Origin: Akkermansia muciniphila
GTDB taxonomy: Bacteria; Verrucomicrobiota; Verrucomicrobiia; Limisphaerales; SIAT01
DNA length: 64,000 nt
Direction: 5' to 3'
NCBI GenBank assembly: GCA_945900775.1
Contig: CAMDJP010000008.1
Location: forward strand, 5,296 to 69,295
The notes under the pieces are model-generated. The model ran no database searches. It worked only from the letters and a program-made list of their open reading frames with translations, and was not told the DNA's origin. The translations under genes and the position numbers were made by a program. Every line of letters begins with the position of its first letter. Position 1 is the first letter of the stretch. This document shows, one piece after another, positions 1-64,000 of the stretch.

Positions 1-1591
1 GCTTCAGGACATCGAGCGAGTGGAGGTGGTGCGCGGCGGCAGTTCGACAATCTACGGCGAGGGCGCCATCGGCGGCGTGGTGAACATCATCACAAAAAGC
101 GCCACGCGGCCCTTCGGCGGCGGGGCATCGTTGGCGGGCGGTAATTTGGGCTACTATGCCGCCCATGCTGAGGCGAGCGGCGTCACGAACCAATACAGTT
201 ACCGTCTCAGTCTCGACCGGAAGGAATGGGGCGGTTGGCGTGAAGGGACGGCTTTCCGGGAATGGAAGCTCGCCTTCAAACCATCGGTCGAGACACGCGC
301 TGGCAAGCTCACATTGAACTACTGGTACAGCGAGGCGTACAGCGAGACGCCCGGCACACTCAACCAAGCGCAGTACAACCAGAACCCCCAGCAACTGGAC
401 GCCTCCAAGCTCACGATGTATGAGCACACTCGCCACCACGCATCGCTCGACTTCACAAAGGAATTTAGCCCGCAGCTGTCGTTCCTCGCGCGGGTTCACG
501 GGCAGGATTATAGCTCGAAGAGCACAAGCCCCGGCTACAGCTACACAGCCAACAACAAGATGCCTGGCTTCGGCGGACTGGCGCAGTTGACGTACCGCGG
601 GGAGGTATGGGGCCGGGCCAACACCTTGGTCGTTGGCGGTGAAGCGGGTTTGCAAGACTACCATCAAACGAACAGCGGGACAGGTTCGCCACAGCGGGTG
701 GATTACTGGCAGGCTGGGCTATTTGTTCAGGACAATCTCGCGTTGACCGACCGCATCAAGCTTGGCGCGGGCGTTCGCTATGATCATCGTGATTATGCCA
801 TCAATACATTCAGTTATCCGCCACCGAATTTTAACGCCACGCCGGTTGCACTCGATCGCACGGCGAATGTCTGGAGCCCCAAGGCAACGCTCACTTATCA
901 GTTCACGCCGAGTTCGGAGTCGTGGGTCTCGTTCTCGCGGGCTTACCGGCTGCCGACCGGTGATGATCTACTGTCGGGGCATGCCGCGTTTTTTCCAAAT
1001 CCACACCTTGCCCCTACTGACGCCAAAACCATCGAGCTGGGATGGCGCTTCCGTGAAGCGGCTGGATGGAACGGAAGCCTGTCGGGCTACTATAGCCGCG
1101 TGAAGGACGATCTCTCGTTCGATAATCTGACTTTTCAAAACATCAACCTCGACACCATCAAGTCGGGAGTCGAGCTGTCTCTCGACACGCGCCCGACCGA
1201 GTGGCTCGGCTTGTTTCTCAATGGTGCCTACACGAGCGCCCTCATTGACGGTGGAACTTATAACAGTAAACGACTGCCGTGGGTGGCTGAGTGGCAAGCG
1301 ACCGTTGCTGCGGAAATCTACTTCACACGCAACTGGACGTGGCGCACGGAGCTGGAATACGTCGCGAACCAAGTCCCGTTGAACGATCTCAATAACGTGC
1401 TCGGCGGAAATTACTATACCGTGGTGAACACGAAGTTGCGTTACCGCTTGGAAAATCTCTCAGCATTTGTCTCGCTGGCGAATCTGGCGGACACCCGCTA
1501 CGAGCAGGCTGCCACATCCAACGGGGCAACACGGTCGTTTTATCCGGCTCCCGGACGAAGTGTCGTCGCCGGCTTAGAATACAACTTCTAG
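1..1591 (+). CDS. TonB-dependent outer-membrane receptor (5' end lies upstream of the window)
   Basis: The ORF is open to the window edge. The translation carries the plug-region motif EVVRGGSSTIYGEGAIGGVVNIITK, then a long beta-rich region ending in the terminal aromatic ...VAGLEYNF typical of TonB-dependent receptor barrels. Confidence 0.85.
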   Translation, partial: LQDIERVEVVRGGSSTIYGEGAIGGVVNIITKSATRPFGGGASLAGGNLGYYAAHAEASGVTNQYSYRLSLDRKEWGGWREGTAFREWKLAFKPSVETRAGKLTLNYWYSEAYSETPGTLNQAQYNQNPQQLDASKLTMYEHTRHHASLDFTKEFSPQLSFLARVHGQDYSSKSTSPGYSYTANNKMPGFGGLAQLTYRGEVWGRANTLVVGGEAGLQDYHQTNSGTGSPQRVDYWQAGLFVQDNLALTDRIKLGAGVRYDHRDYAINTFSYPPPNFNATPVALDRTANVWSPKATLTYQFTPSSESWVSFSRAYRLPTGDDLLSGHAAFFPNPHLAPTDAKTIELGWRFREAAGWNGSLSGYYSRVKDDLSFDNLTFQNINLDTIKSGVELSLDTRPTEWLGLFLNGAYTSALIDGGTYNSKRLPWVAEWQATVAAEIYFTRNWTWRTELEYVANQVPLNDLNNVLGGNYYTVVNTKLRYRLENLSAFVSLANLADTRYEQAATSNGATRSFYPAPGRSVVAGLEYNF

Positions 1592-1602
1592 CCGCCGACT
1601 CG

Positions 1603-2991
1603 TTACGCGCCAACTTGGCGCTTGATGGCGTCGCAGATTTGGGACGACCACTTTTCGAGCACCGCCGCGTCGCGGCCTTCGATGAGCAGACGGGCCTTCG
1701 GCTCAGTGCCGGAGTAGCGCAGCAACACGCGTCCGCCGGAGGGCTTCACCGCCGCCTCGGCCTGTGCGACGAGCGCCAGCACGCCGTCGAGTTGCTCGAA
1801 CGGCCGCTTCTCGCGTACGCGTACGTTGGTGACGAGTTGCGGATAGCGTGTCCAGCAACGAGCCAATTGCGAGAGCGGCTGCCCCTTCGCCTTCATAATG
1901 CGCAGCATCTGAAGCGCGCTCACGAGACCGTCGCCGGTGGTCGAGTGGTCGAGGAAAATCATGTGGCCGCTCTGTTCCCCGCCAAGGTTGAAGCCGCCGC
2001 GCACCATTGCATCGATCACGTTCTTGTCGCCCACGGCAGTGCGGATGATTCGGCCGCCAGCGGCGGTGACGGCAACGTCTAGCCCCGCGTTGCTCATCAC
2101 GGTGGAGACGAGCGTGTTGTTCGCGAGCGTGCCGTTCGCGAGCATGTCGAGCGCGGCGATGGCCATAATGTCGTCACCGTCAATGAGCGCGCCGGTCTCG
2201 TCGCAGAGGATGAGGCGGTCGGCATCGCCGTCGTGAGCGATGCCGAGGTGAGCGTGGTGTTCACGGACCTTGGCGCACATCAGCTCCGGGTGCATCGAGC
2301 CGCAATCGAGGTTGATGTTCGTTCCGTTGGGCTGGTTGCCGTACACGAAGACCTCGGCGCCGAGTTCGCGTAGGACGCAGGGGCTAGCCTTGTAGGCCGC
2401 GCCGTTGCCGCAATCCACGACGATACGCAGACCGTCGAGCGTGAGACCGCGGGGAAAGCTATTCTTGGCGTATTCGATGTAACGGCCGAGGGCGTCGTCA
2501 ATACGGACAGCCTGGCCGATGGACCCAGCGGTGGGGCGGATGTTCTCGATTTCGCCGCTGAAGACCAGCCCCTCGATGCGTTCTTCGATGGCGTCGGCGA
2601 GCTTGTAGCCGTCCGGCCCGAAGAATTTGATGCCATTGTCGGGGTAGGGATTGTGCGAGGCGGTGATGACGATGCCGGCGTCGGCACGCAGGCTGCGGGT
2701 GACGTAGGCGACGCCGGGCGTGGGAAGCGGGCCGATGAACAGAACCTTCACGCCCATCGAGAGAATACCGGCGGAAAGGGCGTTCTCGAGCATGTAGCCG
2801 GAGAGTCGCGTGTCCTTGCCGATGACGATCTCGTGATGGCTACGGCTGTGATTGTGGTTGGCGAGTGTCTTGAAGACATGCGCCGCCGCACGGCCGAGCT
2901 TGAGAGCGGTCTCGGCGGTTACCGGCTCGATGTTGGCGGTGCCGCGGACACCATCGGTACCGAAGATTCTCGGCGTCTTGTCGCTGCTCAT
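1603..2991 (-). CDS. glmM: Phosphoglucosamine mutase
   Basis: 462 aa. N-terminal FGTDGVRGTAN and the phosphoserine loop ITASHNPYPDNGIKFFG are present, and length is typical for GlmM. The ATG overlaps the stop of the upstream micro-ORF (ATGA). Confidence 0.95.
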   Translation of the reverse strand: MSSDKTPRIFGTDGVRGTANIEPVTAETALKLGRAAAHVFKTLANHNHSRSHHEIVIGKDTRLSGYMLENALSAGILSMGVKVLFIGPLPTPGVAYVTRSLRADAGIVITASHNPYPDNGIKFFGPDGYKLADAIEERIEGLVFSGEIENIRPTAGSIGQAVRIDDALGRYIEYAKNSFPRGLTLDGLRIVVDCGNGAAYKASPCVLRELGAEVFVYGNQPNGTNINLDCGSMHPELMCAKVREHHAHLGIAHDGDADRLILCDETGALIDGDDIMAIAALDMLANGTLANNTLVSTVMSNAGLDVAVTAAGGRIIRTAVGDKNVIDAMVRGGFNLGGEQSGHMIFLDHSTTGDGLVSALQMLRIMKAKGQPLSQLARCWTRYPQLVTNVRVREKRPFEQLDGVLALVAQAEAAVKPSGGRVLLRYSGTEPKARLLIEGRDAAVLEKWSSQICDAIKRQVGA

Positions 2992-3167
2992 TTGGGTTTA
3001 ACGGGGGGGTTGTTGGTGGTTTTCTCCGGCACGGGTTCGCCCCGCTGCTCCTTCTGCAGGGAGACCTTCTGCAGAGGGATATAGATGGTGAACCACAGCA
3101 AAGTAGCCAGCCCCAGCGAGAGGAGCTTGAGCCAGAAATTATGGAAGAGCCAGCTGGGGTGAATCAT
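2988..3167 (-). CDS. 59-codon single-TM micro-protein at the CdaR (YbbR) position of the cdaA-glmM operon
   Basis: Hand-translated: MIHPSWLFHNFWLKLLSLGLATLLWFTIYIPLQKVSLQKEQRGEPVPEKTTNNPPVKPK. The ATG (3167-3165) directly abuts the cdaA stop (TAG 3170-3168) and the TGA overlaps the glmM ATG. It has one hydrophobic helix. It is absent from the supplied ORF track because it is below 60 aa. Confidence 0.5.
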   Translation of the reverse strand: MIHPSWLFHNFWLKLLSLGLATLLWFTIYIPLQKVSLQKEQRGEPVPEKTTNNPPVKPK

Positions 3168-4025
3168 CTATTTGTTCCCAAGTTTATCGTGAAGGGTGTC
3201 GGAAACGCTGTGGGCGGAGCCTTTGAGCTTCAGTAGTAACTGCGCGAGCAGGCCTTGCGGTTTCTCCGGACGGATAAGGAGCGACGAGAGGACCGCGCGC
3301 AGTTCCTCAATGGTCACGCCTTGCTTCAACTCGCCTTTGTGCGCGTACGAAATCGTGCCAGTCTCTTCGGAGACAGCGACCACAATGGCGTCCGACTCTT
3401 CGCTCAGGCCGATAGCCGCGCGGTGGCGGGTGCCAAGCGACTTGCTAAGGTCCTGCCGTGGCGTGAGGGGAAAGATGCAGGCAGCATGAGTGATGCGATC
3501 GCCTTTGAGGATTACCCCGCCATCGTGAATGGCGTTATTCGGAAAAAAGATTGTCTCGAGCATCTCGGGCGTGGCCTCGCAATCGACTGGGATGCCCGAC
3601 TCGACCAACTGCGGCAACGCGACCGTTTGCTCAATCGCGATCAGCGCGCCGATGCGCACCTCGGCCAAGCGCTCAGCGGTTTGCACCACCACCTCGATGT
3701 TTTCGCGCTGTTCCTGCGCGGTGACAAAAATCGGCAGGTTACCCAGTTCAGCCAGCAACCGGCGTAGTTCCGGTTGGAAGATGACGAGGGCGGCCACCGC
3801 GGAGAACGCGAAGAAGGCCTGCAGAAGCCAACTCAGAACCGGCAGTTCCAGCAGCTCGGTGAGGAGCGTGAGCGCGATCAACACAAGGAAGCCGACTACC
3901 ACCGGCCATCCGCGCGTGCGCTGGAGAAACGTGAAGGCGTAGTAGATAGCGACCGCGAGGACGAGGATCTCGACCACGGGCCGCCACAGCTTATAGATTA
4001 GATCTAGACCGTGCGCCCAGTTCAT
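3168..4025 (-). CDS. cdaA: Diadenylate cyclase (c-di-AMP synthase), membrane-anchored CdaA type
   Basis: 285 aa. Three N-terminal hydrophobic helices are followed by a DAC domain with HDGGVILKGDRITHAACIFPLT and GTRHRAAIGLSEESDAIVVAVSEETGTISYA. The ATG overlaps the folP stop (ATGA, 4022-4025). Confidence 0.9.
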   Translation of the reverse strand: MNWAHGLDLIYKLWRPVVEILVLAVAIYYAFTFLQRTRGWPVVVGFLVLIALTLLTELLELPVLSWLLQAFFAFSAVAALVIFQPELRRLLAELGNLPIFVTAQEQRENIEVVVQTAERLAEVRIGALIAIEQTVALPQLVESGIPVDCEATPEMLETIFFPNNAIHDGGVILKGDRITHAACIFPLTPRQDLSKSLGTRHRAAIGLSEESDAIVVAVSEETGTISYAHKGELKQGVTIEELRAVLSSLLIRPEKPQGLLAQLLLKLKGSAHSVSDTLHDKLGNK

Positions 4026-4864
4026 TGGTCGTGTTGTTTCAAAATTGCCTCCGTCATCCGTAGCGCCTGCACCGTCTCGGCCACGTCATGAGTCCGGATG
4101 ATATTCACACCCTCCTCCACCGCCCAGCAGGCGCAGGCCAAACCCGCCGGCATGCGTTGAGCCGTCTCCACTCCGAGCAGTTTTCCGATGAACGACTTGC
4201 GGGAAACGCCGAGCACCAACGGGCATTGCAACTTTGTAAAGCGGCGTAACGAAGCGAGCAACTGCAAATTGTGCTCGGGCGTCTTTCCGAAACCGATGCC
4301 GACATCGAACGCGACCTGCTCGGGCGCTACACCCGCACTTCGGAGCCGCTCTAGCCGCTCCACGAAGAACGCCTCGACCTCGGCGGTGACGTCGGCATAG
4401 CTCGGCGCGGTCTGCATCGTCTGCGGCCCGCCTTGCATGTGCATCGCGACGTAGCCGGCGCCAGTCTGCGCGAGCACACGCCACATCAGGTCGTCAGTGC
4501 GGTTGGCGGCGATGTCGTTCACGATGCTCGCACCGGCGTCGAGCGCAGCGCGGGCCACGGCAGGTTTCTGTGTGTCAATCGAGAGAGGAATCTTTGATTG
4601 AGATACCAAGCGTTTAATGACCGGCAGCACGCGGCGCAGTTCTTCCTCCTCGGGCACGTGGGCTGCGCCAGGCCGAGTGGATTCACCACCAATATCGAGA
4701 ATCTCCGCCCCTTCAGCCAACAACCGCAGTGCGTGTTCCACCGCCGTGTCGGCATCGATGAATCTCCCACCATCGGAGAAAGAATCGGGCGTCACGTTGA
4801 CAATCCCCATGACCACCGCGGGCCGGGGGAAGGTGAACTCGAACTGGCGCGCGCGCCAAAGCAT
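4022..4864 (-). CDS. folP: Dihydropteroate synthase
   Basis: 280 aa. Pterin-binding motifs GIVNVTPDSFSDGG and DIGGESTRPGA are present, with a typical C-terminal IIRTHDV. Confidence 0.93.
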   Translation of the reverse strand: MLWRARQFEFTFPRPAVVMGIVNVTPDSFSDGGRFIDADTAVEHALRLLAEGAEILDIGGESTRPGAAHVPEEEELRRVLPVIKRLVSQSKIPLSIDTQKPAVARAALDAGASIVNDIAANRTDDLMWRVLAQTGAGYVAMHMQGGPQTMQTAPSYADVTAEVEAFFVERLERLRSAGVAPEQVAFDVGIGFGKTPEHNLQLLASLRRFTKLQCPLVLGVSRKSFIGKLLGVETAQRMPAGLACACWAVEEGVNIIRTHDVAETVQALRMTEAILKQHDQ

Positions 4865-4870
4865 ACGGCA

Positions 4871-5278
4871 TCAGTAGCCGGCGGCGCCGGCGTGCTTTGC
4901 CGGCTGGATCAGTTCGATCTCGTAGCCCTCGGGCGCATCGATGAAAGCGAAGCCCCCGCCGCTCTCTCGCATCGTCGGGCCGTCGGAGTATTTCAGGTCG
5001 TGCGCGGCGAGGTGTTTACCGAAATCCTCGAGGCTGTCCACTTCGAAGGCCAGATGCGTCAGATCAGACTGTACCTGCACAGGGCCGCTGGCGGGGAAGG
5101 AGCAGATCTCAATCAGCTCCTCGCTCTGCGGCGTCTTGAGGAAGGCCAACTCGGAACCACGCGGCGACTTGTGCCGGCGCACCTCCGTTAGCCCAAGGAT
5201 TTCGCGGTAGAATTTCACCGTGCGCTCGAGGTCGTTGACGCGATAACGGGTGTGGAGGAGTTTCTTGGCCAGACTCAT
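4871..5278 (-). CDS. VOC-family glyoxalase I-like protein (lactoylglutathione lyase-like)
   Basis: I chose the start MSLAKKLLHTRYRVNDLERTVKFYREILGL (ATG at 5278) rather than the track's 5314. The pattern LHTxxRVxDLxRxxxFY ... GYxIELIQ matches glyoxalase I-type VOC proteins. Confidence 0.7.
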   Translation of the reverse strand: MSLAKKLLHTRYRVNDLERTVKFYREILGLTEVRRHKSPRGSELAFLKTPQSEELIEICSFPASGPVQVQSDLTHLAFEVDSLEDFGKHLAAHDLKYSDGPTMRESGGGFAFIDAPEGYEIELIQPAKHAGAAGY

Positions 5279-5383
5279 GAATGCAGGATAGCGGCGCGGC
5301 GCGGCGCAAGGCAACCGTGCAAATCGCTTGCCCGCGCGCGCTGATTCAGCGATAGAGCGGGAGCGATTTTCGGTTGCACAACT

Positions 5384-7300
5384 ATGAAGTCATTGTTCAC
5401 CTTATTTCTCACCGCGTTCACGGTGAACGCCGCGGTGCCGGCCAATCTCGTGGTGGAAGGCGTGCCGCCGATTCCCGACACGCTGCGCAGCAACGTGGCG
5501 CGATACCTCGCGTTTCGTCCGACGACCTTCACCGGCTGGCATCCGCTCCGGCGGGAGATGCTGGTCACCACGCGAACGAACGGCGTGGCGCAGCTTTGCC
5601 TCGTTGCCGAACCTGGTGCGGTACCGCGCCCATTGACGCACGGAACCGAGCCGGTGGCTGGCGGGGCGTTCCAGCCGACGCGCGGTGACTACGCGGTGTT
5701 CCTGCGCGACAAAGGCGGCAACGAGTTTTACCAGCTTTACCGGCTCGATCTCGCCGACGGGAAAGAGACGTTGCTGACCGACGGCAAGTCGCGCAACACC
5801 GGCGCGCGTTGGTCAAATGGCGGCAGGTGGCTGGCCTACATGTCCACGCGCCGTAACGGCAAGGACACCGACCTTTACGTGATTGATCCGCGCGATCCGA
5901 AGAGTGACCGGCGCGTGGTAGAGTTGAAAGGCGGCGGCTGGTTCGTCGAAGACTGGGCACCGGACGACTCGGCGATTCTGCTGAAGGAATACGTTTCTGC
6001 GAACGAGAGCCATCTGCACGGAGTTTCCGTCGATCGCGGTGCAATGGTCCGGCTCACCCCTAAGTCGGACGAGAAGGTGGCTTATGGTCCGTCGCGTTAT
6101 TCCCGGGATGGCAAAGGAATCTTCACCACCAGCGACGAGGACGCGGAGTTCCAGCAACTCATCCGCATCGACTTGAATTCCCTCCGCCGCACACAACTGC
6201 TCCGCGGCGTGAAGTGGGATGTCGAGGAACTCGCGCCTTCGCCGGATGGCAAGCGACTCGCGTATCTCACGAACGAGGACGCCGTGAGCGTCCTTCACCT
6301 GCTCGATTTGCGCGATGGCGCGCGGCTAGCGAACCCACAACTGCCGGCGATGGGAGTCATCTCCGGTCTCCGCTGGCACGCGGGCGGAACGGAGTTGGCG
6401 TTTAATCTCAGCTCGGCACGTTCCCCGCAGGACGCCTTCTCGTTGGAGGTGCAGACGAATAAAAGCGAGCGGTGGACACAGGCAGGTAAAGGTGAGCCCG
6501 ACGCGGGTCGATTCGTGCAGCCGTCGCTGGAGAAGCCGATGAGCTTCGACGGTCAAGCCATCTCTGCCATCGTGTACCGGCCTGACGAGAAAAAGTTTTC
6601 CGGCCCACGACCGGTGTTGATGATTATCCACGGCGGGCCGGAGGGCCAGTCGCGCCCCGGGTTTCTAGGCCGCTACAACTATTTCCTCAATGAACTTGGC
6701 ATCGCGTTGGTGTTCCCGAACGTGCGCGGCTCAGCCGGTTACGGGAAGAAGTTCCTCGCGCTCGACAACGGCATGAAACGGCTCGACGCGGTACATGACT
6801 TGGCGACAATCATGAACGGCATCCGCAACGATCCCAGCCTCGACGGCGGGCGCGTCGGGGTGATGGGCGGTAGCTATGGAGGTTATATGACGCTGGCGGC
6901 GATGGTCGAGTTCAACAGCTTTCTGCGCTGTGGTGTAGACATCGTGGGCATCTCGAACTTCGTCACCTTCCTCCAGAACACGCAGGATTATCGGCGCGAC
7001 CTCCGCCGTGTTGAGTATGGCGACGAGCGCGACCCGCAGATGCGCGCCTTCCTCGAGAAAATCTCACCGCTCAACAACGTGAAGAAGATCTCTCGTCCGC
7101 TCTTCATCGTGCAGGGTGCGAATGACCCGCGTGTGCCTCTCTCTGAAGCGGAACAGATGCTGCGGGCGCTGAAGGAAAACAAAGTGCCGGCGTGGTATCT
7201 GATGGCGAAGGACGAGGGCCACGGCTTCGCTAAGCAGGCGAACGCGGACTACCAGTTCCTCGCCACCGTCCTCTTCCTGCAGGAGCACCTGCTCAAGTAG
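5384..7300 (+). CDS. Secreted S9-family serine peptidase (beta-propeller + alpha/beta hydrolase)
   Basis: 638 aa with an N-terminal signal-like MKSLFTLFLTAFTVNAAV and a TolB/DPP-like propeller region. The C-terminal hydrolase carries the nucleophile elbow GGSYGGYM, then GANDPRVP and DEGHGF (Ser-Asp-His order of S9 peptidases). Confidence 0.85.
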   Translation: MKSLFTLFLTAFTVNAAVPANLVVEGVPPIPDTLRSNVARYLAFRPTTFTGWHPLRREMLVTTRTNGVAQLCLVAEPGAVPRPLTHGTEPVAGGAFQPTRGDYAVFLRDKGGNEFYQLYRLDLADGKETLLTDGKSRNTGARWSNGGRWLAYMSTRRNGKDTDLYVIDPRDPKSDRRVVELKGGGWFVEDWAPDDSAILLKEYVSANESHLHGVSVDRGAMVRLTPKSDEKVAYGPSRYSRDGKGIFTTSDEDAEFQQLIRIDLNSLRRTQLLRGVKWDVEELAPSPDGKRLAYLTNEDAVSVLHLLDLRDGARLANPQLPAMGVISGLRWHAGGTELAFNLSSARSPQDAFSLEVQTNKSERWTQAGKGEPDAGRFVQPSLEKPMSFDGQAISAIVYRPDEKKFSGPRPVLMIIHGGPEGQSRPGFLGRYNYFLNELGIALVFPNVRGSAGYGKKFLALDNGMKRLDAVHDLATIMNGIRNDPSLDGGRVGVMGGSYGGYMTLAAMVEFNSFLRCGVDIVGISNFVTFLQNTQDYRRDLRRVEYGDERDPQMRAFLEKISPLNNVKKISRPLFIVQGANDPRVPLSEAEQMLRALKENKVPAWYLMAKDEGHGFAKQANADYQFLATVLFLQEHLLK

Positions 7301-7383
7301 CGGCGGTCAACCTCGACTTTTTGACTCGCCAAACGAGTTCGCTGGAGGAGAATCCTGGTGGCCTTTCAGCCAGTCCGTCGGCT

Positions 7384-8496
7384 ATGAAATTGAAAGAGAA
7401 ACTCACGCTACCATCGCGTCACTTTGCCAGCGACAACTACGCCGGCATTTGCCCGGAGGCATGGGATGCCTTGGCCGAGGCGAACCGCAACCATGCGCCC
7501 GGTTACGGCGATGATAAATGGACGACTCAGGCCGCCGATCTGATCCGTGATTTATTCGAAACGAAGTGCGAGGTCTTCTTCGTTTTCAACGGCACGGCCG
7601 CTAATTCTCTCTCGCTCGCCTCCACCTGCCAGAGTTACCATAGCATTCTTTGTCATCGGCTCGCGCATGTGGAGAACGACGAGTGCGGCGCCCCGGAATT
7701 CTTCTCGAACGGCACCAAGGTGCTCCTGCTCGACGGACCGGATGGCAAGCTGACACCCGAGGAAATTACCCGCGCGGTGCGCCGCCGTACGGACATTCAT
7801 TTTCCAAAGGCCCGCTCCGTCTCCGTCACACAGGCTACCGAGTGCGGCACGGTGTACGCGCCGGACGAATTGGCGGCCATCGGTCGTGCTACGCGGCGGC
7901 TCGGGCTGAAGCTGCACATGGATGGCGCGCGCTTCGCCAACGCCATCGCGCATCTCAACGTGAAGCCTAAGGAAGTCACGTGGAAAGCGGGCGTTGACGT
8001 GCTCTGCTTCGGCGCGACCAAGAACGGCTCGTCCCTCGGCGAGGCGGTGGTGTTCTTCAACCGTGCGATGGCGCAGGAGTTCGATTATCGGTGCAAACAG
8101 GCCGGTCAGCTCGCGAGCAAGATGCGCTTCCTGTCCGCGCCATGGGTCGGGATGCTACACGGTGGCGCGTGGCTGCGGCACGCTGCGCACGCGAACCGCA
8201 TGGCCGCCTTGTTGCATGAGAAGCTGCGGGCACTGCCACCGGTGAAGATTCTTTTTCCGCGGCAAGCCAACGCTGTTTTTGCCGAACTGCCGCAGGAAGT
8301 TATCGCCGGGCTGCGTGCGCGCGGTTGGAAGTTCTACACCTTCATCGGCGAGAGTGGTTGCCGATTCATGTGCTCGTGGGACACTACGGCTTCGGATGTA
8401 GATGGGTTCGCTGCGGACATCGCTGCGTTGCTGGCAGGCACGATGAAGAGTCCTCGCACGAAGCTGCGGCGTGTATCCAGCCGGCAGTCAAATTGA
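7384..8496 (+). CDS. PLP-dependent threonine aldolase / beta-eliminating lyase family protein
   Basis: The ATG at 7384 (MKLKEKLTLPSRHFASDNYAG...) is preferred over the track's TTG at 7321. The pattern FASDNYAGxxPE ... NGTAANSL ... AHVENDECGAPE ... GATKNG is typical of low-specificity threonine aldolases. Confidence 0.75.
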   Translation: MKLKEKLTLPSRHFASDNYAGICPEAWDALAEANRNHAPGYGDDKWTTQAADLIRDLFETKCEVFFVFNGTAANSLSLASTCQSYHSILCHRLAHVENDECGAPEFFSNGTKVLLLDGPDGKLTPEEITRAVRRRTDIHFPKARSVSVTQATECGTVYAPDELAAIGRATRRLGLKLHMDGARFANAIAHLNVKPKEVTWKAGVDVLCFGATKNGSSLGEAVVFFNRAMAQEFDYRCKQAGQLASKMRFLSAPWVGMLHGGAWLRHAAHANRMAALLHEKLRALPPVKILFPRQANAVFAELPQEVIAGLRARGWKFYTFIGESGCRFMCSWDTTASDVDGFAADIAALLAGTMKSPRTKLRRVSSRQSN

Positions 8497-8642
8497 GCCT
8501 ACGCTCGACCTTCCACGGTAAACGCAAGGCGCTCATTTTTCAACGCCGATCTGTGCGCCTCAAGTGGGATACAGGGTGCGCCGAGGGAAAAAGTCGCGAA
8601 GCGAACTGAAGCTAAGCGCGCGTAGCGCACCATCACCAGCGC

Positions 8643-11600
8643 CTACTGACGCGGCACGCGCGGCACGGGCTCGGTGGAGACGATTTGGTTGAGCTCGCTG
8701 TACCGCACTTCGGGCAGGGGCTTGAGGCGCGCCATGGCTTGCTCGACGTTGACGGTGGGCGGCAGTTGGACGTGCAAGATGGTGTTGTTGAACATGCCTT
8801 GGAGCACGGTGAGACCGGGCAGGGCGGCGGTCAGCGCCTTCTCGCCGTCGGCCTTGGCCAAACCTTCCTGCATGCCGATGAGCAATTGGCCGGGCGCATA
8901 GCTCCCAGTGGGATGTTGCAGGGCAAAAGTCTTGCTGACCGGCGGATGCTGCGCCTGCGGCTTGCCCGGCGCAGGCTGACCTTCGGTTTGCAATTGTTTG
9001 AGGCGCGCCTGGAGCTCGGCCAGTTCCGCATTGATCTTCGCCAAGCCCTCTTGCGTGAACCGGGCAACCTTCTTCAGATTCTCAATCTCTAAAATGCGTT
9101 TTTGAATGCGCTCAATCTCCGCCTGCTTGTCCTCGGGTTTAACACCCGGTTTGCCATCGGGTTTCACGCCGGGCTTTACATCAGGCTGGTTGGCTTTGCC
9201 GCGGTTGGGGTCTTTGGCATCCGCCGCCATGTTTTTGCTGATCCAGCCGGCCAACGTGCTGCTGCCCATGCCGTAGCCGCCGGGTAGTGGGCGGAGATCT
9301 TTGGTCTGGATGGCGGGCGGCGCGCCCCAGTGCGCCGGGAACGGTTTGCGACCGCCAGCCCGTGGGGCAATGGGATTGGCAGGTTTCGGCTGCGTTTGTC
9401 CGTATAGCATTTTGTAAACTGCCTCGGGAGTGCGGTTCTCGCCCGTTCGCTCATTAAACCACGGTGAACCCCCGATGAAGACGCGCCCGGCAGGAATCTT
9501 TTTGCCGTCTTTCATCCATTCCTCAAACGTGGGAACGGCGCCGACAGGCTTCGATACCGGCGGGGCGGGGTTACCAGCGGCATCTTTGTCGAGGTTTTGC
9601 TGTATCCAACGCCCAAGCGAGCTGCTGCCTTGCCCATAACCACCGGGCAACGGGCCGAAGTCCTGGGTTTGAATGGGCGGTGGTGGGCCCCAGTGCGCCG
9701 GGAATGCCTTGCGTTTGGAAGGTTTGACTCCGTCAGGCGGTGCGGCCTCATCGGGGGCATTCACCGGGGCAGATTTCAAACGGTTGAGTTCATTAGCCAC
9801 CATCGCAAACGCCATCACAGCATCGAGTTTGTCACCAGGGTGGGCTTGGGGCAGCGAACCGCCCGCGGGCAGCGTGAGGACACTTTGGCGGTTCCCCACC
9901 GTGAGCGTGACCACGTGCGGGTTGGCGCCGGCAAATTTGCCGATGCGTTCAGGCAACTGCTCCATCTGCGCCGCAGCGAGCACGGCGTTGAGCGATTTGA
10001 CCTGGTCCACGCTCAAGCTTCCCTGATGGGAGATTTCGCGCAGTTGTTGGTTGAAAACCTGCCGGCGATTCCAAGTGCCATCGGGGTTGATGGTAGTAAG
10101 CCAGCCGGTAAAGCCGGCAAAGCCGCCCTGCAAATCGCGCAAGGTGATGGTTTTCTTCAAGGCGCCGGGCTGAGCGGCGGCCGAGAGGCTGGCCTTAACC
10201 GTAGTGACTGCCGCTGCGGCAGGTGCGAGGGCGACTTGGCCGAGCTCACGGTCGTTCTCGACAAAGCGCACATGAGTGATACCCGCGCGAGGCATCGAGA
10301 CAATCAACGGACTGGCGAACGTCGCCGTGTCGCTGGGCTGGCCCGCCGCACGGATGTTCAGCGTCAGCACGCCTCTGACCAAATCCGTCGGGGCGATCAG
10401 CTTGTATTCGTAGGGTGTGTTGCCACGATGGATGAGCGCAGCCACCACGCTGTTGTTGAAGGCAGCCTCGTTCACATAGTCCAGTTGCTTGCCTCCTCGG
10501 CCCAATCCAAAAGCCGCTGTGCCAAAGGCGGTCTTGAAGTCGGCCAAAGTATTAAACAACGCCAGCGTCAACGCATCATCCGGCTTGTATTGGTTGGAGA
10601 CGAAATGGCCGGAGTGGACTTTGACAGCCACAGCCGCCGGCGCAGGCTCGGGCGCATCTGCAGAGATTGCGACTGCGGTCGCCTGCAAGGTTGCGGGCGC
10701 ACCTGTGGGCGGTGCGCCTTCGGTTTTCTTCACGACGCTGAGCTTGATGGCGCCCAACGAAAGGCCCTCTTTTGGCCCATCATCAGCGATGCGGGTATCG
10801 ATGATGAAGCAAGAGGTTAACAGGCCATTCGCATCCGTAAGCAGATAGCGGCGTTGGTGCGGCAGCAGCGCTTTGGCGGCGATGGCTGGCACGGCTTGAT
10901 AGAGTTCATCGAGCGTCTTAGCGGGCGCGCCTTTTTTGTCTTTGCCCACCGCCTCGCCTTTCTCAGTGTAACCGTTGGGCGGCGCGCCGGGTAGGGGCGG
11001 TCTGTTGCGGTCGAATTCTTCGTAGCGGCGTTCCACCACTTTGTTGTCGCGCACGACAATCACGGTGGTGTGGCCAAACCCGAACGCGCTGCTGAAAGCG
11101 ACGGTGTACTCGTAGTTGCCCGCGCAGGCGGTTTTGCTTTTGGCCCAAGTTTCTAGCGCGACCTTTACTTTGGCGATGTCGTCCAAGTTCACCTTGGGCG
11201 CCCCGGGATCTAGGGGCACAGGCCGAGGTTGGAGTAGAGGTGGTGGCTCGACGCCTTTGTCCAAGTTTTCCTGAATCCAACGGGCCAACGTGCTGCTGCC
11301 CATGCCGTAACCGCCGGGTAGTGGACGGAGATCTTTGGTCTGGATGGCGGGCGGCGCGCCCCAGTGCGCCGGGAACGGTTTGCGACCGCCAGCCGGTGGG
11401 GCAATGGGATTGGCAGGTTTCGGCTGCGTTTGTCCGTATAGCATTTTGTAAACTGCCTCGGGGGTGCGGTTCTCGCCCGTTCGCTCATTAAACCACGGTG
11501 AACCCCCGATGAAGACGCGGCCGGCAGGAATCTTTTTGCCGCCTTTAATCCATTCCTCAAACGTGGGAACGGCGCCGACAGGCTTCGGTACCGGCGGGGC

Positions 11601-12230
11601 GGGGTTACCAGCGGCATCTTTGTCGAGGTTTTGCTGTATCCAACGCCCGAGCGTGCCGCTGCCTTGCCCATAACCACCGGGCAACGGACCCAGATCGCGC
11701 GTCTGGATGCGCGGCGGTTCGCCCCAGTGTGCCAGGAACGCTTTCCCGTTGGGTCCCTTGTGCACGACGGGTGCAGGTTTCGGCGCGGGTTGCTTGGCGT
11801 CTTTGTCCAAGTTCTCTTGGATCCAACGCACGAGCGTGCCGCTGCCCGAGCCGTAATCGCCAGGCAACGGGCGCAAGTCGCGGGTTTGAGCCAGAGGCGG
11901 CGCGCCCCAGTGTGCCGGGAACGCTTTGCCGTTGGGCGCACGGTGGACAAGGGCATCGGATTTTTCGCCCTCTTTTTTCTCAAGCTTCTTTGCTGGATCG
12001 GACGGCTTTTCGTCAGCCTTCAACTCGGCGCGGCAAGCTTCGCATTGGTCGAGCTTGGTCGAGCATTTCTTGCAGAGCTTGAATGCGCCGCTGGCCGTGA
12101 AGCCGCCGCATTCCTTGCATTCGCCGACGCTGGCGATGAAGGCCGAACCCTTGTGTTTGGGGCAGAGTTCGGCGCGCGCGGAGGGCAGAAGCGCGAGGGC
12201 GAGGGCGATGAGGAGCAATGGATGTTTCAT
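8643..12230 (-). CDS. 1195-aa secreted multi-repeat protein of unknown function
   Basis: Signal peptide MKHPLLLIALALALLPSARA. Cys-rich segment C-x19-CxxC-x11-CxxC-x7-CxxC. Five copies of a ~45-aa motif (FPAHWGxPPxIQTxDLxPLPGGYGxGSxTLxRWIQxNLDKD) and two copies of a ~120-aa super-module. A coiled-coil stretch (AEIERIQKRILEIENLKK...LAELQARLKQLQ) and a C-terminal ~94-aa subtilase-prodomain-like module. No family was recognised for the whole protein. Confidence 0.85.
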   Translation of the reverse strand: MKHPLLLIALALALLPSARAELCPKHKGSAFIASVGECKECGGFTASGAFKLCKKCSTKLDQCEACRAELKADEKPSDPAKKLEKKEGEKSDALVHRAPNGKAFPAHWGAPPLAQTRDLRPLPGDYGSGSGTLVRWIQENLDKDAKQPAPKPAPVVHKGPNGKAFLAHWGEPPRIQTRDLGPLPGGYGQGSGTLGRWIQQNLDKDAAGNPAPPVPKPVGAVPTFEEWIKGGKKIPAGRVFIGGSPWFNERTGENRTPEAVYKMLYGQTQPKPANPIAPPAGGRKPFPAHWGAPPAIQTKDLRPLPGGYGMGSSTLARWIQENLDKGVEPPPLLQPRPVPLDPGAPKVNLDDIAKVKVALETWAKSKTACAGNYEYTVAFSSAFGFGHTTVIVVRDNKVVERRYEEFDRNRPPLPGAPPNGYTEKGEAVGKDKKGAPAKTLDELYQAVPAIAAKALLPHQRRYLLTDANGLLTSCFIIDTRIADDGPKEGLSLGAIKLSVVKKTEGAPPTGAPATLQATAVAISADAPEPAPAAVAVKVHSGHFVSNQYKPDDALTLALFNTLADFKTAFGTAAFGLGRGGKQLDYVNEAAFNNSVVAALIHRGNTPYEYKLIAPTDLVRGVLTLNIRAAGQPSDTATFASPLIVSMPRAGITHVRFVENDRELGQVALAPAAAAVTTVKASLSAAAQPGALKKTITLRDLQGGFAGFTGWLTTINPDGTWNRRQVFNQQLREISHQGSLSVDQVKSLNAVLAAAQMEQLPERIGKFAGANPHVVTLTVGNRQSVLTLPAGGSLPQAHPGDKLDAVMAFAMVANELNRLKSAPVNAPDEAAPPDGVKPSKRKAFPAHWGPPPPIQTQDFGPLPGGYGQGSSSLGRWIQQNLDKDAAGNPAPPVSKPVGAVPTFEEWMKDGKKIPAGRVFIGGSPWFNERTGENRTPEAVYKMLYGQTQPKPANPIAPRAGGRKPFPAHWGAPPAIQTKDLRPLPGGYGMGSSTLAGWISKNMAADAKDPNRGKANQPDVKPGVKPDGKPGVKPEDKQAEIERIQKRILEIENLKKVARFTQEGLAKINAELAELQARLKQLQTEGQPAPGKPQAQHPPVSKTFALQHPTGSYAPGQLLIGMQEGLAKADGEKALTAALPGLTVLQGMFNNTILHVQLPPTVNVEQAMARLKPLPEVRYSELNQIVSTEPVPRVPRQ
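9250..9653. repeat. Intragenic direct repeat, copy A (pairs with 11284-11687)
   Basis: Aligned by eye with 11284-11687. Both copies are 404 bp and I counted 11 mismatches. The offset is 2034 bp, which is 678 codons and therefore in frame. Confidence 0.85.
11284..11687. repeat. Intragenic direct repeat, copy B (pairs with 9250-9653)
   Basis: Same alignment as copy A. The supplied track also shows near-identical shadow ORFs at 9430-9639 and 11464-11673. Confidence 0.85.
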
Positions 12231-12261
12231 AGGCTAGCGGGGATGGTTAGTTTCGACGGCA

Positions 12262-14586
12262 TCACTCGTAAATCTCATAGGTCGCCTCGTCGAGGACGAA
12301 CTGGAGATTAGTGCCGAGGGTGAGCCATGCGCGCGCGGGCCCATTCTTGGCGGCGAGGTCAAAATATTCCTTCGAGCCGAACTGGACGCGCACTTTCTTC
12401 GCGTCATCGCGCTGCTTCTGCACGGCACCATCAATCCATTGCGCGCCGTTCTGGTAGAAGTTTTTGCCGCCAGCGAATCGCGAGGTCTGCGTGTACGTCT
12501 TCGCCGCCTCAGGCATCGGACGGGTGAAAACAATCTTGCCACCGGTCGCGGCGAGCGCCGGTGCGCCAGCCGCCTCGGATTGGCCGAGGTAAATGCCGTC
12601 GGCCGCGTTTCGTGCATCCTTCAAAGCCGATCCAGCCCGCGCGCCAGCGACGGCTTTCTTCCCGTCTTTGTCCTGCGTGAAAGCGCGGTACTCCACCTCG
12701 GCGCGGTTGCGTTGCTCGCGGTCACGCTGTAGGTGTGAGAGTGTCTGGCGCTCGGCAGGCACGTTGCGGCGGGCCTCATCCTCGACGATGAGATAAGCGG
12801 TGTAAGGGGTGACGATGCCGTATTGGCGCGCGAGGTCGGCGACCTCCTCCTTCAATTCTTTGCTCTCGCCGCGCAGGCGGATTTCATCGAGCAGATAACC
12901 GACACGGCGTGTAGCCCAGAGGCGCGGGATGAAGTCGTTGTCCGCATCCTTTTCAGGAAACTTCACGGCGTACTCCTGCTGCTGCTGCTTGCTGTTCACG
13001 GTTCCTTCCAGCAGCAGATGACCTCCAGAACTGCCGGTGTAGCGGCCGACGAGGATCAGTTCCTCTCCCTTGAACAGGTCAGGCAGCGGCTCGGGATACA
13101 CCTTGGTCACGCGCACGCCCTCGGGGAATTTGAGCCGCGGGTTGGCGAGCACCGGCTCTTTGATCTTCGTGTAGAAGTTCGAGACCTTCACCTCGATGTC
13201 CTCCTCGGGCAGCACGTACTGGCTGAAAGCGCGCGTGGTTTCGGCGATTTTGTCGAGCAGATGCGTGTTCACGTCGTGTCCGATGCCGAAGCAGAAGAGG
13301 CGTGTCTGACCGGCGGCCTTCTTCACGTTCGTGTGGATCATTTCCTCGCTGGTTTCGCCCACCGTGGGCCGGCCGTCGGTTAGGAAAACGATGACGCCGG
13401 GGCGCGTCTTGCTCTCCTCGCGGCGGTTGATGAGATCGAGCGCCTTGCGAAGCGCATCGTCAATCGCCGTGCCGCCGATGGGTTTGGTTTCCTTGATGAA
13501 GGCTTGTGCTCGTTCGCGATTCGCTTTGTTCGCATCCTTGAAACCGCTGAAGAGTAAATCCACGTCTGTGGCGAAACGGAGAATCTCGAAGCGATCGCCG
13601 TCGTTGAGGTTCTCGACGCAGAAGGCGATCGCCTTCTTCGCCTGCTCGAGCTTGGCGCCGGCCATCGAGCCGGAGGTGTCGAGCACGAAGGCGATGTCCT
13701 TCTGCACGACGGTCTTCTCCTTCGCATCAACGCCGGGCGCGGCAAGCAGGAGGAAGAAGCCCTCGTTCTCGCCGGTCTTGTGCGCGAGCAGGCTGACACC
13801 GACGGCGGATTTGTCGGCCGTGTGATAAAGATGGAAGTTCGCCTCGGGCAGGACGTTCTTCGCCTCGAAGCCGACGATTGCGCGGTGCGCGCCGTCGCGT
13901 TTGACCTCCACGGTGTGGCTCGGCGAATAAATCGCCTTGAGGGGCGCCTTCGACTCGATCTCCACCCGCACGCTGACGCTTGGGATGGCCTTAGCCGAGT
14001 ACTTGCCTGTGCCGAGCGGATAGCTGTAGCCCACGAGGCCGTTGTCGCCCTTCAAGATCTGCGTGTAGCTGAGGGTGATGCGCTTGCGGCTGTTCGCCTC
14101 GATCGGGAAGATGCGGAGTTTGAAGACGTCTTGCCCGGCGAATTCGAGTAGCGCGGGGTCCTTCATCCGACGCACGATATCTTCGTAAATGCCCCGCGCC
14201 TTATCGGCGGGAAGAAGCTCGGCCTCGACCGGCTTTCCGCCGATTTCCATCGTGAACTTGCTGATAGCCGCGCCCTTCGGTGCCGGGAAAAGGAACGTGC
14301 CTTCCATGGGACGTGAGTTCGGGTTGAAGAACTCCTGCTCGACCTTGGTCATGGCGACTTGGTCCTTGATGCGCGTGTCTACCTTGAGGAACGAGACTTC
14401 CAGCGGCGCAAAGACGTACGGCTGCGGGCGCGGCCACGGCGGCATCGGCGGATAAGGAGGGTGCGGCGGGCGTGGTATGATGATGATTGGCGGGCGTGGG
14501 CCGTCATCAATCACGATTACGACCGCGGACGAAAACTGAGGCCAGAGCGCAAGGAGCAGGCTGGCGAGGGCGAAGAGATGTTTCAT
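12262..14586 (-). CDS. Secreted VIT + von Willebrand factor A domain protein
   Basis: 774 aa with signal peptide MKHLFALASLLLALWPQFSSA and a Pro-rich linker. The VIT-like region reads VDTRIKDQVAMTKVEQEFFNPNSRPMEGTFLFPAPKGAAISKFTMEIGGKPVEAELL. The vWA domain has an intact MIDAS FVLDTSGSMAG. The stop is 31 nt upstream of the 1195-aa gene start. Confidence 0.9.
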   Translation of the reverse strand: MKHLFALASLLLALWPQFSSAVVIVIDDGPRPPIIIIPRPPHPPYPPMPPWPRPQPYVFAPLEVSFLKVDTRIKDQVAMTKVEQEFFNPNSRPMEGTFLFPAPKGAAISKFTMEIGGKPVEAELLPADKARGIYEDIVRRMKDPALLEFAGQDVFKLRIFPIEANSRKRITLSYTQILKGDNGLVGYSYPLGTGKYSAKAIPSVSVRVEIESKAPLKAIYSPSHTVEVKRDGAHRAIVGFEAKNVLPEANFHLYHTADKSAVGVSLLAHKTGENEGFFLLLAAPGVDAKEKTVVQKDIAFVLDTSGSMAGAKLEQAKKAIAFCVENLNDGDRFEILRFATDVDLLFSGFKDANKANRERAQAFIKETKPIGGTAIDDALRKALDLINRREESKTRPGVIVFLTDGRPTVGETSEEMIHTNVKKAAGQTRLFCFGIGHDVNTHLLDKIAETTRAFSQYVLPEEDIEVKVSNFYTKIKEPVLANPRLKFPEGVRVTKVYPEPLPDLFKGEELILVGRYTGSSGGHLLLEGTVNSKQQQQEYAVKFPEKDADNDFIPRLWATRRVGYLLDEIRLRGESKELKEEVADLARQYGIVTPYTAYLIVEDEARRNVPAERQTLSHLQRDREQRNRAEVEYRAFTQDKDGKKAVAGARAGSALKDARNAADGIYLGQSEAAGAPALAATGGKIVFTRPMPEAAKTYTQTSRFAGGKNFYQNGAQWIDGAVQKQRDDAKKVRVQFGSKEYFDLAAKNGPARAWLTLGTNLQFVLDEATYEIYE

Positions 14587-14894
14587 AGCTCAAGGATAAG
14601 ACGGGGCGAGAAAGAAAATGCTCCACACCATATGCCGAGCGTGAATCCGATCGCAACCGCGGCATCAATGGCATTGCCGCTGGATTTGAGGACGTTGAGG
14701 CCGGCTTCCGTCGCGAGCGGATGCGCAGAGGAAACGATGCCGTTCGTGAATGACTCAGCCGCACGAACGAATCCTCCGCTAACACAAAGTGCCAGCAGCA
14801 GAATGTAAACGCCAAGATAAGGAGGCGAACGAATTAGACTATCGCGTGAATCCACCTCCTCACATCGGCGGCTACAGAACGAGCAGGGTTTCAT
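14583..14894 (-). pseudogene. ggt: Truncated gamma-glutamyltranspeptidase remnant (N-terminal ~95 residues only)
   Basis: The translation contains NGIVSSAHPLATEAGLNVLKSSGNAIDAAVAIGFTLGI, matching the conserved N-terminal region of GGT (compare MVASxHPLAsxxGxxxLkxGGNAxDAAVA). Homology ends after ~95 aa, against ~550 aa for an intact GGT, so the catalytic Thr region is absent. ATGA overlaps occur at both ends, with the gltS stop and the VIT-vWA start. Confidence 0.7.
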
Positions 14895-16171
14895 TGTTTC
14901 AACAAGTTCAGAAAGATTGTGATATTGGTGGCGTTGACGAAATCAATCAGGAACGCGCCGACGATTGGCACGACCAGAAACGCGCGAGGCGCCGCGCCGA
15001 ACTTTTCCACGAGCACTTTCATATTGGCGACGGCGTTGGGCGTTGCGCCCAGCCCGAAGCCGCAGTGTCCACCGGCCATGACGGCCGCGTCAAAGTCGCG
15101 ACCCATGAGCCGGAAAGTGACAAACCAGGCGAACAGAGCCATGACGGTGACTTGCACCGCGAGAATCACGAGCATCGGAACGGCGGCACTGGCGAGTTCG
15201 ATGAGGTTCAAACTCATCATCGCGATGGCGAGAAAGAGTCCGAGCGTCACGGAAGCCAACGTATCAATGATTTCGGTCTTCATCCATTTGACACCGGCCA
15301 GTTCCAGCGCATTTCGCAAGCAGACACCGAGCAGCATCGCCCCCATATAGACTGGAAAAGTAATGCCCGTCTTTTGAATCGCCCAACTCATCCACGCGCC
15401 GAGTTTCACGCAAACCAGCAGCAACACGAGATTCAAGAGAAACAATTTACCGAACCCGACCAGCGCACTGAGGTCGGGGAGTATTCCGGACGCAGAGGAT
15501 TCGCCGGATTCAAGATGCGTGGCGAGTGTAGCGGTGGACTTGAGTTTGAACCGACGAATCAACCCGCCGCCGACCGAGCCTCCAATCAATCCGCCGGCAA
15601 CTAAGCCAAAGGTAGCCGCCGCCACACCGACCACTCCCGCAGCAGGTAAACCGGCCTTTTCCAACTCCGCCGCAAAACCCAGTGCCGTGCCATGACCGCC
15701 GGTCATGGTCACGCTACCGCAGACCAACCCCAGCAAAGGCGATTGACCCATCGCCTTGGCCAACGCGACGCCGAGGCAGTTCTGGATGATCGCGAGCACA
15801 CCTGCAAGCGCAAGGAAGATCAGCGCCTGCACGCTGCCCTTCTTGACCAATGACCAACTCGCGTTCAGTCCGATGCAGGTGAAGAACATGACGAGGAACG
15901 GCAGATTGGTGTTCTTGGCTGGCGCGTTGACCCACTCAGGTTCGATGGACACGAGCCAGGTCCACCATTGTGAGTCAATCTTGGTGTCAAATTTCGCAGG
16001 CCAGACTTGCGAGAGGTTACCCAGCAGCACCAACAACGACAGTAGCAAGCCGCCAACGACCGGCGCGGGGATGTTAAAACGCGACAGCACTTTGATTCGG
16101 CGGACGAGAAATTCACCCAGCAGCAGAACCGGAATCGCCAACGCGATGGTGAACCAGGCTGAAATGGTCAT
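14891..16171 (-). CDS. gltS: Sodium/glutamate symporter
   Basis: 426 aa polytopic membrane protein. The N-terminus MTISAWFTIALAIPVLLLGEFLVRRIKVLSRFNIPAPVVGGLL and the overall length and hydrophobicity match the GltS (ESS) family. Confidence 0.88.
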   Translation of the reverse strand: MTISAWFTIALAIPVLLLGEFLVRRIKVLSRFNIPAPVVGGLLLSLLVLLGNLSQVWPAKFDTKIDSQWWTWLVSIEPEWVNAPAKNTNLPFLVMFFTCIGLNASWSLVKKGSVQALIFLALAGVLAIIQNCLGVALAKAMGQSPLLGLVCGSVTMTGGHGTALGFAAELEKAGLPAAGVVGVAAATFGLVAGGLIGGSVGGGLIRRFKLKSTATLATHLESGESSASGILPDLSALVGFGKLFLLNLVLLLVCVKLGAWMSWAIQKTGITFPVYMGAMLLGVCLRNALELAGVKWMKTEIIDTLASVTLGLFLAIAMMSLNLIELASAAVPMLVILAVQVTVMALFAWFVTFRLMGRDFDAAVMAGGHCGFGLGATPNAVANMKVLVEKFGAAPRAFLVVPIVGAFLIDFVNATNITIFLNLLKQ

Positions 16172-16213
16172 AGGTTTAAAAACACTCCCGCCCCCACCCG
16201 AAGCAGGACCGGT

Positions 16214-16588
16214 TCACGGCACAACGAACACTCGATAAAATCGCATCGTATCGCCATTCGTCACATCGGTCAAAGTGAGCGAACCGTTCGGGACGACATT
16301 GGCACTCACATTAATCCAGTCAGGCGCGCTCAGGTCGGTCGTATATTGCAACACGCAGGTACGGTTCGTCTGCTGTGATTTTGCGCCTGCACGGACCGTT
16401 GGCAAGTTCGTTATCGTGGCTTTTGCAATCTCGCGTCGGTTTTGCCGAACGGCTGCTGGGCAGAGCAACGAAATGGTCGAAAACTCGGCTTTGGTAGCCG
16501 CTCCAGGGTACACTCCACCGGCGCTCGTTGTCGGCGACGACGGCAAAGTGCCCGGGGTTCCCAACCTCACAGGCGATTGACGTTCCAC
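16214..16588 (-). pseudogene. Possible orphan C-terminal domain fragment of a large surface protein (...LQYTTDLSAPDWINV...RFYRV)
   Basis: Only the last ~55 aa (VLQYTTDLSAPDWINVSANVVPNGSLTLTDVTNGDTMRFYRVFVVP) resemble the C-terminal beta-sandwich tail I associate with giant PVC surface proteins. There is no signal peptide or upstream domains, and only 270 bp separate it from moxR. Confidence 0.3.
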
Positions 16589-16753
16589 TCCGCGGCACCG
16601 TCATCCGCTGCTCATGCCCCGATGGCCACATCTATTACCTCCGCCACGCTTCCGATCCCAAGACCAAACCCATCGTCCTGCTCCGTTGCCCGGTCTTTTA
16701 ATGAGTCTCCTTTTGAAAAACACATGACCCCAAAAAATTTCCCCATTTTCCGA

Positions 16754-16827
16754 TTGAATCTTGGTCAAAAGCTTGAATACATTCAGACTCTGCAAGTCTG
16801 ACAATCGCGATCACAAATTAACATAGT
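16754..16827 (+). promoter_or_regulatory. Candidate promoter/operator region upstream of moxR
   Basis: An AT-richer patch in a GC-rich genome. It contains two TTGAAT hexamers (16754-16759, 16773-16778), a 6-bp inverted repeat TCAGAC-N7-GTCTGA (16783-16801), and cTGACA (16798-16803) followed 18 nt later by CATAGT (16822-16827). The moxR ATG is at 16859. Hexamer assignments are tentative. Confidence 0.25.
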
Positions 16828-16858
16828 CACCTTAACCACCAGCCAACGAAATAGAAAT

Positions 16859-17950
16859 ATGTCTCAGGAATCCAAAAGCAACTCAGGAGTGAAAGATGCC
16901 GCTTGGCAGCCAGAACTCAGCGACGTCGAAGCGGTCAAAAAACTGAAGCAGGCCCGAGAGAGCATCACCTTGGAGTTGCGGAAAGCGATTGTCGGGATGG
17001 ACCAGGTCATTGACGAGCTCCTTATCGCAATCTTTTCCCGCGGTCATGCTTTGCTCGAAGGTGTGCCTGGATTGGCCAAGACGTTGCTGGTGAGTTCCAT
17101 CGCCAAGACGCTTTCGCTCACCTTCAAGCGCATCCAATTCACTCCCGACCTCATGCCGTCCGACATCACGGGCAGCGAGTTGCTGCAGGACGACCCGGTC
17201 ACCGGTGCCCGCCGTTTCATGTTCAGCAAGGGACCGATCTTCGCGAACATCGTGCTGGCCGACGAAATCAACCGAACCCCGCCCAAGACGCAGGCCGCAC
17301 TGCTGGAGGCCATGCAGGAGAAGATAGTTTCCGCGGGCGGCGAAGACTTTGAACTCGATCTGCCATTCTTCGTGCTCGCCACGCAGAACCCTCTCGAACA
17401 GGAGGGCACCTACGCACTTCCTGAGGCGCAGCTTGACCGCTTCATGTTCAAGATCCATGTCGGCTATCCGAGCCGCAAGGAGGAGATCAGCATCATGCGC
17501 AGTGTAACCGGCGGCAAGCGTTCGCCGCTCTCCCAGGTGCTCAGCAAAGCGGACATCCTCGCACTCCAGGATCTGGTTTCTCGCGTGCCGGTGGCCGATC
17601 ACATCTTCGAGTACGTGGCCACCTTGGTGCGGGCGACCCGCCCGTCGGAGGAGCAGTCCCCGGGGTTCATCAGGGACTTCGTCTCGTGGGGCTGCGGGCC
17701 GCGTGCCTGCCTGAATCTGATTACCGGTGCGAAAGCGCGCGCCATCCTGCACGGCCGTTTCAACGTGTCGGTGGAGGACGTCCAGGCTCTCGCTGTCCCT
17801 GTCCTGCGTCACCGCATGGGGCTCAACTTCGCCGCCCAGTCCGAAGGGGTGGATGCCGAGCACGTGGCTAACCGCCTGCTTAAGGAAATCCCCAGCGACG
17901 AATCGCTCTACAAGTGGAACCCGAACACTCCGGCAGCGGTTCGCGCCTGA
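16859..17950 (+). CDS. moxR: MoxR-family AAA+ ATPase
   Basis: 363 aa. Walker A-like LLEGVPGLAKT, Walker B VLADEINR, then FFVLATQNPLEQEGTYALPEAQLDRF, the hallmark MoxR/AAA_3 stretch. Confidence 0.93.
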   Translation: MSQESKSNSGVKDAAWQPELSDVEAVKKLKQARESITLELRKAIVGMDQVIDELLIAIFSRGHALLEGVPGLAKTLLVSSIAKTLSLTFKRIQFTPDLMPSDITGSELLQDDPVTGARRFMFSKGPIFANIVLADEINRTPPKTQAALLEAMQEKIVSAGGEDFELDLPFFVLATQNPLEQEGTYALPEAQLDRFMFKIHVGYPSRKEEISIMRSVTGGKRSPLSQVLSKADILALQDLVSRVPVADHIFEYVATLVRATRPSEEQSPGFIRDFVSWGCGPRACLNLITGAKARAILHGRFNVSVEDVQALAVPVLRHRMGLNFAAQSEGVDAEHVANRLLKEIPSDESLYKWNPNTPAAVRA

Positions 17951-18085
17951 GTGAAACCGAGTAATTCGCATGACAGCGTGGTGTTGACGCTACCGTTCTA
18001 CACCAAGCCCAGCGGACACTTTGCGTTCCGCGGCACATCGTCTGTCTCCGAATCCGCTCCGCTGCGATGCCTGACTCATTGAATC

Positions 18086-19057
18086 ATGGATTCTAAAACC
18101 GCTCCAGCCTCCGCCACTTCCGGCTCTTCGCGGACCGTTGTGGACCCGTCTAACCCACGGTCCAAGGCCCAGTACCTCGATCCGGCGATTCTCAGCCGCA
18201 TCGGTTCGCTCGAAGTGGTGGCTCGACAGGTGGTCGAGGGTTTTCGCATCGGCCATCACAAGAGCCCGGCGCGCGGTGTGAGCAGTGAATTCAACGCCTA
18301 TCGCCAGTACACGCAGGGCGACGAAACGCGCCACATTGACTGGAAGGCTTACGCGCGCTCCGACCGCTATTACGTAAAGCTCTTCGACGCGGAGACGAAC
18401 TTCGTCTGCAACTCCCTTATCGATGCCAGCAAGTCGATGACTTACTCGTCCGGGAAAATCTCGAAGATCGAGTATGCCAAGTATCTGGCTGCCAGCCTGT
18501 CGTATCTGGTGGTGGATCAGGGCGACTCCGCCGGGATGGCGATCTTCGACGGCAAGCTGCAGAAATACATCGAGCCGAAGGGCAGCAAGCGGGTGCTGCA
18601 GGACATGTCGAACGAGTTGGAGAAGGTCGTGCCGCAACCGCGCACGAACGTGGGAGCGATCCTCCACGACTTCGCCCACCGCATGAAGCGGCGCGGATTC
18701 GTGATGATCTTCTCGGACCTGTTCGACAACACCGACGAATTCATCGCCGGCCTCAACCATCTTCGCTTCGGCGGGCACAACGTGGTGCTTTTCCACATCC
18801 TCGATCCCTACGAGATCGAGTTCCCGCTCGCCGGCATGTGGAAATTCCTCGGACTTGAGGGTGAGGGCGAGGTCATCACCCAGCCGTCCCGCGTCCGCGC
18901 CAACTACCTCAAGGAACTCGAAGAGTTCGTCGGCAAAATCCGCAAGGCCTGCGGCAAGGCGCAGGTGGATTACGTGCTGGTCAACACGGCTCAGCCCGTC
19001 GAGCAGACCATCTCCAGCTATCTCCTCCAGCGCACCGCGCTGGCGAACGCCCGCTGA
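18086..19057 (+). CDS. DUF58 protein (vWA-like MoxR partner)
   Basis: 323 aa. The DUF58 signature reads EFNAYRQYTQGDETRHIDWKAYARSDRYYVKLF, followed by a vWA-like LIDASKSMTY. This is the position and size typical for the gene following moxR. Confidence 0.9.
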   Translation: MDSKTAPASATSGSSRTVVDPSNPRSKAQYLDPAILSRIGSLEVVARQVVEGFRIGHHKSPARGVSSEFNAYRQYTQGDETRHIDWKAYARSDRYYVKLFDAETNFVCNSLIDASKSMTYSSGKISKIEYAKYLAASLSYLVVDQGDSAGMAIFDGKLQKYIEPKGSKRVLQDMSNELEKVVPQPRTNVGAILHDFAHRMKRRGFVMIFSDLFDNTDEFIAGLNHLRFGGHNVVLFHILDPYEIEFPLAGMWKFLGLEGEGEVITQPSRVRANYLKELEEFVGKIRKACGKAQVDYVLVNTAQPVEQTISSYLLQRTALANAR

Positions 19058-20919
19058 TGATTTTCCGCCCGAACAAACCGGCTCTCGCCCTGGCTCTCGC
19101 CGCTCTCGCGTTGGGACTGCCGGTGCGGGCTGCGGACGAGGTGAGTTCGGCCAATCATCCGGTCTTGAAGCGCGCCCTCGCGGAGCATCCCACGGCGGAC
19201 GCCGATGCCAATGGCACCCTCTCGCTGGCGGAATACGGCATCTTGCAAAAGAAGCCGCTGGTGCAGCCGCCCGCCGAGAAAGACAAGCCGCCGGTCGCAC
19301 CCTTGCTGCCTCTCCTGCCCGTCCTGTCGAACGGCGAAGTGGTCGTGTCCGAGTTTGAAGAACCCAACTCGTACAAAGCGGCGGGCTGGATCAACGAAGG
19401 CACCGCCTTTCAGGGCGACCTCGCCCAAGGCACCCGCCTGATGAGACGCCGGGTCGGGCCTTTTCATGGAGCGGTTTTTCTTACCACTCACGGCAAATCC
19501 GAGTCTGAGATTGGTCGCCTTGTCTCGCCCCCTTTCCGGCTCGAACTCGATTTTATCGTCGTCACCATGAGCGGCGGCAGGATTCCCCAGCGGGTCGGCG
19601 TGAACCTGTGGATCGGCGACGAGATAGTCCGCAGCGCCACGGGAAACAACGACGACAACTTCGAAACGGTCGCCCTGGACGTGCGCGAATTTCGCGGGCG
19701 CATGGCCCGAGTGGAACTCCTCGACCAGCACCGCGGCATCTGGGGGCACCTCAACGTGGATCGCATTGTCCTCACCACCAACTCCGGCGAGGCCCGCCGC
19801 ATCGACTCGCGCCCGCCTCCTCCGGCGACGCTCCCCGGACTTGCCCTCACCACGACCGGGCGACAGGCCGGCCCTCTCGCGGTCACTGGCGGGCAACTCA
19901 CCTCAGCCAAGACGCCGCTCGTGGCCGGGACCATTCTGCTGGCTCTCAACGCGCAGGAATCCTCGGCTGAGCCGGCACCCAACACCCCGCCACCCAGCGC
20001 CGTGCAGTTGATCAGCGGAGAAATCTGGCATGCACAGATTGTGGGCTTGGAGGGAAAAGCCCTGCTCATCAATAGCCCGCTCATCGGCCCGCGCAAGCTG
20101 CCCTTCGAAAGTCTCGCCAGCATCGAATTTCAATACGCCGATCCCTACGCTCCGCGCGAACCCGGCCATCTCTACCGCACCGGCGCCGAACCGATTCCCG
20201 GCACGCTAGTCTGGGTGCGCGACAAAGACATCGCCGTGAACTGCCCGCTTGGCGTGATTCCCGTGGACCGCCTGGCTGTCGAACGTTACGTCCTCGCCAC
20301 GCCCAAACCGGCGGAACCCTCTGGCGCGGATGTTGTCGGGCTTGTGGGTGGCGGACTGCTGCGGGGAAAGACGGCCTTTGCCGGAAACCAGATCGTTGTG
20401 ACCCACGCCATTCTCGGCGAACTGAAACTGGACTGGCAAACTGTCGCCTACCTGCGCCGCGCCGCACCCGGTGTGGACTGGCTGGAGGACCTAGCGATGA
20501 CGGTGGAGGAACGCCCCGCGCTCTCCTTGCCGCCACCGATGCCGCAATGGATCGAGGGCGACGTTGACAGCCACCTGCGCGCGCTCCGCATCATGCCAGA
20601 GAGCGTGGTCCGCTTTGCCCTGAAAACCAAAGCCGGAGGCAAAGGCCGGGTGCGTGCGGAAATCACCACCGTGCGGGGCTGCCGGGCCGCGATGAAAGTC
20701 ACCATTCTAGCGGGCGATACCGCCATCTGGAACCAGACCATCCCCGCGGGTGGCGCGCCGGTTCCGCTTTCCCTCGAACTCTCCGCCGCCACGCAACTCA
20801 CCATCAAGGTAGAGTTCGCCGGTCCTCTCTCTTTTCCCAGCGGAATCGAACTGCGCGATCCGTTGGTGATGAACCTCACGCAACTCGCAACCCAGACGCA
20901 ACCCACCCAACCGGACTGA
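19057..20919 (+). CDS. Secreted protein with canonical EF-hand loop, lectin/jelly-roll-like module and beta-rich C-terminal region
   Basis: 620 aa with signal peptide MIFRPNKPALALALAALALGLPVRA. The 12-residue loop DADANGTLSLAE (19198-19233) fits the EF-hand consensus. The segment ...GWINEGTAFQGD...LDFIVVTMSGG...VNLWIGDEIVRSATGNNDDNFETVALDVREFRGRMARVELLDQHRGIWGHLNVDRIVL looks like a concanavalin/LamG-type module. The start overlaps the DUF58 stop by 1 nt (TGATG). Confidence 0.7.
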   Translation: MIFRPNKPALALALAALALGLPVRAADEVSSANHPVLKRALAEHPTADADANGTLSLAEYGILQKKPLVQPPAEKDKPPVAPLLPLLPVLSNGEVVVSEFEEPNSYKAAGWINEGTAFQGDLAQGTRLMRRRVGPFHGAVFLTTHGKSESEIGRLVSPPFRLELDFIVVTMSGGRIPQRVGVNLWIGDEIVRSATGNNDDNFETVALDVREFRGRMARVELLDQHRGIWGHLNVDRIVLTTNSGEARRIDSRPPPPATLPGLALTTTGRQAGPLAVTGGQLTSAKTPLVAGTILLALNAQESSAEPAPNTPPPSAVQLISGEIWHAQIVGLEGKALLINSPLIGPRKLPFESLASIEFQYADPYAPREPGHLYRTGAEPIPGTLVWVRDKDIAVNCPLGVIPVDRLAVERYVLATPKPAEPSGADVVGLVGGGLLRGKTAFAGNQIVVTHAILGELKLDWQTVAYLRRAAPGVDWLEDLAMTVEERPALSLPPPMPQWIEGDVDSHLRALRIMPESVVRFALKTKAGGKGRVRAEITTVRGCRAAMKVTILAGDTAIWNQTIPAGGAPVPLSLELSAATQLTIKVEFAGPLSFPSGIELRDPLVMNLTQLATQTQPTQPD

Positions 20920-20923
20920 ACTG

Positions 20924-23131
20924 ATGGGCTCACTGAATTCATTTGCCCTTTGGGGCGCACTTGGCCTGGCCGGAGTCGCCGTCCCAATCATCATCCACCT
21001 GCTTTATCGGAAGCACCGCAAGGAAACCGACTGGGCCGCCATGGAGCTGCTGCGTCGCGCGCTGGTCATTCGTTCCGGGCAGGTGAAGCTCGAGGATTAC
21101 CTGATTCTCTTTCTACGCTGCCTCGCGCTCGCCCTTCTGGCGTTCGCTCTCCTGCGGCCCATCATGAATGCGGCGGCGGACAGTTTGCTTGGTGAAAAGA
21201 AGGTCGGGATGATCATCGGCATCGACGCCTCGCTCAGCATGGGGCACGGCGAGAACTCGCGGTTCGAGCGTGCCCTCGAAAAGGCCGGCCAGATCGTCAA
21301 GACCGCGCGGGAAGGCAATCCCATCACCATCGTCCTGATGAGCGACCGTCCCAAGGTGCTGGTGCGCGGCGCAGGCTACGTCCCCGCGCAGGTCGCGGAA
21401 CTTCTCAAGTCCAAGGCCGCCGTCACACCCTACGGCCTCGGCCTCGAACGCAATCTCGAACTGCTCAACGAACTGGTCGGGGAAATTAAAACGCCCGGCA
21501 AGGAAGTCTTTCTCGTGAGCGACTCGCAGGAACTCGATTGGATGAATCTTTCCTCAACCGCCCGCGCCTCCTTCGAGCGGCTCACCAAGAGCGCCAGCGT
21601 GTATGCGATTCCGAGCGGCTTGGACGGCGAGGAAAACTTCACTCTGGAACGCCTCTCCTATTCGTCCGGATCACTGCGCCAAGCGGGCGTCGCGCGTTTT
21701 ACGGCCGAGGTGCGCAATACCGGGCGCCGCGCGGCCGATGCCGGTTCGGTGGAGTTCTTTGTCGGCAACGAACTCAGCAAACGCCTCGCCGTCGGATCGC
21801 TGCAACCCGGCGAGGTCCGTGGCCTTTCCTTCTTCGCGACGTTCGACAAACCCGGTGACATCTCACTCAAGGCCCAGCTCACCTCAGACGATCTCGCGGC
21901 CGACAACGTCCGGCACGCCGTCGCCCGCATCAGTTCGGGCGTTCGCGTTCTCTGCGTCGAGGGCGCCTCGAGTGGCCTGAACAAGGCCGACCGCACCGGC
22001 GGCTACTACGCCGTCCGCGCTCTGCGCCTCAAAGGCCGTGGGGACGACAGCCCGATTAAGGTCAACCAAATCGAAGCTCCTGATCTCGCCATCGAACAGC
22101 TTGGTGACTACGACGTGATCGTGCTCGCCAACGTCCCCGATCCTTCTGCGGAAACGGTGGGTCGCCTCCGGAAATTCGTGCAGCGCGGCGGTGGCCTGAT
22201 CGTCTTTGCCGGCGACCGCGTAGATGCTGATCAATACAACGATCGCTTCGGCAAGGGTGCCGACGCACTACTGCCGGCCACCATCGGCAAAGTCGCGAGC
22301 TACAGCGGCGAAGCGACCGGCTGGGGCATCGGGCCTGTAAAATCTGATCACCTCTTGGGCGGAGTGGTCTCTCGTCTGCCCCAGAAGCTGCTAGACAGCG
22401 CGCGCTTCACCAAGCTCATCGCCGTCGAACCGGTGTCGGGCAGCGAAACGATTCTCTCGGTTGCGGAGACCAATGCCCCCCTCCTACTAGCTCGCGACTT
22501 CGGCTCGGGAACGGTGCTCCTTTTCACCACCTCTGCGGACCGAACCTGGAGCGAACTTCCAGTCCACCCGCTTTACACCATGCTCTTGCAGCAGGCCGTC
22601 ACCCAGCTGACCAGCCGGCCTGACGCCGCGCAGTTCATCGTGGGCGGAGACGCCCCGCTTCCCGTGGTCGGCCGTCAATTGGGCGAAAACGTCGCGTTGA
22701 CCAAGCCCGGCGGCGAAGCCTCCACCATTCGCGTCACGCAGAACCGCGACCAACCGGTGGCGGCGGTCGAGTTCAATCAACCCGGCATCTACCAGATCGC
22801 GGCGGATGGGCAAAAGCCCGGCGTGGTGGTGGCTGCCAACGTGGACGCGCGGGAATCCGACGTGAAGGTACTCGGCGCCGGCGCTCTCGAGAATCTCCTC
22901 GGCTCAATCGGCGTCACCGTGCTCGGCAAGGACGGCGACCTCGCAGCCATCATCGAGAAGAACCGGCGCGGCAGCGAAATCACGCAACTCCTGCTCTGGC
23001 TCGCCATCGGAGTCTTCCTCCTCCAAAGCATTCTGGCCCGATACTTCACCAACAAAATCTCGCGCGACGAGGTCCCGGACCTCAGCGCCGCCCTGCAAAG
23101 CAGCAGGGTCGCCGCGGCTCGACGGTCCTGA
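20924..23131 (+). CDS. BatA_N (aerotolerance-regulator N-terminal) membrane protein with vWA-like and GATase1-like domains
   Basis: 735 aa. The N-terminus FALWGALGLAGVAVPIIIHLLYRK matches the BatA_N pattern. MIDAS-like IIGIDASLSMG is present. A ThuA/GATase1-like segment reads VRVLCVEG...YDVIVLANVP...GGGLIVFAGD. There is a C-terminal TM helix. Confidence 0.85.
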   Translation: MGSLNSFALWGALGLAGVAVPIIIHLLYRKHRKETDWAAMELLRRALVIRSGQVKLEDYLILFLRCLALALLAFALLRPIMNAAADSLLGEKKVGMIIGIDASLSMGHGENSRFERALEKAGQIVKTAREGNPITIVLMSDRPKVLVRGAGYVPAQVAELLKSKAAVTPYGLGLERNLELLNELVGEIKTPGKEVFLVSDSQELDWMNLSSTARASFERLTKSASVYAIPSGLDGEENFTLERLSYSSGSLRQAGVARFTAEVRNTGRRAADAGSVEFFVGNELSKRLAVGSLQPGEVRGLSFFATFDKPGDISLKAQLTSDDLAADNVRHAVARISSGVRVLCVEGASSGLNKADRTGGYYAVRALRLKGRGDDSPIKVNQIEAPDLAIEQLGDYDVIVLANVPDPSAETVGRLRKFVQRGGGLIVFAGDRVDADQYNDRFGKGADALLPATIGKVASYSGEATGWGIGPVKSDHLLGGVVSRLPQKLLDSARFTKLIAVEPVSGSETILSVAETNAPLLLARDFGSGTVLLFTTSADRTWSELPVHPLYTMLLQQAVTQLTSRPDAAQFIVGGDAPLPVVGRQLGENVALTKPGGEASTIRVTQNRDQPVAAVEFNQPGIYQIAADGQKPGVVVAANVDARESDVKVLGAGALENLLGSIGVTVLGKDGDLAAIIEKNRRGSEITQLLLWLAIGVFLLQSILARYFTNKISRDEVPDLSAALQSSRVAAARRS

Positions 23132-23150
23132 GTCACAACCACCGAATTCC

Positions 23151-25529
23151 ATGCTCAAGAAATTACTGGCTCTTGATCCCTCGCAGGAGGTTGATCGAAT
23201 TGATATCGCCTTCCGCGGTGGACTCCTCTTAGCCCTAACGCTGATCGTGGTTGCCACCGTCTTCGCGATTTACCTTTACCGCTCCGAACGGCACCTGACT
23301 AAAGGCCGCCGCATGGTGATGATGGTCTGCCAGGTCGCGGCCCTCATCGGTCTCATCATCATTCTCCTCCAGCCTTACGCGCTGATCCGCATGACCAAGG
23401 AATTTCAGCGGACGTTCGTGGTGTTGCTGGATAGCTCGCGCAGCATGGCTTTCAAAGATCCGCGCAGCACCCCGGCGCACTTCGAGGAAGCGGCCAAGGC
23501 CCTCAATAAGGTGCCGCTCGGCGAGGCCATAACGAAGGAAAAGGCCGACAGCCTTCTACAAAGCCTGAGTGGCAGCAACCGGATGGACCTGGCCCGGGGT
23601 GTCCTGAGTCATCCCGAGATGAAGCTCGTCGAGCAGCTTCGCAAGAATTTCGACGTGCGCTTCTTCAGCTTCGACAGCCAGGTGCGCCCCGAGGAAGGCC
23701 CCGACGCCCAAGCCGCGGACAAATCCATCCTCAAGCGCGCGGCCGACGGCAATTCCTCACAGCTCGGTACGGCGATGGAGGATGCGCTGGGCCGTTTCTC
23801 CGGCCAGCCCGTGGCCGGTGCGATGGTGCTCAGCGATTTCGGATGGATGGAGGGCAAGGATCCCCTCCGCGTGGCCCGCGAACTCAAAGCGCGCGCCATC
23901 CCGGTTTATACAGTGCCCATCGGCCTGCCCGCGCCGCCGGACATCAAGCTCAGCGGAGTCGTGGCTCCGGAAGTGGTCTTCAAGGGCGACCGAGTGCCGC
24001 TGCGCGTGAAGGTCGAGTCCCGCGGCTACGAGGGGCGCACCGTGGATTTGCAAATGACGGTCGATGGCGAGCAAGGCGCCGTGCAGCAGGTCCAGCTCAA
24101 GGGCGGCGTGCAGTATGAGGAGATGACCTTCATCCCGCAGCGCGAGTCGGGCAGCATCGTTCTGAAATTCCAGATCGCCGCCGTGGCCGGTGAAGCCACT
24201 GAACTGAACAACAACGCCAGTCACGAAGTGCGCATCCTCAATGAGAAGATCAAGGTGCTCTACGTCGAGGGCCTGCCGCGCTGGGAATTCCGCTACCTGC
24301 GCTGGGTGCTGCTGCGCGACCCACGGCTCGACGTGAAGTTTCTCATGACACAGGGCGACCCCGCCCTCGCCGGCTCCTCCCCGCGTCACCTCGCGCGGTT
24401 CCCGCAAGATCCGGCGGAAGCCCTCAAATACGACCTCATCATTCTTGGCGACGTGCCCGCCTCCACTTTCAACTCCGCTCAGACCGAGCTGATCCAGAAG
24501 CTCGTCAAGGAGCGCGGCGGATCGCTGCTCATGATCGCCGGCCCCATGGCCGCGCCGGCCACCTATCGCGGAACTCCGATCGGCGAAATTCTGCCGGTCA
24601 ACATCGGCAGCAGCGGTTTTCACAGCGTCTCTCCCACCGACTCGCCGGAAGTGACGACCGCCGGGCGCGAGAGCCTCGCCACTTCGCTCGCCGTCTCCCC
24701 GGAGGTCAGCGCGCGTGTTTGGTCCAATATCAAGCCCATGTATACCTTGCCTCAGCTCGAAGGAGCGAAGGCCGGCGCCACCGTCCTGCTCCGCCTCCCG
24801 AAAGCGAGCGAGGCAATGCAGGACTATCCGCTCGTGGCCTGGCACCGCTACGGCAACGGCAAGGCGATGTTTGTCGCCACCGAAGATCTATGGCGCATGA
24901 GGTTGGAAGTGGGCGACCGCTATCACGCCCGATTCTGGGGCCAGACCATCCAGTTCCTCACCCTCTCGAGGTTGCTCGGGCTGAACAAACAAATTGCCAT
25001 CGAAACCGACCGCGGTTCCTACAGCTCCGGCGAGCAGGTTCGCATCTTTGCGAATGTCCTGACCCAATCCTTCGAACCCGTGACGCAACCGTCCTACGAA
25101 GTGACTTTGGAGACCAAGGGTGAGACGGACACCGCCACCACTATCGAGCTGAGCCCCGTTCCCGGAACGCCCGGCCTTTTTTCTGGCACCCACTTGGCGG
25201 GCAAGGATGGCAGCTACCTGATTCGCACGCGCCCGGCCGACGCCGAAATCTCGAACGAGAGCGGTTTCAAGATCGCCACCGTGGCCATCGAGGACCGCGA
25301 AACTGCGATGCAACCGGAAGTGGCGCGGCAGATCGCGGAGCTTTCCGGCGGCCGGCAGTTGGCCCTTGCCAGCCTAGGCACATTCCCGGCCAGCCTAGGC
25401 GAAGAAAAGAAACTCACCAACGTGGTTCGTCTCGAGAAAGATCTCTGGGACGCGCCCATCTGGTTCCTCATCGTGGTTGCTTTTGCCGGTTTGGAATGGT
25501 ATCTCAGACGTAAGCACAATCTCGTATAA
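23151..25529 (+). CDS. Membrane protein with vWA-like and GATase1-like domains (Bat operon type)
   Basis: 792 aa with two N-terminal TM helices. Motifs include VVLLDSSRSMAF (DxSxS), KVLYVEGLPRWEFRYLRWVL...YDLIILGDVP...GGSLLMIAG, and a C-terminal TM (IWFLIVVAFAGLEWYL). Confidence 0.8.
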   Translation: MLKKLLALDPSQEVDRIDIAFRGGLLLALTLIVVATVFAIYLYRSERHLTKGRRMVMMVCQVAALIGLIIILLQPYALIRMTKEFQRTFVVLLDSSRSMAFKDPRSTPAHFEEAAKALNKVPLGEAITKEKADSLLQSLSGSNRMDLARGVLSHPEMKLVEQLRKNFDVRFFSFDSQVRPEEGPDAQAADKSILKRAADGNSSQLGTAMEDALGRFSGQPVAGAMVLSDFGWMEGKDPLRVARELKARAIPVYTVPIGLPAPPDIKLSGVVAPEVVFKGDRVPLRVKVESRGYEGRTVDLQMTVDGEQGAVQQVQLKGGVQYEEMTFIPQRESGSIVLKFQIAAVAGEATELNNNASHEVRILNEKIKVLYVEGLPRWEFRYLRWVLLRDPRLDVKFLMTQGDPALAGSSPRHLARFPQDPAEALKYDLIILGDVPASTFNSAQTELIQKLVKERGGSLLMIAGPMAAPATYRGTPIGEILPVNIGSSGFHSVSPTDSPEVTTAGRESLATSLAVSPEVSARVWSNIKPMYTLPQLEGAKAGATVLLRLPKASEAMQDYPLVAWHRYGNGKAMFVATEDLWRMRLEVGDRYHARFWGQTIQFLTLSRLLGLNKQIAIETDRGSYSSGEQVRIFANVLTQSFEPVTQPSYEVTLETKGETDTATTIELSPVPGTPGLFSGTHLAGKDGSYLIRTRPADAEISNESGFKIATVAIEDRETAMQPEVARQIAELSGGRQLALASLGTFPASLGEEKKLTNVVRLEKDLWDAPIWFLIVVAFAGLEWYLRRKHNLV

Positions 25530-25538
25530 CACTGACTG

Positions 25539-27191
25539 ATGGACGCAAACCAACAAATCTCCATCGAGAGCAAGCTCCAATGGGCTTGGCGCCAGGAGCG
25601 CCGCTTCATCAACATCCGCGGCGCGTTCCGCGTTTTGATTTGGCTCATCGGCCTGCTCGCGATCAGCTTCATCATTGATTGGGGTCTCTTCGTCAAAGCC
25701 GGCCTGCGCGCCAATTTGGGCATCGTGCTGCTCGTCGTCAACGGTGGCATTATTGCTTGGGCCGTTTGGTACGAGTGGCGGCGCCACCTCAAGCCTTTTG
25801 ACGCCGTCGACGTTTCGTTGGCGGTCGAGAGACGTCACAGTGGTCTTAACTCCCTCTTCGTTTCCTATGCGCAGTTGGATCCGTCCAAGGCGGATAAGAC
25901 CACGGTCTCCACGGAATTAATCGGGGCGATGCGCGATGAGGCCGTCGTGCAAGCGCGTTCGCTCGACTTTCGCGAGATCGTGGATTTCGGCCAGATCAAG
26001 AAGCTCATCCTCGTCGGCGCGGGCGTGTTTCTCCTGTTCTCCGCCCTCTCCTTCATCTGGAGTGATCACGTCGGCGTCTTTTTCAAGCGTCTGGCCGGTT
26101 CCGATGTCCGCTACCCGACGCAGACGCAGCTCAAGAGCGTTTCAGGCGACCTGACCGTGCGCGTCGGTGACATCGCCATCATTAAAGCCGAGGCCGGCGG
26201 TGCCCTGCCACCGGAAGGGCGCCTTTTCACACGGCCAGTCGGCAGCAAAGTTTCCTGGAAAGAACTACCGATGAAGTCGGACGAAGACCCGGCGAGCTTC
26301 TCGCGCGAGGTGAAGGGCCTGGTCGGCAATCTCAACTATTATGTGCGCGTCGGGGATGACTGCAGCGAGGAATTTGTCATTCGTGTCATCACCGCCCCGC
26401 AGATCGTGGCCACCAAGGTCACCATCGAATACCCCGGCTACATGAACAAGCCCGCCAACGCCAGCGACCAGCTCAACCTCGAAGTCCCGGAGGGGGCCAA
26501 AGTGCGCTGGAACCTGACCTGCAATCCGGCGGTGAAACGCTGCGAGGTCACCATCGGTGAGCGCACTTTCGACGCCAAACTTGACGCGAGCGGAACCAAG
26601 CTCGAATTCGAACACACCGCTAAGGAAGGCTTCAAATACACCTTCCGCTGGACCGAGCGGGAAAAGGAATTCAATTATGACGATGTGCAATATGCAGTCC
26701 GAGTCGTTCCGGACGGAATTCCGGAAGTGGAACTTCTCCGCCCCACCGCCAACGGGCTCGCCACCGTGAACAAGACCCTCAAGATCACCGCCCGTGCCAG
26801 TGACGACCACGGCCTCGCCAAGGCCTGGCTGCTCTACTCCATCAATGCGGGCAGGGAAGAACGCGTCGAGATTAAGGACTTCCAAGGTGCGCCCGGCCAG
26901 GAGTTCACTCACGATTGGAAGCTGAACAAAGCTATTCCCGAGCTGAAATCCCCGGCCCAGATTGCCATCGCGATCGAAGTCGCCGACCTTCATCCGGACA
27001 GCGCCACTCGCAAGCGCCGCTCCTCGACGCGAGTCCTGACTATTGTCGAACCCGAGGCCTATCTGGAGTGGTACCGCGCGGAACTGGCGGCCCAGGCCGA
27101 GGAGTTGAAACGCTCGCGCGACTCTGAAATAGCCTCCTCCACGCAGGTCAAAGCAATCAAAAACCAGGAAACCGACCCTAAACAAAAGTGA
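25539..27191 (+). CDS. Two-TM membrane protein, beta-rich periplasmic region (tentatively the N-terminal half of a DUF4175-like architecture)
   Basis: 550 aa with hydrophobic helices at VLIWLIGLLAISFIIDWGLF and LGIVLLVVNGGIIAWAVWY. The rest is beta-rich. The stop overlaps the next start (GTGA). The family assignment is from memory only. Confidence 0.65.
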   Translation: MDANQQISIESKLQWAWRQERRFINIRGAFRVLIWLIGLLAISFIIDWGLFVKAGLRANLGIVLLVVNGGIIAWAVWYEWRRHLKPFDAVDVSLAVERRHSGLNSLFVSYAQLDPSKADKTTVSTELIGAMRDEAVVQARSLDFREIVDFGQIKKLILVGAGVFLLFSALSFIWSDHVGVFFKRLAGSDVRYPTQTQLKSVSGDLTVRVGDIAIIKAEAGGALPPEGRLFTRPVGSKVSWKELPMKSDEDPASFSREVKGLVGNLNYYVRVGDDCSEEFVIRVITAPQIVATKVTIEYPGYMNKPANASDQLNLEVPEGAKVRWNLTCNPAVKRCEVTIGERTFDAKLDASGTKLEFEHTAKEGFKYTFRWTEREKEFNYDDVQYAVRVVPDGIPEVELLRPTANGLATVNKTLKITARASDDHGLAKAWLLYSINAGREERVEIKDFQGAPGQEFTHDWKLNKAIPELKSPAQIAIAIEVADLHPDSATRKRRSSTRVLTIVEPEAYLEWYRAELAAQAEELKRSRDSEIASSTQVKAIKNQETDPKQK

Positions 27192-28918
27192 GAACCTCTA
27201 TGAGACATTTCAATAGCCATGTCCGGTTCCTAATTATGGCGCTGGCCATGTCCGTCTTGCTGGTCGAGACGGTCCGTGCTCAGAAGGAAGCCGCGCCCGC
27301 TGCACCTGTCGCCGTTGCACCTGCTGAGGTCAAAGGCGTGGACGACATCCTGCTCACCGGCGAACGCCTGTTCAATGAAGAGCGACGCCAAATGGATGTC
27401 TCGCGCCGACTGACGGGCGTCTATCGCCGTTTCGCCTTGCTGCTGGACGATCTGCAATCCAACGAACTCAGCGAAGAAGGCGGAGCCGTGACGCTCGTCA
27501 AGACCGCGAAAGGCGTTGAAACCCTGCGCACCGGACGGTTGCCCGTGGCCACCGACCATTTGCGCAAGGCGCGCGGCGACCTCGGAAAAGCCCTGCCGCA
27601 CGTTGATGGCGCCGACAAGGAAATCGTGGCCATCGTCGCGGACCTCAACAAGATCATCGAGGGAGCCAACTCCATTCTGGCCGACGACCGCCTGCTCAAG
27701 GAAATCCGCGAGATCATCAAGACCGAGGAATTCCTGCGCCGCCAGACGGCCGAGTGGGGCAAAAAACTCATCCTGAAACCCGAAGCCGGCACCCTCGACC
27801 AGGGCCGAGTTTCGCGCGCCCAGCAAGGCGTCATTGAGCGTTACGTCCAGTTTTTCGAGATGCTGACCACGGCGCGCAAGCAGGCGGTTGATCAGGAACT
27901 GGGCGCCCGTTTGGGCAAGACCGAGCAGGTTCTGGTCGAAGGTAAGCCGGACGCCAGACTGGCCGCGGCCATTGACCAAGTCACTCAGAACAAGGCGATT
28001 GGTGCGGTGGGTGCGCAGGATCAAGCCCTCGTCATCCTGCGGAAAGCGGAGAAAATTCTCTCGGAAGAAGTCACGTCCGACCTCGTGAGCGAACTGGCCC
28101 GCATCTTGGCCGCCGAAAAGGATCTCTACCAGGACACCAAGCAGGCGGAGCCTGCGGTGTTTCAGACCGAGAAATCGCAATTCGAAGCGCGCCAGATCGG
28201 GGTCGGCACGATGCTCGAAAACGCCATCAAGAATTTCGTCCCCAGCCTGGCCGAAAAGCTATTCCCACCCGCCACGCCGCCGGCAACTCCCACTCCGCTG
28301 ACGACTTTCACGGTGCAGCCCGTTTCCACCGAACTCGCCACATCGCTCACCGACGCGACCAAAGCCGTGGCTGTCGCTGTCACCGAATTGAATGCCGGCA
28401 AACATGCTCCGGCAGTGGCTGCGGAACTTGCCGTCATCACAGCCCTCGAAAAAGCCCTCGCCCTAGCGAAAGTGGAACTTGGAACCGAAGTGCCCCCCGT
28501 CGAGATTGGTGAAATCACCCTGGCGAATGCTGGCGAAGGTGCTGGCGAAGGTGCTGGCGAAGGTGCTGGCGAAGGTACAGGCGAAGGTACAGGCGAAGGT
28601 ACAGGCGAAGGACAAGGACAGGGACAAGGACAGGGACAAGGACAAGGACAAGGACAGGGACAAGGCAAAGGGAAAGGCGCAGCCAGAGGCAAGGGAATCC
28701 CGCCCAAGTTCGCGGGCGACCCGCCGGATCTCGCAGAAAGTTACGCCGATGGGAAAACGGAAATTGACGGACGAGGCGGGGATGTGAATCGCAAAGGTCA
28801 CATGCTCGACTCGCTCTCGCGCCGCAATCGTTCGGCGGCCATCCAAAACTACATCCAGCAACTGCCTCCCGAATTCCGGCAACAAGTCGCTGAATACTTC
28901 GAAACACTCGCCGAATGA
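27188..28918 (+). CDS. Secreted alpha-helical protein with G/E/Q low-complexity tract (tentatively the C-terminal half of a DUF4175-like architecture)
   Basis: 576 aa from the GTG at 27188 (alternative ATG at 27200). Signal-like FLIMALAMSVLLVETVRAQ. Long helical regions are followed by the tract GEGAGEGAGEGAGEGTGEGTGEGTGEGQGQGQGQGQGQGQGQGKGKG. The C-terminus reads ...YIQQLPPEFRQQVAEYFETLAE. Confidence 0.65.
   Translation: MRTSMRHFNSHVRFLIMALAMSVLLVETVRAQKEAAPAAPVAVAPAEVKGVDDILLTGERLFNEERRQMDVSRRLTGVYRRFALLLDDLQSNELSEEGGAVTLVKTAKGVETLRTGRLPVATDHLRKARGDLGKALPHVDGADKEIVAIVADLNKIIEGANSILADDRLLKEIREIIKTEEFLRRQTAEWGKKLILKPEAGTLDQGRVSRAQQGVIERYVQFFEMLTTARKQAVDQELGARLGKTEQVLVEGKPDARLAAAIDQVTQNKAIGAVGAQDQALVILRKAEKILSEEVTSDLVSELARILAAEKDLYQDTKQAEPAVFQTEKSQFEARQIGVGTMLENAIKNFVPSLAEKLFPPATPPATPTPLTTFTVQPVSTELATSLTDATKAVAVAVTELNAGKHAPAVAAELAVITALEKALALAKVELGTEVPPVEIGEITLANAGEGAGEGAGEGAGEGTGEGTGEGTGEGQGQGQGQGQGQGQGQGQGKGKGAARGKGIPPKFAGDPPDLAESYADGKTEIDGRGGDVNRKGHMLDSLSRRNRSAAIQNYIQQLPPEFRQQVAEYFETLAE
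28522..28676. repeat. In-frame tandem repeats (12-bp and 6-bp units) inside the 27188-28918 CDS
   Basis: GGCGAAGGTGCT about 3-4 times, GGCGAAGGTACA 3 times, then about ten GGACAA/GGACAG hexamers. These encode the GEGA/GEGT/GQ repeats. Confidence 0.9.
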
Positions 28919-29973
28919 AACAGTATCCACTCACCAAAATCCTCGTCGCAATCTTGGCGGCTGTGGTTTTCATCGCCGCCCCCGTCCAGTCGGTCCGGGC
29001 GCAGAGCCAAGAAGCCGGCGAGCAAATCGTGGGCGTGGCGCGCCTAACCCCGGAAGTCCGTGCCGCGATTACCAAGGGCTTGGATTATCTCGCCAAGGAG
29101 GGTGTGCAGAAAGCCGATGGGAGCTGGGGCAGTGGACAGAATGACGTGGCGGAGACGTCGCTCGGTCTCATGGCTTTTATGCTGAAAGGCTATGTTCCGG
29201 GCCGCGGTGGTCGTTACGGCGTAGTCATGGAAAACGCCGTCACCTATCTCATCAACAAAGGCAAGAGCCAGCGGGGATTCTTGGGGACTCCCAATAATCA
29301 CGCCGGCATGTATGAGCACGGTTTGGCTGTCCTTGCCCTGTCCGAAGCGTGGGGCCAAAGTAAGAATCCGGCCGTGGGTGTCGCCCTGCGCGCCGGCGTG
29401 GACATCATTCTCCGAGCCCAAAGCACCCTCGGTGGCTGGCGCTACTCGCCCGAGCCGTCGGACGCGGATCTTTCGATGACTGTCATGCAATTGGTGGCGC
29501 TCAATTCCGCACATGAGTCCGGTATCCAAGTTCCTACCGCCACCATTGAAAAGGCGGTCAAATACGTGATCTCCTGCCAGGAAGAGGGCAGTGGTGGGTT
29601 CCGCTATATGCCAGGGAGCGGCGAGGTTGGTTTCGCGCGCACCGCCGCCGGGGTGATGTCCCTCATTATGACGGGTCAACGCAACCACAAGTCTACCCAG
29701 CGCGGACTGGCTTTCCTGAAAGCCTACCCGAACAAGAAGTTTGAGAAAGGCTACCCTCGATTCCACTACGCTCACTACTATGCCATTCAGGCGATTTATC
29801 AGTCGGGCGAAACGGACTTTCAAAATTGGTATCCTAAAATCGCCACCACCGTTGTCTCCATGCAAGAGCAGGACGGGAGCTGGAGTGGGGAAGGCGGCAA
29901 AGCCTATGCCACAGGGGCCTCAATCCTCATTATCGGCGTGCCCTACCGCTTCCTGCCTATCTACCAGCGTTAG
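28915..29973 (+). CDS. Secreted prenyltransferase/squalene-cyclase-repeat (alpha/alpha-toroid) protein
   Basis: 352 aa with signal peptide ILVAILAAVVFIAAPVQSVRAQ. Terpenoid-cyclase-type repeats recur: DGSWGSG, LGGWRYSP, SGGFRYMP, DGSWSGEGG. It is too short for a true squalene-hopene cyclase and has no DxDD motif. The ATGA overlaps the upstream stop. Confidence 0.8.
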   Translation: MKQYPLTKILVAILAAVVFIAAPVQSVRAQSQEAGEQIVGVARLTPEVRAAITKGLDYLAKEGVQKADGSWGSGQNDVAETSLGLMAFMLKGYVPGRGGRYGVVMENAVTYLINKGKSQRGFLGTPNNHAGMYEHGLAVLALSEAWGQSKNPAVGVALRAGVDIILRAQSTLGGWRYSPEPSDADLSMTVMQLVALNSAHESGIQVPTATIEKAVKYVISCQEEGSGGFRYMPGSGEVGFARTAAGVMSLIMTGQRNHKSTQRGLAFLKAYPNKKFEKGYPRFHYAHYYAIQAIYQSGETDFQNWYPKIATTVVSMQEQDGSWSGEGGKAYATGASILIIGVPYRFLPIYQR

Positions 29974-30099
29974 CGTTGCGCGCCAGGCGATTGCCTGTAG
30001 CACCGAATACGTACTAATGACCATCCCATTTACCATTCGATGTCTGTCAAAGCGCAAGTCCTAGCCAGCGGATCATTTCTGTTGCGGCACAATTTCCTG

Positions 30100-32037
30100 A
30101 TGTTTCCTCGGCTCAAGCTGTTTCTGCTCGCCGCCTTGCTGGCTGGCTGCACCCTTTCCTCCGCTGCATCTGCGCCTGCTCCCCTAGGAACCGGGCGCAT
30201 GCTCCAGCAACTCGAATCCGACGATTGGATTCTTCAGGCCGAGGCCCTGCATTACTTTGCGAAATACCGCGTCATGGACGGTGCCCGCGCCACCCGCGCC
30301 CTGCTGGCCAATGAAAAGGCCAGCCCGTGGATCCGCGGACGCGCCCTCGTGACCTTGTCCGCGCTCGAAAACAAAGTGGTCCCCGCCGAGTTCCAAAAAT
30401 GGATGGAGCACGCCCGGCCAGAACTCCGGGCCGCCGCCGCCGAAGTGCTGGAAGTCGGGGGCGGCGACCAGGCCGCCGCATGGCTACAAACTCTCCTCAA
30501 GGACAAGGACGACAGCGTTCGTTATCAGGCTGCCGCGGCGCTCGCCCGGCGCTCGAAGGAAGCCGCCTGGGCGATGGTGGATTCGCTCACCGCCGAGGGG
30601 ACTACCGGTCCGGCCCGCCTCGCCGCCCGCACGCTTGCGTGGACCGGCACCGATGCGGCCCTCCAGCGCCTCGGCGCACTCATGGCCAAGCCCGATCAGC
30701 TTTCGAAATGCCTCCAGGGCATTCGCGACATTCCATCCTCCAAACTCGTCCCACTCATTCTCACGGCCTCCACTCGCCTCCCGGAGGGTGAGGAGCGGTT
30801 ACACGGCCTGATTCTGACCGACCTCCAGAATCGCGACAAAAAAGATCTGGTCACCGGGCTGGGCAAATTCATCGAGGCGGGCGGCGACCAGAACATTCGC
30901 ACGGCGGCGCGGATCATCACTCTGCTCGTGCCGGCACCCGAATTGGGCGTGCTGCTGCGCACCGCCCTCACGAAGGCCACGGACACCAGAACCATCGAGG
31001 CGGGAATGATCGCCCTCGGAATTCCCGCCATCGAGCCGGTGCGGCACGTCGAGTATTTCACCCAGCAACTCGGGCACGCCGATCCGGCCATCCGCGCACT
31101 GGCCATCCGCTGCCTCGCGCACTGCGAGGGCTTGAATCTTTTCGAAATCCTCAAGCCCAAGATGGCCGATGAGAATGTCCCGGTGGTCAGTGCGGCGCTG
31201 GGCGCCCTTTTGCGCAGCCCGCCGGCGAACGCTCCCCGCGGGACGCTCGTCACCTACCTCAAGGCACCGCTCAGCAGCACTGACAACACCGTCCGCACCC
31301 TCGCGAACGACGTGCTCGCCCATGCTGGGAGTTCCGAGGACTACAAGCCGGCCCTGGCCACTCTCGCCAGCCTGCTCCGCGGAAGAGACGATGATCTACG
31401 CGCCTCCGCTGCCAAGGCCTTGGGACAACTGGCCCCGTCCGGGGAGATCGGGGACCTGGTCTCGATGCAGGGCTACCTGCCCAAATGGACAATCATTGGC
31501 ACCTTCCTCAACGACGATAAGAACAGCGGATTTAAAGAGGTTTTTCCGCCGGAAAAGGCCATTGATTTCGACGCAAAATATCAATCCAAGTTCGTGTGGG
31601 CTGGCGTGCAGGGCGGAGTGGAGGGAAGCGACAGCAAGCCTATCGAGCGGGAGATTGCGTGGTCTAAAGTGAACGTGGATCAGGCCGATGGCCGCCTGCT
31701 CATGGCCGCGAATCTTCCTCCGCCCGGCTCGCTGTCCATCGGCTATGCGGTCTCCGATGTGACCGTGGACAAGGCGCGCGAGGTCATGCTCACCATCGAT
31801 GGCGACGACGGTTTCCGGGTCTGGGTCAACGGCGCGGTGATCGGCGAACAAATGGCCGTGCCCGATCCCAAGACCCGGCGCACCGTAGCCACCATGCCCG
31901 GCGTGAAGGTGCAGCTCAAGCAGGGCTCCAACCGTTTCTTCGTCAAATCCTCCAACATCACCGGCCCATGGTGGGTGCGCATCCGGGTCGCGGATGCCGA
32001 AGGGAACCCCGTGGATTTTCGCGCCCCCAAGCCATGA
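30100..32037 (+). CDS. HEAT-repeat lipoprotein with C-terminal jelly-roll (galactose-binding-like) domain
   Basis: The ATG at 30100 gives MFPRLKLFLLAALLAGC with lipobox LAGC (the track start at 30040 is less likely). Multiple HEAT-like repeats are present (...RGRALVTLSAL..., ...VRYQAAAALARR..., ...PAIRALAIRCLAH...). The C-terminal segment reads WTIIGTF...DDGFRVWVNGAVIGE...GSNRFFVKSSN...WWVRIRV. Confidence 0.75.
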   Translation: MFPRLKLFLLAALLAGCTLSSAASAPAPLGTGRMLQQLESDDWILQAEALHYFAKYRVMDGARATRALLANEKASPWIRGRALVTLSALENKVVPAEFQKWMEHARPELRAAAAEVLEVGGGDQAAAWLQTLLKDKDDSVRYQAAAALARRSKEAAWAMVDSLTAEGTTGPARLAARTLAWTGTDAALQRLGALMAKPDQLSKCLQGIRDIPSSKLVPLILTASTRLPEGEERLHGLILTDLQNRDKKDLVTGLGKFIEAGGDQNIRTAARIITLLVPAPELGVLLRTALTKATDTRTIEAGMIALGIPAIEPVRHVEYFTQQLGHADPAIRALAIRCLAHCEGLNLFEILKPKMADENVPVVSAALGALLRSPPANAPRGTLVTYLKAPLSSTDNTVRTLANDVLAHAGSSEDYKPALATLASLLRGRDDDLRASAAKALGQLAPSGEIGDLVSMQGYLPKWTIIGTFLNDDKNSGFKEVFPPEKAIDFDAKYQSKFVWAGVQGGVEGSDSKPIEREIAWSKVNVDQADGRLLMAANLPPPGSLSIGYAVSDVTVDKAREVMLTIDGDDGFRVWVNGAVIGEQMAVPDPKTRRTVATMPGVKVQLKQGSNRFFVKSSNITGPWWVRIRVADAEGNPVDFRAPKP

Positions 32038-35000
32038 GCGCGCGGGGTCATCTACTCGTTCTCCTCTCGGTTTTGTCAGGGACGCTCGCCGCCCTGGCGG
32101 AGCCGCCCCCCAAGGACCCGCGGTGGGAGCAGGCGCAGAAGGCTTACAACGAAGGTTTCTCCGACGAAGGGCACCGGCTTCTCAAAGCCCTCATCGCCGA
32201 CCACCCCGGCGATGTCGATCTGGCCGCGGCCTGCTACGAGAAGATTTTTGACCAGGAATATCGGATCCTCCCAAAACATGTGCCGATCAAAACTCAGGGC
32301 CAGCCCATGCACAGTCACTGGCATGCCACCGCCCACTACACGGGGGTCAACTCCAATATGCAGATTCCGCCCGCTGTGGAACGCATCCTGGCGCTCGAGC
32401 GGCTCGGCGCGCTTTCAGCCCATACGGCTTTCCTCCGCACGGTCGGCGGCGCCTGCCTCGAGGGCGGCCTCAACCGGCGCGCCTATCTGGAACTGGGCCA
32501 GATGCTCACCCGCCTGAGAAGCGAAAACCCTCGCGACCCATTCTGGCTGATAATGGAAGCGCACGCGCTCAGCATCATGATGCGCCCCGAAGCCGGGAAG
32601 CTCCTCAATGAACTCCGGAAGCGTATCGATCTCGATCATACCGACGATGGCCTTCGCAGCGACTGGATGGTGGCCGACGCTCTTCTCTCACACGGCATGG
32701 CACAACCCGTCATGGCAAAGCCTGCCGTGCCGGAGGGAAGTCCGCTCCCTGCGCTGGCGCCTGTCAATCCCGACGATCCGGAGGATCCCTGGCGCAAGGT
32801 GTTGGATCGCTCCCCGAAAGATATTCCCGGCGAGGTGGACCGACTCATCGCGCTCGCCACGGCTTCCCGGGATTTATTGATGTGGGTGAATACGGATGGC
32901 GGCGGACTGCTTCCCACCCGCGCGCTTGATCTCCACCTGCTCAGCAAACCCTCCGCCGAACTCGAAGCGCTGCGCAAGCTGCAGGAAACACTCGTTTCCC
33001 CCGAAGCGCAGGCCGCCGCCCGCACCGAGGCGGACATCCTCAAATTGACCCGCCGCTACCCCTGGGCGCGCTCCGGTCAGGTGCTCCTGCTGAAAATCGC
33101 CAACGAGGCCCTCTGGAACGCGCGCTTCGAGTCTGCATGGCGCAGCTTTCACGAAGTGCTCCTCCACACCTCCGACCCCGCGCTCCGCGAAGCCGCGCAA
33201 GTCGGCACCTGGACCGCCCAAGGCCTTTCCGGCGGAGCGGCGGAAGTGCTCGCGCAACCCACCGCCTTTGAGCCCGCCAAGACCTACCCGTGGATGGGAC
33301 GCCCGACCAAGGGTTCGGAAATTCGCGCCGCCCTGCAGGCCATGGTCCCGCCCGTGCCGACGGTCGTCGCTCCCGCGCTCAAGGATGTCCGCCCGCATGT
33401 CGTGCATCTCCCGCCGGTGTCTCCGTGGGTGATCAACGCCCACGCTGAGGGGGGCTATTCCATCGATCTCCAGGTGGCCGGCAAGACACTGCTCGCCACC
33501 GGGCGCAACCTCATCGCCGCCTACGATGCCGCCAAGCCCGGCACCCCGCTCTGGACTCACGCGCAGCAGTTCCCCAGTGAGAAGAATAATCGCTCACCTT
33601 TCCCCGGCTATTACCGCGGTCTCATCAAGGACGGGGCCATGATTACCCGCTTGGGCCAGCACGAGCTGCCGAACGGTCTGGCCGCTTTCAGCCTCGCCAC
33701 CGGCGATCCATTGTGGACGTCGCTCAATGCCGTCGCGAACGGCTTCAGCGGGGAATATCTCAACCATGCCCACCCCATCCCGCTCGGCGATCCGGTCCAG
33801 GCCGACGGCAGACTGTTTTACCTGCAAACGACCGTAACCAGCGGACGGGCTGACGGTCGCCCCGTGTTCAGCCTCGTCTGCTTCGACCCCGCTACCGCAC
33901 AGCCCAGTTGGGCGACCCCGATCATCGACTCCAAAGTGGACGTGGGGAACCTCCAGCACAACTCCTCATTCACCTACGGCAACGCCGTCACCGTCCATCG
34001 TGGCGCGGTTTACAGTTGCTCAAACGTCGGGCACATCGCCCGATCCGACGTGCGCGACGGTCGCGTCGAATGGGCTCACAAGTATGCATACCGCGGCGGC
34101 GACAATGGTGGGCGTGTCGGCAGCAGCCCCGTCATCGCCGGCAGTAATGTCATCTTCCTGCCCCGCAACGCGGAACGCCTCATCGCCCTCGACCAGCGCA
34201 CCGGCGCTCTCGCATGGGAAAATGTCATGTTTCGCGCCTTCGAAGTGCTCGGCCTCTGGCAGGACACCCTCGTCGTGCGCGGGCCCAACCATCTCGCGGG
34301 GCTCGATGTCGCCACCGGGAACGCCCGCTGGCATCGGAGCCTGACCCAGCGCGCCTTCAACCGCGGCCAGCTCATCGCCGATTCCGTTTACCTCGGGCAG
34401 CCCGACGCCCTGCAGCGGCTCGACGCCCGCACCGGCGAGCTGATCGAAAGCCGGCCCTGGGCGCTCCAGCCCGAGCGCGCCCTCAGTTTTACCATCTCCG
34501 GCCAGGACCTCTACATCGCCACGGACCAGCCCCGCGAAGACCCCCGCCAAAAAGTGGGCCAGCCTCCCGGCCCGGAAGTGGCCTCGTCCGCGCAACCGCT
34601 CAAGCTGCCCCTCAAGCGTGCCTGGTCGCTCATGCGCCCGGGTGCCTCCCTCCTGCTCCCGCCCGCCGGAGTCAACCCCGGCACGGCCGTTCTCCTTGGC
34701 GACGGCATGATCGAGTGCCTCGAAGTCAACGAACGTGGTGGCACCCGCTGGCGTCGCTTCCTTGATCTCAAGACCAACCAGCTCCTCGTCCGCTTCATTG
34801 GCAAGAACGGAGAGATACTCATGCTCATGGAACAGGGCGAGTCCCCTGACAATCCCCCGCGTGCCCTCGGCATCGACACCAAGACCGGCGCGACCCTCTG
34901 GCAGACGACCGTCCCTCCCTGGCGCGACCCACCACCCTCCTTTTGTGGCACCGTGATGATCTTCGCCAGCCACGCCCACCACTTGGGCGGCGGGGCAATG

Positions 35001-35807
35001 GCCATCGACCTCACCACGGGAAAACAACTTTGGCGGCGCTACCTTCGCAGCTCCTCCCCTCCGGTAGCCAAAGGGGACGAATCTCGTTTGCTGCTTCTCG
35101 GCAACCTTTGGACGCCGAAACCCTCCCGTGTGACCCTCAACGCGCAGACCGGCCAGACCATCGCGGATTCCCCGGAAAAATCCGCATTACTACCCATGCT
35201 TTTCACCGTCCACGGCAACAGGGCCCCCGGCGTTTATCTCCTCCCTCCGGTGGGAGACCCAACGGTCTTCCAGCCACAGGCCGTCATTGCGGACCATGTC
35301 GGCGGGACTGGCGCTCCCTACTACCTCATCCGGCCCCGCGACGGCACTGACAAGACCCCCGAGGGCGTCTATCGCGCCGACGACCCATCCTACTTCTACA
35401 GAATCCCGAGCGCTGACGTCCTGTTCGATGGCGACTACGCCATCACCATGCAGGGCAAACTCGCGGTCACCGACCTCAAAGCCAAACGCCTCTTGCCGCT
35501 CCCTGCGACGGACGAAAAGGCGGCCATCAACCAACCGGGACTTCTCTGCCGCATCGGCCCCGATCGTTTGCTCAAAATCATCGGCAGAGGCGACGGGAAG
35601 AATCTCGTCTTCACCATTGATCTCCCGGGCGGGACAGTGACCGAGGGGGTCCTCGAAAATCCCGGTCAGGTCGAGGCATTCGCCAATGCGCACTACTTCA
35701 ACCCCGACGCCAACCCCCATCATGTCCGGCCGTTTCTTCCGACTTTCGACCGCGTTTTCCTGACCTACGACAACACCACCGTCACCGCCTGGGTCGCGGC
35801 TCCCTAG
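32034..35807 (+). CDS. Exported 1257-aa helical-solenoid + PQQ-like beta-propeller protein (paralog 1)
   Basis: The ATG at 32034 overlaps the HEAT gene stop (ATGA) and gives the signal-like MSARGHLLVLLSVLSGTLAALA. About 450 aa of helical/TPR-like sequence is followed by repeated BamB/PQQ-like blades (e.g. LIALDQRTGALAWEN, LAGLDVATGNARWHRSL, LQRLDARTGELIESRPW). A conserved C-terminal domain ends ...TAWVAAP. Confidence 0.8.
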   Translation: MSARGHLLVLLSVLSGTLAALAEPPPKDPRWEQAQKAYNEGFSDEGHRLLKALIADHPGDVDLAAACYEKIFDQEYRILPKHVPIKTQGQPMHSHWHATAHYTGVNSNMQIPPAVERILALERLGALSAHTAFLRTVGGACLEGGLNRRAYLELGQMLTRLRSENPRDPFWLIMEAHALSIMMRPEAGKLLNELRKRIDLDHTDDGLRSDWMVADALLSHGMAQPVMAKPAVPEGSPLPALAPVNPDDPEDPWRKVLDRSPKDIPGEVDRLIALATASRDLLMWVNTDGGGLLPTRALDLHLLSKPSAELEALRKLQETLVSPEAQAAARTEADILKLTRRYPWARSGQVLLLKIANEALWNARFESAWRSFHEVLLHTSDPALREAAQVGTWTAQGLSGGAAEVLAQPTAFEPAKTYPWMGRPTKGSEIRAALQAMVPPVPTVVAPALKDVRPHVVHLPPVSPWVINAHAEGGYSIDLQVAGKTLLATGRNLIAAYDAAKPGTPLWTHAQQFPSEKNNRSPFPGYYRGLIKDGAMITRLGQHELPNGLAAFSLATGDPLWTSLNAVANGFSGEYLNHAHPIPLGDPVQADGRLFYLQTTVTSGRADGRPVFSLVCFDPATAQPSWATPIIDSKVDVGNLQHNSSFTYGNAVTVHRGAVYSCSNVGHIARSDVRDGRVEWAHKYAYRGGDNGGRVGSSPVIAGSNVIFLPRNAERLIALDQRTGALAWENVMFRAFEVLGLWQDTLVVRGPNHLAGLDVATGNARWHRSLTQRAFNRGQLIADSVYLGQPDALQRLDARTGELIESRPWALQPERALSFTISGQDLYIATDQPREDPRQKVGQPPGPEVASSAQPLKLPLKRAWSLMRPGASLLLPPAGVNPGTAVLLGDGMIECLEVNERGGTRWRRFLDLKTNQLLVRFIGKNGEILMLMEQGESPDNPPRALGIDTKTGATLWQTTVPPWRDPPPSFCGTVMIFASHAHHLGGGAMAIDLTTGKQLWRRYLRSSSPPVAKGDESRLLLLGNLWTPKPSRVTLNAQTGQTIADSPEKSALLPMLFTVHGNRAPGVYLLPPVGDPTVFQPQAVIADHVGGTGAPYYLIRPRDGTDKTPEGVYRADDPSYFYRIPSADVLFDGDYAITMQGKLAVTDLKAKRLLPLPATDEKAAINQPGLLCRIGPDRLLKIIGRGDGKNLVFTIDLPGGTVTEGVLENPGQVEAFANAHYFNPDANPHHVRPFLPTFDRVFLTYDNTTVTAWVAAP

Positions 35808-35811
35808 CAGC

Positions 35812-38800
35812 ATGAAACGTCCGATCCTGATTCTCACCGCCCTTTTCCTCGGAGCGCTCGTTGCGTCTGCGGCCCCGCCCGCCGACGACCCCCGCTGGGC
35901 AGCCGCGCTCGAGGCTTACGCGAAGGGCCAGCGTGAAGTGGGGCACCGTCTCCTCTCCGCCCTTGCCGCGCAGCATCCCGGCGATCTCGACCTGGCCGCG
36001 GCGTGCTACGAGAAAATTCTCAAGAACGTAAATCTCCCCTCCCCGAAAGCTCCAACGACCACCGACAACCCCTGGATTACCTTCGCCACGGAACGCCTGC
36101 TCGCCCTCGAACGCCTCGGCGCCCACTCTGCGAACACAGATCTCATCCGTTCCGCCGCCTCCGTCGAGAGTCGGCTCGCTGTCGCCAGGAGTCGTTTCCT
36201 TGATGCGTTCGAGACAATCTCCCGGCTGCGCGCCGAAAATGACCATGACCTTTTCTGGCGCATGACGGAGGTCATCATCCTCCGCAGTATGGGGCTGCCC
36301 GAAGCCGACGCACTAATCGCCGAACTCAAGCAGGACTACGATCCCGACCATTCCGACCCCGACAAGCGCGCCCAGTGGGAATGGATCGCCGCGGAAATCA
36401 CCACGCCTCACAGTCCTCCACTAGTCGCCCGTCCGGCGTGGACTCGGCAGCTCGTGCGCCTGCCCGTCGCCAAACCTGCTCCTCCCGAAGGCAGTCCGAT
36501 CAGCCTGCTTTCACCCGACGATCCTGATGACCGCTGGCGCGTCGTCACCGATCCCTCTCCAAGAGGAGGTGCCGGCGCCGTGGATCGCTTCCTCGGCTAC
36601 ACCTACGCCCTCGCCGAGGGCGTGCCGTGGCGTGCCGGTCCCGGTTTGCTCGATTCCAACCGGGCGCTCAACCTGCACCTGCTCAGCAAACCTGCCGCCG
36701 AACTCGAAGCCCTGCGCCAAGAGCAGGAAGCGCAATTCGTCCGTGAAGCACAGACCGCAGCCCGCACCGAGACGGGCGTCCTAAAAGTAACCCGGCGCTA
36801 CCCGTGGTCGCGATCGGCCCAGACGCTCCTGCTGAAGTTCGCCAGCGAGGCACTCTGGGACGGCCGCTTCGAATCCGCCTGGCGCAGCTTTCACGATGTG
36901 CTCCTCTACGCCTCTGATCCCGCGCTCCGCGAGGCCGCCCAGATCGGCATTTGGACTGCCCGCGCCCTCTCCGGCGGAGCGGCGGAAGTGCTCGCGCAAC
37001 CCGCCGCCTTCGAGCCCGGCAAGACCTACCCGTGGATGGGGCGGCCGACCAAAGGCGCAGAAATTCGCGCCGCGCTCCAGGCCACACTTCGGTCCGTGCC
37101 GCCGGTCGCAGCGCCGTCGCTCAGCGCTGTTCGCCCGCATGTCCTGAACCTTCCGCCGGTGGCTCCGTGGCCGTCGGGTGAGTCTTCGGCGGGCTTTGGC
37201 GTCGATCTCCAAGTGGCCGGCAACAGAGTCGTGGCCAGCGCGCGCAATGTTATCGCCGCCTACGACGTCGCCAAACCCGGCGCCCCGTTGTGGGTCCATT
37301 TACGGCACCGCGCCGCCGCCAACCCCCAGAACTACTGGTCAGGCTACTACCGCTGCCTCATCGAGGACGGCACGCTTTTCTCACGCTGGAGCGTGACCGA
37401 ACTGCCCAGCGGTCTGGCCGCCTTTGATCTCGCCAGCGGCGATCCGCTTTGGACTGCTCTAAGTGAAAACCCGTGGAACGATCGTCGCGGAGTGCAGACT
37501 CCGGGTTCCAACGCTCGAAAAAGGCAGCCGCTGCGTTTCTCGGTGCCCATGGGCGACCCGGTTCGAGCGGATGGCCTTCTCTTTTACCTGCAATGGGATT
37601 CCGCGCATGATCTCCACGCCAAACAAGGCACACACCTGAACCTCGTTTGTTTCGACCCGGGCACCGGTCAACCTCGCTGGACGACCTCGCTCACCGATCA
37701 CCGATTTGCGGGAGATTTCCGCGGGCCCACCACCGCCATCTACGGCAACTCCGTCACGGTCCATCGCGGAGCGGTTTACAGTTGCAACAACTCCGGCCAG
37801 ATCTTCCGCTCCGACGTGCGTGACGGCCGCATCGAATGGGCCCATAACTATCGCCGCCACCCCACGAGCGCGGAGTTTCTCGGCAGCGCCCCCATCGTCG
37901 CCGGCAGCAGTGTCATCTTTCTGCCCCGCGATTCGGGAGTCGCCGTCGCGCTTGATCAGCGCACCGGCTTTCTCGTCTGGGAAAATCCCTTGATCCGCGG
38001 CGCCGAGGCCCTCGGCATTTGGCAGAACACCCTCGTGGTACGCGGTGTCGCCATTCTCGCTGGGCTTGATCTCGCGACGGGCAAGACTCGCTGGTCCCGG
38101 AATCTGACGGGGCGCACCCTCGACCGCTCCCAGCTCATCGCGGACTCCATCTACCTCGGCGGAGGCGATGCCCTCGTGCGGTTCGACGCCCGCACCGGCG
38201 AACTGCTCGAAAGCCGCCCTTGGGCGCTCCAATCGGAACGGGCCCTCACTTTCACTTTCTCCGGTCAGGATCTTTACATCGTAACGGACCGGCCCGCCGA
38301 CGACCCTCGCCAAAAAGTGGGCCAGCCCCTCGGACCAGAACTGGCCTCGGCTGCAGCCCCGCTCAAGCTGCCCATGCAGCGTGCGTGGTCGCTCTCGCGT
38401 CCCGACGCCACTTTCGCGCTGCCGCCCGCGGGCGTCAGCGCTGGCAGCGCCTACGTCTTCAGCGACGGTCTCATCGAGTGCCTCGATGTGAACCAGCGCG
38501 GCACCATCCGCTGGCGCCGCTTCCTCAATCTCACCAGCCCCACTTTGTTCTTCGCCGGCGACACGCTCATCCTGCGCGAAAGAGAAGTCCAACATCTCCC
38601 GTCCGCCCGCGTGCTCGCCCTCGATTCCAAGACCGGAGTGACGCTCTGGGAAGCGCCCGTGCCCATCAACCACCAGCACGCTTTCCACTTCGGCAGCCGC
38701 ATACTTTTCCACGACGGACGCGAAAAATTCGTCGCCCTCGACCTCGCCAGCGGTCAGCGGGCCTGGCAAACCACGCTGGTCACGGCGAATACCCAGAATC

Positions 38801-40038
38801 CGCACTGGGACGGCACGCGCCTGCATCTTTTCCGCGCTCCCGCCACGGGCAATCTCGAGCACTTTACCCTCGACCCTGCCACGGGCGACACGGTCGCGCA
38901 TCGAGAGGTTGACGCGAAGCCGCCAGGTGAACCTGCCACAGCCATTCGCCAGCTTGAAGACGGCACCTACGAAATCCGTTTCGCACCCACCTCGGCCCGG
39001 CATTTTCGCGTGACCACGCTCTCCAGCTCCGGCGGTGTGGGTGACTATGCTTCTGCTGCGGAGTTTTATCTGCTCGGCCCAGATGGTCAGCGCCTGCCGC
39101 GCGACCGGTGGATCGCGACCGGCGATCACGAACCCAACGCCGGCAACAGAGCGCAGCCCCGAAATGCTATTGATGGAAATCCGAATTCATGGTGGCACTC
39201 CCAGTGGATGAGTGGCCAGACGCCGCACCCGCACTACTTCATCATCGACCTCGGCGTCGCCCAGACCATTAGCGGTTTTCAATACCTGCCGGCGAAGATT
39301 ATCAACAACAACGGGCTGATCGCCGATTACGAACTCCACGTGAGCCAGAACAACAAGGCATGGGGCGCGCCGGTATCGAAGGGATGTTTTTCCGAGAACG
39401 TCAGGGTCAGGACTTCCGAGATTGCGACTTCCGTCCCCGCCTTCTTCGAGGTGCGCCGCCAGTTGCGAGGGGGACTCCAGTCCATCTATCGCTACGACCT
39501 CGCGGGCAAGGGCAGCCTCGTGAACGAAATCGGCAGCATCCTGCGCGTAGCCGAGCCTTACAGTCTCATTGGCGGCCGCCAAAAAATCGACAGCCCGGAT
39601 ATGCTGACCTTCCGTCGCGCCGACGACCCTTCCTACGTTTTCCCGTTCCCGCTCCCGAACGACCGGGTAGGCCACCTCCAATTCGACGGCGACTACGCCA
39701 TTACCCAGCAGGGCAAACTCGAAATCATCGACTTGAAATCGAAACGCCAACTGCCACTCCCCACCGACGAAAAAGCGCTCATCCACCAGGCGGGATTCCT
39801 TTGTCGCATCGGCCCCGATCGTTTACTCAAAATCGTCAACCGCGACGGGAAGCATTTCGCCGTCACCATCGACCTCAAGAGCGGGACAGTCACCGAGGGC
39901 ATTCTCGAGAATCAGGGCGAGCCAATCACCATGAGCCGCTTTCTCCAGCCCGGCGGCAAATCCCGCTATCTCACCTTCGACCGCACCTTCCTCTCCTACG
40001 ACAACACCACGCTCACCGCTTGGGTCACCGCGCCATAG
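35812..40038 (+). CDS. Exported 1408-aa helical-solenoid + PQQ-like beta-propeller protein with inserted F5/8 type C (discoidin) domain (paralog 2)
   Basis: Signal-like MKRPILILTALFLGALVASAA. It is collinear with paralog 1, with long stretches of high amino-acid identity. The extra segment ...YEIRFAPTSARHFRVTTLSS...AIDGNPNSWWHSQW...PHYFIIDLGVAQTISGFQYLP...IADYELHVSQNNKAWG is a discoidin-type domain. The protein ends ...TAWVTAP. Confidence 0.85.
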   Translation: MKRPILILTALFLGALVASAAPPADDPRWAAALEAYAKGQREVGHRLLSALAAQHPGDLDLAAACYEKILKNVNLPSPKAPTTTDNPWITFATERLLALERLGAHSANTDLIRSAASVESRLAVARSRFLDAFETISRLRAENDHDLFWRMTEVIILRSMGLPEADALIAELKQDYDPDHSDPDKRAQWEWIAAEITTPHSPPLVARPAWTRQLVRLPVAKPAPPEGSPISLLSPDDPDDRWRVVTDPSPRGGAGAVDRFLGYTYALAEGVPWRAGPGLLDSNRALNLHLLSKPAAELEALRQEQEAQFVREAQTAARTETGVLKVTRRYPWSRSAQTLLLKFASEALWDGRFESAWRSFHDVLLYASDPALREAAQIGIWTARALSGGAAEVLAQPAAFEPGKTYPWMGRPTKGAEIRAALQATLRSVPPVAAPSLSAVRPHVLNLPPVAPWPSGESSAGFGVDLQVAGNRVVASARNVIAAYDVAKPGAPLWVHLRHRAAANPQNYWSGYYRCLIEDGTLFSRWSVTELPSGLAAFDLASGDPLWTALSENPWNDRRGVQTPGSNARKRQPLRFSVPMGDPVRADGLLFYLQWDSAHDLHAKQGTHLNLVCFDPGTGQPRWTTSLTDHRFAGDFRGPTTAIYGNSVTVHRGAVYSCNNSGQIFRSDVRDGRIEWAHNYRRHPTSAEFLGSAPIVAGSSVIFLPRDSGVAVALDQRTGFLVWENPLIRGAEALGIWQNTLVVRGVAILAGLDLATGKTRWSRNLTGRTLDRSQLIADSIYLGGGDALVRFDARTGELLESRPWALQSERALTFTFSGQDLYIVTDRPADDPRQKVGQPLGPELASAAAPLKLPMQRAWSLSRPDATFALPPAGVSAGSAYVFSDGLIECLDVNQRGTIRWRRFLNLTSPTLFFAGDTLILREREVQHLPSARVLALDSKTGVTLWEAPVPINHQHAFHFGSRILFHDGREKFVALDLASGQRAWQTTLVTANTQNPHWDGTRLHLFRAPATGNLEHFTLDPATGDTVAHREVDAKPPGEPATAIRQLEDGTYEIRFAPTSARHFRVTTLSSSGGVGDYASAAEFYLLGPDGQRLPRDRWIATGDHEPNAGNRAQPRNAIDGNPNSWWHSQWMSGQTPHPHYFIIDLGVAQTISGFQYLPAKIINNNGLIADYELHVSQNNKAWGAPVSKGCFSENVRVRTSEIATSVPAFFEVRRQLRGGLQSIYRYDLAGKGSLVNEIGSILRVAEPYSLIGGRQKIDSPDMLTFRRADDPSYVFPFPLPNDRVGHLQFDGDYAITQQGKLEIIDLKSKRQLPLPTDEKALIHQAGFLCRIGPDRLLKIVNRDGKHFAVTIDLKSGTVTEGILENQGEPITMSRFLQPGGKSRYLTFDRTFLSYDNTTLTAWVTAP

Positions 40039-40053
40039 AGTTGGAGAGAAACA

Positions 40054-40073
40054 CAACAATTGGAAAATTGTTG
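40054..40073 (+). terminator. Candidate hairpin after the last gene of the 23-kb operon
   Basis: CAACAATT-GGAA-AATTGTTG is a perfect 8-bp stem with a 4-nt loop, lying 16 nt after the stop at 40038. The stem is AT-rich with no clear U-tract, so this is only a weak terminator candidate. Confidence 0.3.
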
Positions 40074-40347
40074 AACCCGGTAATGAATCCGCTCTAGGGG
40101 CGTCCCCGCCAGCGCGCCCGACGGCACGGCTCGCAAGACCGCCCTAGCGGAGTTGGCCGCGATGCAGCCACGACCCTCGCAGGCGAGCCAAGTCGAGCAG
40201 GTACCCGAGAAGAGTCTCGCCTACAAATTGGCTAAGAAATGGTTCTTCCGCGACTTCGGCCCGTACGACCGGCTGAAGAACTGATAGGAATTTGCTTTCT
40301 GGACGCTCTGCGGCTTAGACGCGGGATTGCGGCGCAAGCCGTCCGGT

Positions 40348-40647
40348 TCAGGGTCTCTTCGCATCGAGAACGGTCTGCTTGATCTCCGCGATCTTCCGCA
40401 CCGACAACCAGCCGCGCAACAGGTAGCCGCTGCTCTTCAGGTTCTCATCGGTTAGGGCGGACGCTGGTGTCCTCCCCTGGACGGTACCCGCCAAGCAATG
40501 GCTTGGCAGCGTCTGACAGTCGCTCCTCGAAATTTAGCGGCAATTGGCCTTCAACTGGTTCGTGATGGCTGCTCGCTCATGCGCAACTGTTGCATTTTTG
40601 GAAAGAACAATCGTACCAATAAAGCCGTAAGTATTTAATTTAGACAT
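40348..40647 (-). pseudogene. Degraded ~100-codon ORF with in-frame TAA, unknown family
   Basis: Hand translation gives MSKLNTYGFIGTIVLSKNATVAHERAAITNQLKANCR, then a stop (TAA, 40536-40534), then ISRSDCQTLPSHCLAGTVQGRTPASALTDENLKSSGYLLRGWLSVRKIAEIKQTVLDAKRP and a final stop. Both halves are in the same frame. It lies in the only long, lower-GC non-coding gap of the window. Confidence 0.2.
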
Positions 40648-40877
40648 GAATACAGCTGTCGAGATTTGAGCCGACGACCGACGGTTTACAAACCAATCGC
40701 GCTGCATTTTTTATAAGACCCACCTGCGAAGTGTGAGCTCGTTCCTTGCAGTCAACCCAGGCCCATTTTCGATGTCCTCAAAACGTCCATTTCTAGCTCT
40801 GGCGAAGACCTTTCCCCTTGCATCAGGGCGTCATCCCGCTTGACCGCCTCGCGCTGGATTGCGAAGGTTTAAGGATC

Positions 40878-42137
40878 ATGAAAGCTATTCTGTTGCTCGT
40901 CGCCCTCGTCTTTACATTCGCTGCCCAAGCCCAGACCGCTCACTCGTGGAAGAAACTCCAGCTCAGTACCGAATTCTGGAGCGAAGGCGCGCACATCGGC
41001 GACTTCAACAAAGACGGCAAGATGGACGTGGCCAGCGGCCCGTACTGGTACGCTGGGCCGGACTTCAAGGCGAAGTACGAGATTTACCCCGCGACGAAAC
41101 GCTCCAAGAGCACCAAGAACGGCCAGCCCGTGGAGTTCGCCGGTTTCAAGGGCGCGCTCGGCAGCGAGAACGATTACTCCGACAACTTCATCTCCTACAC
41201 GCACGACTTCAACAACGACGGCTGGACCGACTACCTCGTCAACAGTTTCCCGGGCAAGGAGACTTTCTGGTACGAGAACCCGCAGAACAAGACCGGCCAC
41301 TGGAAACGTCACGTCGCCGCCGATGTCACCGACAACGAATCGCCCATGTTCGCCGACATCACCGGTGACGGAAAGCCCGAGCTCATCTTCCACACCGGCG
41401 GGCACCTCGGCTACGCCACGCCTGACCCGAAGGCCCCGACTGCTAAATGGACCTTCCACAAAATCTCTGCCAAAGGCCCCTGGCAACGGTTCACCCACGG
41501 CATCGGCATCGGCGATGTGAACGGTGACGGCAAGTCCGATTTCCTGATGAAAGAAGGTTGGTGGGAACAGCCCGCCTCCCTCACCGACACGCTCGAGTGG
41601 ATTTTCCATCCCACACCCTTTGGCGCCGGTGGCGCGCAGATGTACACGTACGACGTCAACGCCGACGGTCGCCCCGACGTCATCACCAGCCTCGTCGCCC
41701 ACGGCTACGGCCTCGCATGGTTTGAGCAACTCGCCGAGAAAGATGAAAAAGGGCATCCCAAGTTCAAACAGCACACCATCACGGGCAGCAAGCCCGAGGA
41801 GAACAAGTACGGTGTTAAATTCTCACAAATCCACGCCATCGACCTCGTGGACATGGACGGCGACGGTCTCAAAGACATCGTCACTGGCAAACGTTTCTGG
41901 GCCCACGGCCCCACCGGCGATGCCGAGCCCAACGCGGCCGCCGTCGTCTATTGGTTTCGCCTCACCCGCACCGCCGGCAAAGGCGTGGACTGGGTCCCGC
42001 AACGGATTGATGATGACTCCGGCATCGGCACCCAAGTGCTCGCCGCTGACGTCAACGGCGACAAACTTCCCGACGTCATCGTCGGCAACAAGAAGGGCAC
42101 CTTCGTCCACATCCACGTCCTCGGCAAAGCCGACTAA
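40878..42137 (+). CDS. Secreted FG-GAP/VCBS repeat (seven-bladed propeller) protein
   Basis: The ATG at 40878 is preceded by AAGGA and gives the signal peptide MKAILLLVALVFTFAAQAQ. Seven Ca-binding-type FG-GAP loops are present: DFNKDGKMDV, DFNNDGWTDY, DITGDGKPEL, DVNGDGKSDF, DVNADGRPDV, DMDGDGLKDI, DVNGDKLPDV. Confidence 0.85.
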   Translation: MKAILLLVALVFTFAAQAQTAHSWKKLQLSTEFWSEGAHIGDFNKDGKMDVASGPYWYAGPDFKAKYEIYPATKRSKSTKNGQPVEFAGFKGALGSENDYSDNFISYTHDFNNDGWTDYLVNSFPGKETFWYENPQNKTGHWKRHVAADVTDNESPMFADITGDGKPELIFHTGGHLGYATPDPKAPTAKWTFHKISAKGPWQRFTHGIGIGDVNGDGKSDFLMKEGWWEQPASLTDTLEWIFHPTPFGAGGAQMYTYDVNADGRPDVITSLVAHGYGLAWFEQLAEKDEKGHPKFKQHTITGSKPEENKYGVKFSQIHAIDLVDMDGDGLKDIVTGKRFWAHGPTGDAEPNAAAVVYWFRLTRTAGKGVDWVPQRIDDDSGIGTQVLAADVNGDKLPDVIVGNKKGTFVHIHVLGKAD

Positions 42138-42249
42138 GCCTTGCGGTGGGCGTTCTTGGCTCAGCGCAGTTGAGCTTGCTGTGCAGTCGCTGTGGAAGTG
42201 GGGCACGTCTGTGATTCACCACTTGACCCCGTAACGGTGAACCCGCCAA

Positions 42250-42594
42250 ATGCTGCGGATGTCGGTGTTGCACGTATTCAGATTTGTCGGGTTGCTTTTG
42301 GTGTCCCTAACGACTCTAGCGGTTACGGCTGCCGAGGCATCTAAGGAGTTTCTGCCCGTTGGTCCGGCTCTATCTCGCCAGTACCTGACTGCGGCCGAGC
42401 GCACGCCCATCGTGAAAGCGCTTCTTGCACACGCCGAGGACGCCGCCGACCACAACTTGCGGCTGATGTATTGGTTCGCTGCTGAACCCATCGTTGCCGC
42501 TGCGCCGGCCAAAGTTCCGTTGCTGTTGGCCAAAACGAAAATCCCACTCCTGCGCGAATACATCACCCGCGGCATGACCGCCGGCATGAAATGA
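42250..42594 (+). CDS. Small secreted protein resembling the segment that precedes the HEAT region in PVC-type heme-binding proteins
   Basis: 114 aa with signal-like VFRFVGLLLVSLTTLAVTAAEA. The motif DHNLRLMYWFAAEPIV...KIPLLREYITRG recalls the xNLPLMxWYxxEP segment of that family (from memory). The stop overlaps the next ATG (ATGA, 42591-42594). Confidence 0.5.
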   Translation: MLRMSVLHVFRFVGLLLVSLTTLAVTAAEASKEFLPVGPALSRQYLTAAERTPIVKALLAHAEDAADHNLRLMYWFAAEPIVAAAPAKVPLLLAKTKIPLLREYITRGMTAGMK

Positions 42595-43790
42595 AACGTT
42601 GTTGCCTGACCCTCCTTTTGCTCCTGCTCGCTGCAAGCGCGATGCTCCCGTGCGTTGCCGAGGAACCGGACACGCTGGCCCCGCTGGTGCAGCTGCTCGC
42701 GGCATCTGATGACGTGCAGCTCCACCTCGACGTCCTCAAGGGAATGAGTGAGGGGCTGAAAGGTCGGCGTGGTGTGAAGCCGCCGGGAGGTTGGGAGGTG
42801 CTCGCCGCCAAGCTCGCCAAAAGTCCGCACGCGCAGGTGCGCGAATTGGCGCAGCAGCTTTCGGTGACGTTCGGCAGCCAGACGGCGCTCGCTGCGCAAC
42901 GCACGCAACTAGCGAACGCGAAGGCACCGGTGGCCGAGCGGTTGGCGGCATTGGAATCCCTTGTCGCAGCGAAGGACACGGGCCTGGCGCCGTTGTTGCC
43001 GGGATTATTGAACGACACGGCGCTGCGCGGCGTCGCGTTGAGGGCGATGGCGTCGTTCGATGACGTGAAGTTCCCACCGGCCATCCTCGCCGCTTATCCG
43101 AAACTGAACGCGGCCGAACGTAAGGATGGCCTGGCTACGCTGGTGGCGCGGCCGTCCAGTGCGAAGGAACTCCTCACGGCAATCGCCGCGGGCAAGGTGC
43201 AGGTGAAGGACCTTTCGGCTGACCTCGTGCGGTCGCTGCGCGCATTGAAGCAACCGGAGTTGGTCAAGCAGGTGGAGCAGTTCTTCGGCGTATCGCGCGT
43301 GAGCGACGCCGATAAGCAGAAGGAGATTGCGCAGTTCAAGGAGATGCTGGCGGTATTGCCGAAACGAGCTGATAACCTGTCGAATGGCCGCGTGCTTTAC
43401 ACCAAGACGTGCGGCCAGTGTCACGTGCTTTTTGGCGAGGGCGGCAAGGTGGGACCGGACATCACCGGCTCGAACCGCGCGGACTTGGATTATCTGCTCC
43501 TGAACATCCTCGATCCAAACGCGGAGATTGCGGCGGATTACCGGCCGTGGGAGCTGGAGACGAAGGACGACCGCAGCATCCTCGGTCTGCTAGTGCGGCA
43601 GGACGCGCAGGTGGTGATGCTCCAGACGCCGACGGAAATCGTAACGGTGACGCGTGCGGAGATTAAATCGCTGCGCCAATCGCAGCTCTCGATGATGCCT
43701 GAAGGATTAATCGCCGCGTTGAGCCCTGTGGAGGTGCGCGACCTGATCGCCTACCTCCGCAGTCCTAAGCAGGTGCCGCTGTCGAAGTGA
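42591..43790 (+). CDS. HEAT-repeat protein with C-terminal c-type heme-binding domain (Pirellula/Verrucomicrobium-type)
   Basis: 399 aa with signal-like MKRCCLTLLLLLLAASAMLPCVA and HEAT-like repeats. The C-terminal segment is GRVLYTKTCGQCHVLFGEGGKVGPDITGSNRADLDYLLLNILDPNAEI...SMMPEGL, with a CxxCH heme-attachment site. Confidence 0.85.
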   Translation: MKRCCLTLLLLLLAASAMLPCVAEEPDTLAPLVQLLAASDDVQLHLDVLKGMSEGLKGRRGVKPPGGWEVLAAKLAKSPHAQVRELAQQLSVTFGSQTALAAQRTQLANAKAPVAERLAALESLVAAKDTGLAPLLPGLLNDTALRGVALRAMASFDDVKFPPAILAAYPKLNAAERKDGLATLVARPSSAKELLTAIAAGKVQVKDLSADLVRSLRALKQPELVKQVEQFFGVSRVSDADKQKEIAQFKEMLAVLPKRADNLSNGRVLYTKTCGQCHVLFGEGGKVGPDITGSNRADLDYLLLNILDPNAEIAADYRPWELETKDDRSILGLLVRQDAQVVMLQTPTEIVTVTRAEIKSLRQSQLSMMPEGLIAALSPVEVRDLIAYLRSPKQVPLSK

Positions 43791-43794
43791 CCAA

Positions 43795-44757
43795 CTAGGC
43801 GAGCTTGGTAGCGAGCCACTGCTCCAGTTTAATGGAGTCAGCGGTGAAAAGGCGGATGCCCTCGGCAAGTTTCTCTGTGGCCATCGCGTCCTCGTTGTGC
43901 AGCCAGCGGAACGCTTTTTCGTCTAGGCTGATTTTCTCCAGCGTGGCGACCGCGGCAGCGGCAGGGCTGAGCTTGCGCGGGACATGGCCGGTGTTCTTCT
44001 GTAAATCCTCGAGTAGTTGCGGGCTGATGGTGAGCAGGTCACAACCGGCGAGTTCGGCGATCTCGCCCGTGTTGCGGAAGCTTGCGCCCATCACCTCGGT
44101 CGCGTGGCCGAACTTCTTGTAGTAGTTGTAAATCTTCGTGACGGAGAGCACGCCGAGATCCTCGGCTGGAGCGAACTCAGCCTTGCCAGTGCTCTTCTTG
44201 TGCCAGTCGAGGATGCGGCCGACGAAAGGTGAGATGAGCTGCACACCAGCCTCGGCACAGGCGACAGCCTGGGCGAAGGAAAAGAGAAGCGTGAGGTTGC
44301 AACGGATGTTATCTTTCTTCAGTTGCTCGGCAGCGCGCACACCTTCCCACGTGGCGGCGAGCTTGATGAGGATGCGCTCTCGCAAAATACCAGTGGCTTC
44401 GTAGCGGGCGATGAGGGACTTGGCCTTAACGACGGAGGCGACGGTGTCGAAGGAGAGGCGGGCGTCTACCTCGGTGGATACACGGTTGGGGACAATCTTC
44501 AGAATCTCGAGGCCGAAGGCGACGCTGAGTTTATCCATCGCTACAGCGATGGTTTGGCCAGAGGACTTGGACTCCTGTTGAGCGTCGGCCAGCGTCTTCT
44601 CGACCAGCGCGGTGTACTCGGGCATCTGCGCGGCCTTCAACAGCAGGCTGGGATTTGTGGTGGCGTCGCGCGGTTGGTATTTGCGGATACTCGCGAAATC
44701 ACCAGTGTCGGCGACGATGACGGAGTGCTGCTTAAGCTGATCGAGGAGCGAATTCAT
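43795..44757 (-). CDS. tal: Transaldolase
   Basis: 320 aa. The N-terminus [40 protein letters not shown] and ...[18 protein letters not shown]... are classic TalB-type motifs. Confidence 0.95.
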
Positions 44758-44885
44758 AAGAGGACCTTCAATTTAATTTGGGAATCATGATTTGACCAGA
44801 TTGCGAAAGAGCAGACAAGCCTTCGCGATGCGAATCTTTTCATGACAAACCGTTGGAGCTTTGCCGCGGTCGAGTTAAGTTCTCG

Positions 44886-45575
44886 ATGGCCGGCGCACGC
44901 CGGCTAACCATGATCCGTCAGCAAGTCTTTACGACGGCGGGGGAACTATGCCCGCCCGAGCCGCCTCACGCCTCACAGCTTGCGGTGCTGCACAGCATCT
45001 ATCCGCTCGCGGCGGCGCTCGCAGCGGTCGGCATGCCGCGGCTGTCGTGTCGGGCGAACGCTGCTCTTTTCCTGGAACGCTACGCTGAGCGCGTCTGCCC
45101 AGTAGAGCTTGCGGTAGTTCAGCAGGCATTCACGCACGCGGCGAGCGGCCATTCGCGTGAGTTGATCGCGCTCGACCAATCGTTGCCGAAGCTGGCGGAA
45201 CTTCGGGAACTGGCTGGGGCGAGCGCGCTGGCTGGGCGGCTGCAAAGCGAGCATCTGCGTCCGCTGCGCGATGAACGTCTAATGCAGCGGTACTGGGAAG
45301 CGGTGGAAGGTGGCGCGGTGAGTGGTCACCATTGGGTCGTGTTTGGCATGACGCTCGCGCTCTACTCGGTGCCGCTGCGGCAGGGGCTGCTCGGATTTGG
45401 ACGCGAGACACTGGCGGGACTATCGATTGCAGCCGGTAAACAGCTTGTGTTGCCGGAAACCGATTTGGCTGAGCCGCTGGCTTCGGCAACGGAGCGACTG
45501 CCGAGCGTGGTCGAGGGAGTCTTGAGTGGTGGCGGTTGGTCGGGCTTAGCGACGAGCCTCAGAACAGGCCGTTGA
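44886..45575 (+). CDS. Hypothetical protein with weak UreF-like resemblance
   Basis: The start is uncertain (ATG at 44886 or 44910; the track uses 44853). The segment GHHWVVFGMTLALYSVPLRQGLLGFGRETLAGLSIAAGK loosely resembles the UreF core (HxxxxFGxxxxxxGxxxxxxxxxYL...). No urease genes are nearby. The 3' end overlaps mlaD convergently by 17 nt. Confidence 0.4.
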   Translation: MAGARRLTMIRQQVFTTAGELCPPEPPHASQLAVLHSIYPLAAALAAVGMPRLSCRANAALFLERYAERVCPVELAVVQQAFTHAASGHSRELIALDQSLPKLAELRELAGASALAGRLQSEHLRPLRDERLMQRYWEAVEGGAVSGHHWVVFGMTLALYSVPLRQGLLGFGRETLAGLSIAAGKQLVLPETDLAEPLASATERLPSVVEGVLSGGGWSGLATSLRTGR

Positions 45576-46629
45576 AGAGGATGCCGATGACGCTGAGCGG
45601 GCCTTGGTCCTCTAGTCCCTCGGTGGCCTTGTCCAGCTTCTGCAAGGTCATCTTCGCGTTCTTGAAGAGGCTGTCGTCGTTGATGAGTTTGCCGATGGAG
45701 CCTTGGCCCTGATTTATTTTCTGGAGAATCTCGCGGAGGTTGGTCATCGCCTGCGTGGTCTCCTTGTAGAGCGCCTCGTCCTTGGTGAGCTTGCCGAGAG
45801 TGCCTTTGCCTTCGTTGATGTCGCTGACAACTTTCTTGACCTCTCCAAGTGTCTCCTTAGCCGTGCCAAGTGTCTCCTTCATCGTGCCGATGGCGCTGCG
45901 GGCGTCGGTGAGCATCGACTTGGCTTCGCTGAAGGTGTTTTTGGTTTCTGGAACGAGGGTGGCCAAGTCCTTCGCGGCCGTCTGAAACTCCTTCGAGCTG
46001 GCGAGCAGGGAATTGTGGAGGGCGTCATCGCCGATGAGCTTGCCGAAGGTGCCTTTGCCATCGACGACGTCCTGCGAGATGCGCTGGAGGTTGGCGAAGA
46101 TGATGGCGAAGCGGGGATTGTTGTGCTTCAAGAAATCGGTCATCGGGCCGAGAACGTTCTGGATGCTGTCGCCGCTGAAGGTCTTGGTGAGGTTCTCGAC
46201 TCCACCGGCGACGCTATCGAGTTTGGAGATGAGAGAGGAGAGGTCGGCTGTCTCGGTGGTCTTGAGCACATCGTCGTGCTTTAAGTGCGTGCGGTCGCCG
46301 CCGAGGGCGAGGGAGACGAAGTTCTGGCCCATCATGCCCGTGAATTTGACTGTTGCGACGCTGTCGGTACGGATTTTGTTCTCACGCGTCAGCCGCATCG
46401 AGACGCGGACCTTGCTCTCGTGGAAGCCGATCTTCTCGACGCGGCCGACCTGCACGCCGGCCATCTTCACGGGATCGCCGACCTTGAGTTCCTGCACATT
46501 GAGGAAGTCGCCGTGCAGCGTGTAGCCGGGCTTGAAGAGGCCGATGCCGGAGAGTTCCAGCACGAGCACGGCTGCGAAGGCCACCAGCACGAAATAGATG
46601 CCGAGGCGGGTCTCGAGGGTATTTTTCAT
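45559..46629 (-). CDS. mlaD: MCE/MlaD-family substrate-binding protein with extended helical C-terminus
   Basis: 356 aa with an N-terminal TM helix. The MCE domain reads GYTLHGDFLNVQELKVGDPVKMAGVQVGRVEKIGF. The long C-terminal region carries repeated GKGT(F/L)GKL(I/T) motifs. Confidence 0.85.
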   Translation of the reverse strand: MKNTLETRLGIYFVLVAFAAVLVLELSGIGLFKPGYTLHGDFLNVQELKVGDPVKMAGVQVGRVEKIGFHESKVRVSMRLTRENKIRTDSVATVKFTGMMGQNFVSLALGGDRTHLKHDDVLKTTETADLSSLISKLDSVAGGVENLTKTFSGDSIQNVLGPMTDFLKHNNPRFAIIFANLQRISQDVVDGKGTFGKLIGDDALHNSLLASSKEFQTAAKDLATLVPETKNTFSEAKSMLTDARSAIGTMKETLGTAKETLGEVKKVVSDINEGKGTLGKLTKDEALYKETTQAMTNLREILQKINQGQGSIGKLINDDSLFKNAKMTLQKLDKATEGLEDQGPLSVIGILFNGLF

Positions 46630-46641
46630 AAAATCACTCCA

Positions 46642-47400
46642 TTAGACGGGTTTGAAGTTCGCGTTCAGGAATTCTTGGATGACCGAGTTCGGGGTCGCGC
46701 GGACCTCGTCGGCCGAACCGACGCAGAGGATGCGGCCGTTGTGGATGATTGCGATACGGTCGGCAATCCCGAAGGCGAGGTCACGATCGTGCGAGACGAC
46801 AATCGAGGTGGCGTGGATGCGTCGGCGCATATTCACAATCTCCTGGCCAATGGTCACGGCCATCAATGGGTCCAGTTCGCTCGTTGGCTCGTCGTACAGG
46901 ATTAGCTCCGGCTCCATCACCAGCGCGCGGGCGATGGAAGCGCGCTTCTTCATGCCACCGGAGAGCTCGTTGGGCATCCGATCCTTCGCCCCTTTGAGGC
47001 CGACGAGGTCGAGCTTCGCTGCGACAATGGCCTCGATTTCCGGTGCCGGTTTCAACCGGTGCTCCGATAAATACAATCCGACATTCTCGCCGACGGTCAA
47101 TGAGTTGAGCAGCGCGCCGGACTGGAAGACCATCGCCATCCGATGCCGGTCCATCAGGCCGGGCGTTGCGATGGGCTCGCCGCCGATGAGGACCTCGCCC
47201 GCGTCGGGGGTCTCCAACCCGATAAGGTGCTTGAGCAGGACGCTCTTGCCGCTGCCGCTTGGGCCCATGATAACGAAGATTTCGCCCGGTTCCACCCGCA
47301 GGTCTACGCCATGGAGGACCTCCTCACCGCTGAAGCTCTTGCGCAACCCACGTACTTCCACGCGGCCGCCGTGGCCGGAGTTGTGGTTCGAGGCGTTCAT
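46642..47400 (-). CDS. mlaF: ABC transporter ATP-binding protein, MlaF type
   Basis: 252 aa. Walker A GPSGSGKS, signature LSGGMKKRASIARAL and Walker B LILYDEPTSELD are present. It lies between mlaE and mlaD. Confidence 0.9.
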   Translation of the reverse strand: MNASNHNSGHGGRVEVRGLRKSFSGEEVLHGVDLRVEPGEIFVIMGPSGSGKSVLLKHLIGLETPDAGEVLIGGEPIATPGLMDRHRMAMVFQSGALLNSLTVGENVGLYLSEHRLKPAPEIEAIVAAKLDLVGLKGAKDRMPNELSGGMKKRASIARALVMEPELILYDEPTSELDPLMAVTIGQEIVNMRRRIHATSIVVSHDRDLAFGIADRIAIIHNGRILCVGSADEVRATPNSVIQEFLNANFKPV

Positions 47401-48140
47401 CAGAGATGAATCATCATCCGAGTGAGAAAGTAGTCGAGGATTAGAATCAGCACGATTGAATTAACGACGGCCTTGGTCACCGACCGGCCGATGCCGCGCG
47501 GGCCGCCGATGGTCTGGAGGCCCTGGTGACACGAGACGATGCCGATGGCCAGGGCGAAGGCGAAGCTCTTGAGCAGGCCGTTGGCGAGGTCGCCTAGTTG
47601 GACGAGACTCTCGAGGTTGCTGAAGTAGGTCTGGTACGGAACGCTGATTAGGTCGTTGTTGGCTGCGACCACCGCGCCGCCGAGCCAACCGATGAGGATG
47701 GCGAAGATTACGAGCGTGGGCAGCGCAATGCAGATGGCCACTATCCGGGGCAGTACGAGATAATTTATCGGGCTGATATTCATCGTGCGCAGCGCATCGA
47801 TTTCCTGATAGACCGTCATCGAGCCGATTTCTGCCGCCATTGCGGAGCCGATGCGCCCCGCGATTAGTATGGCCATCATCACGGGGCCGAGCTCTTTGCA
47901 CATCGAGAGGCCGACCATCCCGCCTAGCACATTGCCGAGACCTCGCTCGACCAGCAACGGGCCGGTCTGCAGCGCCAGCACGCCACCGATGAAGAGTGAT
48001 AAGACACAGGCCATGAAGAGACTGGCGTTGCCAATTTCGAAGAGCTGTTCGAGTACCTTGCGCCGGTGTATCCACAGGAGCGGCAGCGCCTGGAGCGTAC
48101 GCCAGAACAGCAGAATGGCTTGGCCGATGTCGTGGAACAT
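47400..48140 (-). CDS. mlaE: ABC transporter permease, MlaE type
   Basis: 246 aa polytopic protein. The pattern ...GPLLVERGLGNVLGGMVGLSMCKELGPVMMAILIAGRIGSAMAAEIGSMTVYQEIDALRTM... is characteristic of MlaE/TTG2B permeases. The stop overlaps the mlaF start by 1 nt. Confidence 0.9.
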   Translation of the reverse strand: MFHDIGQAILLFWRTLQALPLLWIHRRKVLEQLFEIGNASLFMACVLSLFIGGVLALQTGPLLVERGLGNVLGGMVGLSMCKELGPVMMAILIAGRIGSAMAAEIGSMTVYQEIDALRTMNISPINYLVLPRIVAICIALPTLVIFAILIGWLGGAVVAANNDLISVPYQTYFSNLESLVQLGDLANGLLKSFAFALAIGIVSCHQGLQTIGGPRGIGRSVTKAVVNSIVLILILDYFLTRMMIHL

Positions 48141-48146
48141 ACTGTG

Positions 48147-49598
48147 CTAGGGATTTGCGGGCTTCGTCTCCGCGCCGAACGGGATGAAAAACAGCCGCCA
48201 GCGAGAACTCTCCTTGGTCTGTTGATACTGTAGCAGGCCGAAGAGGAGCGAGCAATTTTTGGATTCCGGCGTTTCGTCCTGCCGGTAGAGATTCCAGAGG
48301 AACGACTGGCTCGTTGCGCCGGTCTTCCCGTTCTTTTCTGTGCGCCAGATGGACCAGAGCGGCGACCAGTTTCGCTCGACGGCCGTGTTACCAAGCAGCA
48401 GCGGTTCGAACGGAGCGATGATCTGCGTGCGCTCGCTGCCGTCCAGCTCGCGGCGATGCGTGAAGAGCGGCCAGAGGGCGTGCCGTTCACGCGTGGCACC
48501 GGTGGCGGTGTTCCGCTCGTGAGTGTCTTGGTAGAGGAAAAGGAGGTAACGGCGATTTTCGCGCTCGAGCGGTGGGGCCTGAACGCTCGAGCTGCGGTAG
48601 AGCGGCCAGAGCAGGAACTCGTTGGTCTGGCTTGCGGTGTGAGTCTTGCCGTAGAACGGCCAGAAGCGTGCGCCGTTCTTGTTCTCGCTACTGGTCGAGA
48701 CGATGAACGGCCACGGTGCACCGTACTCCACGGATTTCTTCTCGTGATCGTTGATGCGGTAGAAGAACGGCCAGAGGACGCTCTGATACTCGCGCAGGGC
48801 GGAGCGTTGTGTGATGAAGAGCGGCAGCAACGCGTGCTGCGTCTGCGCGTTAGTCGTGCCGATGCCGAGACGGTTGTGGTGGTAGAGCGGCCAGAGCGCG
48901 AAGGACTTCTCGTGCCCGCCGATGATCGTCTCGTCACCGAACCCATCTTTACGCGTCGTCACATCTTTCTTCTCGTGGCCGATCAGCGGCCAGAATTGCC
49001 AGCCGTCGAGCTTTTCGCCGTGGCGCAGATGGAAGAAAGGGAAGAGGTAATTCTCGGTCACGACGTCCCGCTTGCGGGTCTTCCCGTAGAGCGGGAAGAG
49101 GAGGAACTCGATTTCATCCCGGAGCAGGCGGTTCTTAATCTGGCCGTAGATGGGGAAGAAGGCCGTGTAATTCTCCTCTGGGTTCGGCGAGCGCTGCCTC
49201 CAGTAGAAGGGGAAAATCGTGACGCGATCGGCAGTAGTGCCGTCCTGCCGGCCACTGCCGCCAAAGCTGATGAGCTGGAAAAGTTGCCAGCGCGATTCCT
49301 TACCGGTGCGGTTGTAGGAGAGCAGCGGGTAGAGGAAGTCGTACTCCTCGAAGTCTGTGTCGTACTCGGTGTGCCACGAGAGCAGCGGCGGGATGGCCCA
49401 CTGCGCGTGCGTGCCACTTCGTTCGCTGCCCCAGAACGGTCCGAGCGCCTCGGTGCGTTCGCCCTCGCGTAACGTGAGCCGGTACTCGTGATAGAGCGGA
49501 CCGGAGGCAGCCGCGCTTGCCATCAGTGTGGCGGATAGCGCGAAAACGATTATGGCAATGCGTGATAACATCCTTAAAACAGTGGAACGACTCGGCAC
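48147..49598 (-). CDS. Exported 483-aa aromatic-proline hairpin-repeat protein, unknown family
   Basis: Signal-like RIAIIVFALSATLMASAAASG. There are about 16-20 irregular ~22-aa repeats with a hydrophobic-aromatic-Pro-hydrophobic-aromatic core followed by polar or basic residues. Examples: LYPLLSYNR, IFPFYWRQR, FFPIYGQIK, LFPLYGKTR, LFPFFHLRH, FWPLIGHEK, LWPLYHHNR, LWPFFYRIN, FWPFYGKTH, LWPLYRSSS, LWPLFTHRR. It lies 6 nt upstream of mlaE and 25 nt downstream of the MMPL gene. Confidence 0.75.
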   Translation of the reverse strand: MPSRSTVLRMLSRIAIIVFALSATLMASAAASGPLYHEYRLTLREGERTEALGPFWGSERSGTHAQWAIPPLLSWHTEYDTDFEEYDFLYPLLSYNRTGKESRWQLFQLISFGGSGRQDGTTADRVTIFPFYWRQRSPNPEENYTAFFPIYGQIKNRLLRDEIEFLLFPLYGKTRKRDVVTENYLFPFFHLRHGEKLDGWQFWPLIGHEKKDVTTRKDGFGDETIIGGHEKSFALWPLYHHNRLGIGTTNAQTQHALLPLFITQRSALREYQSVLWPFFYRINDHEKKSVEYGAPWPFIVSTSSENKNGARFWPFYGKTHTASQTNEFLLWPLYRSSSVQAPPLERENRRYLLFLYQDTHERNTATGATRERHALWPLFTHRRELDGSERTQIIAPFEPLLLGNTAVERNWSPLWSIWRTEKNGKTGATSQSFLWNLYRQDETPESKNCSLLFGLLQYQQTKESSRWRLFFIPFGAETKPANP

Positions 49599-49623
49599 AA
49601 GTTACACCATGCCCGCGGTGCGG

Positions 49624-52356
49624 CTAGTCGGGCAGAACAACTTGGCTGCCGATACCTTTAACCCTCCAACCCGACTGCGTCAATAAAGTCAGCACAGCTG
49701 GCAGGAAGGTGAGGCCTGCCAGCATGCAGGTCGCCGTGCCCACGGCCATGATGAAGCCGAGGCTGGCGATGCCCTGATGCTGCGCCAGCATCAGGCTGCC
49801 GAAGCCGGTCGCCGTGGTCAGCGCCGAGACGAGCACCGCTTTGCCGGTGCTCTTGGCGAGAATGCCCGGATTCTGCTCCTCCGTGAAACGGTTGAGGATG
49901 TGGATACCGTTCGTCACGCCGACGCCGATCACCAGTGGCAGCGTCATGATGTTCGCCGGGTTGAACATCACTCCGCATGCGCCCATCACACCAATCATCC
50001 ACGCTGTACCGAGTACCACCGGCAGTAGCGATAGGATTACGCACGAGATGTTTCGAAAATGGATGAAGGCGAGCACCGCGATGGCGCCGAGCGCGTACCA
50101 CGCGGCTTTGATGTAACTGGTCTTGAGCAGCTCGGTGTACTCGTAGAGCTGCACCGGCGTACCGGTGGCGTTCGGCGCGACCTTCCGCACCTGCTCCACG
50201 AACTCCTGCTGCGGCCCGCGCTGCCACACGTCGCCTTTCGGATAGACCTGCAGCAGGTGACGGCCCGTGCGGCCGATGAACCGTTCGCGCAGCGCGGCTG
50301 GGAATTCCTCCGGTCGGAGCCCGCCGCGGTCGTGTTGATCACGCAGCGAAGCGAAGGTAGCCTGTATATCTTCCAACAGCGCGCGCTGGAAGTCGGCAAT
50401 CTGCGTCGCGGCCACGCGCCGATTCTCAAGCATCGGGACGCGCAGACGATCGATAGTTCCCGAGAGTGATTCGAGTTCCTTGAGCAGCGCTTTGTCGCCC
50501 GCCTTTTTCACCTCGGAAATCGCCGCGCCCAAGTAGCCCTGAAAGGCGTAGAGCGTCCGGCTCAACTCCTCCACGTCCACAGGCGCGCGGTCCACCGGCG
50601 CGAAGCGGATCGCCCCCGCGGCGGCTTTGATTTCGTGAATCACGCCGAGCTTGCGGCCGGGATTCTCGGCGAGGAATTCCGTGAGCGACTTCACATCCGC
50701 CACCGCTGGTAGCTTATTAAGCTTCTCTTCCAGTAGGAAAGCTTGCTGCGGCGTGTCCGCGACCACGGCGGCGAAGAGCACCGAGTTTGTGGCGGACTGG
50801 ATTAACTGCCGCTCCGTCTGCACCGCCGGGAGATTGGCCGACTGCATATTGAGTAGGTTGTAATCGAAGTGGACCTTCGAGAATTGCGACGCGGACAGGG
50901 CGCAGAGCGCGACTGTGAGGCCTAGGACCGTCCACGGGCGGTCGAGCCAGTAGCGCTCGAGGCGCGCGCGCCCATTTGTGTCCACCGGGGGATGCGGCAT
51001 GGCGTGGTCCAGCGCGTTCTGTCGGCCACGCAGCAGTAGCGCCGGCAACGCGGTCATCATCGGGACGAGACAGATGAGCAGGCCGCCGCCGGTAATGATA
51101 CCCATCTCTTGGATGCCCCGGAAATCGGTCAGCGTCATCGCGAGGAAGGCGCCGGCGGTGGTGAAGCAGCCGGTGAAGATACCCAGCCCTGTATTCGCCA
51201 TCGCCAGTTCCAAGGACTCGCGCTCGCTTTTGCCGTTGCGCAACTCCTCTTCATAGCGCGTTACGAGGTGGACACCGAAATCAATCGCTAGCCCGATGAG
51301 GATCGGCGCGAAGGTGATGGTGAGTAGATTCAAATGGCCAACGACCAGTGTCGTGAAGCCCATCGTGTAGGCGAGACCGAGGATGAGGCTGAACACAGCC
51401 TTCAACGGGCGGCCGGTCTCGTGATAGCCATAGATAAAAATGAGCGCGGTGAGCAGGAGCGAGACGACGGTGGCAAGGGCGGTGTCCACCTGCACCTGCG
51501 CCATCTCGTCCATCTCCAGCACGGGCTCGCCCGTCACGCCCACGCTCACGCCCGGCACCTCGTGCTTCGTGATCGCGACGAGTTCGCGCAGTCGTCGGAC
51601 AGCCGCTTCGTTGAGCTCCGGTTTCGTTGCCAACGCGGCTACCAGATAGATTCGTCCGCTCGCGAAGGTTATGTGCAGCTCCTGTTCCGCTTCGGGATTG
51701 CCAATCAGCGCGGCGAAGCCCGGCGGCGGCGGTGGTCCGGTCCGTTCGATGGCGTCCGCTGCTTGGCCGATGATTTTCTGCAGCGCAGGCAGGGCTTTGA
51801 CAAGCTGGTGGTTTTGCTCATCGGTGTTCTTTCCGGCGGTGCGAAACTGCGAGTTCACCTGCTGCAGCAGCGAGTTCAGGTTCGTGACCGAGGCGAAAGT
51901 CTCGATGAACGGTGCGTAGTCGCGCAACGCCGCGCGCAACTCGCGAAGCTCCTCGAGCGGCGCGAAGAGTAGCGTCTTGTTTCCCAGCACGCGCAGGTCG
52001 CGCTTGTAGAAGATGCCGGTGAAGAGGTTCGTTTCCGCCTCCAGCCGCACGCCGAGCCGTTCCACGAACTGGCGGTTTTTCTCGGGCGTTTCGCTCTCGA
52101 CCACCACCACGAGATTGTCCTGCTGCGGGAATTCCTCGCGGAACTCGAGGAAGATTTTGTGGTACCGCTTCTCTGCGCCGACGAGGTCGTTGCGATCGGT
52201 ATGAAACTCTAGCTTCTGGACGGTGTAAACGACACAGACCGCCGCCAGCACCACCTGCGGCCAGAGGAACCAGCCGGGCCGGCGGAAAACCGCACCGGTG
52301 AGCGACGTCAACAGTCGTTCGGCCCAAGAAAGTTTGCGTGTCGAATGGTCGCTCAC
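49624..52356 (-). CDS. MMPL/RND-superfamily transporter, HpnN-like
   Basis: 910 aa with two 6-TM bundles, each followed or preceded by large periplasmic loops. The N-terminal pattern FRRPGWFLWPQVVLAAVCVVYTV...FPQQDNLVVVVESETPEKNRQFVERL...LLFAPLEELRELRAAL resembles hopanoid-transporter-like (HpnN) RND proteins (from memory). Confidence 0.8.
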   Translation of the reverse strand: MSDHSTRKLSWAERLLTSLTGAVFRRPGWFLWPQVVLAAVCVVYTVQKLEFHTDRNDLVGAEKRYHKIFLEFREEFPQQDNLVVVVESETPEKNRQFVERLGVRLEAETNLFTGIFYKRDLRVLGNKTLLFAPLEELRELRAALRDYAPFIETFASVTNLNSLLQQVNSQFRTAGKNTDEQNHQLVKALPALQKIIGQAADAIERTGPPPPPGFAALIGNPEAEQELHITFASGRIYLVAALATKPELNEAAVRRLRELVAITKHEVPGVSVGVTGEPVLEMDEMAQVQVDTALATVVSLLLTALIFIYGYHETGRPLKAVFSLILGLAYTMGFTTLVVGHLNLLTITFAPILIGLAIDFGVHLVTRYEEELRNGKSERESLELAMANTGLGIFTGCFTTAGAFLAMTLTDFRGIQEMGIITGGGLLICLVPMMTALPALLLRGRQNALDHAMPHPPVDTNGRARLERYWLDRPWTVLGLTVALCALSASQFSKVHFDYNLLNMQSANLPAVQTERQLIQSATNSVLFAAVVADTPQQAFLLEEKLNKLPAVADVKSLTEFLAENPGRKLGVIHEIKAAAGAIRFAPVDRAPVDVEELSRTLYAFQGYLGAAISEVKKAGDKALLKELESLSGTIDRLRVPMLENRRVAATQIADFQRALLEDIQATFASLRDQHDRGGLRPEEFPAALRERFIGRTGRHLLQVYPKGDVWQRGPQQEFVEQVRKVAPNATGTPVQLYEYTELLKTSYIKAAWYALGAIAVLAFIHFRNISCVILSLLPVVLGTAWMIGVMGACGVMFNPANIMTLPLVIGVGVTNGIHILNRFTEEQNPGILAKSTGKAVLVSALTTATGFGSLMLAQHQGIASLGFIMAVGTATCMLAGLTFLPAVLTLLTQSGWRVKGIGSQVVLPD

Positions 52357-52451
52357 CCTTGATTACTCACCGGAACTCCTTCGCGGTCAGCGGATGCAGT
52401 GAAGCACGAACCCGCGCGTCCGCCAACGAACTTTTCACCGCAGTCGAGCCG

Positions 52452-53723
52452 TCAGAGCGTCTTTGCCATCGCTTGACCAAGCCGTGCAATGCCCGAGCGC
52501 AGGTTCGCTTCGCTTGCTGCACCAAAGGAGAGGCGCAGTTCGGAATCGGGCTTGCGCCGAGTCGCATCATCGCAGTAGCAGAGCGCGCCGGGTACGTAGA
52601 CCACGTCGTTCGCCAGCGCTGACTGAAAGAGCTTTGATTTCAGACCGCTTCGCCTGCCGCGTGGCAGCCGCGCCCAGAAATAAAGCCCGCCATCGGGCAT
52701 CTCCCACTCGGCGTGCTTGAAAAGATGTTCCTGCATCGCCTCGGCCATCACCTTCGTCTTCGCGACGTAACGCCGGTGCAACGTGATGAGGTGGCGATCG
52801 TATTCGCCGGTGGCTAGCGCTCGCGCAAGCAACCGCTGCAGCAGGTGAGCCGTGCCGAAGTCGTGGTTGCCCTTGATGCGCGTCACAGCCATCAGCAACG
52901 GCTCTGGCAATACGCCGTAGCCAACGCGTACCCCGGTGGCGAATGGCTTGCTGAACGTGCTCGTGTAGATTACGCGATCCACCGCGCCGCGCACGGTGAG
53001 TGCGGAAGGAATATCCTCGCCTCTGAAGCGCAACTCGCGGTACGCGGCATCCTCGAGCAGATAGATTGGATGTCCCGCTGCGCGCTCGTACTTCCGCAAA
53101 AGCGCGAGCGCGGCCTTCTTCTTCGCGAAACTTGTCGTCACGCCGGTCGGGTTCTGGAAATAGCTCACCAGATAGAGCATCTTCACGCGGCGCAGTTCGC
53201 CACGCTTTTTCAGCGATTCCAGCACTTGCTCCAGATGTGCCAAGTCCACGCCATCCGGCTCAATTCGCACACTACGGCAACGCAATCCGCGGCTCTGGGT
53301 GATGCCGAGATAGACGAAGTAGGTCGGGTCCTCGACCAGCACGATGTCCCCCTCATCGCACAAAGCCTCGGTGACCATGTAGAGCAGTTGCTGCGAGCCG
53401 TGCGTGAGGATGAGGCGGTCGGGAGAGTAGGTTGCCACCCCAGTTTGCGCCCCATCCTGCCGTGCCAGATGCGCTGCCGTGAGTTGGCGCAACTCGGGGT
53501 CGCCGGCAGTCGCGCCGTACTGGAGCGCGGGTTGGCCGGTCTCCGCTGAGGCGAGTAGATTATTCAAAAGTCGCCGAGTCGCACGCAACGGCAGCGACGG
53601 ATTGTCGGTGAAGCCGGCCGCGAGTGAGATGAGCTTTGGCCGGGCCAGTGCCATCTGCATCAGCCACGAGATTGGTGGCTGCGCAGTGCGGCGAGCGAGG
53701 ACCGAGAGAGCGGTGCGTTTCAT
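52452..53723 (-). CDS. PLP-dependent aminotransferase, class I/II (2-aminoadipate/MocR-type catalytic domain, no HTH)
   Basis: The ATG at 53723 gives MKRTALSVLARRTAQPPISWLMQMA...LISLAAGFTD. The PLP-lysine motif is YTSTFSKPFATGVRVGY. The track's upstream start at 53786 is less likely. Confidence 0.85.
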   Translation of the reverse strand: MKRTALSVLARRTAQPPISWLMQMALARPKLISLAAGFTDNPSLPLRATRRLLNNLLASAETGQPALQYGATAGDPELRQLTAAHLARQDGAQTGVATYSPDRLILTHGSQQLLYMVTEALCDEGDIVLVEDPTYFVYLGITQSRGLRCRSVRIEPDGVDLAHLEQVLESLKKRGELRRVKMLYLVSYFQNPTGVTTSFAKKKAALALLRKYERAAGHPIYLLEDAAYRELRFRGEDIPSALTVRGAVDRVIYTSTFSKPFATGVRVGYGVLPEPLLMAVTRIKGNHDFGTAHLLQRLLARALATGEYDRHLITLHRRYVAKTKVMAEAMQEHLFKHAEWEMPDGGLYFWARLPRGRRSGLKSKLFQSALANDVVYVPGALCYCDDATRRKPDSELRLSFGAASEANLRSGIARLGQAMAKTL

Positions 53724-53757
53724 TTTTGGGATGATGGTTGTGGAATATGACGAGTCG

Positions 53758-55029
53758 TCAGCGGAACGATGGCAAATTGCCCGCACTGTCGAAGGTCATC
53801 TCTGTTGGCGTGCTCATCACACTGAGTTCAGAGCGGCCAGTCAGTTCAGGCAGATACGCCTCTGAAACCTCGACGTGCGAGAGCGAGAGAGTGTCGGTGA
53901 TGCGGATGACTTTCGCGCGGGCGGGTTCGCCAGTCGCGAGCGTTTCGAGGAGGCGCACGATGGCCTCTCGATCAGTCTCGAAGCAGGGGGGGATTTTAGC
54001 GCATTGCGGCGTGAGAGAGGTGAGCGCGTTGATGTAGGTGACATTCTTATCCATCTCGGCGACAAGCCTTGTGGTCGTCGCGTCTGCTATCCCAACACCG
54101 ATGGCGTTGCCGTGCGTCTCGGGTGTGAGATCGCGTACGAAGATGCGCCGCACGACGGGCGCCTGTTGCAGCAGGGCGAGGTCGGACGTGTAGCCCTGCA
54201 CGCCGCGGAGGATGACGTTTGGGTCCATGCCCGCGCCGCTGATGTTCTTGCCGATGCGGTCCACGATGAGCAGGTCCACCGCGTCGAAGGGCAGTCGCGG
54301 CATCAGCCGTTTCGCCTCCTGGAACAACCCCGCCTCTTGCGTCTCCATTTTATTCGTGGGCAGGAAAGCGATGCGAGCGGTTTGGTGATGCGGGTCCTCG
54401 ACGATGCCAAGCCCACCGAGTACCGGCGCGGTCTTCACGATGACGCGTGCGATGGAACGGAGCATCCGCTCGTGACCGAGTCGGCTCGCAGCAATATGAA
54501 ATGCAGCGGCACCGGCGCGTTTACCGAGGCCGATCACGAGCATCTTTAATGGCCCGCTGCCGAGCGTGTCGCTGCTGAAATCGGTGTGCGGCTTGACGCG
54601 GTTGATCAAGAGGATGCCATCCGAGCGCCGCGCTTCGACACTGACGAACACCGGCGCGCCTTCCTCCGTCACACCGACCTGTTCCACCTCCATGGTTGCG
54701 TGGATTGGCGAGCCCATTGCCGTCTCGGTGATGCCATACTCGGCAAGTAGCTCGCGCTGGCCATCGGGCGTGGCGCCGCCGTGGCTGCCCATCGCGGGGA
54801 GGATGAACGGTTCAGCACCCGCGCTGCGGAGGGTTTCGAGTGCAACGCGGACGATGGCGGCAAGGTTCGTGATTCCGCGGCTCCCAACGCCCACGGCGAT
54901 TTTTGCTCCGGGCCGGAGTTGTGCGATCAACGGAGCCAATTCGCACTGTACGGTTGCGGCAACATCGATCGGAGGCGTGGGCGGAAAGTCCTGTCGCAGC
55001 GCGAACATTTTTGGGAACGGCTGACTCAT
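53758..55029 (-). CDS. LarA-N/DUF2088-like (lactate-racemase-domain) protein
   Basis: The ATG at 55029 gives MSQPFPKMFALRQDFP.... The segment KIAVGVGSRGITNLAAIVRVALETLRSAGAEPFILPAMGSHGGATPDGQRELLAEYGIT resembles the LarA N-terminal/DUF2088 family (from memory). The longer track start at 55143 would overlap the thiG start region. Confidence 0.45.
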   Translation of the reverse strand: MSQPFPKMFALRQDFPPTPPIDVAATVQCELAPLIAQLRPGAKIAVGVGSRGITNLAAIVRVALETLRSAGAEPFILPAMGSHGGATPDGQRELLAEYGITETAMGSPIHATMEVEQVGVTEEGAPVFVSVEARRSDGILLINRVKPHTDFSSDTLGSGPLKMLVIGLGKRAGAAAFHIAASRLGHERMLRSIARVIVKTAPVLGGLGIVEDPHHQTARIAFLPTNKMETQEAGLFQEAKRLMPRLPFDAVDLLIVDRIGKNISGAGMDPNVILRGVQGYTSDLALLQQAPVVRRIFVRDLTPETHGNAIGVGIADATTTRLVAEMDKNVTYINALTSLTPQCAKIPPCFETDREAIVRLLETLATGEPARAKVIRITDTLSLSHVEVSEAYLPELTGRSELSVMSTPTEMTFDSAGNLPSFR

Positions 55030-55128
55030 CGCCCCGAGCCTAAACCGTTTCGAGAGCGGTTGCGATCTTGAACCAAGCCCGTCACTCGCCTCTCGACTCG
55101 CGCAGCGGCTCATCGTAGGCTCCGCACG

Positions 55129-55917
55129 ATGTCGCTCGACCATCGTCCGCTGACCATCGCCGGCCGCACGTTCCGTTCCCGTCTCTTCCTCGGGACCGGC
55201 AAGTTTTCGGCGCCGGAGGCGATGCGTGATGCGCTTGCGGCCAGCGGAACTGAGGTCGTCACCGTCGCGTTACGCCGGGCCGATTTGAGTGGGAAGAAAG
55301 ATCCGTTCGCGAACATCCTCGAGTTCATCGATCCCCAGAAATACCTCCTCCTGCCGAATACCTCGGGCGCGATGAACGCCGAGGAAGCGGTGCGCCTCGC
55401 GCGCCTCGCCGTCGCCGCTGGCTTGCCCAAGTGGGTGAAGCTCGAGATTCATCCCGACCCGCGTTACCTGCTGCCTGACCCCATCGAGACGCTCAAGGCC
55501 GCCGAAATCTTGGTGAAGGAAGGCTTCACTGTGCTGCCGTACATCAACGCTGACCCGGTGCTCGCAAAGCGACTGCAAGATATCGGCACCGCCACGGTGA
55601 TGCCGCTCGGTTCGCCCATCGGCTCCAACCGCGGCATCCAGACGCGCGACCAGATTCGCATCATCATTGAGCAGGCGACCGTGCCGGTGGTGGTGGATGC
55701 GGGCATCGGCGCGCCGAGTCACGCCGCCGAAGCGATGGAGTTGGGCGCTGACGCTGTGCTGGTGAACACCGCCATCGCCGTCGCCTTCGATCCCTGCCGG
55801 ATGGCTGTGGCGTTCAAGATGGCCGTGGAGGCCGGCCGCGCGGCCTACGAGATTGGCCTCGCGGATCAGCAGATGACCGCCAGCGCAACAAGCCCGTTGA
55901 CGGGATTCTTGAACTGA
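55129..55917 (+). CDS. thiG: Thiazole synthase
   Basis: 262 aa. Motifs [35 protein letters not shown] and [14 protein letters not shown] are classic ThiG. Confidence 0.93.
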
Positions 55918-55918
55918 G

Positions 55919-56929
55919 ATGAAAAACCTATCATCCAAGCGTGTCCGTGAACTTCTCGCCGCAGCCGCGAAGGCGCGCGTGCTTGTCGTCGGCGACGTGA
56001 TGCTCGACCAGTTTATCTGGGGCCGCGTCTCTCGCATCTCGCCCGAGGCACCGGTGCCGGTGGTCGAATTCGAGCGCGAAAGTTTCATGCCCGGCGGCGC
56101 AGCGAATGTCGCCCGCAATCTCAGCGCGTTGGGTGCGCATACGGAATTGTTTGGTGCGGTCGGGCGCGACGGCGCGGCTAGCCAGTTGAAGGCGCTGCTC
56201 GCTGAGGACCGTGTGGACTGCGCCGGTCTTTTGCCGGTGCGCGGCCGGCTAACGACGAAGAAGACGCGGGTCATCGCCCATCGCCAACAGGTCGCGCGCG
56301 TGGACCGCGAGACGCGTGGCGAACTCGACATCAAATCCACGCGTCGGCTGCTCTCGCAGATTCAGCAAGAGTTGGCGCAGGCCGATGCCGTCATCGTCGG
56401 CGACTACGGCAAAGGCACCGTCACCGAGGCGTTGCTGCACGAGATCAAGCATCTCTGCCGGGTCCGCGGGGTCTGGCTCAGCGTGGATCCGAAGCCGGTG
56501 CACCAACTCGATCTCTCGGGACTTTCGCTCATCACGCCGAACCGCAAAGAGGCCTTCGAACTAGCCGGAGTGGCCGACACGATGCGCGTTACCGATCCGC
56601 TGGCGGACATCGGTCTGCAACGCGTTGTAGAGAAACTCCTGCGCGAACTGTCTCCGGCACTCCTGCTCATCACGCTCGGCGAACAGGGAATGCTCCTCTG
56701 CCAGCGCGGCCAGCGGTCCTTCCACATCCCGACCGCCGCGCGCGAAGTGTTCGATGTCTCCGGCGCGGGCGACACGGTGATTGCCAGCTTCACCCTCGCC
56801 ATCGCGGCAGGCGCGTCGCCGGTGGAGGCGGCCATCCTCTCGAATCATGCCGCGGGAACCGTCGTGGGCAAGCTCGGCACCGCCATCGTCACGCCCGCAG
56901 AGCTGCTCGCGAGTTTCGGTGGGAAATGA
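55919..56929 (+). CDS. hldA: D-glycero-beta-D-manno-heptose-7-phosphate kinase (RfaE/HldE domain I only)
   Basis: 336 aa PfkB-type kinase with VLVVGDVMLDQFIWGRVSRISPEAPVPVV and DVSGAGDTVIASFTLAIAAG. No fused adenylyltransferase domain is present. Confidence 0.85.
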   Translation: MKNLSSKRVRELLAAAAKARVLVVGDVMLDQFIWGRVSRISPEAPVPVVEFERESFMPGGAANVARNLSALGAHTELFGAVGRDGAASQLKALLAEDRVDCAGLLPVRGRLTTKKTRVIAHRQQVARVDRETRGELDIKSTRRLLSQIQQELAQADAVIVGDYGKGTVTEALLHEIKHLCRVRGVWLSVDPKPVHQLDLSGLSLITPNRKEAFELAGVADTMRVTDPLADIGLQRVVEKLLRELSPALLLITLGEQGMLLCQRGQRSFHIPTAAREVFDVSGAGDTVIASFTLAIAAGASPVEAAILSNHAAGTVVGKLGTAIVTPAELLASFGGK

Positions 56930-56951
56930 TAGGTGCGATGAGGCGGCAGCC

Positions 56952-57503
56952 ATGAAACGCGCAGTCTTTCTTGATCGCGACGGCACGCTGAACGTCGAAG
57001 CGGTTTACCTAAGCGATCCGGCGAAGCTGGTGCTCTTCCCCGGCGCGGGCGCTGCACTACGGCGACTGATGGACGCGGGGTATTTGCTCATCATCGTCAC
57101 CAACCAATCAGGCATCGGGCGGGGCTATTACACCGAAGCCGACATGCATGCGGTGAATACCCGGCTGGCCGCCGAACTCGCTCCGGCTGGCGTGCGTTTC
57201 GAGGAAATCTATTTCGCGTCCGAGGCACCTGAGAAACCGAGCCGCGGACGCAAGCCGAGTCCGCAGTTCCTCTTCGACGCCCGCGACCGGTTCGGCATCG
57301 ACCTCGCGCAGAGCTTCATGGTCGGCGACAAGCTCCTCGACCTCGAGTGCGGCTGGAACGCGGGCGTGAAGGCGAGCCTTCTCGTTCGCACCGGCTACGG
57401 CTCGGAAGTTGAGAAGAAAGAGGCGACGAAGGTCGCCCGTGCGGTCGTGGCGGATAATCTGACGGCGGCGGCGGAGTGGATTCTGAATTCGGATCGCGGA
57501 TAA
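56952..57503 (+). CDS. gmhB: D,D-heptose 1,7-bisphosphate phosphatase
   Basis: The ATG at 56952 gives MKRAVFLDRDGTLN (HAD motif I), then IVTNQSGIGRGY, KPSPQF and VGDKLLDLECGWNAG. The track's 56781 start would overlap hldA and adds non-homologous sequence. Confidence 0.85.
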   Translation: MKRAVFLDRDGTLNVEAVYLSDPAKLVLFPGAGAALRRLMDAGYLLIIVTNQSGIGRGYYTEADMHAVNTRLAAELAPAGVRFEEIYFASEAPEKPSRGRKPSPQFLFDARDRFGIDLAQSFMVGDKLLDLECGWNAGVKASLLVRTGYGSEVEKKEATKVARAVVADNLTAAAEWILNSDRG

Positions 57504-57566
57504 ACGCGGATTGAATCCGCTCGCGAATCGGTGTTTCATCCGAGTGCATCTGTGGCTGATCAATCC

Positions 57567-58304
57567 ATGAACCTCCTCGGCATTATCCCTGCGCGTTACG
57601 GCTCGACTCGGTTTCCGGGCAAGCCGCTGCATCCCATCGCCGGGCGGCCGCTGATTCAGCACGTCGTCGAGCGTTGCCGGCTGGCGAAGTCGCTGCGCGA
57701 GGTGATTGTGGCCACGGATGACGAGCGAATCGCTTCCGTGGCGCGCGCTTTCTGCCGTGTGGAGATGACGCGGGGTGACCACCCGAGCGGCTCCGACCGC
57801 ATCGCCGAGGTTGTCGCGCGCTCCGCCTGCGACGGCGTGGTCAACATTCAGGGCGACGAACCACTCATGGATCCGGCGGTGATTGACGCCGTCGCCCATG
57901 CGTTGGCGGACGCGGAGATGAGCACCGCTGCCACGCCGATTGTTGAGTTGGCCGAGTACGACAATCCGAATGTCGTGAAAGTCGTTGTCAACGCCGCCGG
58001 TCGAGCCCTATATTTTTCCCGGCGCACAATCCCGTATCTGCGGGAAGCCCCCACCGAACCGGTCACCGGACAGTTGGCGGCGTTTCCGTTTTTGAAGCAC
58101 TTGGGCATCTACGGCTACCGGCGCGAGACGCTGCTGCGGTTGGTGAAGTTCCCGGTATCGCCTCTCGAGGCGGCGGAGAAGCTCGAGCAACTGCGCGCGC
58201 TGGAGAATGGAATCGGCATCGCCGTCGTGCGGGTGCGGCACGACAGCGTGGGCGTGGATACGCCCGAGGATGTGGTGCGGGTGGAGAAATTGTTGAAGCG
58301 ATGA
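57567..58304 (+). CDS. kdsB: 3-deoxy-manno-octulosonate cytidylyltransferase (CMP-KDO synthetase)
   Basis: The ATG at 57567 gives [21 protein letters not shown], then VATDDERI and VNIQGDEPL. The stop overlaps the pyrG start (ATGA). Confidence 0.9.
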
Positions 58305-59914
58305 AATACATTTTTGTCACTGGCGGCGTGGTCAGTTCACTGGGCAAGGGCCTCACAGCCGCGTCGCTCGGCACGCTGCTGGAGAACCGCGGGCTCAAGG
58401 TCGCGCTGCAGAAGTTCGACCCGTACCTCAACGTGGACCCAGGCACGATGAGCCCCTACCAGCACGGCGAGGTGTACGTGCTGGACGACGGCGCGGAGAC
58501 CGATCTCGACCTCGGCCACTACGAGCGGTTCACCAACACGAAGCTCTCACGACTCAATAACCTTACTAGCGGCCAAGTATACCAGACAGTGCTGAACAAC
58601 GAGCGCGAGGGGAAATATCTCGGCAAGACCGTGCAGGTCATCCCGCACGTGACCGACGAAATCCAGAATCGCATTCGCCGGATTTCCGAGCAGTCGAAGG
58701 CCGACGTGCTCATCACCGAGATCGGCGGTACCACGGGCGACATCGAGGGGCTGCCCTTCCTCGAGGCCATCCGCGAGTTCGCACTCGACGTTGGGCCCGA
58801 GAACGCCCTGTTCATCCACCTCACCTACGTCCCCTTCATTAAGGCCGCCGGCGAGCTGAAGACCAAGCCGACCCAGCAGTCCGTCGCCAAGCTGCGCGAA
58901 ATCGGCATCGCGCCGCAGATCCTCGTCTGTCGCTGCGAGTATCCGCTCGACAAGGAGCTGCGCCAGAAAATCTCCATGTTCTGCAACGTCTCCTACGAGG
59001 CCGTCATTGAGGAGAAGGACGTGGACCATTCCATCTACGAAGTGCCGCTGATGCTCCAACGCGAGCGACTCGACGACCTCGTCTGCCGCCTCCTCCGTCT
59101 CGAGACACCGGCGGCTAACATGTCCCACTGGCAGGAAATCATTCGCAAGCTCATCGCCCCGCGCCACCGTGTCCGCGTCGGCGTCGTCGGCAAGTACATC
59201 GAGCTGCAGGACGCCTACAAAAGCGTGTATGAAGCCATCATCCACGGCGGCGTCGCCAACGACTGCGGCGTGGAGATCGTGAAGATTGACGCCGAGGAGA
59301 TCGAGCAGCAGGGGGCCGAGAAGATTCTGAAGGGCCTCGGCGGCGTACTCGTCCCCGGCGGCTTCGGCGAGCGCGGCATCGAGGGTAAAATCCAGGCTGC
59401 GAAGTACGCCCGCGAGCACAAGCTCCCCTATCTCGGCCTCTGCCTCGGCATGCAAATCGCCACCATCGAGTTCGGCCGCAACGTCCTCAAGCTCGACAAG
59501 GCTCACTCGACTGAATTCGACCCCGCCACCGCCCACCCCGTCATCGCCATGCTCGATGCCCAGCGCAACATCACGCAAAAGGGTGGCACCATGCGGCTCG
59601 GTTCCCAGCCATGCGAACTCAAGCCCGGCAGTCGGGCCGCGCAGACTTACGGTGCCACGAACGTGAGCGAACGCCATCGCCACCGCTACGAGTTCAACAA
59701 CGCCTACCGCGCTCAGTATGAGGCCGCTGGCTTCACCTTCAGCGGCACTTCGGCCGGTGGAAAACTGGTCGAGATGATTGAGGTGGAGAACCACCCCTTC
59801 TTCCTCGCCACGCAGGCTCACCCCGAGTTCCAGAGCAAGCCGCACCAACCCCACCCACTCTTCCGCGGCTTCATCGCCGCCGCCCACGCCCACATTCATA
59901 AGCGGCCTCTGTAG
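58301..59914 (+). CDS. pyrG: CTP synthase
   Basis: 537 aa. N-terminal [17 protein letters not shown] and the GATase domain motif YLGLCLGMQ are present, followed by HRHRYEFN. Confidence 0.97.
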
Positions 59915-59931
59915 CCGGCTTCCGTTGCCTG

Positions 59932-61200
59932 ATGCACTATTCAGGAGCCATCCATTTCCTCTTCGACCTCCAGAAGTTCGGCGCAAATCTCGGTCTGGAA
60001 AACCCACGCCGACTCGCCATGCTTGTGGATAATCCACAGACGCAACTTCGTTTCATTCACGTCGCCGGCTCGAATGGTAAAGGCTCCACCTGCGCGATGC
60101 TCGAGAGCATCTACCGCGCGGCGGGCTTGCGCGTCGGACTCTTCACCTCGCCGCACCTCGTCTCATTCCGCGAACGGATTCAAGTCAATCGCCAGTCGAT
60201 TGCTGCGGACGACGTCGCTCGAATCGTCGGTGAATTGAAGCCGCTGCTCGCGCAATTCCCATCCAACGCTGGCCCCACATTTTTTGAGGTCGTCACGGTG
60301 TTGGCGCTGCGCTATTTCGCGGAGCAACGCTGTGATTTGGTGATTTGGGAAACCGGCCTCGGCGGGCGACTCGATGCAACAAACATCGTGACGCCGCTCG
60401 CCAGCATCATCACGAACATTGCGTTGGAACACCAACAATGGCTCGGCGACACACTGACAAAGATCGCCGCCGAGAAGGCTGGCATCATCAAGCCCGGCGT
60501 GCCGGTCATCACCGCTGCCACAGAGCCTGAAGCTTTGGGTGTGATTGAAGAAACGGCTGTGCGACTCGATTCGCCGATTACGAAAATAGACTCCACCTCG
60601 GCTGGTGCGAAAATTCCGTTCACGCTGGCATTGCTGGGGGAACATCAGCAGGTCAATGCCGCCCTAGCTGTCGCTGCGGTCCGTGTGTTGCAGGCGAAGA
60701 TTCCGGTGAGCGACGACGACATTCGTCGGGGGTTGGAGACGGTCTCGTGGCCGGGACGGTTGCAGGTGGTAAAGCAACTGGACGGTCGAACATTCCTACT
60801 CGACGGCGCGCACAACGCCGCCGGCGTCGATTCGCTTCGGGCGGCGATGGCACGGTATTTTCCCGACGTGCGACCGGCGTTAGTACTCGGAATGCTGGCG
60901 GACAAAGATTGGCCAGCAATGGCGCGTGCACTCGCGCCACTGGCTGCGCGTATCGTCGCGGTTCCAGTGGAAAGCACGCGCACGGTGAACCCTGTCGAGT
61001 TGGCTGCAGTTTGCCGCGAGTCCAATCGCGCAGTGGAAGCGGCCGATTCGTTGAACGAAGCCTTGCGTCGGACGCAAAACGACCGTTTCATCCTTGTCAC
61101 TGGCTCGCTCTATTTGCTTGGCGAGGCTTTAGAACTGCTCGGGCTGCTGCCTTCGGATGGCGCCGAGCGTCGATTGAATGAATGGAAAACAAACAAGTGA
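59932..61200 (+). CDS. folC: Folylpolyglutamate synthase / dihydrofolate synthase
   Basis: 422 aa Mur-ligase fold with P-loop HVAGSNGKGST, VIWETGLGGRLDATN and ITNIALEHQQWLG. Confidence 0.9.
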   Translation: MHYSGAIHFLFDLQKFGANLGLENPRRLAMLVDNPQTQLRFIHVAGSNGKGSTCAMLESIYRAAGLRVGLFTSPHLVSFRERIQVNRQSIAADDVARIVGELKPLLAQFPSNAGPTFFEVVTVLALRYFAEQRCDLVIWETGLGGRLDATNIVTPLASIITNIALEHQQWLGDTLTKIAAEKAGIIKPGVPVITAATEPEALGVIEETAVRLDSPITKIDSTSAGAKIPFTLALLGEHQQVNAALAVAAVRVLQAKIPVSDDDIRRGLETVSWPGRLQVVKQLDGRTFLLDGAHNAAGVDSLRAAMARYFPDVRPALVLGMLADKDWPAMARALAPLAARIVAVPVESTRTVNPVELAAVCRESNRAVEAADSLNEALRRTQNDRFILVTGSLYLLGEALELLGLLPSDGAERRLNEWKTNK

Positions 61201-63370
61201 ACCGCGTCTGCGGCGGGTCGCACGGTTGGTGATGTTTGCCGCTGGTGCGATGTTGATGGCTGGCTGCGTGCAGCCGCGCGTCGGGTTGGATCCCAGCGCG
61301 CGCCTAGTCTATCCAATCACGGCCAAAGTTGAGCAGGTGGACGAGTTGCACGGCGTGAAAGTCGCCGACCCGTACCGCTGGCTGGAGGATGATCAATCGC
61401 CGCGCACGCGCGAGTGGGTCGCGGCGCAGAACCGGGTGACCTTCGATTACCTCGGGGCGATTCCGGAGCGCGAGGCAATCCAGCGGCGGTTGCGCGAATT
61501 GTGGAACTACGAGCGCTACGGCGTGCCGTTCCAGCGTGGCGGTCGTTATTTCTTCACGAAGAACGACGGATTGCAGAACCAGAGCGTGTTGTATGTGGCT
61601 GAATCGCTGGAGGCGAAACCGCGCACACTGCTTGATCCGAACAAACTGTCCAGTGACGGAACGGTAGCGCTCGCGGGCTACACGGCAAGCGAGGACGGCG
61701 CGCTGCTGGCGTACGGCGTCTCGACCGCCGGCTCCGACTGGCAGGAGTGGCGGGTGCGCGACGTGCGCACGGGACTCGACCTCGCCGACCGGCTGCGTTG
61801 GGTGAAGTTTTCCAGTGCATCGTGGACAAAGGACGGCAAAGGATTCTTCTACTCGCGCTACGACGAGCCGAAGGCGGGCGAGCAGTTGAAGGGGCAGAAC
61901 TTTTTCCAGAAACTTTACTTCCATCGCATCGGCACCCCGCAGTCGGCAGATGAGTTGGTCTATCAGCGCTCGGATCAGAAGATGTGGGGCTTCGGCGGTG
62001 AAGTGACCGAGGACGGCCGCTATCTCATCATCAGCGTCTGGCAGGGAACAGATCGCCGTAACCGCGTCTTTTACCGCGACCTCACGGTGGTCGGGGCGCC
62101 GGTGGTAGAGCTGTTGAACGACTTCGATGCTGCCTATGATTTCCTCGGCAACGACGGCGCCACATTCTGGTTTCGTACGGATTTGAACGCGCCGCGCGGT
62201 CGCGTGATCGGGGTGACTCTCGCGAAGCCCGCACGCGCGGAGTGGAAGGAGCTGATCCCGCAATCGACCGAGACGCTCCGGCAGGTGACGGTGGTGAACG
62301 ACCAGTTCATCGGCATCTACTTGCGCCACGCACGGAGCGAAGTGCGCGTGTTTGGCCTCGATGGCAAGGCAGTACGCACGGTGGCATTGCCAGGTATCGG
62401 AACGGTGGGCGGCTTTGGCGGGCGCCGCAGCGACACGGAAACGTTCTTCGCGTTCACCAGCTTCACCGTGCCGGGGGCGATTTACCGGCACGACCTACGC
62501 ACCGGCGCGAGCCGCGTGTTTCGCCAACCAAAGCTGCCGTTCAATGAGGACGGGTTCGTGGTGCGGCAGGTTCTCTACACGAGTCGCGATGGTCACCGCC
62601 TGCCGATGTTCATCGCGCACAAGAAAGATCTCGTGCTCGATGGCCGTAACCCGACTTATCTTTACGGCTATGGCGGATTCAATATCAGCCTCACGCCGAC
62701 CTTCTCGGTAGCGAACCTCGTCTGGATGGAGATGGGCGGCGTATTCGCGATGCCGAACCTGCGCGGCGGCGGCGAGTATGGCGAGGAGTGGCACAAGGCG
62801 GGGATGAAGGCGAAGAAACAAAATGTGTTCGACGACTTCACCGCGGCGGCGGAATGGCTGCAGGCGAACCTCTACACGCGGCCGGAGAAACTCGCCATCG
62901 GCGGCGGGAGCAACGGCGGCTTGCTGGTCGGCGCATGTATGACACAGCGACCGGAGCTCTTCGGGGCGGCGCTGCCGGCCGTTGGCGTGATGGACATGCT
63001 GCGCTTCCATAAGTTCACCATCGGCTGGGCCTGGCAGTCCGAGTACGGCTCGCCGGATAAGCCGGACGACTTCCGCGTGCTACGCGCCTACTCGCCGTTG
63101 CACAACCTACGCACCGGTACGCGTTATCCCGCCACGCTCGTCACGACCGGCGACCATGACGATCGCGTGGTTCCCGCCCACAGCTTCAAGTTCGCCGCCG
63201 CGCTGCAGGCTGCGCAGGCGGGCGAAGCACCTACCCTCATCCGTATCGAGACCAAGGCCGGCCATGGCGCAGGCAAGCCGACGGCGAAGCTCATCGAGGA
63301 AGCCGCTGACAAATGGGCCTTCCTCGTGCGTGCGCTGGAGATGCGCCCAGTCCTGCCGCCGGCGAAATAG
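61178..63370 (+). CDS. Prolyl endopeptidase (S9A), probable lipoprotein
   Basis: 730 aa. The signal reads RLRRVARLVMFAAGAMLMAGC with lipobox MAGC (alternative ATG at 61232). The N-terminal segment is HGVKVADPYRWLEDDQSPRTREWVAAQN. The catalytic Ser lies in GGSNGGLL, with Asp/His in TTGDHDDRV and KAGHGAG. Confidence 0.9.
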   Translation: MNGKQTSEPRLRRVARLVMFAAGAMLMAGCVQPRVGLDPSARLVYPITAKVEQVDELHGVKVADPYRWLEDDQSPRTREWVAAQNRVTFDYLGAIPEREAIQRRLRELWNYERYGVPFQRGGRYFFTKNDGLQNQSVLYVAESLEAKPRTLLDPNKLSSDGTVALAGYTASEDGALLAYGVSTAGSDWQEWRVRDVRTGLDLADRLRWVKFSSASWTKDGKGFFYSRYDEPKAGEQLKGQNFFQKLYFHRIGTPQSADELVYQRSDQKMWGFGGEVTEDGRYLIISVWQGTDRRNRVFYRDLTVVGAPVVELLNDFDAAYDFLGNDGATFWFRTDLNAPRGRVIGVTLAKPARAEWKELIPQSTETLRQVTVVNDQFIGIYLRHARSEVRVFGLDGKAVRTVALPGIGTVGGFGGRRSDTETFFAFTSFTVPGAIYRHDLRTGASRVFRQPKLPFNEDGFVVRQVLYTSRDGHRLPMFIAHKKDLVLDGRNPTYLYGYGGFNISLTPTFSVANLVWMEMGGVFAMPNLRGGGEYGEEWHKAGMKAKKQNVFDDFTAAAEWLQANLYTRPEKLAIGGGSNGGLLVGACMTQRPELFGAALPAVGVMDMLRFHKFTIGWAWQSEYGSPDKPDDFRVLRAYSPLHNLRTGTRYPATLVTTGDHDDRVVPAHSFKFAAALQAAQAGEAPTLIRIETKAGHGAGKPTAKLIEEAADKWAFLVRALEMRPVLPPAK

Positions 63371-63374
63371 TCTC

Positions 63375-64000
63375 GTGATTGAGCTCGCTGGCATCCAGGC
63401 CATCACCTTCGACGTGGGCGGCACGCTAATCGAGCCGTGGCCATCGGTCGGTCATATCTACGCTGAGGTGGCCGCCCACTACGATGTGAAGGACCTTGCG
63501 CCTGAGACATTGAACCGCAACTTCGCTGCGGCGTGGCGCGCAAAGAAGAACTTCAACCACACGCGCGACGGCTGGGCCGCGCTGGTGGACGAGACGTTCA
63601 CTAATCTCGTGGTCGAGCCGCCTAGCCGCACGTTCTTCCCCGCACTTTACGAGCGCTTCGCTGACGCAGCTGCATGGCGCGTATTCGACGACGTGCGACC
63701 GACACTGGATCGATTGCGCGCGCGTGGTGTGCGGATGGCGGTTCTTTCGAACTGGGACGAACGGCTGCACCCGTTGCTGCGCGAGCTGGAGTTGGACGAC
63801 TACTTCGAGACGCTCGTGGTCTCGTGCGACGTCGGCTTCGCGAAGCCGTCGCCCGTGATCTTCGAGCACACGGCACGCAAACTCGGTCTGCCGCCGTCGG
63901 CCATCCTGCACGTGGGTGACAGCGAGTGCGAGGATGGCGTCGGGTCGCGTGAGGCTGGTTTCCGCGGTGCACTCATCGCGCGCGGCAAGAAATCTTCGAA
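63375..64000 (+). CDS. HAD-superfamily hydrolase (3' end beyond the window)
   Basis: Not in the supplied track because the ORF is open at the window end. The GTG at 63375 gives VIELAGIQAITFDVGGTLIEP (motif I variant), then AVLSNWDER (motif II), KPSPVIF and HVGDSECEDGVG (motifs III/IV). Confidence 0.7.
   Translation, partial: MIELAGIQAITFDVGGTLIEPWPSVGHIYAEVAAHYDVKDLAPETLNRNFAAAWRAKKNFNHTRDGWAALVDETFTNLVVEPPSRTFFPALYERFADAAAWRVFDDVRPTLDRLRARGVRMAVLSNWDERLHPLLRELELDDYFETLVVSCDVGFAKPSPVIFEHTARKLGLPPSAILHVGDSECEDGVGSREAGFRGALIARGKKSS

Follow-up and report, generated by a model that had tools for sequence, protein, structure and literature searches.

An exported beta-hairpin repeat protein encoded directly upstream of MlaE-MlaF-MlaD as a candidate outer-membrane-side partner of MCE lipid transport systems

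The gene of an exported beta-hairpin repeat protein, named REP in the following, joins those of MlaE, MlaF and MlaD as the fourth member of a conserved cassette, REP-MlaE-MlaF-MlaD. As the family is unannotated and lies directly upstream of MlaE-MlaF-MlaD in several phyla, it may be the partner of these transporters on the outer-membrane side. The reading which we prefer, drawn from analogy and sequence and given somewhat less than an even chance, is that REP would be an exported subunit of fixed size, on which the MlaD needle would dock at the outer membrane and which would do the job of MlaA or PqiC.

MCE systems which consist of MlaEFD only, and whose MlaD is long and barrel-less, occur widely outside Proteobacteria, and the question addressed here is how they reach the outer membrane. 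For the long MlaDs of the PVC group, which are without an outer-membrane barrel, 'as yet unidentified proteins' have been proposed (Grasekamp et al. 2023, PMC10665443). An exported protein which is conserved in several phyla, with its gene immediately 5′ of MlaE, offers a concrete candidate and thereby makes the question testable.

REP as the conserved fourth gene of the cassette

The analysis was done on one window, the whole stretch of 64,000 nucleotides of DNA, in which the following features were assigned.

45559..46629, minus strand: long MlaD/MCE protein of 356 aa (PF02470, E = 1.3e-18)
45562..45603, minus strand: C-terminal tail of this MlaD, GPLSVIGILFNGLF-COOH, which may serve the needle tip as a docking peptide (conservation)
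46642..47400, minus strand: MlaF-type ABC ATPase (PF00005, E = 5e-33; conserved position)
47400..48140, minus strand: MlaE permease (PF02405, E = 1.1e-71; TIGR00056, 227 bits, above cut-off)
48147..49598, minus strand: REP, the exported beta-hairpin repeat protein under study (ORF, motif statistics, AF2 models)
48177..49502, minus strand: repeat core of REP, residues 33-474, ~23 predicted hairpins (repeat logo, Pro conservation, AF2)
49503..49598, minus strand: putative signal peptide region of REP, residues 1-32 (sequence; AF2 helix)
49624..52356, minus strand: HpnN-like RND/MMPL (HAE3) inner-membrane lipid exporter of 910 aa (PF03176, E = 1.9e-40)

Judged by its gene content, the locus is an MCE/Mla-type ABC lipid transport operon. 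The genes of MlaE, the ABC ATPase and the MCE-domain protein are co-directional with tight or overlapping spacing, and MlaE starts 6 nt past the REP stop codon. The ATPase scores 174 bits against the MlaF model NF008809, which is below the cut-off of that model.

Conservation was followed in 80 closer loci, taken from species-level genomes whose REP has 48-78% identity, and in seven distant loci with REP of ~25-33% identity, three of which carry the taxon labels Trichloromonadaceae, Opitutaceae and Dadabacteria. REP stands immediately 5′ of MlaE-MlaF-MlaD in about 70 of the 80 closer loci, and the order MMPL-REP-MlaE-MlaF-MlaD is retained in nearly all of the 80. The order REP-MlaE-(MlaF)-MlaD is present in all seven distant loci, with the REP stop overlapping the MlaE start in most of them, and a reverse look-up from two MlaD homologues found REP upstream in both cases. 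The original prediction had placed the gene inside a lipid-transport operon; with REP-MlaE-MlaF-MlaD conserved across phyla, this link is now much stronger than that prediction could know. Three loci (L065, L068 and L072) have MMPL-REP without MlaEFD nearby, and therefore the MCE system is not an obligatory neighbour of REP. No MlaC gene was present in the REP-linked MlaEFD neighbourhoods seen.

The RND gene lies 25 nt upstream of REP in the window. Its protein scores 606.7 bits against the HpnN model TIGR03480 (cut-off 751.85) and 377 against NF052374 (cut-off 1100), and its closest solved structure is HpnN of B. multivorans (Burkholderia; 5KHN, E = 9e-59, full length). No hopanoid biosynthesis genes (shc, hpn) were identified among the window ORFs scanned. 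An MMPL gene is found 5′ of REP in most Verrucomicrobiota loci, and an HpnN-like RND gene at this place is restricted to Verrucomicrobiota among the loci examined. HpnN was considered as the primary partner of REP, but an MMPL neighbour is absent from all seven distant systems examined, and this reading was rejected for that reason.

The REP gene, its repeat and its predicted fold

The REP open reading frame has 483 codons from a GTG on the minus strand, and the plus-strand frame at 48147-49598 has many stops. Translation probably begins at the ATG at 49571 (M10), where alignments with homologues set in, and the protein would then have 474 aa; the signal peptide is retained with either start. 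The N-terminus is composed of a basic n-region, a 14-residue hydrophobic core IAIIVFALSATLMA and a SAAAS cleavage-type region, and residues 4-28 are a helix in the AF2 model. Because of the ~14-residue core and the AxA-type site, the signal peptide is probably cleaved rather than kept as an anchor. No lipobox Cys was read in the signal region. An N-terminal hydrophobic 12-mer occurs in 259 of 317 family members, and a lipobox, even by a loose pattern, in 23 of 317. From sequence and model together, REP is predicted as a Sec-exported, non-lipidated, all-beta protein of ~23 tandem beta-hairpins.

Thirteen motifs of the strict form x-[FWYL]-P-[LIFVM]-[FYWLIV] were counted in REP, and 14 under a looser pattern, against means of 0.63 and 0.71 (maximum 5) in 5,000 composition-preserving shuffles. 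A unit HMM of 16 residues, built from the 13 units of the query itself, found 13 units in the query and a mean of 0.02 (maximum 1) in 200 shuffles, and in ten homologues of ~25-30% identity, which were outside the training set, it found 5-10 units each. BLASTP of REP against homologues also gave out-of-register secondary alignments (E = 6e-8 and 6e-6), which argue for true internal duplication. Adjacent units are 17-22 residues apart, or 33-45 where a degenerate Pro-less unit intervenes, and the repeat period is one hairpin of ~18-20 residues. Fifteen Pro positions are 98-100% conserved family-wide. In the repeat logo, numbered from the invariant Pro, hydrophobic residues cluster at -4 to +2, and charged residues make up 35-70% at +6 to +11 and at -10 to -6; an unvarying aromatic-Pro turn with a subsequent Arg at +6 is the signature of the family. 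The phi-[W/F/Y]-P-phi-[Y/F] motif appears in the AF2 model as the 3-4-residue link which joins consecutive beta-hairpins.

The fold is confidently predicted and, by the model, compact. The AF2 model with a deep alignment has pLDDT 93.3 and pTM 0.77, the first one, from a shallow alignment, having had pTM 0.55. It contains 45 strands of 4-8 residues (mean 6.0), which amounts to about 22-23 hairpin junctions, and the strand residues are 33% charged and 27% polar. Both models were searched by Foldseek against the PDB and the better one also against BFVD, with the top 50 matches listed per search. Among the matches listed, global superposition gave TM ≤0.19 against the PDB and ≤0.24 against BFVD, and the best local matches (probability 0.84-1.0) were beta-hairpin repeat sheets, with further local matches to propellers. 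Since these matches are local beta-meanders only, REP was assigned to no fold family. The combination of a confident prediction, no solved analogue and 15 invariant aromatic-Pro turns makes the fold of structural interest in itself.

The closure of the sheet was also approached by covariation, which gave no usable long-range contacts. The mean-field DCA is dominated by gap artefacts and noise; the reduced-alphabet pseudo-likelihood converged, with long-range pairs no different from noise (Neff ~275). A band at sequence separation ~320-380 was observed in the mean-field map; it is not prominent in the pseudo-likelihood map, and no conclusion was drawn from it.

The REP family comprises 1,850 clusters at 50% identity, with every member named "hypothetical", and is distributed in Verrucomicrobiota, Desulfuromonadota, Thermodesulfobacteriota, Dadabacteria and Methylomirabilales; Thermosulfurimonas dismutans is a cultured carrier (TDIS_1632, WP_068671154.1). 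The query has no match in Pfam and NCBIfam at E ≤ 0.1, twelve diverse members have none in Pfam at E ≤ 1, the family profile has none among PDB sequences, and full-text literature searches gave no description of the family.

Much of what the original prediction had said of the protein itself was borne out. The 483-aa frame exists, all 14 repeat peptides quoted in it are present in REP with the motif excess described above, its estimate of ~16-20 repeats is about right, and the signal-like N-terminus, the strand-turn-strand unit and the unrecognised family agree with the sequence, the AF2 models and the database searches respectively. The beta-solenoid which it had offered as one form of the repeat was not found among the top 50 Foldseek matches listed per search.

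The partner MlaD and the proposed role at the outer membrane

The window MlaD has a TM helix, one MCE domain and then ~250 residues of helical needle-type extension. Mce1B of M. smegmatis (8FED_B) aligns to its residues 7-264, and public clusters which include a protein identical to it carry PF28544 (Helical_needle). All REP-linked MlaDs examined are long, with weak or clear Helical_needle matches, and no barrel domain was found in them; the cassette MlaD is of the long, barrel-less type, with one MCE domain and a coiled-coil needle of ~200-250 residues. The window-type MlaD ends in a 14-residue hydrophobic tail. Of 73 REP-linked MlaDs nearly all conserve this tail (GP-LSVxG....LF-COOH), and so do all seven distant systems, for example as GPITAVGVVANALF, GPLSALGVVLGTLF and APLQTLATAFGIFTVF.

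In the preferred reading, REP would stand at the outer-membrane end of a trans-envelope MCE lipid transporter, where it would dock or cap the tip of the needle. More than 20 Leu-Trp-Pro-Leu/Phe-Tyr/Phe turns would line one edge of its sheet, and these turns with their flanking residues may form a hydrophobic band on both faces, ~12-15 Å high; this band could enter the outer membrane at its inner leaflet or take up lipid tails, and the other edge, with the charged tips of the hairpins, would be turned to the periplasm. REP would probably be contacted by the MlaD tail described above, in its six copies. REP would then take the place of MlaA, of PqiC or of the beta-barrel at the C-terminus of the Veillonella MlaD, each of which is missing from the window-type MlaD. 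Trp favours the membrane interface over the bilayer midplane, and this counts against the dock model. In the lineage of the window, which takes in several orders of Verrucomicrobiota, an RND lipid exporter of the HpnN-like kind appears to have been added upstream, so that REP may perhaps be an outer-membrane-side acceptor common to the exporter and the MCE system, which hints at a common station for lipid export and retrieval.

A more specific form of this docking role, which is speculative and rather unlikely, makes REP a closed or spiral single-layer ring of ~45 strands, whose Trp-Pro rim would be sunk by half into the outer membrane, at its inner leaflet, round the tip of the hexameric MlaD needle, as a monotopic beta 'corral'. 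If true, it would be a membrane-protein class and fold without solved precedent, and it would supply the end at the outer membrane which the ancestral MlaEFD trans-envelope bridge is missing, an end that the HpnN-type exporter would share in Verrucomicrobiota.

The lengths of the two partners bear on the most probable of the rival explanations. The REP core has 441-446 aa in 72 of 77 loci, and the post-MCE region of MlaD has 201-254 aa, with differences of up to 53 residues that mostly follow the heptad. Because the REP core is essentially constant, the relation of the two lengths (Pearson r = 0.11, not significant; Spearman rho = 0.42) was read as no scaling of REP with the needle. REP as a periplasm-spanning beta-ribbon or lipid slide, in which 45 strands would build an extended twisted sheet of ~200 Å (45 x 4.7 Å) and lipid tails would be led from one membrane to the other along the greasy Trp-Pro edge, beside the MlaD needle or in place of it, is hence opposed by an invariant REP length next to a varying needle, and we consider it unlikely. 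By our own arithmetic the sheet would roughly equal the width of the periplasm, the fold appears as one unbroken, cap-less series of hairpins, the local Foldseek likeness is to elongated single-sheet repeats (TCP10, OspA, MORN, the YD shell of teneurin), and the pTM of the shallow model is as in elongated folds. However, the pTM rose once the alignment was deeper, the strand faces are largely charged or polar and so would leave no enclosed hydrophobic groove, and no LptA, LptC, TamB or other AsmA-like protein was among the top 50 listed in the two PDB Foldseek searches. The original prediction had proposed an outer-membrane or periplasm-spanning conduit; of this, the outer-membrane side stays as the best guess, and the conduit is disfavoured by the fixed length of REP.

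A place near the inner membrane is quite unlikely. REP would in that case be an accessory round MlaFED or the periplasmic domains of the RND protein, comparable to the mycobacterial Mce accessories, or would have an envelope role which is loosely tied to lipid transport. Its position as the first operon gene, the overlap with the MlaE start in most distant loci and the three loci with MMPL alone are consistent with this; the signal peptide, however, is probably cleaved and no anchor, and nothing links REP to the inner membrane.

It is improbable that REP is a soluble periplasmic lipid carrier or chaperone, an analogue of MlaC which would shuttle lipid between the transporters and the outer membrane. 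Export without lipidation, richness in aromatic residues and the lack of an MlaC gene with the MlaEFD cassette in the neighbourhoods seen would suit such a carrier, but REP, with ~450 aa, no likeness to MlaC or lipocalins and no architecture that suggests a pocket, does not look like the known carriers, a hydrophobic band on both faces of the sheet would not easily stay soluble, and the long MlaD needle favours a bridge over a shuttle (PMC10665443).

The weakest candidate is a BAM-inserted integral outer-membrane beta-barrel serving as the outer-membrane pore of the system, which is very improbable; the large beta-barrel of the original prediction, if taken as membrane-spanning, is likewise not supported. 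REP is all-beta and exported with evenly spaced hairpins, the C-terminus of a few distant members falls exactly on an aromatic/hydrophobic strand (e.g. P0269, ...KVFWYPLF) and weak Foldseek matches to VDAC exist, but the short, charged and polar strands fall below the ~9 or more residues needed across a membrane, the loops are short on both edges, a polar tail (median 16 residues; terminal Phe in only 11 of 317 members) and no terminal aromatic follows the conserved last strand, no OMP Pfam family matched the REP query or 12 diverse members, and TM scores to barrels are ≤0.15 among the Foldseek matches listed.

Comparison with known systems

With regard to its fold, REP resembles MORN, YD/Rhs (the teneurin shell), TCP10/G-box of CPAP and OspA, which are likewise built of ~20-residue hairpins in one antiparallel sheet, and differs from them in having no profile-level sequence match and in its distinct aromatic-Pro turn with Arg at +6. 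Membership in MORN or YD/Rhs was rejected, as there is no Pfam match and, among the Foldseek matches listed, TMq is ≤0.17 for MORN and ≤0.16 for teneurins. A beta-propeller (WD40, YWTD, PQQ) was rejected on the period of ~18-20 residues, which is not ~40, and on a best TMq of 0.19 with rmsd 17 Å among the matches listed. The beta-jellyroll of LptA, LptC and the LptD N-terminus and the beta-taco of TamB and YhdP are periplasmic all-beta meanders which move lipids between membranes. REP was rejected as such an LptA/AsmA-like bridge on their absence from the top 50 matches listed in either PDB search and on having no Pfam match; its strands would be too short and polar to line the U-shaped hydrophobic groove of these bridges.

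With regard to its genetic setting, REP is like MlaA, PqiC and MpcA, all of them dedicated exported proteins that accompany MlaE/MlaF/MCE or PqiA/PqiB machines, and the latter three are thought to occupy the outer-membrane end of their machines. They are lipoproteins, whereas REP is without a lipobox. MlaA has a helical fold, PqiC and MpcA form small rings of mixed alpha/beta structure, and REP is a pure beta-hairpin repeat of 450 aa whose gene is the first of its operon, not the last. Assignment of REP to the MlaA, PqiC or MlaC families was rejected, the query having no Pfam/NCBIfam match and no lipobox.

For HpnN, Mla-like partners were proposed in a 2025 preprint (PMC12324291). The partners which it proposes, HpnM, HpnS and HpnT, are unrelated to REP. 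The Mpc operon of Brucella, mpcEFDA, has, like the REP cassette, MlaEF and a single needle-bearing MCE protein, together with an outer-membrane partner (PMC12436622). The MlaEFD of Veillonella parvula is a minimal system which reaches the outer membrane unaided, and its MlaD shares with the window MlaD the architecture of TM helix, MCE domain and long helical part (PMC10665443). The V. parvula MlaD ends in a 10-strand barrel and the window MlaD in its short hydrophobic tail; unlike in V. parvula, the beta-rich element of the REP system is a separate polypeptide, which does not appear to be membrane-spanning.

Gene arrangement and neighbourhood of REP

The gene of the repeat protein (REP) is the second of five genes placed closely together in the window, and the features of this region are as follows.

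49624-52356, minus strand: HpnN-like MMPL/RND gene, first of the five
48147-49598, minus strand: REP ORF, second, 25 nt after the MMPL/RND gene; 483 codons counted from GTG
49503-49598, minus strand: signal peptide region of REP, with a basic n-region, a hydrophobic core of 14 residues and then SAAAS
47400-48140, minus strand: MlaE (permease), third, 6 nt after REP
46642-47400, minus strand: MlaF (ABC ATPase), fourth, 1-nt overlap with MlaE
45559-46629, minus strand: MlaD (MCE-domain protein), fifth, 12 nt after MlaF
45562-45603, minus strand: C-terminal tail of MlaD, which terminates in GPLSVIGILFNGLF-COOH

The original prediction had placed REP in a lipid-transport operon, and this was borne out, as it is flanked by the HpnN-like MMPL/RND gene and by MlaE-MlaF-MlaD. 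The plus-strand reading of 48147-49598 was interrupted by stops. There are two candidate starts, GTG at 49598 and ATG at 49571 (Met10), and the latter is probably the true one because the alignments of homologues begin there. The public gene call of the identical protein (P0001, 458 aa) begins at Met26 and loses the signal peptide, so that localisation predictors would be misled by it. Since a lipobox cysteine is absent, the N-terminal sequence looks like a cleavable Sec signal.

Of 80 genome loci having REP homologues, nearly all had the same five genes, which were also found on one marine Verrucomicrobiales contig. REP-MlaEFD is present without the MMPL gene in L014, L032, L060 and L074; in L014 (1317-6858) the genes before it are instead HlyD, two MacB-type permeases, an ABC ATPase and a 266-aa unknown ORF. 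MMPL-REP is present without MlaEFD in L065, L068 and L072, the last having a photolyase gene after it. In seven distant members (about 25-33% identity) the conserved block is only REP-MlaE-(MlaF)-MlaD, which makes the MCE transporter the core partner of REP. The REP stop codon overlaps the MlaE start in most of these seven loci, and among the loci examined an RND gene beside REP was found only in Verrucomicrobiota.

A UreF-like ORF (44853-45575, plus strand) runs towards MlaD, with 17 nt shared at the MlaD 3′ end; locus L090 has a UreF gene in the same position, and no further urease genes were noted among the nearby ORFs scanned. A run of very large ORFs (20924-35807) precedes a secreted protein of 1,408 aa having PQQ/BamB-like beta-propeller and F5/8 type C domains (35812-40038, plus strand), which, like the 439-aa FG-GAP repeat protein at 40818-42137 (plus strand), is typical of large Verrucomicrobiota exoproteins.

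Repeat unit, family and predicted structure

The aromatic-Pro-aromatic peptides quoted in the original prediction were all found in REP, and its repetitive nature was confirmed by the strict motif x-[FWYL]-P-[LIFVM]-[FYWLIV], which occurs 13 times against a mean of 0.63 and a maximum of 5 in shuffled sequences (n=5,000). A unit HMM made from REP detected 13 units in REP, 0.02 per shuffled sequence and 5-10 in each of ten homologues (about 25-30% identity). BLASTP between homologues gave out-of-register alignments (E = 6e-8), and internal duplication is therefore confirmed. The logo, for which 15 repeat positions were pooled across 400 family members, reads F/W(-4) x L(-2) W/F(-1) P(0) L/F(+1) Y/F(+2) G/S(+3) x x R(+6). 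All fifteen Pro positions are 98-100% conserved each, and the positions more distant from Pro are 35-70% charged.

No match was obtained when REP was scanned against Pfam and NCBIfam, when 12 diverse members were scanned against Pfam, or when PDB sequences were searched with the family profile. The family has more than 2,000 matches among the scored candidates; 1,850 clusters at 50% identity had E <= 1e-3 (634 of them E <= 1e-30), and two peptide patterns alone matched 444 species-level genomes. Its lineages include Verrucomicrobiota (Pedosphaera, Limisphaerales, Verrucomicrobiales, Opitutales), Trichloromonadaceae, Geobacteraceae, Dadabacteria, Methylomirabilales and Thermodesulfobacteriota, among the last a cultured species, Thermosulfurimonas dismutans (WP_068671154.1, TDIS_1632). 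Its length is very uniform (median 488 aa), and the named members are all labelled 'hypothetical protein'.

Two AF2 models were made, the first with 42 close homologues (pLDDT 81.8, pTM 0.55) and the second with 150 diverse sequences for the mature part only (pLDDT 93.3, pTM 0.77). Both have about 45 strands of 4-8 residues each (mean 6.0), and the connections alternate between tight polar turns (e.g. GK, RD, EK, DV) and 3-4-residue hydrophobic ones which are the motif itself (e.g. WPL, LFPF, LWPL). Each repeat is therefore a predicted hairpin, charged at its tip and greasy at its base, and in the models successive hairpins are linked through the aromatic-Pro element, plausibly as an aromatic-cisPro type VI turn. 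The strand residues are 33% charged and 27% polar. As judged from the logo, positions -4, -2 and +1 would share one face of the sheet and -3 and +2 would lie opposite, so that both faces would have a hydrophobic band beside the Trp-Pro edge. Foldseek gave local resemblance only, to teneurin YD shells, WD40/YWTD propellers, TCP10, OspA and ApoB100 in the PDB (TM scores <=0.19) and, in BFVD, to MORN-repeat and baseplate proteins (<=0.24). Covariation at Neff of about 275-297 did not show whether the whole protein forms a closed ring, a spiral or a ribbon.

The partner MlaD

In the loci examined the REP-linked MlaD is always of the long form (311-412 aa), with a TM helix, one MCE domain and 200-250 residues tagged Helical_needle by public annotation; M. 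smegmatis Mce1B aligned to residues 7-264 of the window MlaD. The post-MCE lengths step largely by seven (208, 215, 222; 235, 242, 249), as do the whole lengths among orthologues (323, 330, 337, 344, 351 and so on), which indicates heptad indels in the coiled-coil needle. In 72 of 77 loci the REP core has a length of 441-446 aa, and it showed no co-variation with needle length.

Of 73 REP-linked MlaDs nearly all carry the tail pattern G-P-(L/I)-(S/T)-x-(L/V/I)-G-...-(L/V)F-stop, as do the MlaDs of all seven distant loci. The tail is hydrophobic; its form in Verrucomicrobiota is ...LEDQGPLSV(L/I)G....(N/K)LF-COOH, and tails of other lineages are GPLSALGVVLGTLF, GPITAVGVVANALF and APLQTLATAFGIFTVF. 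It resembles a docking strand placed at the tip of the needle.

The helical extension is also punctuated by three copies of the motif G(K/Q)G(T/S)xGKLxxD(D/E)xL(H/Y/F), namely DGKGTFGKLIGDDALH, EGKGTLGKLTKDEALY and QGQGSIGKLINDDSLF (46006-46059, 45757-45810 and 45658-45711, minus strand), and the Leptospira Mce model NF047463 has three matching stretches in the same region. Chain I of the recent PDB entry 13hr, a 312-aa 'Mce/MlaD domain-containing protein' (8 chains), matched the window MlaD weakly (E = 0.0036) and may be a solved long-MlaD system.

Proposed role of REP

REP very probably functions as part of the MCE system. Because it is exported, tightly co-encoded and of fixed size, with a greasy edge against a charged edge, we tentatively propose it as the outer-membrane-proximal dock of the MlaD needle. 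REP would sit at the outer-membrane end of the needle, where the MlaD tails would contact it, and it may dip into the membrane. An extended periplasmic ribbon is unlikely, as REP keeps its length while that of the needle varies, the pTM rises between the two models and the strand faces are polar. It is also rather doubtful that the dock takes the form of a monotopic beta-ring around the needle tip in the inner leaflet of the outer membrane. We give a low probability to an accessory acting near the inner membrane and a still lower one to a soluble carrier of the MlaC kind. The large beta-barrel of the original prediction, taken as membrane-spanning, is disfavoured, and a classical outer-membrane barrel is highly improbable, since the strands are short and polar and the terminal beta-signal is absent.

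The MCE/Mla lipid transporter is a known type of system, and no description of REP as its fourth component, of the repeat or of the predicted fold was found in Pfam, NCBIfam, the PDB or the searchable literature. In the Brucella Mpc system, MlaEF is combined with a needle-bearing MCE protein and a lipoprotein resembling PqiC (PMC12436622). The Veillonella MlaD spans the envelope and ends in a C-terminal outer-membrane barrel, long MlaDs from PVC and FCB bacteria are without this barrel, and it was suggested that these may need proteins yet to be identified (Grasekamp et al., PMC10665443). By the same properties of export, co-encoding, size and edges, REP fits this vacant role.
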